A DNA stretch of 64,000 nt from Marsupella aquatica (taxonomy: Eukaryota; Plantae; Marchantiophyta), in contig OZ316892.1 in NCBI GenBank assembly GCA_973895155.1, positions 13,389,270 through 13,453,269 of the forward strand, in the 5' to 3' direction. This document shows, piece after piece, positions 1 through 64,000 of this stretch. Below the pieces are notes generated by a model that saw nothing but the letters and a program-made list of their open reading frames with translations, searched no databases and was not told the origin of the DNA. Positions within the stretch are counted from its first letter, which is position 1; each line of letters starts with the position of its first letter. A program made the position numbers and the translations under genes.

Positions 1-424
1 CCCCAAACCCTCTCCTCTATCTGCTTCACAGCTTTCGAGTCCGTGTCCGTTGTCCGGGCGTTCAGCATATCAGCAGTCCCTCCCTCCCCCCTCGATCCGT
101 CTGTCGATTAGACGTCCTTCCTATCCCCTCCCTCCTCTTGACCTTCCTGCCGTGTTGAATGCTGCCGTCGTCGACCGCTTGCCAATGCCCTGACCCTGAC
201 CTGTTGGGGGGAAAACCGACGAGCAAGCAGAGCAGAGCAGCAGGGGAGGACGAGAACGAGTAATGACGACGTCGGTCAATGAGCACCGGTGCAGCGCCCC
301 GACACTACACTACACAACACAACACAGAGTATCCTTCCTCTCTGTTCTCAATAGGGTTCCGTCGCCAACCTCTGCACTACTCACTACTACTACGCTCCTT
401 ATTACTACACAGAAGGGCCGCGCG

Positions 425-945
425 TGTGACGAGCTCTGAGCCTTGCCGAAGGTTTCGCTCACTTTACACACCACAGTCCATGGCGGGCAAGGTTTCCCTC
501 ACTTTACATACCACAGTCCAGAGCGAAAGAAAGGGATCGGCACAACTTACGCTCTCTCTTAGTACTGTAGTAAGGGCGTGACAGCATCGTTCGCTCACTT
601 TACAGACCACAGTCCAGAGCGGGCACGGTTTCACTCACTTTGCATACCACAGTCCAGAGCGGGCAAGGTTTCGCTCGCTTTACTTACCACAGTCCAGAGC
701 AAAAGAAAGGGATTTCTACAACTTACTTACTTACGCGCTCTCTAGTAGCGGGTAAGGTTTCCCTCACTTTACATACCACAGTCCACAGCGAAAGAAAGGG
801 ATCGGCACGACTTACGCTCTCTCTTAGGACTGTAGTAAGGGCGGACCGGGCAAGGTTTCGCTCACTTTACATACCACAGTCCACAGCGAAAGAAAGGGCT
901 CGGTACTACTTACGCTAGCTCGGGTACCGTAGTAGGGGCGTGACA
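425..945. repeat. Composite tandem repeat array (~36-40 bp units plus a longer unit), possibly LTR-derived
   Basis: Repeated gggcaaggtttc(g/c)ctcactttacataccacagtcca and gaaagaaaggg...cttacgctctct units. Begins TGTGAC at 425 and ends GGGGCGTGACA at 945; no TSD found. Confidence 0.65.
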
Positions 946-1423
946 TAAAGCATCGTCTCCGATTTCCCGGGAAGTACAGCGGCGGGCACTACTGTACATT
1001 CCCGCTTCATTTCAGGGAAAGCGACGAAATGAAAGACATGATGCTTTTGAGTCAAGAATTATCCAGAAGGTTTTTACTTTTGGGGAAATCTAATCAAACA
1101 ATGAAAGTGATGCAAGTGACGCGCCTAGAAATCAAAATCTATAACCAGCCTCACTGCCCTAGCTTTCTCGGGCCCATGATTACCTTCCTGGATGCTCTTT
1201 TAGGGAAAATAATATTAAAAAAATGAAAGTGATTAGTTTATTATGAATACTGTGTGTATGATGTATACTGTACTGTAGCCTGACTACCTGAGCCTTTCTG
1301 AGGCCATGATTATCTTCTCCACCTGCTACCTTTCCCAGAAACATGTCAGCACCCCAAAGTCATGGTCTAGAGGGCTCAAGAGTGTGACTTTTGATAGCAA
1401 ATTACGCGTTTGACTCTCACTAA

Positions 1424-1984
1424 GGGGGTGGCTTTACAAGACTTTGGGGGCAATGTCCATTTTTATTGGTCTCCAAGATCTGATGGGGCCATTCATTTGG
1501 GAGAAACTGTTGCTGTTCACTTCACAAATAGTTGGGGGGGGGCATTTTCAACCCAACCTGTTATCTATCCTACCTGGAATGGAGTGGGGCCCAAGTTTTG
1601 CTTATGTGGAGCACTCTTTTGTCCTAGATGTTAGACTGCCTTGCTTGAAGGTCTCTTCTTTTGGTCCCTTGGTCCATTCCTATTTTAAATCATTTGCATT
1701 GAAAAGGGACCCACAAGCCCTTCATAAGATCTTCTTGTCACATCTAAAAAGATTTTAGCCAAAGAATAGGTGACATTCAAGTGGAGTGGGTCCTCCATCT
1801 GTCTTTTAGCAAATTAATCTAGGACCATTGGCTGCACTTAGCTTTACAAGACCGTGGGGGCCATATAGGGATTTCAAAAATGCTATTAGCCCCGGGACAC
1901 TTTATTTAGTGTGTGTAATGGCACTCCAGTTTGCCTTGGTGAAAAAACCTCCCAAGTGCCCCCAACGTCTTGTAAAGTACTCCA
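1424..1984. mobile_element. Tourist/PIF-Harbinger-like MITE
   Basis: Imperfect ~28-bp terminal inverted repeats (ggggtggctttacaagactttgggggca / tgcccccaacgtcttgtaaagtactcc), flanked by TAA at 1421-1423 and 1985-1987; no convincing ORF. Confidence 0.55.
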
Positions 1985-4900
1985 TAAGAACATGATTTCC
2001 ACAATCTTTTCTGGGGGTTAGGGGGCAAGGCCAATGAAACCCAATGAATCAAGAGGACCCGAGAATGCCACAAATGGGTAAGGAACTGGTATTGGGACTT
2101 GAATCGGTACTAAAGCTGCCCAATACACTTTAGGCTGATATGAGGCAAATACAGTACCATGTATAATTGAGGTTTAATACCAACATTTATATCCCAAACT
2201 CCCATTTATTTGACCAAAATTGCTCCAATATAAACCCCAGATACATCCCACATGGACCCCCAAGATTGAGTTTATATGTACTCCCTCCTCCCCAAACGTA
2301 CTCCTCCCAAAACCCTAAATACAATCCTGTATGGTGTTGGAGTTTGATACCAGTACCCCCTCCACCCCACTCTTATTGCCTTCTTCTGCCCATAAATACC
2401 CTACCAGTACCCCCTCCACCCCATTCTTATTGCCTTCTTCTCCCCATAAATACCTTGTCCTTATATGTACTACTCCCCCCTCTCTAAAATTATGTTGGGG
2501 AGGAGTGAGTATGTGTTTAGTAAAGTCCTGGTTAGAGGGCATTGTGGGATATAATGCCCCCAAAAATGAAAGCTTCAACTCAAGTTTTGAGAGGCTATCA
2601 TTGCCCATAATCCTCCGGGAACAGAACCTTACTAGGCTCAAAGGCCTGAGAACTTTTCATTTTTCTAACTTTAGTGAACCTAAAGAAGAATCTTCCTAAA
2701 GAGGTGATCCAGATCTTGATGGACAATTATGCTCCCAGAATGCCCTCAAACAAACAAAGAGAGAAATCACGAAGGGCATTATTTAAGCATACATATAAAG
2801 TACATATAGGGAAGGACATACAAAGATAGGAGGAGACCAGAAGTGGGGCATGTATACATCGTTTAAAAAACAATTTGGATCATCTGTTGGAATGGCATCT
2901 CCAGTAGGGCCATTGACTCTAAAGAACTAACCTGGGTTGTCTTGGTTACAATAGTACATGGCATTCCAACAAATTTAATGAAATTATGAAAAGGCAGCCT
3001 TGCTTAAAAATAGTAGCAAGGTAACAAATCTACCTTTGTTTTTGTATATTGGAAACGTGGTTTAGACTCACTTCACTAGACCCCGACTGGACACTTCTCT
3101 GGTTGATAACTCGTGCAAATTCTCGCTACTAGTTTTGTGTGATGGCAAACTACTGTAGAAAACTAATTGGACCTTATTGTCGATAACTCTTGCCAAAAAC
3201 CGGAACAACTTTTTTAGAGGAGCTAGACTAACTACCTACTGCAGTTTTATCAAGACTTTCTATTCCAAACATGTCATTGCCTTTCTTTCCTGCTAGGTAC
3301 GTCAGGGAATGGGACATTCCATAGAATCCATTGTGGACATAGAATACCATATCTTAGGACTCTGTACGCTAATCAAGATGGGAATTTTATTGGGTACTAG
3401 ATGAATATCAACATGTGGATGACTCTAGGACCCAAAACCTTGATGACTAAAACAAACTAAAAATTATGCTAAGAAATAAAGATGGCTTAATGGTTCAAGC
3501 CTCAAAGGGAGTCAATGCTAAATTTTGTGATCAGATCTAGACATGCACCCCAGATAAAACAGAGGATCTAGATTAGAACCTTCTATTTCTTTTAAGAAGG
3601 GATCTTAGTTGATGAGTACAGCAGTTCTGCTGTAGGTAGAGTGGATTTGGCAAACCTTTGTCAGCAACCATCAATTGTCCATGCTTGGACCGACCAAGTG
3701 CCTGGACAACTTCCAATAGTCCATTATTGGAGCAATGAGAACCCTGAACCAGTGACATTTGGATGAGGGAGGCAAACAGCAGATGTTGTTATCCCATTCC
3801 CATGAAAGTCTTGAAGCCATTTTAATGCTACAGAATAGAAGCTAGATGAACATTTAATAGTAATTGACCTACATTTAGGATGGATGCCAAAAATAGTGAA
3901 TGAAGTTGGTGTTAAGGTGGTCTGCTACTGGAGTGAGATATGAGAAAGGGTACCCAGTTCCAATGTTTGGACTACAACTATCAGATATGAGAAAGGGTAC
4001 CCAATTCCAACGCTTGGACTACAACTGCTCACCACCCATAGCCATGTGCAAGAAGTGACACGCACCCGCATATTAGTAAACAAGTAAGCAACCATTGACA
4101 ATGGTTGACAATTCTACTAGGTCAAGGTAACATTGTTAGTATGTAAGGATTTGCAAAAGCTAGCACACAATCAGCCATAGTTGGTTGCATATATCCGAGA
4201 AGGAGGTACAACCACTGTTACCTCAGTTGGGACAATGGGCAGCGGCAGGAAGTCGAGGGGTTGCAAGTCAAGAAAGTGTAACAAGATGAGTAGGCTAAAA
4301 GTGAAGACCTTTGCACCTAGGTCAGTGGGCATTGGCAGTTGCAGGGTTGCTACTCAAGCAAGTGTAACAAAATGAGTGGGCCCATTCTTGAAATTGAAAC
4401 CCTTTGCACACAAGTCACTCACACCCTGGACACTACAAACCTGCCAACTGAGTCGTTAACCCAATTAGTCACCTAACCCAGACCATCTAACCATTAAGCT
4501 AATCAATATCAAGTCATTCCAGTCTTGAAAACACATGTTCTAGGCCTTTGAAATTGCCTTCAACCTGTAAATGGAAGAAGGGGTCCATTATGGTGTCTTA
4601 TGCTGTCTTTCACCTTTACCATCCCCCATATGATATCCTTCTTATCCCCCTAGCTATCATCATGCCTTACTTTGCTACAGTAATATTCAACGGACTCTAG
4701 TCCATGCTTACTTCCTTCAAGTTGTGGGGTAACACAATTAAGATGACTCACGCCCAAATCAGGTTTGCCCTCGATGATCCTCACCCTCCAAAACTGTGAT
4801 GAGGTTGTGGGCATTCAGGTGGAAGGGAGACAGGAACAGATCGGCCACAAAGAATAGACCTCAAAGAGCTACTTCGTGTCCTTTGACAGCCTAGACCCTG

Positions 4901-6233
4901 CTTGGTGGGACGATGCTAATATCGGTAATGTTGTGCTATGTACTCAATGGAGATGGTCTTCGTGGGCAAATAAGTAGACTTGCGATTCAAGCGTCCAAGC
5001 AAGCCTTCCCTTCTTCTCTTCAAATCGATATTTGGTGGCTTCGTATTTGGTACCAACAAACCTGTGAAGAGCAAATTTACTCCCCGTAAGACGTCTTGCT
5101 GAGAGCTTTTGCGAATAATATCTTTATACATGATAAGTCTACGAATGTGCAGATGGGAGAGTTCATCTTCCATGTCAGAACAACCAGTCCAAGATCTTAT
5201 TTAGAGCCTTCAGAAATGAAGTAAAGTGCACGTTCATTATAGAGCAGTTTCCTGAAGCTGTACGTAGAAGAGTTGGTCTTCGCTGCCCAAAGAACAACAG
5301 AGGACACATGGAGAAACAACGACATGCCCTTCCCATGTACAAGTGAAGGAAACCTTCGTTGCCTTCATCGCATTCATATGTCACCACAAGTCTAGCTTAA
5401 CTTCGAAGAATTAACAGAGCGGAATTCGAAGGGCCCTGGACAAGATCTAACATTATGTAAGGATATAAAGCATAAATTCGCAAATGGGAAAGTGAAAACA
5501 CCGGCAACAGCAATACGCAAGGTAATTTTCAAATCTGCATTGCACGTTTATATACAACTAAGGTAGGTGATTGTAAGTGTGGATCCCTGAAAACACTGCA
5601 CCATATGTTCACAAATTCAGTCTGAAAGCTCTTCTAAAACCTCAAGGCTACCCAAAGTATTTAATTCCAAGCTATCTACATCTTCACCTGCAGTATGACG
5701 AACACTGCAAGCTCTATTCTTCATCCAGTAAATCCATTCATCATCCGGTTCAAAAAGTTGTCTTCGCAGAAGTCCAGAGCCCCCTTAACACCACATACAA
5801 GCCAGCAGAGCTTTCACGGCCTTCATTGCATGCGGAACAGGCCTGAGATAGTACAGTCAGGTCACACTTGAGATCAGACACAGACACATGATTGTGCAGA
5901 ACATAACTGGCAAACCAAGTACCAATCGCGCAGATTCACTACTCCAGTTGACATCCAACCCAGGACTTCGACAACTGTGAAAAGTCCACATACCGAGGTT
6001 GTCCAACCGGATCACAGAAAGGAACCTTCAAATAATCTAACAATTAAATTTCTCTGCATGCTCCCGGGAGGAAGTGTCGAAACTGCTTTAGCCTACAAAG
6101 TGTTGCAGATCACGCTCAGAAAAGAGAATTCCAAGCATGTTTGTAGGAGGATGCAAGCCTCTCGTCTTACATGGAGTTTGTAGAACCCCAGTAGCAACCG
6201 AAACAAGGGGATTCCGGCAGAAATCACAGGAAA

Positions 6234-6479
6234 TCAGAAGCGGCCGTGAGGGCCACCGCCATGGTGTCCGGGACCCCCGCCGGGACCACCGCCATGATGT
6301 CCGGGACCCCCGCCAGGACCACCGTGGGGAAAACCGCCCGGACCAGGGTGATGCATTGGGCCCATAGGACCTGGATGGTGCTGAGGGCCAAATCCCATCC
6401 CTGGAGGCGGAGCGTTGTGATAGTGTGGAGGCTCGTAGTAACCTGGTCGATTGAAAAACGGCATGCATGGAAGGCACAT
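6234..6479 (-). CDS. Small (81 aa) Gly/His/Pro-rich protein with N-terminal Cys motif (MCLPCMPFF...)
   Basis: ATG at 6479. GC-rich ORF with GGPGHHGGGP repeats. Pyrimidine-rich UTR-like sequence upstream on the - strand and GT/AG-like sites downstream. Confidence 0.6.
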   Translation of the reverse strand: MCLPCMPFFNRPGYYEPPHYHNAPPPGMGFGPQHHPGPMGPMHHPGPGGFPHGGPGGGPGHHGGGPGGGPGHHGGGPHGRF

Positions 6480-8483
6480 GATGTTTCCTTCACAGGATCG
6501 CGAATTAGTTCCCTTCAACCGCCCGGCCGCGTTCGGATCGTCTCGAGGAAAACAATAAGATCAACCTACTGCACGAACCGGCATCGAAGAAGAAAAACAA
6601 CAACACGAGTACGAGTTCAATCAGAAACAAAATTCAATCGCGGGAGAGCCAAACCGTGATGGACTGAACGAAAGTGAATAAGAGTCAGAGACAAAAGACG
6701 TACTGCTTCAACGACTCAATCAAATCAAACTTGTCGGGAAGCTGTGTTGCAGAACGAGAAACACTTCGAATTCAGCAATGGAACAGGTTCAAGTGCATCA
6801 AACCGAAGGAGAAGGAGATCGGGTGCCAGAACACAATCCGGCCCGGTCGTATGCTGCAACAGAAGGAGGTGGGCGAAAGAATTGCGGTGACCGAGTGAGA
6901 GTGATTGCGTGAGTGAGCGCACTACTGTTGTGGGCGTATAAACAAGCACAGTGGACTGACACGAATGCTCAAGAAACTCGTGGACCACTGCGGACAGTGC
7001 TGAGCACTCTACACTACTTACTAGTTACTGCAATCTGATCGTCGTTCTCAAACCCCGAAAACCCATCAAAGAAGGGCTCCTGTACACCTGCAGTACTTTG
7101 GGTCCGGCTGAGCGACACGTGTCAGACATGGACACCCGGAGACCGCACAACCCTTAAAGCTAAAAGGGCTTGGTTCCATGGGCCAGGGGCAGTGAATAAG
7201 ATCACCCACTCTGACACCCGCCCGGGCCCAAATTAAGCAGTATGCCAAGGTGTAAATAATATTTGTAATGTATGAGTTTTAACTTTAGAGCCAACCATAA
7301 TGCACTTTAGTGTCACTATAGGGGGCAGGGTCGCCCCTAGAGTTTAACACAGAGTGTGAGGGAAAATGATACTCCCTAGTGTGGTATTTGTATGCTCCTC
7401 AGTCCCTGGAAAAGCTTTGATTTTATTGGCTCAAACATGCTGACACATATGTGCACTCCTCACTCCCAACCCCATGGACCTTGAACACACTCTTGAAGCA
7501 AGGTAATCTTTAGGGCAAGCAAGGTAATCTTTCAGGCCTTCTGCATGTAGAAGGTCCTCAGAAAATAGGCCCTTATGTTAACTCATGGCACTCTATGAGC
7601 GAACAAGACATTCATGCCTCAACACTCTCATGAGGCAGGCCTGATTGCATCTTTCAGCATATTTGAGGGCAAGGGCCGGAAAGTTTTTGGGCCCTTCACA
7701 TCCCAACCTTAAAAATTTCTAATGAAACAAATGATACATCTTTGCCTTAGCTGATTTTGTGATGCACTTTTTACCACAAATGTAGGAGTGCTAAAGGCCA
7801 TTTTTCCAGGACCTTCTACCTGCAAGATGGACCTTAGGGTTTGAAAGGTTCATAAGGATTCCAGGAATTTTGTCAGGGTGCCAAATGCACCTTGTGTGTG
7901 AAGGGCAAGATGCTAAGAATATCTCTGTGGCTGGAGTCTGTGGCTGCGCTGGCAACTGGCTAATGAAAGAGAAAAATCCTAATTTTGCCAACATTAATGG
8001 AGAAATTTCAATAAGGTGGAATTTGGGTATTTTGTGCCACTAAAACATTGTCTTGAAGCTCAAGGCAACAAACACCCTTGAAGTCTTGAAATTTTGTTCA
8101 TCCATTAAATTTGTCCCATAATGAGGGGTTGCATTTTTCTTTCCACTACACAAATTTAGCAAAACTTTGTTGATTCATTCAATTTGTTTTGAAGAGACCT
8201 TGTTTTGTCAATGGTGAATGTCGCCTTGTGTGAAGGAGAATATGCTAACACCATCCATCATCCAATTCTCTTAGATGAATTTTTGAGTGTTAGATGTCTC
8301 TAGATTTAAAGATGATTGCCAGATTGTTGGCTAATAGGGTCTGTGGTTGGGCAAGACACTAGCTTATTGCCCAAAGAGGCATGGTCGTGAGTTGAGACTC
8401 ACACATCTAGAGTTCAGATGTTGTGATTGACTATTCCCTTTCTATGGGGTTCAGATATTTCCCCTTTTCAAACAATGGCTTAG

Positions 8484-8774
8484 TTAGTTAAGACCAAAAT
8501 CCCAACCATTTTTCACTATAAAGTTGTGAAGTTGTGTATGTATGGTCTCCTGCCCCGCCGGGATACACGCCAATTGGTTCTGGTAATAAGTGATGAACTT
8601 TTGGATATCACCTCTGAAGCTCATATCCGCTACACATTTATGAGCGTGCAACTCTGGGTACTTAGTGGTGACATGAGCACGGAGACCCTCAACCAGATTT
8701 CCCAAGTTAACGGCAAGGAGGAGTCCTCTCGCGCCTTCTTCCAAAACTTGTACCAAGTCAAGGCATAGTCCTGC
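8484..8774 (-). pseudogene. 3' part of a Gypsy gag (continuation of 31517-31828), frameshifted and truncated
   Basis: Joining across the CTGC duplication gives in-frame ...SWLSTMEIHLQVCVEQ|DYALTWYKFWKK...LTWE, a retrotransposon gag-like A..W..TWE pattern. Confidence 0.6.
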
Positions 8775-10120
8775 AGGTAAGGAGCGGCTTCTGTAGCCCA
8801 AGTGGAGCGCTCTAGTCGTGGAACTTGACTACCTTAACACTTAGCTCCGGCGTCCCTGACTCCGACGCCGAGCTCCCTTATGGTCCAGGCCCGGATAGGC
8901 CATCCGGGGAGGACTTAGCATGGGGAGACTTGTGGGCAATGAGACGTGGCACTGGCGAGGCAAGGGGCCAAGTTGGGGACACACACTAAGGACTTGGACT
9001 AGCCTATGGCTGGTCGGGTCAAGGGGAAATGGGTCGGGCTCAAGGATGGCCGTCCGGACCGTCGGATGGACTTTGAGTTCTGAGGGCTTGGGAGTGAGCT
9101 CCTCTTGGGGTCAAGGCCAATGGAGTTGACGCCATTGGCAACGGACGCTTGGGGCGCAAATTGTGGCCTGATCCGGGTTGGGCCAGTCGGGGGCCCCGAG
9201 CGGCGATCAGACCTGAAGGCCTAGGCATGAGCACTGGGTCGGCCCGGTCACAACGGGCTAAGGCACTTCGCTTGCGGATGCCTATAAAGAAAGTTATGGG
9301 CGTTGCCAGTTGGTGGCGCGCCCATTATGCGCGATTGGATCCGGGTTGGGGGCCAAATGTTTAGGGACCAAAGCTAGTCCGGGGGTGGCAGGTCTCCAGA
9401 AGCATATATGAGGGGAGTGGTGTCTCCCCAGGGGCTAAGGCTGAGCCGAAGTCGTGAGCCGCGGCGGTCGCGACACTAAGGGAAACCGCCAAACGGAAAT
9501 GGCGATATCTTCCCAACGGGAAGTCCGTTGGAGGACTTCTTGGGTGCGTTGGAAAGCTCTTAAGGAGGGCTACGTCCTCCTGAGCTCAGATGGGTATGGG
9601 GGTGCCATGGGTTCTCATGGTTTGCGGGTGTTAGCTCGCCCGCTTGCCAAATCCTGCCGAACAGGGACAAGCCGCATTCAGTCTCCCAAGGGAACTTGTG
9701 TTGGGGAGGCAAGGCCAAGTAGGTGTGGAGGCTGAGTTCCAAGGGTGCTCGGCCCCTAGACCACTAGTGGGGCGAACCAGGAGCGGGTGCTAGAGTCGGG
9801 GCCGTTCTGGCCCCGACGTGTTGGGACAAGCTTAGGACAAGCTTTGGGACAAGCTATGCTATTTGGGCCATGAGCATGTCCTGGGGTCAAGGCGGTCAGT
9901 TGGTGATGGATAGGTACGAGGGGGAACCCGGGCCGCACCCAAAGAAGGAGTTGTTCTGGACGAACAGTGGGCATAGGTTCCGGTTCCGGCTTATGGCGTC
10001 GGGAGGACCTATTGCTGACCTATTTACCAACGTCTGTTGAGCTTGAGTTGGGATGCTAGACTTGGCGAGTTCTAGATCCTGAGGGGTGACTTATCGAAGC
10101 GCTTGGTTGCTTGTGCAGAC

Positions 10121-10455
10121 TGTCACACCATTCTAGGTAGTGTTAGAGTGTATCGTACTATCTAGATCCGTATGTTTGGTATGTGTGCTATATGAGTTGA
10201 TAAGGTTCCATTAGGTTTGTGTGAGAGGGTACTTTTCACTTGTGAGGCATTGAAAGGTCATCTTTCAATGTTGAGCCTTGGAGAGAGAGAGGAGCTTGAG
10301 TGTGGCTATGGTGGCTGTGAGCTCCGCTTGTGTAAACGTGGATTCCTTGAGTAGTGCAAGGTGCGTTGGCTTGACATACGTGTGTTCTTGGATTGGTGCG
10401 GGATTGATGGGGTATTGTTGACCGGGATCGTTGTGCCGATTGTATTGAGATTACA
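10121..10455 (+). repeat. 5' LTR segment (part B) of the methyltransferase Gypsy
   Basis: About 95% identical (~17 differences by eye, mostly transitions) to 30875-31207; ends GAGATTACA. Confidence 0.85.
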
Positions 10456-10464
10456 TTGAAAGAT
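10453..10464 (+). promoter_or_regulatory. Putative self-priming primer-binding site
   Basis: ACATTGAAAGAT at the LTR end is the exact reverse complement of ATCTTTCAATGT inside the LTR (10260-10271); no TGG tRNA-type PBS is present. Confidence 0.55.
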
Positions 10465-10939
10465 CATGAGCTTCAAACTCTGTTGTGCGAACAAAAGCTC
10501 AGTCTGAGTTTGTCGTTGATGGTGACGGTTCGTGGTAACTTGAATCGATTGGATTTGTGTTTGATGCGGATTCATGTTTCTTGAATCGTTGGTTCTATTG
10601 TTTGAGTACACTGTTGCTATTCGATCTGGTTATGGCCAAGCTTGAATGTTGTTGGATATAGATCTGGTCTAGATCTAGATCTGGATTGAGTCGGAGTCTA
10701 GATCTGGATCTGGAAAGAGATGGTCGAAGGTTGCTGCTTGTATCGCGCTGCTATTTTGTGGATAGATCTGTTGGAATTTTGAGTGCTCACAGCGTTTTAT
10801 TGTCAAGGGACGCTCGTGGAATGTCCCAGAACCGTGCGTGACAGGTTTGCGGAGATTGAGAGCCATCAACATTGTTGTTTTTGTGAAGGAAATTGACAGT
10901 TTTGGGGAGCTTTTCGTGAAGGAAGTAGTCATTTTTGGG

Positions 10940-11175
10940 GTAGGATGTGAGGCGCACGAGGTCACCCATCCCGAAAGTGCTTGCGCGAGGCAACGCGTGA
11001 GGTCACCCATCTCGAAAGTGCTCCCAATCGTGAGCGCGAAGTCACCCATCGTGAGCACAGGCAGGCGCAAGGTCGAGGTCGCCCATCCCGGGGCTATTCC
11101 GAGCCATGAGCGCGAGGGGAGGCACAAGGTCGAGCGCGGGGAGGTCACCCACCCCGGGGCTATTCCCAGCCGCAA
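10940..11175 (+). repeat. Short GC-rich repeats in the 5' leader
   Basis: About five copies of g(a)ggtcacccatc and two of cccggggctattcc. Confidence 0.6.
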
Positions 11176-11969
11176 GCGCTTAAACCACTACTCACCCTTT
11201 AAAGTGCTCCGTGTAACGCGGAGCCTTCATTACTCACTATGTACAGAAAAAATACCATCGCGTATTTCGGCTGCGCCTCCTCGATACCGTCGGATACTGA
11301 CTTGCACCCGCGCCTATACTGGTCCGTTCAATCTCATCTACGGCTCATTTTGTAGATCTCGTCGAGACCTACGACTGGGAAAAAACGGCATCCCAAAATA
11401 CGCAATATTTAGGGAGAAAAGGGTAAAAAACAAACGCTGCAATCCCATTGGCTGGGGTTTTTTTGAAATTTGAATTTGATCCGGGCAGCTACAGTAGCCA
11501 CAGTACAGTCTAAAGGGTACAACTCAACATACTATACAGATTCTCACCATCATTATATAATATGTCTTTTATTCTGTGAAGGACAACAGTAATTGCTGTC
11601 AGATTGGTTGGGAAGTTTGAGAACCTCCAAGAGGGTTCGAGATCAACTCTCGTCCTATTCTAATTTTGAAAATGAAGAAGTTGCCTGGCAACTAAGCAGT
11701 GTCGTGAACAATCTGCATTTTTATGTCCATCAGATCCACGATCCGACGGTTACTATGTACAGGTCGGGGTATAGGCGAAACCGGAATACTGTACACACAA
11801 AGGTATAAAATGGCCACGCTAGTGTATTCTATCAAAGTTGTCTCCGCCTCTTGGGTTTGAGTATCTTGTCATTTCTCTCTTCCTCCTCTTTGATTTTGTG
11901 CAGGGCCCTCGTTTTGTCTTATTATTGTGTAGGGTGAGCTTGGCATTCGGTCTCGGTCCTTCCTTCCTT

Positions 11970-12185
11970 TGGTTTTGCAATTTTTAGTGGTTTTGCAATT
12001 TTTGTCTAGGTAATACATTAGTTTTTCTTAGTGCACTTTTTTGTGTTTTTGCAATTTTTAGTAATTTTGCAATTTTTATCTAGGTAATACATTAGTTTTT
12101 TTTAGTACACTCTTTTTGTGGTTTTTGCAATTTTTAGTGGTTTTGCAATTTTTATCTAGATAATACATTAGTTTTTTTAGTACTT
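11970..12185. repeat. T-rich tandem repeats upstream of the transposase
   Basis: Three copies of ~75-bp unit ttttgcaatttttagtggttttgcaatttttatctaggtaatacattagttttt. Confidence 0.7.
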
Positions 12186-12205
12186 TGGCTGACATAGTGT
12201 CTAGG

Positions 12206-14835
12206 ATGGAGCCGACTGACCTTCCTAGTAGGCGGCGTAAACGTCCTCCCCGGGGCGGTGGTCCTTCAAGACCAAAGTACCCGAGTGATGACATGGAGTA
12301 TAGGAAGAGGATGAGACCGCATGCCAAGCCACCAATCCGGGTCCCAGTGGAGCGATGGTATGAGTGGGAGGAACTTAGACTTTTATTGGGAGATGACTTG
12401 AATACCACCCATGCTACAGTCATTCATTGGTTACTTGACAAGTGCAGTGCTGCGATACACGAGTTGAAGAGACGGCAAGTGGTCCAGGCAGCAACACTTG
12501 CAAGTGAGGCATTGCCACTTGGGGTGGAGAACGAAGAACCCCTTGGTGTACCTGAAGAACACATGTTCGATCTAAATTCAGTCCCGGCCAACAACTCCCT
12601 CCATGTAAGAGGTTCTTTCCTATTCTATTTCATTGTATAACTTGCTGGTTTTATCTAATCTTGCAATTTCAGTTTTCACAATTTAATGTACTAACTTTTT
12701 CAAGTCAAACATTACCAGGAGTCTTTGGACGAGGAACAACACTCACGACATGAGAGGGGACCCATGGATTTTGACCAGTCTCAGGTCTAATGCCTCCTTT
12801 ATTTTTTTCATTCTCACTCACATTTCTTTCCCATTCTCACTCACACTTCTTTCCCAAGTTTACTTTTTCCTCTGTCCTTTCTTTCACCATATATCAGCAT
12901 TTTAAGTTGGTAGTGTTTTTTATCTATATTCTCTAATCTGTCCCGAGTCTTCAATGTTATTGTTTGTCCATTTCATGAATTTTTGTTTTTCCTTGACCAC
13001 CAACTCTTGTATCTAATCCATAGGGAATGCACCAGAGTGGGAGAGTATTTGAGGCTTACAATGAATGGCCCGAGGACATTATCCAGGGATCTTCTGGTGA
13101 CGATGACATCATCTTTGGAAATGATGATCCAGATGTGGTGGCTGCTCTAGGGGGCCAGGTATGTAATGTAACTTTATGGTATTTTAACTTACAACTTTTA
13201 TATTTTAATATTTTTTACAGGAAAAGTTTGCAAGCATACTTAGTCTGTTATGTGTTATATATTGGTCATGTACCAGACTCAAACAACTTGCATTGAGGAT
13301 TCAGAGTCGCTTCCCTCGGCGGTAATGGATTCTCAAGTGGTGCCTGTTGACGTGACAGACTCCCAACTTTCTCAAGTTGAGGTCATGGATTCTCAAATCC
13401 CTCCTCTTGTAGTGATGGACTCTCAGATCCCTCCTAGTCATGTGGAACATTGTGAGGCTCATGAAGAGGTTCCAAAAACAAGATTCCGACCCCGTGAGCC
13501 TGCCACAGTTGGTTTCATAGAGCGCCATTTGGTGCATACTTTTGTGGAGCAACTACTACCTAGATGTCATATATCCGGATGCCCTTTGACCCCTACAATA
13601 CATCATGTGAGGGAGTTACAACAGTTGTGGTCTATACCGATTAGTTGTGGGCTGGAGGGACATGGTTGGACTTTTCTTACTGGAGAGATGGAGTCGAGAA
13701 GGGGTTCACCTTTGGTTACCACCAAGTTGTATCACTCTACATTATGTGCCGGGCTCACATATACATCACTGTCATCTGTTGCATCACACCTAGGTTTGCA
13801 TGCCCCTACATCGCAGCATTGGTATGACTTTCAGACAGGTCGAGGGCGTCTCGGGGTTGGTTGGATTAAAGCTGTCAATCAACAATGGGAGGAAAACAAA
13901 AAAGAGTTGTGGCAAAATTTGAGACATGATATCCAGTGTGGGGTTGACCTTCAAGCTGGTAAGTACTAACTCTCATTGTGTTATTATTTGTCTCTTGAGC
14001 ATAATTAGCTTCCTGTTTAATTTGTTGTGCTTTGCAAATACTTATCTATTTATTGATACTGGCATGTTGGGGTTTTGGACAGATCCTGGTCTTGTCGTGT
14101 ACTTAGATGCTCGATGGGACTCCTCGCGTAGTGGTTATCATGGTACTGTTTCAATTATCAACCTTGCGGATAGTAAGGTTATAGAAATGGTGACTACGAC
14201 CAAAAAAGAGGAACCCAATTCATGGTTGATGGAGGAACTAGGGACCAGAAAAGGTTTGGAAAGATTGAGAGACAATGGAATTGTAATCAAAGAGGTTAGT
14301 GTTCTACTTTATCAAATTCATAATATCTTTATTGTTTTCCTTTATTTTGTTGTTGTTTTCCTTTGTCAGTAAAATACATAGTTTAGTGCTAATTACCTTG
14401 GCACTGTCTTGTAATTTTCAGGTCATCCATGATGATAACTCTGCTATGGATGCTATCCTTCGAGACCTAGGGTTGATGAATCAAAAAGATTTGTGGCACA
14501 AAGCCAAAAATCTTGTCAGGAAATTTGTGGACAAGTTGGTGAAGTGCACATTTACCTTGACAGTGGACATTGATACTGCAACAACCAGGTTAGTGTTTGT
14601 AAGTCTTCTTAGTTTCAATCCTATAATTTGAACTGAGTGTACAATTTTGTATGCACTTTTAGCTTCCACTAAATGCTTGGGATGATTGTGTAGGTCACAA
14701 TTGCAAAGTGCTACTGTCAAGCAGATGCAAGATTGGTTGAAGGCAAAAGGGGTAAGAGGGTTATCTAAGTTCAGGAAAATTGACCTCATCCACAAGGTGG
14801 GAGATTGGAGTGTAGCCATATTTAGTTTTCACTGA
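12206..14835 (+). CDS. Kolobok/Mutator-like DDE transposase, C-terminally truncated. Exons ~12206-12604, 12719-12784, 13024-13158, 13277-13958, 14083-14294, 14422-14588, 14694-14796/14835
   Basis: Canonical GT-AG joins keep frame. Motifs: CHISGC...CGLEGHGW, YLDARWDS (D1), MEELG, IHDD (D2), KDLWHKAK (D-x-W-H), then a SAP-like helix pair. No third catalytic E seen. Confidence 0.7.
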
Positions 14836-15214
14836 AGCCCACAAACACTTCATCCTCGTCATGCCAAGCCTCCTTGATGGCTTCCTCCACAGTTGGAGGT
14901 AATCATGTTCTCTCTGCAAACCCACACACCCAAGCCAAATGGGTGTACACTTGAAACCGTTTTTTCTTGTTGACAGTTTTGGTGAAGCTATAAGCAGCAC
15001 ACATTTGCAGGTCTTGGAGTGGCACAGCAGGGTTCAACAACTGGTGACATTCAGCGATTGCTTTGAACAATAATGGCTGATCCCACTCAACCTCTAGCAA
15101 GCTCACAACCTCCTCACATTGAGTAGACCCATCCATCCACCTCAACCGATATGTCTCAAGGTCAGGATCCATCACCGTCAATGTGGCAGTGCTCCTTGGC
15201 GTCTTATTGGCCAT
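14822..15214 (-). pseudogene. KolX / P2X7-ballast-like protein, copy 3 (one in-frame TGA at 14903)
   Basis: KKRFQVYTHLAWVCGFAERT*LPPTVEEAIKEAWHDEDEVFVGFSEN; paralogous to the two copies upstream of it on the - strand. Confidence 0.6.
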
Positions 15215-15329
15215 TCTACAAAACATAAGACAAAAAAATGCCATTTATACAAGTGCACAACAATTTAGATGTATGTCAATTGAGGTTACATTGAGAAGAG
15301 CTAGGAATATTATTTGTGCAATGATGGAC

Positions 15330-15725
15330 CTATAAGGGTCTAGGAGTGAAACCAAACAAAGCTTCTTCCTCCGACTGCCAAGTGTTCCATATAGCCTCTT
15401 CCAACATATCTGGGAGCCTTCCTCTTGCATCCAAATGACAAGCTCGAGCCACATAACTGTGTACTAATGATCTTTTCTGGTGTGGTTTGGTTGCACACCA
15501 ACTATAAGCGGCCATGCGTAAGTACTCCTCAACAGATATAACGGGGTTGAGGAGGTGATGGCAGTCTTGCACAGCAGTGCAAAATTCAGGAAAGTATGTT
15601 TCAATTTCACCCATGGAAAATTGACGTTGTCCAATAGTGTCCATTGGATGTTTGAGCCAAGACACAACATATGTGTCACCATGAAGGGACTCTAGAGTGG
15701 TGACTTGGCTATGTCTACCTTCCAT
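15330..15725 (-). CDS. KolX / P2X7-ballast-like protein, copy 2
   Basis: QKRSLVHSYVARACHLDARGRLPDMLEEAIWNTWQSEEEALFGF; ATG lies just after a tttgcag acceptor. Confidence 0.6.
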   Translation of the reverse strand: MEGRHSQVTTLESLHGDTYVVSWLKHPMDTIGQRQFSMGEIETYFPEFCTAVQDCHHLLNPVISVEEYLRMAAYSWCATKPHQKRSLVHSYVARACHLDARGRLPDMLEEAIWNTWQSEEEALFGFTPRPL

Positions 15726-15966
15726 ATCTGCAAAGAAAACTAGAGTCATGCATATTAGGCAGTAGGCATAAAGCCAAATTTTCATGTGGACTTGTCTCTA
15801 TATAGTCAAATACAAAAGGCATGACTTACATGCTCCATCATTCTGCAATACTCATTGATGATTTAGCCATGAAATCTGGAACATAGGAATGAAAAAACCA
15901 ATATCATACTCGTAAAATAGAACTTTGAGTAACAAAATATCTGGAAGGATTATGGTTCCTATCCTA

Positions 15967-16347
15967 TCATTCCTCTTCTTCCTCATTGGGCCAAGTAGCA
16001 AGTATGACATCTTTCACAGGGCAGGGTAGCGTATGTCTACTAGTTGATCCACAAATGAAAGCCAAGTGAATAGATACTTGGAACCTCTTCCGACACATCA
16101 ATGTCTCACAATAACTGTATGCGGCACAAATCCAAAGGTCCTCCAAGGGAGCTGTAGAGTTTAGTGCAATACGATAGAATTTGATAACATTGCACCACTC
16201 AGGGAAGTCAGACTGAATCTCTGCTATTGTAGTGGTGCGTTGGATGAGAGGGGCATGGGAAGGAGCATTGAGCTCCCTCCAGCTCAGTTTGTATGTCCCA
16301 TCATTGAGGTCAGTCATGCTCACACGAACACCTCGCTTGTGGTCCAT
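15967..16347 (-). CDS. KolX / P2X7-ballast-like protein, copy 1
   Basis: RKRFQVSIHLAFICGSTSRHTLPCPVKDVILATWPNEEEEE; shares the YxLxW, FPE-C, LN-xxP and CAAYS motifs with copies 2 and 3. Confidence 0.6.
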   Translation of the reverse strand: MDHKRGVRVSMTDLNDGTYKLSWRELNAPSHAPLIQRTTTIAEIQSDFPEWCNVIKFYRIALNSTAPLEDLWICAAYSYCETLMCRKRFQVSIHLAFICGSTSRHTLPCPVKDVILATWPNEEEEE

Positions 16348-19300
16348 ATTGTTGCATGTAGAACAATAAGTAAGATTGATAGGTTGTCACTGTGGAACTC
16401 ACCTATGTGTGTTCAGCTCCATATGGAATATCAAATTAGACATGGACATAAACAAATAGAAAGTCTGAGCCATCTTACTATAAGCTAAGATTCTACCAAG
16501 AGGGGTGTACCTATGTGTCATGTTGGTAATATATTCATGAAACAACAAGGCTTACTAAGGAACCGAAAAAACTCGAGAAGTCCACAAAAATAAGTAATAA
16601 TCAACTTCTCCTAAAGGGGTCTATATAATTATGTGATATTTGCTACATGAAATTGCAAGTTAGAGATATTGATTTTATAAGTTGAAGGGCACAATATGTG
16701 ATGTTTTAGTTTGAAGGGCAGATATCTAAGGACCTCATCATAAGAAAAAGCAAATAGAACAGAGGAGATAATTATAAGGACCCCTAACAAGAGCGAAACG
16801 TACAAAGGGCCTGGCTGTTTAGGACCCCCTAATAAGAAGTAAGGGAAAGAGAAAGCGCGAAGCAAAGGGCCTGGCGTTAGGAGGAGTGGGGTTGGGTGGA
16901 CTGGGCTGATGTTCGGCTGAAGCTATGGCTGGCGAGGTGGGCTGGGCCGTCGAGGCTGCGCAAAGTCGAGACTAAGGAAAAACAACAGCAGCAGCAGGAG
17001 AGCCTTCCAGCAAATTGGAGGGGAGCGGAGGAAATGGATGCGAGGAAAGTCAGTGATGACTGACTGACGCACTCACTGAGCTCGGTTGTCTGCTTGCTCG
17101 ATTGATGATTGATTGCAAGCGAGAGCGTTTAGATGGGGGTCCTTCCCGTTATGTTAGACGACATTGAAGGATGAAGCAAGGATGAAGCTGGTCACTACAG
17201 TTTGTAATAAGATCTCAAAGCCTTGGCATTGGCGGACATACGCTATGCAGTCGAAGGCCCCAATGATCCTCATTATCATCCTCAAAGCACTAACTTACCA
17301 GCGGAAGCTACACTAAAGAACGAAGCTAGAATGAAGAACAAAAGATGGAAGCTTGCAATGCAACAGGTAGGCAGGGGGATCAAAGCATCCAATTACTCCA
17401 GTTCATGCGATCGCCCGTTGTCTCTGTCCCTGTAATGACATTCTTGCGACAGAAAGAAAACTCAGGCCGACGATGATCTACAAAATCCGGGTCAATTCAC
17501 ATTGACAGTTTTGGAGAACCTCTGTTCATTATTTTGAATCAATCTCTCCGAGACATAGACAATAACTTCACAATCATACAATTTCTTCCCACTTCCGAGG
17601 AGTTTGTATCCACTACCATAGGCTACAGCAGGCTAGAGAACGACTTTATCCCCATCTTCGCCTGAATCACCCAGGACTATGTTGGGTGGATGGCATGGGT
17701 TGATCAGCTGTTCAAGCCCCTGAGCTTGCCGAGGGAAGCGAAGTACATCACGCCGTTCTACCACCGGTTCTCTCTCTCTCTAATGTTGCTAAACTGAAAA
17801 CTACGAGCTCTGACATTTGATTCCAAATGTAAACGAGACACCTACCCATTTCAGTGAAGCATACCTTCACCACGCACAAGACAAAATTGGAAAAGCGGCG
17901 AGAACAAGAAGCTATATAAAGACACACAAAAGGAGAGTGCAGGCCCCACAAGAATCTGCGCTCATAAAAAGTAATGAATCAAGCGGAACCTAGCACAACA
18001 ATTTCAAATGTGAAGTCAAGAATAGATTCTCAAAAGACAGTGGCGATTGCCAGGCTCAAACCTGCAGGACGGGAGCCTTTCTGATCGTCACAACAGTTGA
18101 CCCGGCCAGTGAGTCCGTTCTTGATTGAGTGAAACCTCCCTTCGCAAGTAGACAGCAAGAGGACAAGCAAACAACACACAGAGCATGGACGGGAGCATGG
18201 AGCTTTATACACCTTTCTCCCACAGTCATGTGGAAGAGCGCACATAGAGAACATTGAGAAGGGACAAATAGGGAGACAGCACACATACATCTTATCGAGT
18301 GATGCAATCAGAGACAACCCACATAGATCTAATCAAAGGGTGCAATAATCAAAGACAGCGCACATAGATCTAATCAAAGGGTGCAGTCGGACAAGCAGAT
18401 TGAGTCCAGAGAAAATCACGTTATTGATCAGGACAATTGGAATGTTCAATTTGTGTCGACCCATGAGCAATCCAACGATGCATGGGTGAGGACAAAGGAC
18501 GCGTTGTAAGATGTGTCGAGGTGACAAGTCGATCTGACGCGTGCTAGGCCACAACGACGCGCAAGGTGAAGGGACCACAATCTGCTCAGGATGGACATAA
18601 TGTTGCTGAATCTCTTCGTGTAGGTGATCACATCACGGCATAACGTTCACGGCATAGTGTTCTCTACAGTGGAGTTGTCGCGAGTGACAAGCGACTCCTG
18701 AGGCATGGGCAGCCAGGGTGGGCAGCCAGGACGGGCAGTGGGGACGGGCAGGTCCGCACAGTACTAGGTGAGCCCCGCAGGACATACTGAGTGCGGCCGG
18801 ACGGTACTCTGGGGGCTTTTATACCCCGATGCGTGGTTTAACTGGCAAGTTCTCATCTCACCTTGTGCACACAAGCATTCACAACTTGCTGTTTAGTTTC
18901 AAGCGCCAAGGGGCTTTATACACTTTCCGGTTTGCTTAGAGTCTTGTTTTGGGCCAAATCAGAGGCTCTTTAGAGGTTTTTGATAGTTCTGAGTTCATCT
19001 AAATACACAGATTGAATCAATTCTGCATGGTTTCTCATCTATAACATTGGAACATCATGAAGCCTATTATGAAGGCCTTTCATTGAACATTATGAATATT
19101 TGTTTGATCAATATGTGATCACTCTTGGTGTGGAGAGTTAGTGTTTGACTATTCTTGTTGATTGGATCCTCTCCACACTTGTTTCCTGTTTATGCGCCAT
19201 GTTGGTTTGGTATGGGCGCTTGATTCCATAGGAGTGATCCGGGTTTGCAACCGGACATTCTAGTGTGATGTGTATTTATCTCCTGGTGATGTTGGAGTGA

Positions 19301-19389
19301 TGCCCAACACACCATGGTGAGTGCTTGTGTTGCTGACAGGGACAGATTGCCCTTAGGGTTAGCATATAGATTAGGTTAGGTTGGACACC

Positions 19390-20640
19390 ATGGATTCTTC
19401 TGGTGCTGCTGGGTTACCCGATGGACGACGAACTGGTTTCACTCGGAGTGGGGCACAGTTTTGGCCAACGACATTGGTAGCAATCAGAAGTGCAGCTTCA
19501 AACAGTGATTCCGACGAGGACTCAGTGACCAGCTCTCCTTGTCATCAGGTGGTTGCACCTTTGTTGTGGGATATGGACGAGATGTACGGGGCTACAAAGG
19601 GCCCACGACGATACTCTAGTGCAGTTGGCACAATTGATTTGGATGACTTCATCTAGGAGTTTGATACATGGTGCGATATGCAGACATTGCGTAATGCCAT
19701 GTTGTTTACCCATTTCATGGCATGGAAGGGATTATTTCAGCATTTGGAGGGGCCACCCATGGATGACTACCATGAGTTTCGGAAGGCTCATTTGGTTGAG
19801 ATTGAGGCATGGAGGCAACATTGGTCGCCTAATTGCGTGTCTATCACCTATGGCACTAGTGCGGCTGCCCAACCCATTACCACAGCTACTGCTTCTTCTA
19901 GCAGCACTAGCCAAAGTGGCACACCATCCACCAGCAGCACTCCAGTAACATCCACCGCTACTCCTACCGGTGTGATTGTGACAAGAACTGGAGTTGCGCC
20001 AGCATTTAACCCTGTGGTGGAATTCTTTGAGGTACTGAAGCAGAACTATCAGGGTATGAGAACTGATAAGTTGAAGGGTCTCCAGGAGTTCCAGCGCAAG
20101 ACTGGAGAGAGTTTACGTGAGGCATACACTCATATGCGTAGATTGATCACTGTCACCAAGGGAGTGATAGAGGCTCAGGCAGTCCAGTTTTGGTATGCAA
20201 TTCTGGACAGAGAATTGCGATGCAGAGTGAAAGATGTCACTCTGCTTAGGGATGCAGATCCCACATTAGCAGTTGTTTTTACCCTTTCTGAGCGCATTGA
20301 GCTCAATATGGTGAATGAGAAGGTGGTGACTTCCGGATTTTCCAAGAAAGCACCAAAGGCTGCATCTACATCCACAGCACAGCCTACTGCACGAAAGAGC
20401 CAGAGGGAGAAGTCTACTGCACGAGAGTCTACCAGCCAGAGACCTGTGCCCTCTTATGCTGGACAGCAGTCAGGATGTTGGACCTGTGGTGGAGATCATG
20501 CACAGAGATATTGCCTAGATCATAGAGGATCAGGGGGGAGCATCAGCGCCTGATCAGCGATAGTGTGATCACTGTGGAGCTCCTGGACACACCAAGGATA
20601 GGTGTTTCTCACTCCACCCTGAGTTACGGAGGGGAGGATC
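19390..20640 (+). pseudogene. Gypsy gag with two zinc knuckles
   Basis: FQRKTGESLREAYTHMRRL gag core; CWTCGGDHAQRYC and (after a frameshift) CDHCGAPGHTKDRC; in-frame stops at 19654 and 20551. Confidence 0.8.
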
Positions 20641-21439
20641 CCGTACACATTATCAGGGAAGAAGAGGAGGAGGTAGAGGTGGTGGACGTGGTCGTGGCAT
20701 GCCACATGCAGGGAGACAGGAAGGTGATGCTGCCCCTGTTGTAACCATAGATCCAAAGGATGCTAAGATTGCTCAATTGGAGCAACAGTTAGCTGCCATG
20801 GCTAGTTCCCAGGTGAGACCTACTTCTAGTGATGGGGCATCTACATCCTATGGACCTTCCACATCCCATGGTCCTTCCACATCTTATGGAGCTGATGGAG
20901 ACCTTGCCACCATGAGATTCATGTGTGGCACTGCACATATTGATGCATCAGCAGCGTTGACACGTGGGACAGCCAAAGCTCTTGAGCCCCGAGGAGCAGT
21001 AGTGGAGTTAGATCCACAGAGGGGGGATGCACATTGGCAGACAAAGCTTCCTCAGTCTTTTACATTGTCAGAGACAGTTCAGACTGCCTCTATGAACCCG
21101 GTTCGGACGAACCCTGATGTGGGTAAGTTGACAGAATCAGGTAGTGATGCAGCAAGGATGACAGGTACCCTGCTGGGGGCGGCTACTGCCATGGTACGCA
21201 CCCCATTATTTTCAGCGACAGACATGCTGAACTTGGGAGTTGGTCCTGCATAAGTGTTTAGATTGGCAGCTACACTCTGTGAGGACACTCCAGTGGTTGC
21301 TTCCCATGCAGAAGCAGCTTGTAGTGTTGAAGCAGTGAAGACCATGCCACCTACTGCTACTAGTGAGACATGGCATGCAGCAGCAGCAAGGTTGGTGGAT
21401 TTACCAGCACACCCTACATTTGAGAGGACTAGGTTTAAA

Positions 21440-21860
21440 CCTAGTATTGTGTTATTGGATAATCGGAGTGGTATCTTCCGATTAGTTGGGCCTTTTGGGG
21501 CAGTATACCAGTCAGAGAGAGTGTTATTGGATACTGGTGCTCAGCCCTTGATGTTGGGTAAGTCTGCCATACGTGGATTGGGATTGCGTCCAGAGGATTT
21601 GGAGGATTGTCCCTTTCCCATTCAGACTTCATTGGAGGGACCTACACCTACACAACACATTACCAGGAGACCTCTTGATTTGAGGATTCAGGAAGGTCAT
21701 ACCACAAATAGCTCACAGATATAGGCGTGAGCTATTTGACTAAGGCAGAGTCATATGATGTGTTGGTGGGATGTACAGTGCTCTATCCCATGGGATTTAT
21801 TCTTGATTTTTGGGAGGAATCAGTGTCATATAGACCTGATTGACAATTAGGAGATGCTCG
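21440..21860 (+). pseudogene. Retrotransposon aspartic protease
   Basis: VLLDTGAQPLMLG active-site motif, and YDVLVG downstream after a frameshift. Confidence 0.8.
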
Positions 21861-22230
21861 ATTGAGCAAATTGCCAATGAGATTTAGTGGACCTGTGGGA
21901 GGCCCTAAATCCACACCATTGTCTTTGGCAGCATTCAGTGGTCTAATTGCTGAACCTGATGATTTGATTGAGGGTAATGCGCATGCAGCAGATGTTCCAC
22001 CATTGGAGGAGTCTCATGAGGAGCACATCATGCGAGGATTACCTGTTGGAAGTGTTGTGCCACCAGTGTGGGGCACTGCACAGGCCCTACCACAGGCAGC
22101 AACATGATTGGTACATGATGCATGGCGTCATGCTTTTACACCACAGTCAGGAGCAGAGCAGCCTCTTGCAGATGGACCTATGACTCTTGCACCATTGGAT
22201 ACCACTCCTATTGCTTGGCAGTATCCACCG

Positions 22231-23499
22231 GAGGGTATTTATTTGTTGGATCTTTTTGGTGGGATTAGCACTGGATTGGCTACTGTTCTTCAAGCAGGAA
22301 TTCCTGTGCGTCGTTATTTGTATGTGGAGTCAGATGAGACAGCACGGAGGGTCTCATTGCGACATGTGGCTATGTTGCTGGATAGATATCCACAGTTGCT
22401 GCCAGTGGATGCTGTTCGTGGTTATCAACATGCACTACCTGCTGATATTTCATTGTTGGGAGCAGATCATCTACATCATGTTGGCCCCATTGATTTGGTG
22501 ATTGCTGGTTGGCCATGTCAGGGCCAATCTAGAGCTAGCGTTGGGCATGGACTTCATGATCCACGCTCTGCATTGTTTTGGGAGATGTTACGGGTGCTGC
22601 GTCATCCCCAGCTACATCAGACACAGTCTCCAGCATACATTTTGGAGAATGTGCCATTGTTAGGTGATGATCGCAGTCGGATTGTTGCCAGTGTTCACCA
22701 GGTGAGGTCTTGGATTGGACCTACTGTGTTATTGGATGCTGCACGTGTGGGTTCTCATGCACATCGTCCACGCTTGTGGTGGACTAATTTGATCCCATGT
22801 GAGGTGCTGAAGCGCGCATTTGACAGCATTCCACGCTCACCAGCCTTAGTGGTGGATGATATTTTGGATCCAGGGCGTCGTGCACAGGGTGTGACCCAAC
22901 CTGATAGACCTCCATTGGCAATGGTCAATGCAATTGGGCGCCCACGTTGTGCATTACCCACTCTTGTAAGCCACTCTACTTCATATGCATTCAGAGCAGG
23001 TGACCCTGGACTTGTGTGGGACACAACTCTCCAGCAGTTAGTGGAACCTACTGCTGATGAGAGGGAGCGTGCTATGAGATTTTTGACTGACACCACTGTA
23101 GTTGCCTCTCGGGGGGGTCACTATATGAAGGGTCATACATCACGTGCGACGGTTTGGGTCATTTATGACCCCCCTAAGTCACTTTCTAGAAAGTTATACG
23201 ACACCAATCATGTGATGACACGTATGCATTTTGCAATTAAACAACCCTATATTTCCATAGAAGACTTAATAAGTCTTCCGCCAAAACCATTTAAATGGCC
23301 CTATACTTCGTCGCACATGATATGCCACTTCCATGGAAGTGACCCCCCCAAGAGTTGCCTCTGTGTCAGAGGGTTTGCGACGCCAGGTTCTTGGTCAAGC
23401 AATGGATCTGAATTGTTTGACTTGGATTATCAGCTTGGGAGTAGCTGAACAGTTGCGGATGTGCTCTGCTGGAATTACTGATTGTCCCTTGGTGAGCTA
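22231..23499 (+). pseudogene. DNMT3/DRM-like DNA (cytosine-5)-methyltransferase domain inside pol, interrupted by a MITE
   Basis: Motif I LLDLFGGISTG, II YLYVESD, IV IDLVIAGWPCQGQS, VI ILENV, VIII RPRLWWTNL, IX PTADERERAMRF, and X LRRQVLGQAMDLNCL (the last recovered after removing the 253-bp insert). Confidence 0.9.
23110..23353. mobile_element. MITE (~245 bp) inserted in the methyltransferase
   Basis: Imperfect ~41-bp TIRs GGGGGGGTCACT...GTGCGACG / CGTCGCAC...AGTGACCCCCCC; direct repeat GTTGCCTCT at 23101-23109 and 23354-23362. The exact boundary between TIR and TSD is ambiguous. Confidence 0.8.
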
Positions 23500-23825
23500 A
23501 CGGTCCACTGAGACAATACTGACCACAGCTGGGGGCGAGCAGACAGTCCATGGACCTATGGCAGGATTGGCCAAGGCTGGACAAATTGTTGAGCAGGAAG
23601 GGACTGCTCAATCTACTGTTAAATAGCAATCGATCATCGGCTATCTCTTCTACCCTACAAAAAGATATTAGGGATTTGGTGGAGAGCTGAGAACCACAAC
23701 TTGGCCCTAAGTTGACAGGGGAGGAGAGACGTTGCATGCATCGATTCTTGAAAAATTTACTGGAATTGTTTTGCATTTAGCATGAAGGATTTGGGGACAT
23801 TGAAGGGCCTGGTATTCAGATTGAA

Positions 23826-25115
23826 TTGGCTAGTGATGCGCCAATCTTTCGTAGACCATACTGTTACAGTGACATGGAGAGAGCTCTGATTCAAAGCAGA
23901 ACTCAAGATTTGTTGGAAGCTGGATTGGTGGAGATTTCATATGGAGAGTATGCATCTGCCACAGTGATGCCAGCCAAGAAGGATGTGCATGATAATTACA
24001 CAAATAGGCGCATGTGTGGTGATTACAGACCCATTAATTGTCAGACAAAATCTGATAGATATGCCATGCCCACACTTGAGAAGATCTTTGATGCTGTGGG
24101 GCATGCAAAGGTCTTCAATTCATTGGATCTGAGGGTAGGGTACCATCAGCTTCCAATTAGGCATGCTGACAGGTCCAAGACAGCATTCTGGGAGATTGAT
24201 TCTTATGGCAAAGATTATTTGTATCAGTGGTTATTCTTACCATTTGGGTTGAAGAATGCACCAACTGAGTTCCAGAGAGTCATGGATCGAATCCTTGCAG
24301 GTTTGGGTTTTTTCAGATGTTATATTGATGATATTTTGGTCTATTCTTCTACTATGGAAGAACATCAACAACACTTGCAGATTGTGTTGGAGAGATTAAG
24401 AACACATGGGTTGAAGCTCCATCCTAGCAAGTGTAAGTTCTTCCAAGATCAGATTGAGTATTTGGGCCACACTATATGCCCAGGGGGATTGGGTGTACAA
24501 CAGACTAAAGTGGAGGCCATTACACAGATTCCTTGTCCTACTGATGTGAGTAGAGTTCGTGCATTCTTGGGATTGGCGAGCTACTACAGGAGGTATGTTA
24601 AAGGATTTAGCCAGCTTGCTAAACCTTTGACCATACTCACTAAGTTGGACCAGGAATGGATTTGGGGTGATGACCAGGAGCATGCCTTTCAGGAGTTGAA
24701 GCAAAGGTTGGCATCATCCCCTATTTTGAGAAGACCCATTTCAGGCAGATCATTTCAGCTACACAGTGATTGAAGTGGAGTAGGACTTGGAGCAGTGCTG
24801 ACTCAGAAGGATGATGAGGGGAATGAGTTTGTTGTGGCTTATGCCAGTAGATCAAACAATTCAGCAGAGGCTAAGTATAGCTTTTATGAGGGAGAGTGTT
24901 TGGCAGTAGTGTGGGCTGTTGCACACTTTCATTGCTACTTGTTTGGTAACCCCTTCACCTTGATCACTGATCATCAGCCTCTTAAGAGGTTAATGGAGTC
25001 TGACAAGCTTACAGGGAAGCTTGCACGATGGGCATTGTTGTTATAGGAGTATGATTTCCAGGTTGTACATAGACCTGGAAAGGTGAACTTGGAGGCAGAT
25101 GGGTTGAGCCGCAAC
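23826..25115 (+). pseudogene. Gypsy reverse transcriptase and RNase H
   Basis: RMCGDYRPIN, LDLRVGYHQL, LPFGLKNAP, YIDDILVYS, YLGH; RNase H LHSD*SGVGLGAVL, VAYASR, EGECLAVVWAV, TDHQPL, ADGLSR. Confidence 0.95.
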
Positions 25116-25389
25116 CCATGTACCAGTCAGCAGGATGAGACTGGAGCCAGATGGCATGCATCTGCCTTTCTTTGTTGGGTGCCAGCATACAGTGGATCTG
25201 TGGACTCTACCTCATTGGATGGAGTGGATAATGAGTCTTCAGATGTGGATGTTGGTGAGGTAACTTCTGGACAGCAAAATATTCACAATGATGTGAGAGT
25301 GTTGGAATATCTGCATAGTGGTTCTATTGTTGGCAGTGTTGATGCCAAGGAACGCGACAGGGTTCTACAGAGAGCCAAGAGGTTTTGAT

Positions 25390-25597
25390 GGGAGGGAAAC
25401 CATCTTTTGAGAGTACTGCATGATGGTAGGGTGTTGGTGGTACCAAAACCATCACAACGAGTACATTTGGTGCGACATGCACACAAGGAGTTGGGTCACT
25501 TTGGTGTGAAGCGCACTTACAGCTTGCTGCAAATACAATATTGGTGGCGTGGTATGCACACTCATGTCCAGCAATTGATAGCTAAGTGTGTGGTATG
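25390..25597 (+). pseudogene. Integrase N-terminal HHCC zinc finger
   Basis: AHKELGHFGVKRTY...YWWRGM...CVVC; continues in frame at 29441 (DRVRASFN). Confidence 0.9.
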
Positions 25598-28500
25598 TGT
25601 CGCACCCCTACCCTGGGCCTTAAATCCGGGTTAGTGTCGTGGTGCGACCTCGACCACCAGTAGGGGTGAGGGTTTGGGCAAGGAGGTGTGTAGTGACCTT
25701 CATTAGCCCTAAGTCGGGCTAAACCGCTATACTTACTGGTATAACACTCGCATAATTCGTACTTGACATAGATATATTTATTTTCCACCGCTGGAATTTT
25801 CCCTCAGTTAGTGACGCGGACTAACTCCCGACTTGGGGCTTTTCAAGCCATCGACGTGACAGGAACTTGTGACATGCAATGAGTGGCAATCCCTACCATT
25901 AGTCCGCACCCGGTACGTCCCTTAAAATGGCGCCTTTGCCCGGACAAAGCATACACACAACACCAGTTACTCTCAGAAACATTAGGGGGAAAAGACTACA
26001 TTTACTCAGCGAAGCATCAGTTTACATGGTTGACTCGACTTCAAAGGGGGACAACAGGCCCAACGGCAGTCGATGCCCAGTCTCTACGAGGCCCTGCCTC
26101 GCACTTGCCCAGCAAGCTCGACTCTGGCTCTCACTCCTTGGTACGCTCTGACCCTACTCAGGCCGGGACTCCCCGTGCCTCGCCTTTCTTCTGCTGAGAT
26201 AACTAAGCCTTCTCCCCCTTCCCATCGCGGAAGGGGAAGCCTAAATACTACCATAGCGGAAGAGAACCGGAGGATACTACCTTCCGGGGTACTACCTACT
26301 GACTAACTAACTGCTGACTATTGGTCGCGCTGCACTGACCGGTTGACCGTCGACTACGAGTGTGCCAACCGGAATGGCAGCGGCCAAGCCTACTGACAAA
26401 CTCTAGCCCGTTGATGGACTCAATCCTACGTTGGCTGATCCTAACTGACCGGCCCTAATTCTTCCTACTGCCGCTAATCGGCGCCTAATGACAGTCATTC
26501 TATCGTTACGCCTAACTAAAAGATGCCGCTGACTTAACCGCCTCGCGCGGCGCCTGCTTCTACCCTTCGCCAACTACCCCTTACGTGTGTGCAGTGGTTG
26601 GACCAGGGCTGGTCTCCTTGTCGGGGCGAGACCTCGAGCCGCCTTGATCAGAGGTGGGCCCAGGTTTTCCCCGCTGGAGGACGAGCAGGGTGACGCGGTC
26701 CTGCAAAGCCTTGTTATCCCGTAATGCTTCCTCCGCCTCGTTTGCAGCTTCATCGACTTCAGTCTGGAGCCGCGCCACCTCCAAGTTGAGCTGGTCGATG
26801 GCGTCGCGATGGACTTGGTCCTGCGCTAGCAATTTATCTCGTTTGGCGGAGAGACTAGCCACCTGCTGTGCTGCCTGCAGGAATTGTTTGTTGAGGTCGG
26901 TCAGGCTGGTAACCCGAGCCAAAGATTCTGAGCGTAATTGAAGCACGGTGTCGTCCAGCTTCTTGAGTTCGGCCTGCGCTCCGCTTAACTCCTGGGTTAG
27001 TTCGTCCCTCTGTTCGACAGTGCAGACTAAATCCTCACGGCGGGTCGTTGCCTCCTCCTCGAGGTGCTCTACCAGCATCTGGAGACGCCCGATCTCATTC
27101 CCCTTCGCCATGAGTTCTTCTTCCAAGCGGCTGACGATCCGTGGTTGGTGCTCTAACATGAAGAAGGCTGGCTGAAAGTACGCCGAGACTTGTTGTCCGA
27201 TGTATGTCGCCAACTCCCCAGACATAGTCTGGCTAAACTTCTGGACCAGGTCGTAGGCCATGGTCCCCAGGGCTACTTGGTAGTCCTCCATCCTCTCGGG
27301 TACCGGTGGTTCCTCGGCAGGGGCAATGAGCTCCTCCGTAGTCAGCGTTGGGGAGGGGAAGGTTTCTTCAGGTGGTGGAGGGATTGGGGGTGGTTGTACT
27401 GCAGGTAGCGGAGGCTCAACGGAAGGAGGCGGTGGAATTTCCACAGGGGGCGGTTGCGGAGTATTAGTCGGGGCTTACGGCTTGGGGTTTGTCCAAGGGA
27501 CAGTAGTCCGCGTAGTCGGGGTTGCCTCCTCTGGGGCGGGGGTGACATTACCCGGGGCTGAGGTGGCCGTATTCTTTCCTCTGGCCTCCCGCCGTGCCTT
27601 GTACCAGGCGAGGATAATGGCGATATGACTTCCCAAGTAAGTCTTCCCTCCAATAGCCATACCACCCTGAGCCCGCTTCAGCTCCCCCGAGAATCTTTGG
27701 TAGAAGAATTGGGCCCAGTTTCGTCGTTTGTACTGTTCCACCTGCACGATCGTGCAGAGGGAAATCTCGGATCGTGGCTCAATCATATGTAGGGTAGTCC
27801 GTATGAAGTTAAGCCGCTCCATACAGGTTAAGTTGGTGCACGCCCCCTGCTTGTATTCGTTGTCCGTCTTACCCTCGGGTTTGAAGTGCCACGGCGTATA
27901 CTCCTTATCCCGAATTTGGATTTCCACCGGCACCGGCCCGGTTGGTAGGCCAAAAATTTGCGTTAACCGATGCTCCGTGAGTGACAAGGTCTGCCCCGAA
28001 ACCTTGGTGGTCGACGCATCAGTGTCGAAATTGGAGATGAACTCACAAATCTCCTTCGGCCCGGCGGCGCACGGCCTCCATAGTAAGTGGGCGAACCGCT
28101 CCAACTGATGCTCCTTGAGATAGTTCGCATGTTCGAGTTTCTTGATCGCGATCCAGACTACCTCGGGGACGCGGATTACCTGTAATAAGTTGGACTTTGG
28201 GTTATCCGGGGGCCGTCGGGTCTGGTTGGTCGGGGGGTTTGCCGGGGCAGGTGCAGGTGCGGCGTCGGTCCGTGTTGATTCGGGGGCCGTGGTAGTCCTT
28301 GACCGCTTACGAGGACGCTGTTCGAGTTGCGGACTAGCTCGCTCGGAACCCGAAGAACACTCCGCGTTGATTACTGGACGGACTTGGGACTGGTTCGGCG
28401 GTACTCCGGTGGTCATCGGTTGAGGCGCTGGGGTAGCCATATCCCAGTTGAAGGCGTTGGAGCTTTCCCCGAGGAACGTGAGATTACGCGCCACTTCCCG

Positions 28501-29435
28501 TTGTCTGCTGATGTCTTCTTGGCGCTTTTTGGCTGCGATCTGCTGGTCTAGGTACCCCGGAATCTTGTCGAACTCCGCTTGAGTAAGCCGCTGGTTGCCC
28601 TTTAGCTTAAAGAACTTAGCTAGAACCTCAAGAATCGCCTCTGCTACCGATCTAAGCCCTTCCTCGCTGAGATATAGTTCGGTGATGTAGTCTCGCAGCT
28701 CGTTATAGCTAGAATCCCTGGTGATGGCTGTCCTTTCGCAATTAACCAGTGCTACCTTGGTTACCAGCTTCGCGTACCTTCGTTCGTAAGCGGCTTTCTC
28801 GGGGCAAGAGTACCAGTAAGTCTCGGAGAACTTAGCACCTACCTCGCCAAACAAGGTCCAAAATCCCAAGGCTGTGAGGGTCATACTAACCTCGTAGTCT
28901 GGTTCGTTGCGTCCACGTTCCCACCTGGCTGGTCCTTTTTCGCGGAGGCCTCGCTCGTCCTGACTAAATCTCGCCACATTCCGCTCTTCTCCCTCGATAA
29001 TTTCCTCGTAAAGGTCGACTGGATTCAATCAAAAAGGCGAGCGGATGGCAGCGTCCGTGAATTCCAAAAAGGTAAACGTGAGCGAATGGCCCGTAGTGCC
29101 ATCGGCTCCTCTCTTATGGGGGTGCCAGGACGAGCCCGAGCGTGAGAAGGTCAGGCCGTTTGGTCATTGATAACGAGCTGAAGTCGGGGTCTCGGTCCAA
29201 GCGTGATTCTTCTAACTGATTTTTACTCCGCTGCCGCCACCGTACCTCCATCGTGCGTAATAATCCCTTTCCTGAACTCGTAATTATTCGGTTATCTTAA
29301 CCTACTCCTAATCTAATCATAATGGCAACTTGGCGGCTATACATGCTATTCTACGTTATGGCTACGGTCCTTATGACCATATAAGTCCTAATCTTTGACC
29401 TGGGTTCGGTCAAGTGACACGTTGCCCGTGTCACA
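25598..29435. mobile_element. 3.84-kb TG...CA insertion (solo-LTR-like) containing a long ORF
   Basis: Begins TGTCGCACCC and ends GTGTCACA; 5-bp TSD GTATG at 25593-25597 and 29436-29440. Its removal restores the integrase frame. Confidence 0.85.
26581..29028 (-). pseudogene. ~815-codon retroelement accessory protein (plant-transposon/PMD-like domain, Pro-rich linker, long coiled coil); one internal TAA at 27475
   Basis: The 517-aa and 287-aa ORFs are in the same frame, separated by a single stop. ICEFISNF...VSGQTLSLTEHRLTQIFGLP resembles plant-transposon accessory ORFs; the C-terminus is heptad-rich. Confidence 0.7.
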
Positions 29436-29440
29436 GTATG

Positions 29441-30561
29441 TGATAGAGTGAGAGCATCATTTAATGCTCCCACTCCCCAGTTGCACCCATTGCCGATCAT
29501 GGGTTTGGGATATCGTTGGAGTTTGGATTTTGCTGGTCCATTACCTCTTACCCAACGTCATAATCGCTATGTTTTGGTCATGGTGGAGCACTTCTCCAAG
29601 TGGATTGAGCTAGTGGCATTGCCCGATAAAGCCAGTGGAGGAGTTGCTGCTATATTTTTGGATCGCGTACTCAGTCATTTTGGAGCACTAGCTGAGGTGT
29701 TGACTGATCAGGGAACTGAGTTCTATGGAGAGTTTGAGAGTTTGTGTGAACAAGCTCTGATTGATCATTGTACTACCTCTCGTGATCATCCTGAGGCAGA
29801 TGGATTAGCTGAGAGAGTTGTGCAAATTGTGAAGAGAGGATTGCGTAAGTATGGCTTGCAGGTTGGTCATCTGGGAGATTGGGATCTCCAGCTACCTTGG
29901 TTAGCTATGGGCTACCGTTTCAGTCGGCAAGCATCACTTGCATCCTTCTCACCTTACTTTTTGCTCTATGGTAGAGAGCTAGATTTGCTAGCAGCTATTC
30001 GTCGTGATGCTGCACCAGTTGTGAACTTGGATGATCCTGATGTTTGGGTCAAGGTGTGTTCAGAGAGAGCACGGGTATTTCAGAGAGTGATGCCCATGGC
30101 TTTTAACAACCTTGCCATTGCCCAACATCGTGATACTTTGAGGTATGCCACTATTTGTAGAGGAGGTTACCGTGCAAGCATCCGACGTTCATCCTGGTGA
30201 TTATGTTTATTTGCAGCAGACAGCACCCACAACACTTGATGTGACTGCAGGTCGGACAATCTTACGTGTGCGTGAAGTGTTGCCTTCTGGTGTCCTGATG
30301 TTGGAGGGACGCGATGATATGGTTTGGAAGGATCATGTGCGCAACTGTGCACCATGTCACATTCCCAACATTGATGGTACAGTAGATCCAAGCTTGACAC
30401 ATGTTCGTGTTGGCTTGAAATGTATGTTGTGTGGATCTGCTCAGGGAGCAGCTACTATGTTGATTTGTGATAAGTGTTCTAGAGGATGGTACATGTCATG
30501 TTTGACACCACCATTGCAGGTGATTCCTAGTGGATCATGGTTGTGTCCTCAATGTCGGTGA
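29441..30561 (+). pseudogene. Integrase core, C-terminal domain and PHD finger (one frameshift near 30190)
   Basis: WSLDFAGP, LTDQGTEF, ADGLAERVVQ, SPYFLLYGR, PGDYVYL; ends CMLC-x11-CDKCSRGW(Y)MSCLTPPL-x7-WLCPQC. Confidence 0.9.
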
Positions 30562-30725
30562 AGCCGACTAGTTATCATTTGTGTTCTCTTGGCAGATATG
30601 GATTGCAGGTAGGTGATCGATGGGGCTCACTTGCACCCGGCCTCCTGATCTTCACACCTAAAAAGGTGTATATCAACCTTGTAGAACTCATGGCTAGCTA
30701 GAGTTAGGGGACCTTACTCCCAGCT

Positions 30726-30736
30726 AGGGGGGCAAT
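30726..30736 (+). promoter_or_regulatory. Polypurine tract
   Basis: AGGGGGGCAAT immediately before TGTGGG at 30737, about 165 bp after the pol stop. Confidence 0.75.
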
Positions 30737-31328
30737 TGTGGGTTTTGGACATGTGTGGACATGAGTTCCACTTGTATTCCATTCTCTTGTGTTTGTGATG
30801 TGGCAGTGTGACTATGTTTGGATGTATGTGACAAGCGATGTATGTTGTATAACGATGTGTATGCGCACGATAGCTGTCATACCATTTTAGGTAGTGTTAG
30901 AGTGTATCATACTATCTAGATCCGTATGTTTGGTATATGTGCTATATGAGTCGATAAGGTTCCATTAGGTTTGTGTGAGAGAGTACTTCTCACTTGTGAG
31001 GCATTGAAAGGTCATCTTTCAATGTTGAGCCTTGGAGAGAGAGAGGAGCTTGAGTGTGGCTATGGTGGCTATGAGCTCCACTTGTGTAAACGTGGATTCC
31101 TTGAGTAGTGCAAGGTGCGTTGGCTTGACATACGTGTGTGATCGGATCGGTGTGGGATCGATGGGGTATTGTTGACCGGGATTTTTGTGCCGATTGTATT
31201 GAGATTATTGTGGGTTTTGGACATGTGTGGACATGAGTTCCACTTGTATTCCATTCTCTTGTGTTTGTGATGTGGCAATGTGACTATGTTTAGATGTATG
31301 TTATGTAGCGATGTGTATGCGCACGACA
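30737..31328 (+). repeat. 3' LTR (A+B, 30737-31207) followed directly by a second LTR part A (31209-31328)
   Basis: 30737-30872 matches 31209-31328 (with a 16-bp indel); 30875-31207 matches 10121-10453. Confidence 0.85.
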
Positions 31329-31516
31329 AGACAGTGAGGATCGTTGAGTAGCGGTCGTATAGGTGAGCAAGTGCGGCTTTGTATGGGAGGGGCCGCTGGT
31401 GGTGCAAGAGGCACTTGGGTGCTTGCTCAAGGTATTCTGTGGAGGCGTTCGGACACCAAGGGCACTTAGGCGCGAGTGCTGGGATTGGTGAGGGCGCTGG
31501 GTGGTGAGGTCCACCA

Positions 31517-33410
31517 CTGCTCTACACACACTTGGAGATGAATCTCCATCGTGGAGAGCCAACTCAGGAACTTTTGTCCACTTTGTTCATAGGCCCCATC
31601 GTAAGTTGGAGGAGTCAATAGTTGGTTCACTTGGAACATACTCTTTCCAACTACCATGCCCCCCTCAAGACGTGACGCACTCTGACTACCCAGACTTAGT
31701 AAGTATTTGATCTGAGCCCCCTTGTTGGGTTCCAACTGCTCATAATTGAGACGTTGGTCTTGAGCAAACGACCCCGAACCATCGTCACTGGTTGGGACCT
31801 TGTGAGTTGTATGAGGATGGTCCTTCAACTGTCTTTCCTTTGTGGGCCGCCTATCCTTAGGTTCTCATGTGGATTTTGGTGATATCCCTAGCGACTTGCG
31901 GGCACCATGACCTCTTGAGGCTGTGACATCACCCTCATCACCCTGGTTATGCTTGGTCAAATTATCCATGATGATGTCTGGCTCAACATCATCCACTAGT
32001 TCCGCGTCCAACCCTCTTAAGGTGGGAATCAATCCCTCTTCTGGGTCCTGACCCCCTTCCCCGATCCGGCTTCCGAATTGTTGTCTTTCTCATCTAAGTC
32101 GATGTTGTCCTCACTCGACTTGTCCTCTAGAGGATTGGCCACCATGTAACTCTCGAAACCATTTTTTTATTTATAAGACCCGCCTCTACCACAGCTGCAT
32201 GTCTCGGGACATCCGTAGACTCCTTCCCCTTAACTCGACGTCGCTCTGCACTTGACGTGTTTGCCGCAGCAGCCGATGGTTCAGCCGCCATGTCCTCATT
32301 GTCTTCTTTGTAGCGTTTGTCTAGGGAAGTTGACCCGTCCTCTTTTTGTTCCACTTGAACTTCAGCCCTCCCTTTGGTGGGAAGAGCCTTTCTTCCACTC
32401 TTTGATCGAGTGTTTGTAGCCATGTCTCCAGCAACCAGATCTGCCTGCAGTTGACCCGTCGGACATGTTGAAGCACTAAGTCCCCGCAAAATTTTGCGAG
32501 GATTTTTGGATTCCAACCTAGCCCAACTCCGGCTATGCAAGCAATTTCTCTGATACCACAAGTGGTGGACAGTGCCATCCAACGTGCTCACCAATCCCAA
32601 CACCCACGCCTAAGTGCCATTGGTGCCCGAACGCCTCCACGGAACTCCTAAAGCAAGCAACTTGATGCTCCTTGCATCCCTCGCGACAACTCCCATACAA
32701 AGCCGCACTTGCTCCCTAACCCGACCGTCGCTCAACGGTCCTCACAATCTGCACAAGCACCCAAGCACTCTAGTAAGTGACCCGGTAAGTAACCCCAAAA
32801 GTATCTGGATCTCCCCAAGTCTAGCCTCCTAACTCAAGCTCAATAGACATTGGTAAGTAGGTCAACAATAAGTCCTCCTATTGCCATAAACCGGAACCAA
32901 AGCCGACACCAATCGTTCACCCAGAACAGCCCCTCCGTGGGTGCAGCCCGGGTTCCCCCTCGTACCTATCCATCACCAACTGACCATCCTGTCCCCAGGA
33001 CATGTTCATGGCCCAAATAGTGTCACTTATCCCAAAGCTTGTCTCGACTCTAATGACCAACTCCCAGTTCTCACCCCATTGATGGCCTAGGGGCCAAGTG
33101 CACTTGGAACTCAACCTCCATGCCTACTTGGCCTTGCCTTCCCAACGCAAGCTCTCTTGGGAGACTGAACGCAGTTTGGCTGCTGTTTCGGCATAATTTG
33201 GCAAGCGGGCAAGATAGTCCTCGCAAACCCCGAGAACCCATGGCACCCCTAGTCCCAGCTGAGCTCAAGATTTTTTGTTTGGCATTTCCCTTTAGTGTCG
33301 TGACTGCGGCAGCTCATGACTTTGGCTAGTCCTTAGCCCCCATGGAGACACCACTCACCTCATATACGTTTATGGAGACCTACCACCCCTGGACCTACTT
33401 TGGTCCCCAA
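31517..33410 (-). mobile_element. Outer Gypsy element (family A): truncated 5' LTR 32563-33410, tRNA-iMet PBS, 5' part of gag
   Basis: On the - strand: ...GTCCACCA-cttg-TGGTATCAGAG (PBS 32548-32558); gag-like PPTYDG...SWLSTME in 31517-31828. Confidence 0.7.
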
Positions 33411-33534
33411 ATAGCACTTAGAGATTTTTATTCATATCTATTTACTTTCAAGGAACTGGTCATGCGACTAGTATGTCATAAAGGAGACCTAAATCCTATA
33501 CATGTAGGTCCGTTGGTCCTTTACTGTACATCAT

Positions 33535-33755
33535 TAAGTGACCCTCATGCTTGGCCTCATGCTTGGCTCCAAGGAGTAAATGACCCTCATGCATGGCCTC
33601 AGGCTTGGCCCCATGCTTGGCCTCATGCTTGGCCTCATGCTTGGCCCCGTGCTTGGCTCCAAGCAGTAGGTGACCGGATGGATTGGCCTCGTGCTTGGCT
33701 CCAAGCAGTAAGTGACCGGATGGATTGGCCTCGTGCTTGGCTCCATGCTTGGCGC
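33535..33755. repeat. 12-bp minisatellite (cctcatgcttgg) with ~42-bp higher-order units
   Basis: Directly visible repeats; they generate the AWPH/AKHE repeat ORFs in the track. Confidence 0.85.
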
Positions 33756-34256
33756 ACAGCATATACAGTAGCAGTAGCAGTACAGAGATAATATAATAAC
33801 ACGGGCGATGGACGAGACAGAGTTCGTGTGCCGTGAACGAATGGAAAGTCCGAAATCACACAGTTTGGCTGAAGAGTGAGTGGAGACGGACGATGCAGGG
33901 GAGTCGGGAAATTCGTAGATCGCCAAGAGCGCAGGAAATCAAATTTGGCAATGCTCGATCGGGTGGCAGAATGCGCAGCCGGGATCAGGGTTTCCTCCGC
34001 TTCTGCTTACCGTTCAAGGCCTTCGCTGATGAGTGAGGTGTATTTCTTCTTCTCGATCCGCAGAAGGGCGATCGATCGTGTTTCTCGGATGATCGCTGCT
34101 CAATAAATTATGTCTAGTAACAATCGAGGTGGACTGTGAGATTTTATGCGTGGGAGCTTCTTTGGAGAGACGAACAGGACAGAGAAGCCATTTGGTTAGC
34201 TGAGTGCACACGTCGAGCTCAGCACAGGGGAGGGAGGGGAATGCTCCTGAGAAAAG

Positions 34257-35786
34257 ATGGAAAGAGCAGAGAGGCGACAGAGGCGGCTTGAAGAAAAGGG
34301 CCGCCGAGGAGAACGACCAAAACGAGGACGAGGACGAGGCCGAGGACACAAGCTACGAGCCCCTGAATCTAGTAATTGTGAATCTAAGGACCAACCTGAA
34401 AGATTCATATGTTCGAACTGTGGTCAGGGAGAGGACTCAACTCCGATTTTTCGGACAGGCATAGCTGGACTCAAGTCATTATGTAATGCCTGTGGTTTAG
34501 AGTGGGCCAATAAGGGTTATATGGAAGGTCACCAGAATGATTCTCAGGAGGAGGGTACCGATGGTGTCACTGTATATGAGAGAGAGATCAACTTGTCTTC
34601 GAAGGATCTGCAAGCTCAGTTGCATCTGAGTGATGCGAGGGGGTTGAAGTGGCAGAAAATTGCAGCAGAGCGGTTGGAGGAAAACAAGGAGTTGCGAACT
34701 GAAATTCAATGCCTCAATTTGAAAATTAAGGAAATCACGGAGGTAAGGGTAGTCCACCTCGAACATGGGGCTGAGATTAAAAGTTTAAGAGAGACGAACG
34801 ATGAGTTGATTAAAAGTTTGGAGGATTTGGTAAAGCGCCACTCATCTGCGATGGAGAATCTCACGCGGATCTTGCAGCTGGCCAAAAGTAACAAGCACAG
34901 TACCCCTTACCCGGCCAGTCAGGGGACGGGGAATGCAGGGAGACGTGTGCACGAGTCTGAAGCTGACGTTTGTATTGGAGACCAAAACAATGGGCGTCGA
35001 GAGACAAGTAAGCAAGCTGGCAACTTTGAGAGTGCAGCTGAGTTGAATGTGGATGTGGAACAGCGAAACCGTAGTAAAAATCAAAGACAGACCCAGCATT
35101 CAGGAGGGCGTGGCTCGAAGAATGCACAACAAATGCACGTGGATGGTAGTATAAACGAGTGCCTGCTGACGGCTGACAAGGCTGTTCATGTGGAAAAACG
35201 TGTTCATGATAGTGAGGCTGATATGACCGTTGACATTGGAGGCCACACTTGGAAAAATGAGGCCGGTATGCCCAGAGGACTCAAGAAAGCACCAGACAGT
35301 GGAAATGTGAGACCTGTAGGAGTTCCTTGCGAGGATGTGTCACAAATTCTGTTTACGGATGCTGAGAGGAAGTCAGCCTCGGCTCTTGTACCTAAGGAAT
35401 TAATAATGTGGCTCAACAGCAGAACTAAGCGGCCAACTTCAGAAGAGATGTCCATTCACAAAAGCCAAGTCCTGCAAAGGGCTTGGCCTCCTGGTGAGGA
35501 AGTGTTCTACTGGACAGGTATACCAGGGAGCCTACTTCTTGACAGATTTCGAACTGACACTGAAATGGAGAAGCCAAATTGTAATGCTCTTACCACTGTA
35601 CTTAGATCAGTACTCAACATTGAGGGTTCGAAGCGGGGAAACGACATGTTGTGGTGTCTCGCGTGGGCTGAATGCACCAATCCTGCCACGCTGCCAGGGT
35701 ACGCAAAGTATCCTCAGGACACAAAGAGAGCCCGAACTGCAGATGATGAAATTGCCATAAAATCTGCCAAAGTGAGGCAGTCATAA
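34257..35786 (+). CDS. Intronless 509-aa protein with ZIM/ZML-type GATA zinc finger and coiled coil
   Basis: CSNC-x20-CNACGLEWANKG; heptad region LEENKELRTEIQCLNLKIKE...; no TIFY or CCT motif recognised. Confidence 0.65.
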   Translation: MERAERRQRRLEEKGRRGERPKRGRGRGRGHKLRAPESSNCESKDQPERFICSNCGQGEDSTPIFRTGIAGLKSLCNACGLEWANKGYMEGHQNDSQEEGTDGVTVYEREINLSSKDLQAQLHLSDARGLKWQKIAAERLEENKELRTEIQCLNLKIKEITEVRVVHLEHGAEIKSLRETNDELIKSLEDLVKRHSSAMENLTRILQLAKSNKHSTPYPASQGTGNAGRRVHESEADVCIGDQNNGRRETSKQAGNFESAAELNVDVEQRNRSKNQRQTQHSGGRGSKNAQQMHVDGSINECLLTADKAVHVEKRVHDSEADMTVDIGGHTWKNEAGMPRGLKKAPDSGNVRPVGVPCEDVSQILFTDAERKSASALVPKELIMWLNSRTKRPTSEEMSIHKSQVLQRAWPPGEEVFYWTGIPGSLLLDRFRTDTEMEKPNCNALTTVLRSVLNIEGSKRGNDMLWCLAWAECTNPATLPGYAKYPQDTKRARTADDEIAIKSAKVRQS

Positions 35787-36375
35787 ACATAGATTCGTGA
35801 GTGGATGCCGTAGTTAGATCCAGGGACATTTTTTGCAGATTGGTGTTGGGTTCAATGTATACTTGAGTCTTCTCGTTTTTCTTGTCTGGGGACTTCTAGC
35901 TGCTAGACAACCTATTTGCAATGTTTTCGGACGCCACTCCCAAGGCTTCAGGTTTCTATGAGAGGGAGTATAATATTCCATGGTAAAAAACTTGCCTGGC
36001 GGCGTCGCTTCGTTCTGCATTTCAATTTCGTACATTCCATTTGTCTGAAGAGAACCTTCCAATTGTCCAGAAGGGGCGTTAGTGAGCTGGAACCCTTGTT
36101 GTTGTTTTTGTCTATTAGAACCTATAGAATTGACCTCGAAATGATGTCTCTTCGGCTCTAGCCCCTTAGTCGTATTGGGTTTTATGTCTGGTACTCGACC
36201 TGAAACTGGTTGCTTATTGCGGAGCAAATAGGATAAACTAAACTTCATGTCAGCTGGGACCCGAAGGAGCTTTTCGCATCGTCGCACCAACGGGGCATAC
36301 ATTTCACTGGACAACGACGAAACCGGAAAGAGCCCCCTGGCCAAGAAACAGATGTGTTGAAGTTTGGACTTTGGT

Positions 36376-36720
36376 ACATGCGGCAAATTTTAAAAATATG
36401 TGCACCCGCACACCCCGCATCGTCTCTTCATGAGGCTATAATGTTCCCTTTGGGAAAAAAGTGGATATACTGCTAGCCGGTCTAGAATACATGGGGCAAA
36501 TCTTTAAAAAAATATGTACCCTCTCACCCCGCATAGCCTCTTCTTGAGGCCATAATGCCCCCTTTGCGAAAGAAGTGGGCATACTGCTAGCCGTCTAGAA
36601 TACATGGGGCAAATTTAAAAACATGCGTACCCTCTTACCCCGCATCGTCTCTTCTTGAGGCTATAATGTCCCGTTTGGGAAAGAAGTGGAGATACTGCTA
36701 GCCGATCTAGAATACATGGG
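36376..36720. repeat. ~112-bp tandem repeat, 3 copies
   Basis: Units start tacatg(g/c)ggcaaat at ~36376, 36488, 36601, with a partial copy at 36712. Confidence 0.85.
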
Positions 36721-37376
36721 GCTCATGATAAGTGGTCTCTCTGTGTGTTTTGACTGCGATACGTTTTGGGGGGCCAAATTCAATGAAACGGCTAGTTTTT
36801 ACAGGAATTTGTGTTTTGACAGGGAGGCCTGATCACAGACGCTCTCGGTCATTCACACCTCACAGCATTGTTCGGGCCGAGTCCTTGTAAAGCCGACCGG
36901 TGGTCAATTATGTCCAGATCGATCAGAACTAACAGAACCATCCAAGAAAGGTTGAGGGCAATGTTAAATGTATGGTAAGCAGTCTTAGTGCTAGCGATTC
37001 CACTCGACTTCTTCGACATCAGGGGGAGCTGGAATCTTTTAAGTGTAATACTTTGTAAGCTTTACTTCCTAAGAGCAGATGTCACTCGATTCAAATGGAT
37101 ATGAAGTGGAGGAAAGGTTCCTACCAGAACTTTTCCTGAGCTGAACAATTGTTTAGACAGATTACAGCTGTTCAGTACCGCCGAAATTATAGGCATGGAG
37201 AGATACTAACCATTAACATAACCATGTCAAGGACTTTCTGGAACTTCTACTCATTTACTGTTCTAGTGAAACCACTTTAACTATACAACCAATGAATTTT
37301 CAAGTGTAATTTCCGCCTTCTTCTATGAGTCATTTTAAAATTTACTGCAGACAAAACTATAACCATGAATGTAAAG

Positions 37377-40300
37377 CTAAACACGAGATCTCTCCGTAAG
37401 GAATGTTGCGATTTGTTGCGCACTTTCATAAGCATACTCAACACATCTACCCAAAGCCACGCCAGCCACATAATTTCCTCCCAGGAATATCCCTTCTAAG
37501 CCTGAATCCTTTAAGCCCTTGTTAGCAGCTTCCAAATTGTCTAGATGGCCGATAGTAAACTGAGGAATTGCTCGTGGCCACACCCTTACACCAAGAACGA
37601 CAGGTGGCGGACCATCAGATTTCACAAGCATTTTTCGGACATCCTTGTCCACAATATCAACTATCGCATCCTCTCCCTGCATAATTTGGAGACATTAGAT
37701 CAAGAAAACCTCGTCCCCTCTCACATCAGGAGTGCCACACAGATTCAGGATGAAGTCATGGATATCTGGCACCTCAGTACAGCCCAAGTGCACAGAAAAG
37801 CCCTATAAAACTGAAGCAGACCTTGAAATAAATGCTGTAGGATTGGATTGAAATGAAAGGAACATTTGAAATTAATGCCAATTAAATGCTCAACATCTAC
37901 CCATAAAATTAGACAGCATACCATTGTCGCTATTTGAGGATATTGTGCTCCGCCGATATAGTTAAGCAAGAGTACACGTTCTTCTGGTGCCCGCCCAGGA
38001 AAGAGTGCTGAACTATAAATGGTTCCTGCATATACATGAAGTAACATGCAGACTAAGTATCACAATATTCTAAGTCAAAAAATCACCCACCTTATTCTGA
38101 ATGACCTACAACCAAGGCCAAACGAGGCTCCGTGACTCACCTAAGGTCTGAATCCCTTGACTGCGCGGATGAAGCTGCCCAAAACCCTTTAGTTCTCCAT
38201 CGACAAGACGCTCCTCTTTGATAGCTGACTTAGGATATGAAATTGTAACTGCTGCCACCGGGGGATAATAAAATTGTTCCAGCCTGCTTGCAGCACTTGG
38301 CTGTTGAGTAATTCCACAAAGAAACTCAATCAGAAACCAAACCACAGTTCCAATTGGAAGGACATGAAGGAAATATTCAGTGTCAAGTGATCTTCCTAGG
38401 TGATACTGCCAGCCATAAAACTTAAATACAGGGCATAATTATCGTCCCCAGATAGATGACTTTCCTTGTTGGATGGTCAAGGCACAATTTTAATAGAAAT
38501 GTGCCTAATCTTTCGTCTGTATTGCTGAGTTCACTTGCAATTGGTAGCACAGTTAAATTATAGTCGACACATAAAAACTCCAGCTCGAATGGAAATGTGA
38601 AAACTCTAAAAGCAGAATTACCACGAAACTTATTTTGAAGCCTTTACGTCCGACATTCTAAATCCTGACACCGCTTCCGCGTTGAATTTCTCCTATACAT
38701 ATGCAAGGCCATATTGCAATCCAGAGTCACAACTATGGTTGCTTCGTAGAACAAAATCATTCCGAAGAAACTTACAGATAATGCTGACAGAAGCTCACTT
38801 GCCACATATGCTGGTACCGTGAGGACCACCAACTTCGTCGATACTTGTCTTGGGCCTTCAGGAGTCTCATAAGTTAAGATGTAGTCCCCACCTGCCGACT
38901 TTTGAATTGCTCCAAGCTTCCAGCTTGTCTTTACTTTATCTCCCAAACTACAGAGACGCAAAAGAATTGTGAATGCAAGACCTGAAGGCCTCCTGAGATT
39001 CAGTGGTTGGCAATTAAGCAGGTATATAATACATTGCCCAATTCAGAGGGCACACTCATAATACCATCCTGACTCCAGCACAAGGGGCACGACCCGATTG
39101 CTGGAAATTCATGAGACGTAATACTGAATCACAATCCATGACGAAAGAAATGAGAAATCAACTGAAACATGGTCAGCCTAATACCTCTTTGCAATTGCAT
39201 TCGGAAGTGTAATCAATCCCTTCTGAAAGGACCCAACAGTCTGACCCTTTGGCTTCGGCAATCGCCTGAGAGTCATCAGTCACACTAATGAGATATTAGC
39301 TTCAGGATACGTTAAACCAGGACATCCTTCTGAACCACAATGCGTACTACAAAGATGCGCCAAAGCGTATTCTTCTCCTAGTTCTCAATAGCGGCCAACG
39401 TAGCAGTACTGAGTGGTACCATTCCGGTATACGATATTTGTGCATTTCTCATGTACTTTCTGATTTCTAGAGTAAACGAAAACAACTCAGCACCATTTTG
39501 ATCCGAGCTGCAAACTACGTCGAATGCAAAAGGTCAAGAAAAGGATGAGATCCAATGCCATACGGATCGCGGGGTGGAGGTGGATTCCTCTTTCTCTCCT
39601 GCACAGTTTTCAGAGTTCCTGCAATGATACTCCCGCCCAATTTCTCCAGCCTCCAGACTTTCCCAAAGGCTGCCTTCATACTCAACTTTGCTGGATCCCC
39701 AGCATAAACTCCTGCACATGCCCTCCATCATGGTCAGGTCTAAAAGGGAGCTATCTCACTTTTACTGAATGGAAAACGTGCTATGTGCTATTTAGCAAAG
39801 AAACAACTCCAATCAGAAAGGGGAGGAAAAACTGTTTAATGAAGTAAAACTGGATAATCGAAGAGAGCTTAAATATTCGTGATACCCAATACAAATACAG
39901 TTGATGCTAGGTCACGAATAAAGTCTTTAATTCTTGTTCAACATCTGCAAAGTCCAAGTGTATCACCAGGTACTTGAATGAAGTAAGGTAGAGTTCGTGT
40001 ATATATTTAATATTCCGCCGAACTTTAACGCTCTGTAGATTAACACTTCAACTACTGACTTGAGATGTGCAATCCGGAATAAGATCCGCTAGAGTTGTTC
40101 ACAACACCAAAATGTCAGCATTCAAATCCCTAAACGATAATTGAATTCAAACATTGATACCACAGTCCAGATAGTCACCAGAACAAAAAGGTTCGATCAA
40201 TCTCTCGAAAACCTCATCACCAAGGTTCCGCCGGACAAATTCCTCCACTGATTCTTCCCGATCCTGTATGAATGGTTGGAAGGTACGGTAAATGAGGGTT

Positions 40301-41873
40301 TCAAGTTCAGAACGTGCAACGGGAGACGATGCTTCAGCCTTCTTGAAAACATAAACTACCGACGTTTTTCTCTGAAGTTTAGTTCCAGCTCATATAAAAA
40401 CGAACGGCCACAAAGCTCAAGAATGCCAGATAGGAAAAGAAGTACAAACCGGAAGTGGAGCCTTGAACCCTAGGGCTCCAAATCCAGCACGTAACTTGCC
40501 AAAAATGGACATTAGATCAAAAACAGGTAGGTCCGCTGGTCCCGCTGGCACTGGACGAAGCCTTCCATCCCAGAAAACAAACCGTGGGGCATCCGGATCG
40601 CCAAGAACTAACTCGTCCTTCAGCCCACTGTCTATCTGTTGCAATGTACAAATTGTGGATCCAATTGGCTACAACAACCAGTAGAAAGATGGGGAAGAGA
40701 GAGATAACAATATATATGACATGCCGATAAGGAAATATGGTGTCTAATGTGATGTTAGACGAAGAATTCGCCAGTCTTTATTAACTAGAGGACTTTCAAC
40801 AAGAGATCTACCTATGTGACTTATCAGCACTAGCCCAACCTAGCCTCCGCGGAATTGAGCTTCTAAACAGTGGGTCTATTTCATTAAAGACAAAGAAGAA
40901 GAATCAATCCTATATCACTGTATCAACGGAATTGAGCAGAGATCAATATACTGTGTTGATGATCCTCACCGCCATGGACAACATAGAATCATTCGGCTGG
41001 AAACTGTTTGGACCTTCTTCCCAGAGGTAGCCATCCTGCTTCACCGTCGTTATATTTCCTCCGACCCTAGGTCGTGACTCGGTGACCAAGAATCTACTTC
41101 CAACAGCTGCAGAATGTTTTGTCGCTAAGGCCTACAACAACCCATCAAGCCAGACCCCAGGGGTTCCTTACGTATTAGATGTCATTCATCGATAAAACAG
41201 TCATGACCTGCAGAGATGGTAGGCCAGATATCGATCATGTGCAACGCGTACAAGGCAAACTCTGAAACCGAAAATTAGTGCAGTAAATAATCGAGACTGT
41301 TCATTTGCGAAAGTCAGAAAATCTGTGAATCCTTTGCAGATATTGTTCATCTTAAATTTCTCAATTGTCCACGATTGTACGAGTCCCACCACAGGTCCCA
41401 TCTGGTGAGGCTGCTGTTAGTGAGGTCATTATCGTCTCCGCCATGAAGAGACAAACATTAGAGAGAAACGAACTCATCACCGAAACCGACACAATGCACG
41501 TCCGTGGATATGGCCTTGATTTGCAATGCAAGGCTGTAGGGAGGAGAGCTGTCTCTTTGACCTGTGCAGTGCAGAGTCCAGAAATGCCAGCGCCCACTAT
41601 CACACAGTCATACTGCTCCTCCACATTCTCAATCCGACTTCCACCGGTGACCGGAGTAGACAATGTGCCGACTTCACTGGCTTGAGCTCGCACTTTGTGC
41701 AAGGGGACTCTGATTTTCTTCACGGCTCTGAGCGGCGCTGCAGATCTCCTAAGGCGTACAGTCGACCATGTTCCACCAATCGAGGCCGAGGAGGAGGAGC
41801 AAAGGCTGCTCTCCCTTCGAGAAATCGAAGAACAGAGTGACTGCCCTGCCCCTTGTAACGTGAATGTCCCCAT
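37377..41873 (-). CDS. PPOX1: Protoporphyrinogen oxidase 1, chloroplastic. Exons 41873-41562, 41131-40970, 40635-40450, 40263-40179, 39711-39564, 39265-39185, 38947-38776, 38300-38141, 38025-37922, 37676-37377
   Basis: Transit-peptide-like N-terminus, [13 protein letters not shown] motif, [57 protein letters not shown]; all GT-AG junctions keep frame. Confidence 0.95.
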
Positions 41874-42109
41874 CACTATTCCCAAGTGAAGTGAGGGGTC
41901 TCCCTAACAAAAGTGTTGTCCGTCCGTCCACAGGAAGGAATCGCACCTGACGCCGGAACAAACCGGGCGAGATTCTTAATTTTTAGAATTTTTTTCAGTT
42001 CCCATGACAAAGGGGAGTTCCGATTGAAGCATACACGTTCAAGCGAACTGCAGGAGCCAACATTGCATAGAATTTAGTACGTCAAATTGAAAGATTCCGT
42101 GCACAGACA

Positions 42110-42510
42110 GAGTGTTTGTAAAGCCTTTCTGTGCTGAGCTTTGACAAAATGCCGACACCAAATTGAATAGCGAACGAAAACAAAACAGAGTATGAGCTAG
42201 AGCTGAGATTTCTTTGAGCGAGCTTGAGAAAACGCTTCAACCTAGTTGCGAACGACTTGAACGAGGCAGAGTGTCAATTGACACGGCAAACAAGATTGCT
42301 GCGAGTAGCTTTGACAAAATGCTTCAAGATACCACTGTCGTTCTGAACGAATTGCCGAGCATGCCTTGAGAGAATGCTTCGACCTAGTGGCGAGCGACTT
42401 GAACGAGTCAGAGCGTCAATTGACACAGCTAACAAGATTGTGGGCGTAGCTTTGACAAAATGCTTCAACATACCACTGTCGTTGCGAACGAATTGTCGAA
42501 TCAAACGAGC
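42110..42510. repeat. ~140-bp degenerate tandem repeat upstream of PPO
   Basis: agctttgacaaaatgc at ~42137, 42307 and 42448; cgacttgaacgag...gtcaattgacac occurs twice. Confidence 0.7.
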
Positions 42511-42914
42511 GTTCCGAAGACTGAGCTCACAAGGAGAGGCAAAGCTTCTCGTGCACAAGCTCTGTTCTCTACACAGAGAGGAAAGAACAGGATTCTTCCT
42601 ATCGGCCCTCAGCAAGGGTCGACCCTTCCACCCTTTCATCGCCCGTAAAACCCACAAGGAATCTCACGGAGCTATTCCATTGGCCCGCAAGCGTTCCCTC
42701 GCCCTCGTCTTTAATTTTTTTTTTATTGAGATTTACAGAGAACAACGGCATCTGAAGCCAGGATGGACCTCCATGTTGAACACACTGCTCCCGTGGACCA
42801 CATTTTGGTGGTCCATGGGAGTTTAGTGCCCATAAACTTGATGGATAATGTGCCAGTTTTTTTTTTTAGTTTCGAGTCAACTAGAGAAGAGGAGACACTA
42901 TAAAACACAAGCCC

Positions 42915-43190
42915 AGATATTTAATATTGACACCATGAAAATTAATTCAATGGAAATAACCACGCCCATGGCATTTTATGACAAAAAACTCAACTAAAAT
43001 GGCCAAAATTTTACCATCATTTTAAAGGAAGTGTAGATTATCTACTACTCTGGAGTGTCCTCAAAGCTTTAGAATATTTGAATTTATAAATATCAAGCTA
43101 TTACAATTAAACCCAAATTCTGGGAAATGTGGTCCATGGGGGCTTCAAAGACCTAACTTGTGGTCCATGGGGGCTTCCAATTTGGAGCCA
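42915..43190 (+). repeat. Dispersed repeat (non-autonomous DNA-transposon fragment), copy 1
   Basis: Colinear similarity to 60805-61063 (atgacaaaaactcaac...gaatttataaatatcaag...tgtggtccatgggggcttc). Confidence 0.7.
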
Positions 43191-44685
43191 TGCAACCCCA
43201 TGGACCCTAAAAGCTTTTACACCTTCACTAGTTGATATACTTCTAGTTTCCAAAAAATTCAAGCACAAAATTTGACCTTCAATGTCTCCATTTCTATCAA
43301 GCATAATTGTCTCTTGTTGTGCTTGATATTAGACTGGTTGGGAAAGATCTTTCCAACCAGTCTAATATGTATAGTTTGCATGAAGAATCAATATTTTTGA
43401 ATTTCTCAAGACAACTTTTAAGTACATTTGCTACTAAAGATGTTTGAATTATAATATTGCAACTGTTTTTATTTTATTTACAAATATGTCATGGTTTTTG
43501 TATATGGTTTGCCTGGTTAAGTTGGTGAATTTGTCATCCATGAAGTATTTGTGAATAAAATAAATATATGGCAATAACATCAATTAAAACATCTTTGGTA
43601 GCAAAGTAGGTGAAAATTGTTTCTCAAGGTCACTCCATCACTCCCTATCCCACATCTATGCTTCCCAAAATTTTCTAGCATTAACTTAGACATTTAGTAT
43701 CTCCCTTTATATTCAATGGAATCTTATTATCATGGGTTAGTTACAAGAAAGTTAAGCCTCGATGGACTGAGGGGTTTGTTTTGCCTATCCCCATGGACTC
43801 TGACACACAGTGTTTCACTTTACACCCAAAATCCACATTGTCAGGATATCTCAATTAAGAAGGACGCTTCACTTTTGAGAAGGATGCCCCAAGTAGTTTT
43901 TCCTGATGTCTCAACCAACAATGAAATGCTACTTTTTAGCAAACTTGTGCATTTATTTAAACAACTTTTGGATCTCTTTTGCAACTCAAAATTTTCCAGC
44001 ATGTGATCTGATGTCCAATCTATTACCTGACAAAGTTTTTTTTTTCCTGAAACCATTTGGTTCATTGTCGATGAGTGCAAAGATGATCAAATAATATAAA
44101 CTAATCGTCAACTGATGTTTCACTTTTGTGAAGAATGCCCTTAGTAGTTGGGCACGACCACCAACTTACAACTTTGGGAAATGACATTTCACTTTTAAAT
44201 TGAAATTAGTGGCAAAGTATGTAGTTTGACAAAAATAGTGGTGATGTAGTGCCTCAGATTTTTAAACTCTGTGAAGGAGTTCAGGTGATAATCAACAACT
44301 CCTTCCCTGGGCTCAGAGGTAGATTTTTGGCACATATGTATGAGCCATCTGATCTTCCTACAACCAGTAGATCTGATGATTAACATTGGCTAGATAAGAC
44401 TTTTGCCAATTTAATCACAATATTCTGTGTCAATTTCTTTCAAACCGCGGTCTCCCACTGTCAACCATGCACTCATGTTTGACACACATGAAGGAGTTTG
44501 CCATCCGTGGGGCCACACAGGATCACACGAACATTCCCATTGGTCAATAAGCATCCTTCAATCCTAACATTGCAATCCTTCTGCAAATTTGCTGGATGTG
44601 ACACATGTTTTGACTATGTCCATGACGTGTAGCTGTTATGTCTACATACTGCTTTTGCGGAGCTTCGCTTCCGCGCAATCAGGTC

Positions 44686-44900
44686 TGCAAGGGATGTTTA
44701 GGGATTGGTTTGGTTTTGGTGAGATTATTCTTCACATTTTCTTCGGACTGTATGATGCAGACATCATTCCTGGCATCTTGACATGACTATAAACATGAGG
44801 CAGATTGTCGGAGCGCAATGATGTCTGCATCATACAATCCAAAGAAAATGTGAAGAATAACCTCACCAAAACCCAAACCAATCCCTAAACATCCCTTGCA
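44686..44900. repeat. Long inverted repeat (fold-back), ~83-bp arms and 48-nt loop
   Basis: 44686-44768 is the near-perfect reverse complement of 44817-44900. Confidence 0.85.
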
Positions 44901-46463
44901 TACCTCATCGCAAAGAATGCCTACTTTCAAGTGCAGGCAATGTTCGTGCGCTCTTGTGTGACCCCACCGGTGGTGACTCCTTTGTGAGTGTCTTCAAACC
45001 AGTCCACGATCGACAGTGGGAGATTGCGTGGTTGGTATGTGCCTCTCCCGCCCAGATTTTCAAAAGACGGGCGGGGATGGAAAGTTTCCATCATCCTCAA
45101 TGGATATTGCCAGAATATAAATCGATGTTCGCTTCTTCGGTCGGGCAGGTTGCATTGGGTTTAGGGACAGGCAACGTACATTGGCCCACTAATCCTGGAC
45201 GGCATTAACTTGACGTAGATTTAACTCAGGGTCATTGCTATGGTGGAAAGTGGTGTGTTATCTTATCTATTGTTGATTGCACAATGTTTCACTTTAGCCT
45301 CAATAGTCTATTGGCCCTACTCAATGTTTTGCTTGCTTAGCCACTATAACTAATTGTTACAGGCACATCATCTTTGTTTGGATTGTCATTTAGGTATCCA
45401 TGTTCTATGCAAAGAAAAGAGTTTTAGGTGAAGAAGATAAATGTCTTTTGCTTCATTGAAGGTGGGCTACCTATTGCTTTCTGTCATTTGCCATTATGCC
45501 TACCTCAAGAATGCTTGGATGCTTTCTCTTCCACCGCCACCACCAAACAAAACTGGAGCTTGAAGCACCAAATCAATCTCAAGAACTTCTTTGTTAACCC
45601 TCCATGTGTTGTTCTAGAATCAATTCTGACTCTTACAAGTTTTCCAACTATATTGAGTGCTTCCCTAACTTGAACAAGTAGACTATCTAGTATTTGAGTG
45701 AGCCCAACTCCTTGGTTTTACTTTCCATAGTTTAGGTCATAAGACCATTTGTTGGCATATTGCTTGTAGGGATTCATTTCATATGGACCCTGCTGGTCAG
45801 GGAAGTTGTTAAGTTGTATCATGTGCTTGCTATCTACATCTATAATACTCAATCCCACCAGATTTCGTCCGTCGTCCCTTTACAAAACCAGGTCTGGGTG
45901 GGAATCATCAGTAGCAGTTAGATCGTGAGCAAGGTTTTTAATTACCATTTGATTGTGAAGTTATACCCTTGACCCTTGACCTAACGGGATGAAAGGAAGA
46001 AGGACAAAGCCTAACAAGGCCCTAATGATAACTGGTCAAGGATGAAAGGACTAAGGACAAAGATGAAGGATGCCCTGACGCCAGGGTAAGGCCTGCCCAA
46101 TGCAACGTAGACTCAGGAAAACTGACCTCATCAATGCCTTGGCCCATGTACTCAGGGGCGTCAATGAGTCAGTCTTCATTCTCAGTTTTACTAATCTAGG
46201 CTCATGCCCTAGGGATGTGAATGTGCTCCTGCTAAAAGAGAGCCAGGGAGGGATTCCTATTAGAGATGGGTGGACCTTTAATGTTTTTATAAACCTCTCT
46301 GACTGACCCTTATTCCTGACCGTTTTTATAAAGCACTCTTGGATAGTAGTTTTTTTTAATTAGTTGAGCTTTTACTTTTTCGAACTTTGAAATTTCTGAG
46401 CCACAAATTAAATACAATCTCATTCTAAACCAATTGTTAGTTGGACAATAACATCACATGATA

Positions 46464-47307
46464 TCCCTATTTATACCCTTGGATTTTGGTTGGCTCCTCA
46501 AGATTACTTTGCATTTAGACAATAAAGACATGAGTTCATCGTTGATTGTCGCGTCTAGCTCACCATGTTACCTTGCATGATTCATTAGCAAGTCTTTTAT
46601 ACCCTACCAAAAAAGGTATCTTCACATCTTCTTCTCTCCTTAAAATTGTTTTCTCTCCACATCTTTTGCTCACCTCGACATCTTTTCTCTCCTCGACTTA
46701 TTTTACTCCCCTTGACATGTTTTTCTCCCATTGGCATCTTTTCCCACCCCAATTTCTTTTCCTCTCTTGACATCATTTTCTCTCCTCAACATCTTTTCAC
46801 TCCTTAACATCTTTTCCTTATGTCCACATCTTATCTTTAAATTTCTCATCTTGCTATATTTGCTCACCTTGATAGAGTATCTCACCACAACATCTTTTTC
46901 TCACCCGTGACATGTTTTCTCTCTTTGACACCTTTTCCTCACCTTGGCATCATTTCTCGCCTTTCACATTTTTTCTCACGTTGTCATTTTTTCTCTCATC
47001 GACTTCTTTTTTCACCTTAATATCTTTTCTCACCTCGACTTCTTTTCCTCTCCTTGACAGCATTTTCTCTCCTCAACACTTTTCCTAACCTTGACATCTT
47101 ATCTTTTATATTCTCAATCATTTTGCCATGTTTTTATCACCTTTGACATTTCTTTCTCATCTTGCCATCTTTTCTCTCATCGACATCTTTTCTCACCTCA
47201 CCTTCTTTTCCTCATCTTGACATTTTTTTCTCCTTGACATATTTTCTCACTTCAACATATTTTCCTTACCTCAACATCTTTTGTGCAAAGCACACGCATG
47301 GGGCTAG
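46464..47307 (+). mobile_element. Non-autonomous Helitron-like element with pyrimidine-rich ~19-bp repeats
   Basis: 3' hairpin TGTGC-AAA-GCACA about 10 nt before CTAG|T; candidate A|TCCCTATTTATA 5' end (uncertain); internal ttttctc(t/a)cct(c/t)gacatc repeats. Confidence 0.5.
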
Positions 47308-49149
47308 TGATAGATATTATCAAACCTTTGAGCAATTCCTTGATGATTGGAAGCTTGAACCCGCAATTAATTTACATTCAATTGTCATGACACAACATCT
47401 TTATTTGTGAGTGTATAGCAGGGTATCAGATGATTGGAAGCTTGAATCTGCAGTTTACATTCAATTGTCATGACACAACATCTTCTTAATTTGTGAATGT
47501 ACAGCCCAGATGTACAGCAGGGTATCAAACTTGCCTATGTCCATGGAGATTGCATTGACAATGCCACAGTCTATCTGACCATCTATTTGCAAATTTTTTG
47601 CATTATTTGTAGACCTATTTGCAGGTAAAGGTTTCCCAAAATAAAAGGTGACTTATCTTGCCTTGGTCTCCACTATGACAATGGCATAACTAAAACTAGT
47701 TACCACCGTGGTTAGCACTAGAACTTGATGTCATTCCTATGTGTAAGCAAGTTGTGTAGAGTACCTTAGTTTGCAGAATCCTCATGAATTGGGTTTAATG
47801 TATTTCATAAGAAAACCTATTAAGATTTGATTACGGACCTCCATTAGGGGTCTCTTGCAAATTCTCTGGCACTAGGATGCGCCACATCATCAAGGATGGT
47901 GACAAACAGGACAGAGCAAGTTTCCTGTAAAACAAAAAGGGCTCTGTCGTGTTGTGACAAAAGCAACATATTTCTTGGGGCGCCATGCCATAACTATTAA
48001 ACGTAAAAAAAAGAATACAAGGGAAGAGATAACGTATTTTTCACTGTAACTATATTAGTTACCATTCAAGTATTCTAAAATTGTTTAGTATGTCTCTAAA
48101 TGCCTCGAAAATAGAGCAAGTAACGTAAAGTAACGTCACACATGATGCTCTCGAAAACCAAAGCAGTTCAGTTGGCCTGCAGTTTGCATTTCTCTCTATA
48201 GCGCGCTGGCTCTCGTCTTTTTGGTGTGGTCTTGTCTTTGTGGATGAGAAGAAACCAAAATAACACAAATTCTGCATGATGCCGTGATTCCATTGCGGAT
48301 TGGAAGAATTTGGGCTTGTTGTGGCAGAGCATTTCGGTGGGAATTTGAAGCTTGCTTTTTGACCAATTTTGAAATGTCTGGACAGCTTTAGCTGTGCCTG
48401 AGGTGGGCTCCTTGGTGAGGCGACGATCTGGTCGACAATTGATTGATAGAAATCTCTTTCGAGGTGGAACCAGGTGAGAGATTCTGATTGTTATGGAAGT
48501 ATGCACTTTACTTAATAATCGAACTCGGTCTTGATATGTGTATTGCTCAAAATAAAACAATTTCACTTCATCACACACACACACATTCTTTGGATGAACT
48601 TGGGGGTCCACGGATTAATTTTTTGATGAGAAACTACACTAGAGCAAGCTACAAACTATATGAGGCCTTGCTTAGACCGCTAGTAAAGCAATTAAAACTA
48701 TGTTTGCAGATGATCATGGAAAAAACTCAACTAGAAAATCATGAGAAACATGCCTAATTTGCAGTGATAATTTTTCTATTAATTAAACAAAAATATAACT
48801 GAGGTTGCATATGCCACATACATAAACTTAAATTTAGTTTTCTTATCTAAAGAAAGTTTGCATACATGTCTTTTAGTGTTTTTTGGTAGTGTTTGGGAAA
48901 AAATATTGCTTATATAAAGGTAAGTGAATTGCTCATGGAATTACCATTATATTTTGGGAGTAAGCTCTTGCCTTACTTGTACCAAGGGAACTCTTGTATA
49001 GGGGGCCCTTATAGAGACTGGCCAACTCTAGTTGCATCCACACTTGATAGTGAACCAGAGAATATCTAACTATGGTAGGATAATGAGAGATATGAATATA
49101 TATGGTAGCACATATATGCAATAATGATCTTACAACATGTAGGAAAGTC

Positions 49150-50900
49150 CACTACAAATTGATGTGGAGAGAGCTAATCCGATATTGCAAAACAATATTG
49201 TGACAAAAGTGTTATGAGACACAAGACAAAGAAAAACTTCTTCAATTACAATTGGCCAAACTCCCAATGATGACTTTGCCATGGCCAATAAACAAGAAGC
49301 GCTAAAAAGTCAAGAGACGGGAAGAGGCAAGCGCCCCTGTGACAATACACTAGCAAAAGGAGAAGAATTCTAGAAAACCTAACTGAGCTTCATGGGAATA
49401 AATTACAAGAATCCTCAGAGACAGAGCCAGAATGGCCCTCAGCCAGACTATGCAAAGCATGGAGGAATCATAGGTGAAATGGTCCCCACTAAACGCAAGA
49501 TCCTCCTCAAGTTCAAAATCCTCCACAAATAAAGGAAGTTGATCATAGGGAGATATGGAGATCATGAAGGGCGGTCAAGGTGACCTCACCAGGGGCTAGT
49601 GTGGTGGGGAAAAGGGCATGGACGACACAACAATATGTGCATGCCTGGTCTAGATGACAAGCGCAATAAATGCATCTATGCTCTAGAGGACGAGAGTGGC
49701 AAGTTGGGTCAGACAGAGCACATGTTGTAAAGTAGCGGACTCAAAGAAAGTACTCTTCTTGAAGCTGCTCCCAATCCCCCGGTAGAAAACTATGGACATG
49801 TGAAATACTCTCACGGTGACCCACACGACCACCATGACTAGGGAGGGGGAGAGTCCACTAAGTATGGAAAAATCATGACTGAGTAAAGACCAATAGGAGA
49901 CCTCAATAGGATGCGCCAAGATAATTTGCATGATATGCAACAAGGAGAGCTAAACTATTGGGCACAACACATGTGGGATATGGTTATAAAGGATAGGTCA
50001 AATGAACCCAAGAGTAGGTTGTAATGTGGTCTAGAGAGTGAACTCAACTCCATGCCTGCTCAGGGGCCAACAAAGAGGGAGGGTCAGAGCTAACAAGGGC
50101 AGGAGGGGGCTGAGACTAGGACTGCACTTACTGGCAACATTGGCACCAGCCTCGTTTGAGATCATGAGGAAGGGAGATGCTAACCCAACCACAGACAGGA
50201 CAAGGGTGAAGGGGGTGCTCTTCATGGAGGGAGCAAGGAAAGACTGGACGGGAGGTGGGGGTGGAACCAATGTGGACAAAGAAGCTTGAGAAGGATGCTA
50301 GAGGGGCGGAGGGGGTATGGGATGGAAAGAGGGGGGAAGGCGGGACAATGGGGTGGGCAATAGACTGGGGAATAAAAGGCAGGGCATGGGAGGAAGAAGG
50401 GGCAGGCAAAGCATTGGACACGGGTTCATCATGAAGATGAGAGAGATCCAATGAAGATGAACAAACAAGAAGGAGACCACAAGGGGTGGAAGAAGATGGG
50501 GGAGAAGTGGGTGGCAGTCTAGGGCATGAGTCCCGTGCCAACATTCTCAAGGCAGACATGGCAAAGCGCAGGCATAGAGAAGATAAAGTGCATCAAAGGC
50601 AAAGCAACAAAAGGCCCAATGAAGACATCTGAAAAGAAAAGAAAAATAATCGGGAAAATTGTGGAGGAAGCCCACTGTGTCAAGCCGAGACACTGCACCT
50701 CCAAAGCTGGCAAGCTAAAGTGTTGGGGACGTGTAGAGGTTTACCTCCAACCAGGTGATTGTGGTGGGGAGGAAACCAAAAGCTCCCGTTGGGGTGCTGA
50801 CCAATGATGTGCTGTTGTGGCTGAGAGCAAACTTGGATTGCCAAAACCGTCCAACAACAAATGTGGACCAACAATGATTGTGGTCAACAAGCGGCGGAGA
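49150..50900 (-). pseudogene. Highly degenerate non-LTR (CRE-like) retrotransposon remnant
   Basis: Fragmentary - strand translations LAPGEVTLTALHDLH and LGVWPIVIEEVFLCLVS resemble CRE-clade RT motifs (GVRPIAVGEVxRRLV); many stops and frameshifts. Confidence 0.4.
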
Positions 50901-51602
50901 CAATGGTGAAAATATAGGCCCTGTAGGGGGTGAAGTAGGCTCAAAATCGTTCCCGAAACAAATCGTGCCTAAATGTCGTAAGGAAACAGTGTTGGGAAGA
51001 CAAAATTGAATGTGGCCATACCTTTCTCAAAAGTCCATTTGGATTACACTTTGTATCGATCTTCATCACATCACCAAGATCTTTCTAGAGCACGTCACAA
51101 AATCTAGTATCCGATTGAACATTTGTGATCTCCTCCACAAGGCACACAAAAAGGAAGCAAAAATATGTGAGATGTCACTCAATAGGAAGCTGCAAGCCCA
51201 TGGAAACTGATTGATGGAAATTGAAGTGAAGCTGATGGAAATTGATGCATCAAATTGGAGCTGATGGAAACCGAAGGTGATTGCAACCAAAGATGAACAA
51301 AGGAAACTTTGAAACCAAACCTGATTGCAAGGGGAACTGAAGGTATCCAAAAAACCAGTGAAGCCGAAGCTGATTGAAACCAAAGTCAACTAAACGAGGT
51401 TTGAGGTCACTAAGATTAGCTTAGAAGGGAACTCGGAAACCAAAGCTGAGGGAACCCAAAGTGGCTGGAAACTGAAGTTGAGCTGACACCAAACTTGAAG
51501 CTGAGCCAAATGACAAAGCTCTAAAACCAAAGTAGATGACCAATGATGTAACACAAAGTTGTTGAGAATTGAAAGTCCAATCACAACAGGTCGAAGGAAG
51601 GC

Positions 51603-51737
51603 GTTGCCAAAATGTGCAAGAAAGTCAAAGAAAACTGTTGAAAACTAGTTGCCAAAATGTACAAGAAAGTCAAAGAAAACTGTTGAAAACTAGTTGCCAA
51701 ATGTGCAAGAAAGTCAAAGAAGAGTGTTGAAAACTAA
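51603..51737. repeat. ~44-bp tandem repeat, 3 copies
   Basis: gttgccaaaatgt(g/a)caagaaagtcaaagaaaactgttgaaaacta repeated three times. Confidence 0.85.
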
Positions 51738-52339
51738 TTTGAGCATAACAATGTCGATACTAGACCATTTGGGCAGCTTTGGGTATCAATGTTTTGCACT
51801 GCAAGAAGAGCTATCGAAATCATTTGAGAAAACCTGAGTTCATGCAGAATTGACCTAGAGATGACCGCCGCAGCTGGTCGGAAGAAGGTGCTGCCAAAAT
51901 TTGTAGGAAGGTTGAAGAAAAATGTCAAAACCCAAACATGGCATAACTTTCTCAAAATTTGACCATTTGGGCCGCAATTTGGATCTATCCTCACCGCATT
52001 GCCAAGAGGTTTTTAGAGCCAACAAGAAATCCAGAATCCTAGTAGGATAAACAAAGTTATGAGCCAAATCTGCCAAAATCACCAGAATCCAGATTTGAGA
52101 GGAGAGCTTTGAACTCACATAAAAGGAGTTCAGAGAGTTTACTTGGTCATCCTTTTTTTTCAGTGTTTTGAGATCTCCATCCTAAAATGAAGTCCTCAAA
52201 TGCCTTTGTTCATGAGAATAAATATTTATGCATTAAAATCCTTTTAATCTAAATAATAGAATGCTTTTTTTCTAGATTTCATGCAAGCTTTGGCATTCTA
52301 TTTAAGGAAGCTCTGTATTCTATTGAGGAAAAAGTTTGT

Positions 52340-52780
52340 GACAAAGATCTTGTTGGAGCTTTTTGATATGGATTAAAAGAGTATATATATCCATGTTATC
52401 TTTCATTATAGGGATCCTGTTTGAGCAGAAAGTTGTTATAAAGGAAGTCAATGCCAAGTGTTGGCATCAGAGATGGCCATGCACCCCAATAGAAAACAGG
52501 GGATCTAGAATAGAAGGCTCTGATTTCTTTTATAAAGGATGATGAGTACATCAATTGTGTGGTATGCACAAGGTTTGATATAATTGGGCCCTTGGAGCTA
52601 ATAGTGAGGAGTATAAGTGCAAGTTTCAAAAATTATGTCCAGCTTTTCACTACCTATTTCCCAAACTGGTTGAAATTACTAACATGCTTTCCAAACCAAT
52701 GTAATTATATGGTTTGGTGTATTTTGACTATATCAATCAAGATGATTCACGATTGGTTTGCAGACTCATGGAGGCTCATG
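52340..52780 (+). pseudogene. Possible very old Copia RT/RNase H fragment
   Basis: VCTRFDII resembles the Copia VCTRPDI motif; the rest is degraded. Confidence 0.3.
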
Positions 52781-54901
52781 ATTTGGCCATGCTAACCCCA
52801 TCTAGTTGTACCTTCAATGGACCAGATTCTCCCATCCAATTACTCACCAGAATGGGGATGTTAACCACTATCTACAAGCAAAACTGTCGCATTTTGGTTC
52901 CCCTCATTTCCCCCATTTTCCCCACTTCTCCCACTTCCAAGGTCCGAGGGGTTAGCTTGGACAAATTATGAACCTCCATATGCTCCACGCCATCTTCGAG
53001 TTAGCCTAGTCTGGTTAAACCAACCCACATAAAAAATGGGAAATAAACTGATAATCAAATTGGAGATTTTGACTACTGTAGCTTAGGGACAGGAAAAAAA
53101 AAAAATGTCTTACTTAACATAAACATAATTAATATATGATCTGCGCTATACTCTCCGCCACTCCGGCCGTCCTAATCCTACGGTGCCCTAGCGGATCCGA
53201 CGCTTATCCTCTTTCACGCAAGTCGCCAACCGGACTACTACAGTACTGTACTGTACCTCCTCTTCTCCCGTAGCGCTCCGACTCTAAACAACGTTCTCGC
53301 TCTAGCTCCCGTAGCCCTCCCACTGTAACAACGTTTCTCTCTCTCCCTCTCTTCCCTCTCTTCCCTCTCTTTGCTGGTGACTGTCGTGGAGGCCTATAAT
53401 AAACAAGCGCACATATGGGTTTCTCCAGATCCGGCGCGATTCAAGTTTCTGTCTCTACTAGCGAGCGAGATCGCCGTTCTTCGTCTCGTGGCTCCTCCAT
53501 TCTGCAGTGCAAAGGAATCACACAACCCAGATGAGTCAGTCGACCAACAATGAATAAGAATCGGGTCATTTCTACATAGTTGGTGGTGGGTGCGTTGATC
53601 TACTCACTGCTGTGTGCCGGGCAAGTCGACTACAGTACTGTAGTAGTGGAGTCGTAGCGAGTTCCATGTTCCCGTTCATGCACTACTCAACAATCACGCA
53701 ATGGCTGAGCCCTCGTTCGCTCGGCACATTGCTCGGTCGCTCTAGATAAGGAGTATGGTGTTGTTGTTGGCTTGTCTTAGTGGGCAATGATTCGGATGCT
53801 CAGAGCAAAAGGGGACGTTTGTGTGCCGTGGAGGATCGGGGATCTTTGCTCTGAAGGTCGGTGAGGCGATCTGACTCGACTCGACTCGACTCTCCTCTCG
53901 CAGCTCGGAGTGAGGGATGATTTGCCGCTGGGTTTCACGATACCGTTCGTAATTTGTTCTCCCTGCGATGCGAGGCTGGCTGGGGTTCGTATGACGAGAT
54001 GGTGACGACGAGGCTCTGTGCAGAGGTAGCAGCAGGGGAAACGCGCCGTCGCTGATTTACCCGCTCTCTGGCTCTTTGGCTTGTCGTGACTCTAGCTCTC
54101 AATTTCTATAAACATCGGTCTGTGGGTAATTGTTCAACTGCCCTGTCTCAGGATGCGGCGGGGCGCCGTCTTGTTTGTTATTACCTGATGGACGGATAGC
54201 GGATGCAAAAGCGATTTCGTCGTTGGCCAGGTCGTCGTCGTCGTCGTTTCGTTTTGTTTTCTAATAGTGATCGTGCTTTCCTTACCACTGCGGGGGACTT
54301 TGACGGGCCGTAGAATTTGAACATGGACGTCTAATGGTTGCTCGATCAGTGGTGCGGCGGACAATTGGAGGCAGGCAGGGGTTTTCTCTGCGTCGGCCTG
54401 AGCGTAAACTATCCCAGTATTGTAGAAGCTCTGGTTTGCAGCTTGTGATGTATACGGCCGTTGTGTGTGTCGCATAGGTCCTCCCTCTTGCCAGTTCTCC
54501 GTTCTGTCAGTATTGGACCTTGCGGGGGGTTAATTATTAGCTTGAGCCTCGAGCTTGCGGAAGAAGTGAGACAAACAATAGCTTCAGTTCCTTTTAAGAC
54601 TGATGATTAAATTCTACCTTTCGCCGATCTGAGGTTCCCAGCCGATGGCAAGGACAGCCAAAGTCTGATATAATCCGACGACTGACGAGCAGCGCTAGGT
54701 TAGGGCAGTGAGAGCCAGAATTTCACGTTTACCGATTCTGTCATCAGCAGAGTACTCGTCAAAATGAATTTTGGCTCTGGCAGGATAAAAAGGATGAAGT
54801 AGTTAAGCTGTCTACGGGATTTGAATTCACGGCACAGAGGCAAACATACTTTTGGGCAAGTGGAGGTGATATGTGAAGCGGACGGAGGGTAGGGTTGGAA
54901 A

Positions 54902-57258
54902 ATGGAGACCGATTCACGGTTAGGAGCGAAGGGGAACGTGGAAATGGTTCCTCTTCAGCAGCAGGTTCAAGTGCAGAATGTGGGAGGAGGAGCGGCACTG
55001 GTACTCACTCCTAGCATGGACAGTAACCTTCCCCAACCCGTCTACATGCTGGGGTTGGGACAAGTAATGACAGACGAACAGCTGGAAACTTTGAGACGGC
55101 AGATTTCAGTGTACTCAACTATTTGCCATCAACTAGTGGAGATGCACAAAGCAAGTGTTTCAGCACAGTCTACTCTAGCCGGTTAGTTTCTTCGCTTCCT
55201 ACTCCACTCTATCGATGGTCAGGTGGCATTTTGATTTTCTCAAATGAATTGTCTTTGCAATCTTATCGCAATAGGCTTGAAGTGTATGAAAACATTTCGG
55301 GAAATGTGGGAGCTGACATAATTGATGATATAGGCTGAAGAGGGATAAGTCAGTTGGCGCCTGCAATTGTGTCGCGGTTTCACGCTTAGTCTCATTAGTT
55401 GTACTTTAAGAGCAAGAATTCTCAACACAGGTATTACGAGCAGAACGCTTATTGCTTTGCAGTTTGGAGCTGTCAGGATTAGTTGCAATTGGTGATCATT
55501 AATAAGGTTCTCCATCTAGGTATCACAGCAATTGGCTTATCGCTCTGGAGTTTGGAGCTTCCAGGATTAGTTGCAATTGCTGATCATTAATAAGGTTGCT
55601 CCATCTAGGTATCAAGACAATTGAATCCTTATCTTCTTTGATACTATTTGCCAAGCTGTGGAGCGGTCCCTGGCTTGCTGTTCAGCACTATTAAGAGCCA
55701 TTTCCTGATCTATCTAAACTCACATCGGCATCTATTTATCTTATCCCCTTCTACACTAGATGTCTCAAAAGCTTACTCTCTCTTTTCTATGGTAGGTGAG
55801 CAAAGTTTAAGTTTTTGGTTTTACATTTTCATGAAGTCGGAAGGAAGCGGATGTAGAAATTCATATTTAAAGATGGGTCGTAGGAATCTATATGTAAAGA
55901 TGGGCCGTTGTACCTTCGCAAATAAGCTTGACCCCCATGGCTTTTTCTGAGAGTAATCACTTAACAATGTGACTGAGTTTTCTGTGACGTGAGCTGTGGG
56001 AGGACTAAGCATGAAAACTCCTCTTCGGAAATCTTGCTGTCGCTTTCATATATTTGACTGGAGCCATATCTTGCTTCTAGGTATGGTGGTGGGTCGGCAT
56101 GTTGCCTATGATCCTCTTGTGGGCACTCCAAATCATAAAACCACAGCAAGACAGCGGTGGACACCAAGTCAAAGTCAGCTTCAGATTCTAGAGAGGCTCT
56201 TTGATCAAGGAAATGGTACTCCACACAAGACACGGCTCAAGGAGATAACAGCAGAATTAAGTCAGCATGGGCAGATTGCAGAGACCAATGTGTACAATTG
56301 GTTTCAGAATAGGAAGGCACGGGCGAAGAGAAAACAACAAATTGTATCAACCAAAGATGGAGAGTCAGAGGTCGATACAGATAATGACTCACCAAACGAG
56401 AAAAAGCCCAAGTTTGACAAGGACTCAGGTCAGGAGTACTCCAACAGTGGTGGGCTGCCTGAGACTGGCTCTGATGGAGGTGGCACGTACGATCAGAAAC
56501 CTAACATCATGGAGCCTTATGATCAGCAAGAAAGTGCCTCGTCGCACATGCAAGTGCAGGCGGATACGACCCAAGGGTTCGGCAGAGGTGTGCCTTTCGA
56601 GCATGGGTACCCAAAAAGCGGTGAGCAATCTTATTATCTCCGTGGTTACCTGTCGGGCTGTTCAAATGTCTCACACTCCCACTTTTGAGCTATATTTTCC
56701 ACCTGGCTTTACTGTTATCTGAAGATCTTACACTTTGGCTGACGACATCTGGAATGACTGATCCATAGATCAAATTACTCCATCGGCTCAAGTGTTCCAA
56801 ATCCCGATATTCTTTTGTCAAGAGCTAATCCTATTTCGCTCTACCGTGCCAAGTTCTGTGTCTCGTTTGATAGAGTCGTTCCTTCTTGATGTCCTTAGTA
56901 GTGAGGTCAAACATGAGATGCTGGAAGACTTCATACATAGACCTGACGTCGGAGAATTTATCATCACGTGGGTAAGAATTTAGTCGTAGTAGCGGTGATT
57001 ATCTTTTATAATTGTTGGCTGACATTATTGTAACATCTCTGGACAGGTGCGAAGGACACCGCGCTTTTGAATATAATGGTCGACGGCAAGCTTTTGGAGA
57101 TACCTTCAGGAGTGATTGATGTGAAGGGTAGCTTTGGAGAGACGGCAGTTTTACTGGATTCTCATGGGCAAAATGTTCGAACCGATGACGCAGGAATGAC
57201 TCTACAACCCCTTCATGCAGGGGAGAGCTACAGGTTAACCACAGGGTATGTAAAGTAA
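54902..57258 (+). CDS. WOX13: WUSCHEL-related homeobox protein, WOX13/ancient-clade type. Exons 54902-55181, 56081-56620, 57047-57258
   Basis: WOX13-type N-terminal [30 protein letters not shown]; homeodomain [15 protein letters not shown]...[19 protein letters not shown]; phase-1 GT-AG introns keep frame. Confidence 0.92.
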
Positions 57259-59464
57259 ATGGCCGATAGATTCTCTCTTGAGCACGAAGTCTAATGCTGC
57301 GTCTGTTCCTGAAGGTTTGGCTTAGTTGATCAACAGGCAATGATGAAACTAGCTTGATGCCATGCAAACGTTGTAAATTCAAGGCTTTGAGAATGTTCTG
57401 ATGACAGTATTTTGATCAACATCTGTCCGTACAGCCTGGTCGATGGCCTGGGGCGGTCAGGATCTGAAGGCATGCACGGACATCCCGTACAGAAGGTAGT
57501 GGGCGCGTTTAATAATGGTGAGAGTCAGATGCTTGAATGATCTTGAATTTGTACCTGCGAATTGTGGACCGTTCAGGGATGATAAAGTTGTTCTTTTTCA
57601 TGTTTGCAAGCTGACCTCTAGTTTTCCATTAGCGACGATCAGACGGTTCCATACACAGTGTTTTTCCAGTCGTTTTACTAATTCGTGGTTTCTGTGAATG
57701 GTTGGATCAGGTGTAGGAAACGGTTCCTTGTTACGCCCACAAACGCAAAGTTAGAGGGCCTGGTTGGTAGAGAGCGCAGACATAGTGGCAAGACCTCTTC
57801 CAATGGGGGTATAAGCGCTGAATCTGCCTGAAAGAGTGCCCCTCTTAATATACAATGTAAGAATGTAGAAAATCGTCGTGACTCATGTGTGCACTTTCAG
57901 GTCATTTTGGTAACAATGACATTATTTGTGAAAGGGACTTTGCAACCTGCTGTCTCGTACAATTTCTGTCAAGGGACAAGTTTTTGGGGTTTGAGGAATT
58001 TCATACTGCAGTGCAAGGCAACCTTCGCCACTTTGCAAAGTGCCTTTGAAGTTTCAAACTATTAAAGGTAGGGATTTTAACTTATTCATCCAAGAATCCA
58101 CAAATGAAAATCTTGTGTCCCCACTCTAGAACTGCGTGGTATTCTTCTTTACCACTTTTAAGTTGATGGCAGCAGCAGGTTGCCAGAACCCCTGGCAAGT
58201 GCATGCTTTGGGATTGGTCCAAGCAAGAGCCGAGATGTCTGAGAATTTTGATTCATAATTTGTTTGTGATATTTTTAACATAGGATTTCCCTAGTTGGCC
58301 TTTAACTGGGTAAGGTTGTTTTGTCTTGTGTGCTGGCAGCTTGCTCAGTTCAAGGACATCAATGAGCTGTTTATGCCAGAGAATAAGTAGTTTCTCAAGA
58401 CTGTCCTTTCTAGGGAGTGCTTTGAGAGAACATGTTGTTTCTGCCAAGGGTAAAACGTGCCGGCCATAGTGGGCACATCGTGATAGTAGGCTCACTACTG
58501 GAACGACGTATGGGTCTGTAGTTTGTGCTGGTGAAGCTTATGTTTTCTGTGTTTAGTTCGATGTTGTGAAACTATGCTGGAGGGAGTAAATACTTGCAAT
58601 GGGATATGAGAGTGCCCCAGTCTTTACTGGTACTAGAAGTAATCAAGGTGAAAAATAAGTAGTGCAGCAAATGGGGATTCCTATCTGGTGCTGGCCAACA
58701 ATTGTCTATGTGACTACTATGAAAACCCTGAAAGCAATGAAGGACTGGAGCAAGTGATATATATTAACGAAATTGATAGGGGAAGTGTCACTTATCTTTT
58801 CAAGCTTGCTTTCTCCTAGCAGTGAATAAATTGATGGACAGGAGCTGTCTCTCGTCTCTGACTAAGAAACCTAACCTTCATTGCATCTCAATAAGAAAAG
58901 CAATGGAGGCTCTTATTATAACGTGCACTAGCAAACGAAAGAGATTCAAAGAGATCAGTGTGATGAACTTTTCACCTTGTATTAACATGTCTCAAAGTTG
59001 TGGGAGAAAATTTCACACATATCCTCTCCTTGGTCCCTTGGATGCTAAAGAAGATGATGATTTCAATATGTGAAAGACAATTACTAAACCAGCAATTGAC
59101 CACAGCACAAAGATACAAGATTTACCTCGTCTAGACTACATTTAGGGTTAAGAGAAGAATCTCTATGAACAATCATCTTTGAATAGACTACAGTTAGGGT
59201 TAAGAGAAGAATCTCTATGAACAATCATCTTTGTGGTTTGCATTTGTACCTTTCTTTTGAGTTTGGCGTTTGTCCTTTTTGGACCACTTTGTTTTTTCTC
59301 ATTGTACTTTGTTAAACTTCTTTTTATTAAATGGGTACTTTTCTTATGTCTTGAATAACAAAAGACATATGTAGCCAATTTTTTGGAAACTGAAAGGCAT
59401 CTGCAGAGGGATGATTGTACTGCTTAATATTGTAGTGTCATCCTGGTTTTGTGTATCTCGAGCA

Positions 59465-59690
59465 CCAACATGTTTCTAGTGACTTCGCATATTGTGTCAA
59501 TTGGTTCAATTGGTTTCTAGTTACTTTTACATGTTGTGCCAATTGGAAAGTGACTTTACATGTTGTGTCAATTCATTTTCCACCCACACCCCAATTACTT
59601 CATTTACACCCCTGGAGTCACAACATGTAAAGACACAACATGTAAAGTCACTAGAAACCAACTAGAAACCAATTGGACGCAAATTGGTAA
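59465..59690. repeat. Degenerate inverted/direct repeat cluster (MITE-like)
   Basis: gtgactttacatgttgtg versus cacaacatgtaaagtcac, and aattggtttctag versus ctagaaaccaatt. Confidence 0.5.
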
Positions 59691-60213
59691 ATGGACAACA
59701 GACTTGAATACTGTCACCTCTATCATGTTGAAAGAATGGACAATTAGGCTGGTTAGAGTGAAGACTCTACTGTGATTCTAGGACAATAACTGAAGTTGAG
59801 GGTGCAGGTGGAAAACAAAGATTGGATGCAGAGTGAGTTTCTGAATATGGCATGGAGTGTAACACCAGAAACCAATTGAATACAATAATGGACAACAAGT
59901 TTGCATGTGGCCACCTATTTTTGTTATAGCTATTAGCTATTATAGCTATTTGTTCTAATACTTTCCTATCTTAACTTATTCAAAAGTTATATGAAAGTTA
60001 TGTTATCATATCCTGTTTTAATTTACTAACATAATCATTGGAGATAAAGGAAACTGAAGCCAAGATGGACCACAATGTTGGACTTAGTGCTCCCATGGAG
60101 CGCAACCAAGGGAGTTTAAGGCCCATAACTTGATGAATCTGAGTCCTAAAATAATTGTTAGTTTTGCGCCCCAAGCAACTAGAGAAGGAGGAGACATAAG
60201 GAAACACAAACCC

Positions 60214-60558
60214 TGTTAGATATTGCTCTTAGTCTTGTGACTCATTAGTTAACCACAGTTAGGCTAACTCGGGTTCGGACTTAGCTAATGTTAGCGGTAG
60301 TGCTGTTGTGTATATTGCCAGGGCTAGTGCCAGCCCCTGGTGGAACTTAGGTTCATTGTTACGGAGCTAGTTGAGAGATAGGGAGAGTTTGTGCTGTGGA
60401 TGTTTGGTATGGCCGGTCGGCCTAGAGTACAGTAAAGCTCTTGTGTGTTCCCGTGGACGTAGCCTCATGTGGAGGTGAATCACGTATCTCTCTATGTCAA
60501 CTCTTGTACGTTGGATGGTTCATGGGCTTGCAGTTGCGAATGTCGTCTTTGCTCAACA
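60214..60558 (+). mobile_element. Solo LTR, Copia-like (345 bp)
   Basis: TGTT...AACA termini, 5-bp TSD AACCC (60209-60213 and 60559-60563), internal GTGGACGTAG...GTGAATCACGTA motif. Confidence 0.85.
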
Positions 60559-60804
60559 AACCCAACTCTACAACTATAATAAGGGATCGGGCCTGTTTTT
60601 GTCCTTTGTCCCAATACCAAAAAAACTCCTAGGCGGGAAAGATCCACAGCCGTTGGATTCGATTAGTTGTTTTCCCTGACCATTGATGGAATAAATGTGC
60701 ACCCCTGGCACATAAGTGCTTCCCGCTGCCCCATAAATACCCCGGCCCGACTCCCTATGGGCCGGCCCTCCTTGCACAGGGCAATGCAGTGGCATAGGGC
60801 TCAT

Positions 60805-61063
60805 ATTCCATATTAACACAATGAAAAGTCTTTTAATGGAATTTACCCCTCCTCATTTAATGACAAAAACTCAACCAAAGTGGCCAAAAAATCAATCACT
60901 TTGATAGAAATATAGCGTACCTACTCTTCTAGCATATCCTCAAAACTAAAACATAATGAATTTATAAATATCAAGTTATTACAATTAAACTTGAATTTTG
61001 AGAACTGTGGTTCATGGGGTTTCAAAGACCAACCTTGTGGTCCATGGGGGCTTCAAATTTGAG
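60805..61063 (+). repeat. Dispersed repeat, copy 2
   Basis: Matches 42915-43190. Confidence 0.7.
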
Positions 61064-64000
61064 ATAAAGTAATGGATCTGGATTTATTATTGTTATTATA
61101 AATGAAGATAGGGGCAGCAACCTGGCTTGCCTCAGACAAGGAGATGTGGATTATGGACAAAATAGCAATATTGAGACTCTTGTTGAGCCTCACGCATTAA
61201 TTACCCCATAAATACTGCCCGATGCCTGTATAGATATATATACAGTATCCAGTTTCTATAATAAATACTAGGAACGATTGAGTGAGGTCAGCAGCTGCCC
61301 TAGACTGGGTGGTAGCAGGGCTGAGTGGGACAATAGAGGTGCAAGGTCTGAAACACCAGCTGGCACCATAGTATTCTTACACTCACCCCACCCAAAAGTG
61401 GGGTACATTCATGCTATTGTGCCTTAAAAAAACTTCAACTTCACGGGCAGCGATTACAGGCACACCGATGTAAGGGAGGCTCTTAATGAGCCTCGATATT
61501 GTTTCTCGTGGTGAGTTTAGATCAGTTAGGTTAGGTGTTGGAGCTCTGCCCTTAGGTCCTATTTTTCATCAAGATGATAGGCTTGAAAATGAGCAAAATG
61601 AGTATGCAATTCTGGAAGGGAAAGCAGAGAAAGAAAATTCCAAAAAAAACATAATGGGGGAGGGGGGCTCTGTAGTCAGTTAACCTCAAACTAGATGGAA
61701 TACCAAAGACTGTATATGGGGGGGGGGGGGGGTCGGGGGGGTGCGGGGCTCAGTTAAATTCAAATTAGATGGATCAACAAAGTAGATATATGGGGGCCTA
61801 AGTTAAATTCAAAATAGATGGAATAACAAAGAATATATCAAGGGGCCCCAATTAGATTCAAACAAGTTTTACTTACTTTGTCACTAAAGATATTCAAATG
61901 ATAATACAGTAATGTTTTCTTTTGTATTCATAAATATGCCTTAGATTCATATAAACATGACAAGGGTTCCACAATGCAACAAAGGTGAAAATATCCTAAA
62001 AGAGGGACATTTTTGTAAATATAATAAAACTATGATAGTATTGTAAAAATTAGAATATCGTTTAGTGGCAAAGTAGTAAGAAGTTGTAGATTCAAAATGG
62101 ATGAAATAGCAAAGAAGGCAATACTCATAGGTTGAAATGAGAATGAAAACAATAACCAAAGAAAAATTGAGCTCAGGAGAGATATGCCATACTGAGTGTC
62201 ACATTTACCCGTTAAACCGCCACTGTCCCTCGCCAAAATGTGGATCCACCACATTGCTTTATATAGGCCTACTTCAGGTCCGGGCATTCCCGACTGTTTC
62301 GGCCCAGGTAGCTTTTTGGACCGGTCAGCTGTCCAGCTGTCCCAGTGACCTTACTTGTATAGAGGGCACGATTTGATGAAGCCTAGGTGGGGCAAGTCCT
62401 CTCGTCCATCCTGCGCTGAGTGGGCGATCCTTTTTCTCCTCCCATGCTGCGCGGTGCGTCCACAGCAGAATCGATCGATCATTTTCTGTCGTGTTTTTGC
62501 GCGACTGTTCACAGCTGCCTCTGTTTCTGGCTATGGTTGTGTCGTCGGTAGGAGCTGCCTCTGTTTCTCTCTATTCATAGCTACTGCCGCCAAAGTCCAA
62601 GCGACTTTATATGAATCGAGCAGATGAAGGCGACTAAGCCCTGATCGAGCTTTTCAACTTCTGTAGGAGCATTAACTAATCTGGCGTTGTTCATTTCGTG
62701 CACACACATGTGCTGGTAATATGATCTGTGAAGTATGCAGTTCATTGTTTTGGCTTTGTAGATCATGTAGAGCGGAGTGACTTCTTATCAGTTCCGGGAT
62801 CGATTTGCCCCAACAGAATGTGAAGCGGAGTGACTTCTTATCAGTTCAGGGATCAATTTGCCCCAACAGAATGTGAAATCCTTGTTGGCTGGAGCGCATT
62901 TCAAGTTTGTGTTGATTTTCCTATTAGCTCCCACAATATTTCAAAGTAGTGCTCTCTGAGGAAATCACACTTGCTGCTATCATGCTCAAGGCAGTCAAAG
63001 GAAGTGAAGCAGGAATTGAAAAGGAATGACCAATTGAAGAATTATATATTGCCTTCAAACGATCGCAAGTTAATTACATCACAAAGCTCTGTTCTAAATT
63101 TTCAAATATGCTTCCAACATAAGCCAAATAGAAACCTCCATTCACCACGTCTAAGTGAATCGACATCCTTCATGGTAAAAAATGTTTCGCAATCCCTATG
63201 CTGAGCACAAGAGTCGATTGGAATCCTTTTCTTGTAAGTCATCACAGATAAATGAATTACAGTACATATTCAAACGCCGATGTATCAAAATCCCAATTGG
63301 AATGTGACACTGTGATTGACTTTGACGTTCATAGACATGGCATTGTTCTTACCAGACACTGTAGAATTTAAACGGAAAGAGTGACACTACCGATAGACTA
63401 AAGTGAAATTGATAGAAATTATGGAACTTCTCAATCGTCAACTTCCTGATGTCCCCAAGTAGTATAGCAATGCTGCAAAAGAGTCTCTGGCACATTAGAG
63501 GTGAGGAAGAGCAACAGCCAATGTGAAGTGGAAGGCACAAGAGCTTCAGCTCTAGTGAACTCCGATCCTCTTTATAATGAGAACATGTCATTCTCCCATT
63601 CTACGAGAACTACTCGGCCACTCCTTGCAAGGGTCTTTTGCATACGTCTGGACGAGTGCATCACCAAATCGGGAATGCTAGGAATCAATCTGAGGCCATT
63701 CACTCTCAATTACTTGGCCTCCCATCCCGGCGCCCATCCAATGAAGCTCACTTACATTGCGCTACTATGGCCAGTGATGCTCACTTACTGGTGCTCATTA
63801 TAGAATGCCTCGCCCATGCCTGCCGTGGCCCATGCCTGCTGTGAACGGCCGTTCACAGCTCACACAGGCTGTGTATGTATATAAACTAGCTCCGACTACC
63901 CGTTCTTTGAACATCAATAGCGATGAGGACCAAAAATTGCTTGAGACAAAATAGATTTGAGAAATTAATAAGAATAGTGTATCAAAAGACATAGGGAAAC

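Follow-up and report, generated by a model that had tools for sequence, protein, structure and literature searches.

Organization of the element and its ends

The window, a stretch of 64,000 nucleotides of Marsupella aquatica contig OZ316892.1, holds a decayed, liverwort-type copy of a Ty3/Gypsy retrotransposon that encodes a DNMT3-like C5 cytosine methyltransferase and an integrase tipped with a PHD finger. Gag, protease, reverse transcriptase (RT), RNase H and integrase follow one another in the Ty3/Gypsy order on a single strand, here the plus strand, and the TG...CA ends, short target site duplication (TSD) and polypurine tract expected of such elements are all present. Gag (19390-20620), with two zinc knuckles and 58% identity to Marchantia Mp4g09160, is broken by one stop and one frame break. 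It is followed by an aspartic protease (21425-21820, LLDTGA at 21524-21541) with a weak Pfam match (E 0.006, below the cut-off); DNA_methylase (E 4.5e-10), RVT_1, RNase H, the integrase zinc finger, rve and PHD all score above their cut-offs. Motifs I to IX of the methyltransferase occupy 22231-23107, and DLFGGIS, GWPCQ, ENV, RPRLWWTNL and ERERAMRF all lie inside the open frame 22108-23109. The domain is split by a 245-bp MITE (23108-23352) with terminal inverted repeats and an 8-bp TSD, presumably hAT-like, which related contigs lack. Motif X (RRQVLGQAM) is located 3' of this insert, on a segment (23361-23623) that carries the C-terminal tail of ORF1 and ends at the same residue as in the 85%-identical proteins P0121 and P0211.

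RT and RNase H (23781-25100, YIDD at 24321-24332) contain stops. The integrase is split between its zinc-binding domain, recognized by Pfam (25389-25597), and its core with the C-terminal PHD finger (29436-30561, PHD at 30421-30555) by a nested TG...CA element of 3.84 kb on the minus strand (25598-29435), which is flanked by a 5-bp TSD, contains two minus-strand ORFs without annotation and is foreign to the methyltransferase-bearing family. The zinc-binding His of the PHD finger, found in all 12 matched relatives, is a Tyr in the window copy. The preliminary description had placed the methyltransferase between protease and RT with its motifs in linear order, had noted the PHD finger on the integrase and had judged the copy inactive; all three points are borne out, the last by the stops, the frame breaks and the inserts in methyltransferase and integrase.

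The element is considerably longer than the span of 19390-30561 first assigned to it, since it extends from 10121 to 31328, far beyond both limits. Its left 4-bp TSD lies at 10117-10120 and the right one at 31329-31332. The insertion took place in another repeat, an uninterrupted copy of which lies inverted near 32560-33410. A WOX gene neighbours the element and suggests that the host is a leafy liverwort. The 5' end is formed by a terminal repeat, A1 (TG...CA, 10121-10455), identical to a second copy, A2, in 316 of 334 columns. At the end of A1, a 12-mer resembling a primer-binding site (10453-10464) is complementary to 10260-10271 within A1, an internal complement from which the element might prime itself; of 18 moss-type A ends, 11 share the arrangement with differing letters. 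The enlarged 5' leader (10456-19389) contains about 8 kb of extra DNA with approximate edges: in the window, 9118 nt separate the A end from Gag, versus 1140-1310 nt in five related loci. This extra DNA was likely inserted, and a search for a pair of terminal inverted repeats or TSDs belonging to it found none. An Rfam search of 9000-33500 gave no match.

At the other end, a polypurine tract (30726-30732) directly precedes repeat B1 (30737-30872), which is followed, after a 2-nt spacer, by A2 (30875-31208) and by the CA-terminated repeat B2 (31209-31328), the 3' end of the element, identical to B1 in 115 of 119 columns. The B1/A2 junction forms a 10-bp palindrome in the related loci L006, L026 and L065 and, with one mismatch, in the window copy. 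The same A-coding-B-A-B order is found whole in L035, L044 and L065, and in L006 and L026 as far as the contig ends that cut them; the TSD of 4 bp is exact in four of six complete loci and has one mismatch in the other two. Two complete LTRs around the coding region were not found, the ends reading A...B-A-B or A...B. A simple model in which a two-LTR circle is opened at random predicts A-B-A-coding-B as well; B precedes A at none of the 21 distinct 5' ends, and the model therefore fails. Membership in the tyrosine-recombinase DIRS/Ngaro group is ruled out by the rve integrase and the 4-bp TSD. Such split ends may be the reason why LTR-finding pipelines miss the family.

The methyltransferase as a family trait

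In sequence and fold, the methyltransferase is nearest to DNMT3. Its best sequence matches in the PDB are DNMT3A (1e-11), then 4onj (3e-4), which we take to be a plant DRM-type chain, and M.HaeIII (9e-4), and profile searches rank DNMT3A (E 1e-22) before DRM2 (1e-8) and M.HaeIII (3e-7). Similarly, the predicted model of the relative P0001 superimposes on DNMT3A with a Z score of 28.9 (rmsd 2.6 over 274 residues) and on bacterial enzymes with 25.1 and 23.8, the latter for M.HhaI. The initial assignment to an unpermuted, DNMT3-like type is thus supported. Of 28 proteins with the methyltransferase on the Gag side, 25 have the catalytic Cys (three gaps, no substitution), all have EN and 26 have the final Arg of motif VIII (two gaps). 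Together with the SAM loop, Cys, EN and the motif VIII arginines are almost invariant in both this group and the chlorophyte group described below. The domain is under purifying selection across the family, with dN/dS of 0.11-0.23 between subfamilies and 0.38-0.45 among decayed close copies. Absence of selection or of the catalytic motifs, either of which had been named beforehand as arguing against the proposal, was thus not what the family displays.

Nor is the methyltransferase a one-off capture. Named homologues occur in six plant genera (Marchantia, Calypogeia, Riccia, Sphagnum, Closterium and Klebsormidium), and several near-identical full-length Gag-protease-methyltransferase models are annotated in Marchantia polymorpha. 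Scanning metagenome and viral contigs for loci with single proteins gave no matches, whereas an alignment-based scan recovered 285 related stretches from metagenome contigs; two sequencing runs contain related contigs by the thousand. Family members devoid of the methyltransferase, also foreseen as a counter-argument, were not encountered in a locus search that was seeded with this domain and by which such copies are not detectable. One contig joins across the entire methyltransferase, from 22012 to 23556, by a weak match with a short side of 23 letters. In bryophyte annotations, copies of the family also raise the apparent number of DNMT genes.

The domain does not occupy the same place throughout. 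Among 79 long homologues, grouped by domain order or identity, 51 are of a chlorophyte type, a sister group in which the methyltransferase follows RNase H, precedes the integrase and shares its frame with RT. Motif IV has drifted in this group, Pro preceding the Cys in only 16 of the 51. Trees of methyltransferase and RT have small clades in common. The Klebsormidium nitens protein GAQ93235.1 (Gag-protease-methyltransferase, partial), 37% identical over the methyltransferase domain, groups with the Gag-side architecture that includes the window (SH-aLRT 95), on a long branch of a quick tree built without outgroup.

The stop codon between methyltransferase and RT

Gag, protease and methyltransferase are separated from RT by an in-frame TAG (23624-23626) followed by CAA, a candidate readthrough stop (23624-23632). 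Among the 55 related loci with both motif X and an RT start, 53 have a stop followed by CAR at a fixed distance 5' of RT, and RT is in the frame of the methyltransferase, across the stop, in 41. These loci belong to about five subfamilies and are mostly near-copies of one moss-type subfamily, so that about five subfamilies and the window can be counted as independent. Background premature stops amount to 357 in 35,104 codons. The signal is retained despite spacers of 486, 528, 600 and 609 nt in the different subfamilies; L056 has an uninterrupted frame of 1369 codons between Gag and the TAG, and ORF1 proteins of Marchantia, Calypogeia and others terminate 78-149 residues past motif X. L067 stops without CAR. 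In the deeper relatives P0420, P0175 and P0523, the methyltransferase is continuous into RT, which, with the single ORF described for Klebsormidium, indicates that the stop is not universal.

The context resembles the Type I (TMV-like) readthrough signal UAG-CAR-YYA of plant-virus RNA (PMC3542737, PMC2754532), with which it shares UAG followed by CAR in RNA translated in plants. The complete motif is found in three subfamilies (L007, L056/L057 and L059), whereas the sixth base is off consensus in the window (CAA-UCG) and in the main moss type (CAA-CCC). A long-range RNA stem is predicted 3' of the stop (23639-23740, arms at about 23639-23662 and 23715-23740); z-scores for the downstream stem are mixed, from -2.8 to -0.5, and RNAalifold found no consensus stem in the region 3' of the stop. 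Retroelement gag/pol recoding sites usually lie 5' of the protease, in contrast to the present stop, which lies 3' of both protease and methyltransferase.

Given its likeness to viral signals, we propose that the stop sets a dose, with the methyltransferase made at the level of Gag, and RT and integrase, obtained through readthrough only, being scarce. The preliminary description had the methyltransferase inside the Pol polyprotein. This holds for the readthrough product only; otherwise the domain ends the Gag-protease frame at the conserved stop. The corollary that it would be cut out of Pol beside RT and integrase does not stand as written, as land-plant copies place it last in that frame.

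Possible roles and relation to known systems

The sequences themselves show the order of the domains, the ends of the element, the stop in its context, and both conservation and selection, and from these we infer a series of functional steps. We hold with moderate confidence that, in an old streptophyte Gypsy family whose Gag-protease-DNMT3-like frame ends at a conserved stop, low-rate readthrough likely gives rise to RT, RNase H, integrase and PHD finger, and that the abundant methyltransferase likely methylates the cDNA in the particle. The enzyme would be freed by the protease and would act on CG sites of the new cDNA before insertion, and the new copy would thus arrive resembling methylated host DNA; the PHD finger might bind histone H3 tails and thereby guide integration. 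SymbioDIRS-Dnmt3 domains perform de novo CG methylation in yeast, while for the Klebsormidium Gypsy enzyme no methylation was seen there, a result that the authors call inconclusive (PMC5890265). The CpG observed/expected ratio of the element is 0.21-0.44, that of the target repeat, which is older, 0.61-0.67 and that of the younger insert 0.92; with 0.36 in the 5' insert and inconsistent depletion in relatives (0.27-0.78), the ratio is not diagnostic. Strand-biased deamination was considered as a trace of cDNA methylation and rejected, C-to-T rates per site being equal on the two strands of 27 distinct moss-type copies (CG 0.18/0.19, CHG 0.23/0.22, CHH 0.06/0.06).

Alternatively, an active enzyme might act in trans and have as its nuclear substrate chromosomal copies or sites of insertion rather than particle cDNA, to the effect of self-silencing or heterochromatin seeding. 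Bulk expression would suit such a role, as synthesis at the level of Gag would exceed the need of one cDNA per particle, and the PHD finger resembles those of CHD4, ATXR5, KDM5 and UHRF1, which are readers of unmodified H3 tails. On the other hand, the chlorophyte placement beside the integrase and in the RT frame points to a role in the cDNA or integration complex, and CG, CHG and CHH deamination in the 27 decayed moss-type copies is ordinary; we consider action in trans unlikely. Another function that might have preserved the domain is DNA binding or base flipping, for instance to protect or organize cDNA ends, with methyl transfer minor or absent. The negative yeast result for the Klebsormidium enzyme and the motif IV drift in chlorophytes would fit this idea, which the near-invariance of the catalytic and SAM-binding residues in both groups and the low dN/dS render improbable.

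The enzyme might also act on cDNA as proposed while Pol is made not by readthrough but by splicing or by re-initiation past the stop. In the main moss type, an ATG lies in frame two codons past the stop, and some Marchantia gene models fuse methyltransferase to RT, skipping the stop region; however, this ATG is absent from L007, L056, L057, L059 and the window, all subfamilies but one retain CAR and the frame is kept across the stop, and we give this route little weight. As for a one-off insertion, a captured host exon or an assembly artefact, for which just the weak contig joining across the domain could be invoked, it is refuted by family-wide occurrence in metagenomes, six genera and two runs, by the absence of introns and by purifying selection, and its probability is negligible. 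Extending the readthrough and cDNA-methylation model, one may picture a green-plant-wide lineage, abundant in liverworts and mosses, that mass-produces a de novo CG methyltransferase in its capsid polyprotein, gates RT and integrase by a leaky stop, pre-methylates its cDNA and inserts it by a DDE integrase from a circle opened at a palindromic site within the LTR. This wider picture is doubtful as a whole; if it were true, bryophyte methylomes would be partly written by a transposon enzyme.

Marchantia polymorpha is a genetic model with methylation mutants. With the family present in this species and such mutants to hand, the question of why a transposon carries its own silencing enzyme becomes directly testable. 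According to an opinion paper (PMC6338049), land plants such as tracheophytes lack methyltransferase-bearing retrotransposons. A literature search outside subscription journals, Repbase and theses found neither an account of the land-plant family nor one of the stop. Host plants have DNMT3 genes of their own, PpDNMT3a/b (PMC6453930), which share the unpermuted, DNMT3-type catalytic domain; they differ by a C-terminal DUF3444, which was not detected in the element or the scanned relatives.

Among mobile elements, SymbioDIRS-Dnmt3 and SymbioLINE-Dnmt of Symbiodinium (PMC5890265) likewise carry a C5 methyltransferase, and SymbioDIRS has split direct repeats, but they are tyrosine-recombinase or LINE elements that captured the domain independently, unlike the present family with its DDE integrase and 4-bp TSDs. 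Chlamydomonas Gypsy-7a_cRei (PMC9940879) is described as having a Gypsy polyprotein with a PHD finger too, but a methyltransferase is not among the domains listed there; the main text of the REXdb Phygy/Selgy paper mentions neither. The closest known element is KnitGypsy-Dnmt3 of Klebsormidium nitens, the "Gypsy-DNMT3" of streptophytes (de Mendoza et al., 2018, PMC5890265), a kind named again in bioRxiv 10.64898/2026.05.21.726589. The link to Klebsormidium drawn in the preliminary description was right; GAQ93235.1 is possibly one of the published elements. KnitGypsy-Dnmt3 shares the Gypsy domains, a Dnmt3-like domain that lacks introns, is unpermuted, has catalytic residues and is under purifying selection, and the DIRS-like A-coding-B-A-B repeat order. 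It has a single ORF with RT and RNase H according to its authors, whereas a conserved stop precedes RT here; its main text does not mention a PHD finger, which forms the integrase tip in the window; and the window family resides, in high copy number, in a land plant. The window element thus extends the KnitGypsy-Dnmt3 kind: methyltransferase-bearing retrotransposons were known from algae, and the present family places them in liverworts and mosses, with a conserved stop.

A DNMT3-like domain and the family that carries it

The methyltransferase (MTase) of the decayed Ty3/Gypsy copy contains every motif attributed to it in the preliminary description, in the order given there, as judged by inspection of the sequence, and the Pfam check proposed at that stage matched DNA_methylase at 22108-23109 (E 4.5e-10). 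The RT, integrase and PHD finger described with it were also recovered, since Pfam gives RT, RNase H, an integrase zinc finger, an integrase core and PHD 3' of the MTase. Its attribution to DNMT3 rather than DRM agrees with matches to solved structures, which are led by DNMT3A/B/C, with DRM and bacterial enzymes far behind, both for the single sequence and for a 45-sequence MTase profile (E 1e-22 for DNMT3A, 1e-8 for DRM2 and 3e-7 for M.HaeIII). Because the domain of the window is interrupted, that of a related protein (P0001, 70% identical to it) was modelled instead (pLDDT 89), and the model aligned over its full length with DNMT3A (Foldseek E 1.6e-18; Z 28.9, rmsd 2.6, 274 residues). The designation DNMT3-like rests on similarity of sequence and modelled fold.

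The MTase proved to be a family trait, as related proteins of Marchantia, Calypogeia, Riccia and Sphagnum are the named ones among the matches listed by two protein searches (the best 120 of 152 matches, and 90 matches). A profile search yielded 646 clusters at E<=1e-30 (best 150 of 646 listed), and look-ups of 30 proteins identified Klebsormidium nitens (Gag-PR-MTase, PR being the protease), Closterium (PR-MTase), Hariotina and Scenedesmus. Two architectures were found. The streptophyte one is Gag-PR-MTase with RT after, while RT-RNase H-MTase-integrase-PHD occurs in a large, unnamed polyprotein family (P0152-P0204 and P0367-P0484) whose named members are the chlorophytes Hariotina and Scenedesmus; there, the Pro that precedes the catalytic Cys is often replaced by Glu or Ser (51 counted). 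An unrooted MTase tree places each architecture on its own side (support 100/99), and the same split is seen in a second MTase tree that includes Klebsormidium (SH-aLRT 95) and in a quick RT tree, which also shares small clades with the first MTase tree. The simplest reading of these unrooted sequence trees would be a single capture of the MTase, followed by its relocation within the element.

The catalytic residues are conserved in both architectures (79 of 90 long proteins with enough domain coverage counted), and purifying selection on the MTase is indicated by dN/dS values of 0.11-0.23 between subfamilies, with 0.11 at dS 0.28 for the least saturated pair; RT gave 0.03-0.10 between subfamilies, for the pairs where it was computable. 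Recent amplification in Marchantia is suggested by five near-identical Gag-PR-MTase models of 1278-1281 aa (P0123, P0238, P0239, P0245, P0246), which carry hypothetical-gene annotations and are located on chromosomes 4, 5 and V.

A conserved stop between the methyltransferase and RT

Selection among 285 related stretches left 80 loci, 55 of them with both motif X of the MTase and the RT start. These share one frame in 41 of the 55, and 53 have a TAG or TAA, with CAA or CAG immediately after it, at a fixed distance 5' of RT; the junction is deleted in one exception, and the other has stops without CAR. In the window, TAG-CAA lies at 23624, the very point where an 85%-identical relative (P0121) has its C-terminus. 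Random stops in related copies amount to 1.0% of codons. The largest subfamily of loci matches a Sphagnum fallax protein in the stop region, and since most loci belong to one subfamily, the independent evidence comes to about five subfamilies plus the window. In three deeper, unnamed relatives the stop is absent.

ORF1 is Gag-PR-MTase, with RT-RNase H-integrase-PHD in frame past the stop. The type I plant readthrough signal is given as UAG-CAR-YYA in a passage of PMC3542737, and the C following the stop as essential in planta in a passage of PMC2754532; the complete signal is matched at four loci (L007, L056, L057, L059). A long stem, starting 10-15 nt 3' of the stop, is predicted to be possible in every subfamily. 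Pairing of its 5' arms with 3' arms gave -13 to -25 kcal/mol within a sequence group vs -7 to -15 across groups, for arms picked after folding and two groups only, and RNAalifold found no consensus stem 3' of the stop.

Most ribosomes would halt at the stop, placing the MTase at the level of Gag in each particle, and the protease would release it. The PHD finger, closest to those of CHD4, ATXR5, KDM5 and UHRF1, presumably has the H3 tail as its ligand and might steer insertion through it. The released MTase would methylate new cDNA, probably at CG by analogy with related enzymes of the Symbiodinium SymbioDIRS elements, for which a section of PMC5890265 reports CG methylation. Against such methylation count the inactivity of the Klebsormidium enzyme in yeast, according to the same section (PMC5890265), and sequence composition tests, which gave no clear trace of self-methylation.

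The window copy, its ends and its surroundings

The element extends over 10121-31328 between 4-bp TSDs and is inserted in another repeat, of which an inverted copy nearby shows the empty site; the two copies of this repeat (9360-10120, 31329-31520 and 32560-33411), one being the insertion target, are inverted relative to each other and 74-81% identical. At the element's ends, two repeat units, A and B, are arranged as A1 (10121-10455), coding region, polypurine tract (PPT), B1, A2, B2, with 316 of 334 columns identical between A1 and A2 and 115 of 119 between B1 and B2. The PPT sits 5' of B, and a stretch 3' of A is complementary to a site within A, in the window and, with differing letters, in 11 of 18 moss-type ends; together these features point to the usual LTR cycle, with B-A acting as a self-primed LTR. 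Integrated copies nevertheless start with A and finish with B, at a palindromic CA-GC-TG junction, taking the form A...B-A-B in the window and at five loci, and A...B at nine. The A2/B2 joints are variable and one retains primer-site letters, both as would be expected of end-joined circles. A circle opened at the internal palindrome would explain this pattern, except that the mirror form A-B-A...B was found at none of 21 5' ends.

The copy had been described as inactive, and it indeed has many stops, with a MITE inserted in the MTase, an element of 3.84 kb in the integrase and a leader that contains about 8 kb of additional DNA. Thousands of contigs from two sequencing runs (X1 and X2) cover the window stretch, and since some lack the MITE and some the nested element, both insertions are private to this copy. 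The nested TG...CA element (25598-29435, 5-bp TSD) is abundant in both runs and could be either non-autonomous or a large solo LTR; Pfam gave no significant match for its two ORFs, which are on the minus strand and 517 and 297 aa long. Coding remnants with intron-like interruptions lie in the leader at 12164-14830 (plus strand) and 15330-16390 (minus strand), the former with a D...D...H.D.WH pattern that we take to be of the Mutator-like transposase type; Pfam gives this assignment no support. One X1 contig skips the entire MTase (22012-23556), a weak join with a short side of 23 letters, and may represent a variant without it.

Beyond the element, an intronless ORF of 511 aa with a GATA zinc finger and a coiled coil (34251-35786) adjoins tandem repeats (33532-33753). 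Host genes comprise minus-strand exons at 38640-41900, presumably protoporphyrinogen oxidase-like by sequence resemblance, and a plus-strand WOX homeobox gene (55993-56688), whose exon 56116-56640 shares 94% identity with a Calypogeia fissa protein vs 68-79% with those of Riccia and Marchantia, which makes a leafy liverwort the most likely host.

Relation to described elements

The literature searched does not describe the family for land plants or mention the stop. Retrotransposon DNMT3 of "streptophytes" comes up in passages of PMC12344493 and bioRxiv 10.64898/2026.05.21.726589, which cite the 2018 work of de Mendoza et al. or allude to it, and according to a passage of PMC6338049 land plants such as tracheophytes lack MTase-bearing retrotransposons. 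The element is a real feature, a Klebsormidium-type Gypsy-DNMT3 reaching into land plants, and it combines a putative expression signal, previously unremarked, with unusual ends. Their repeat order is the same as that of KnitGypsy-Dnmt3, the Klebsormidium nitens Gypsy element with a Dnmt3-like domain, as presented in the relevant section of de Mendoza et al. (PMC5890265).
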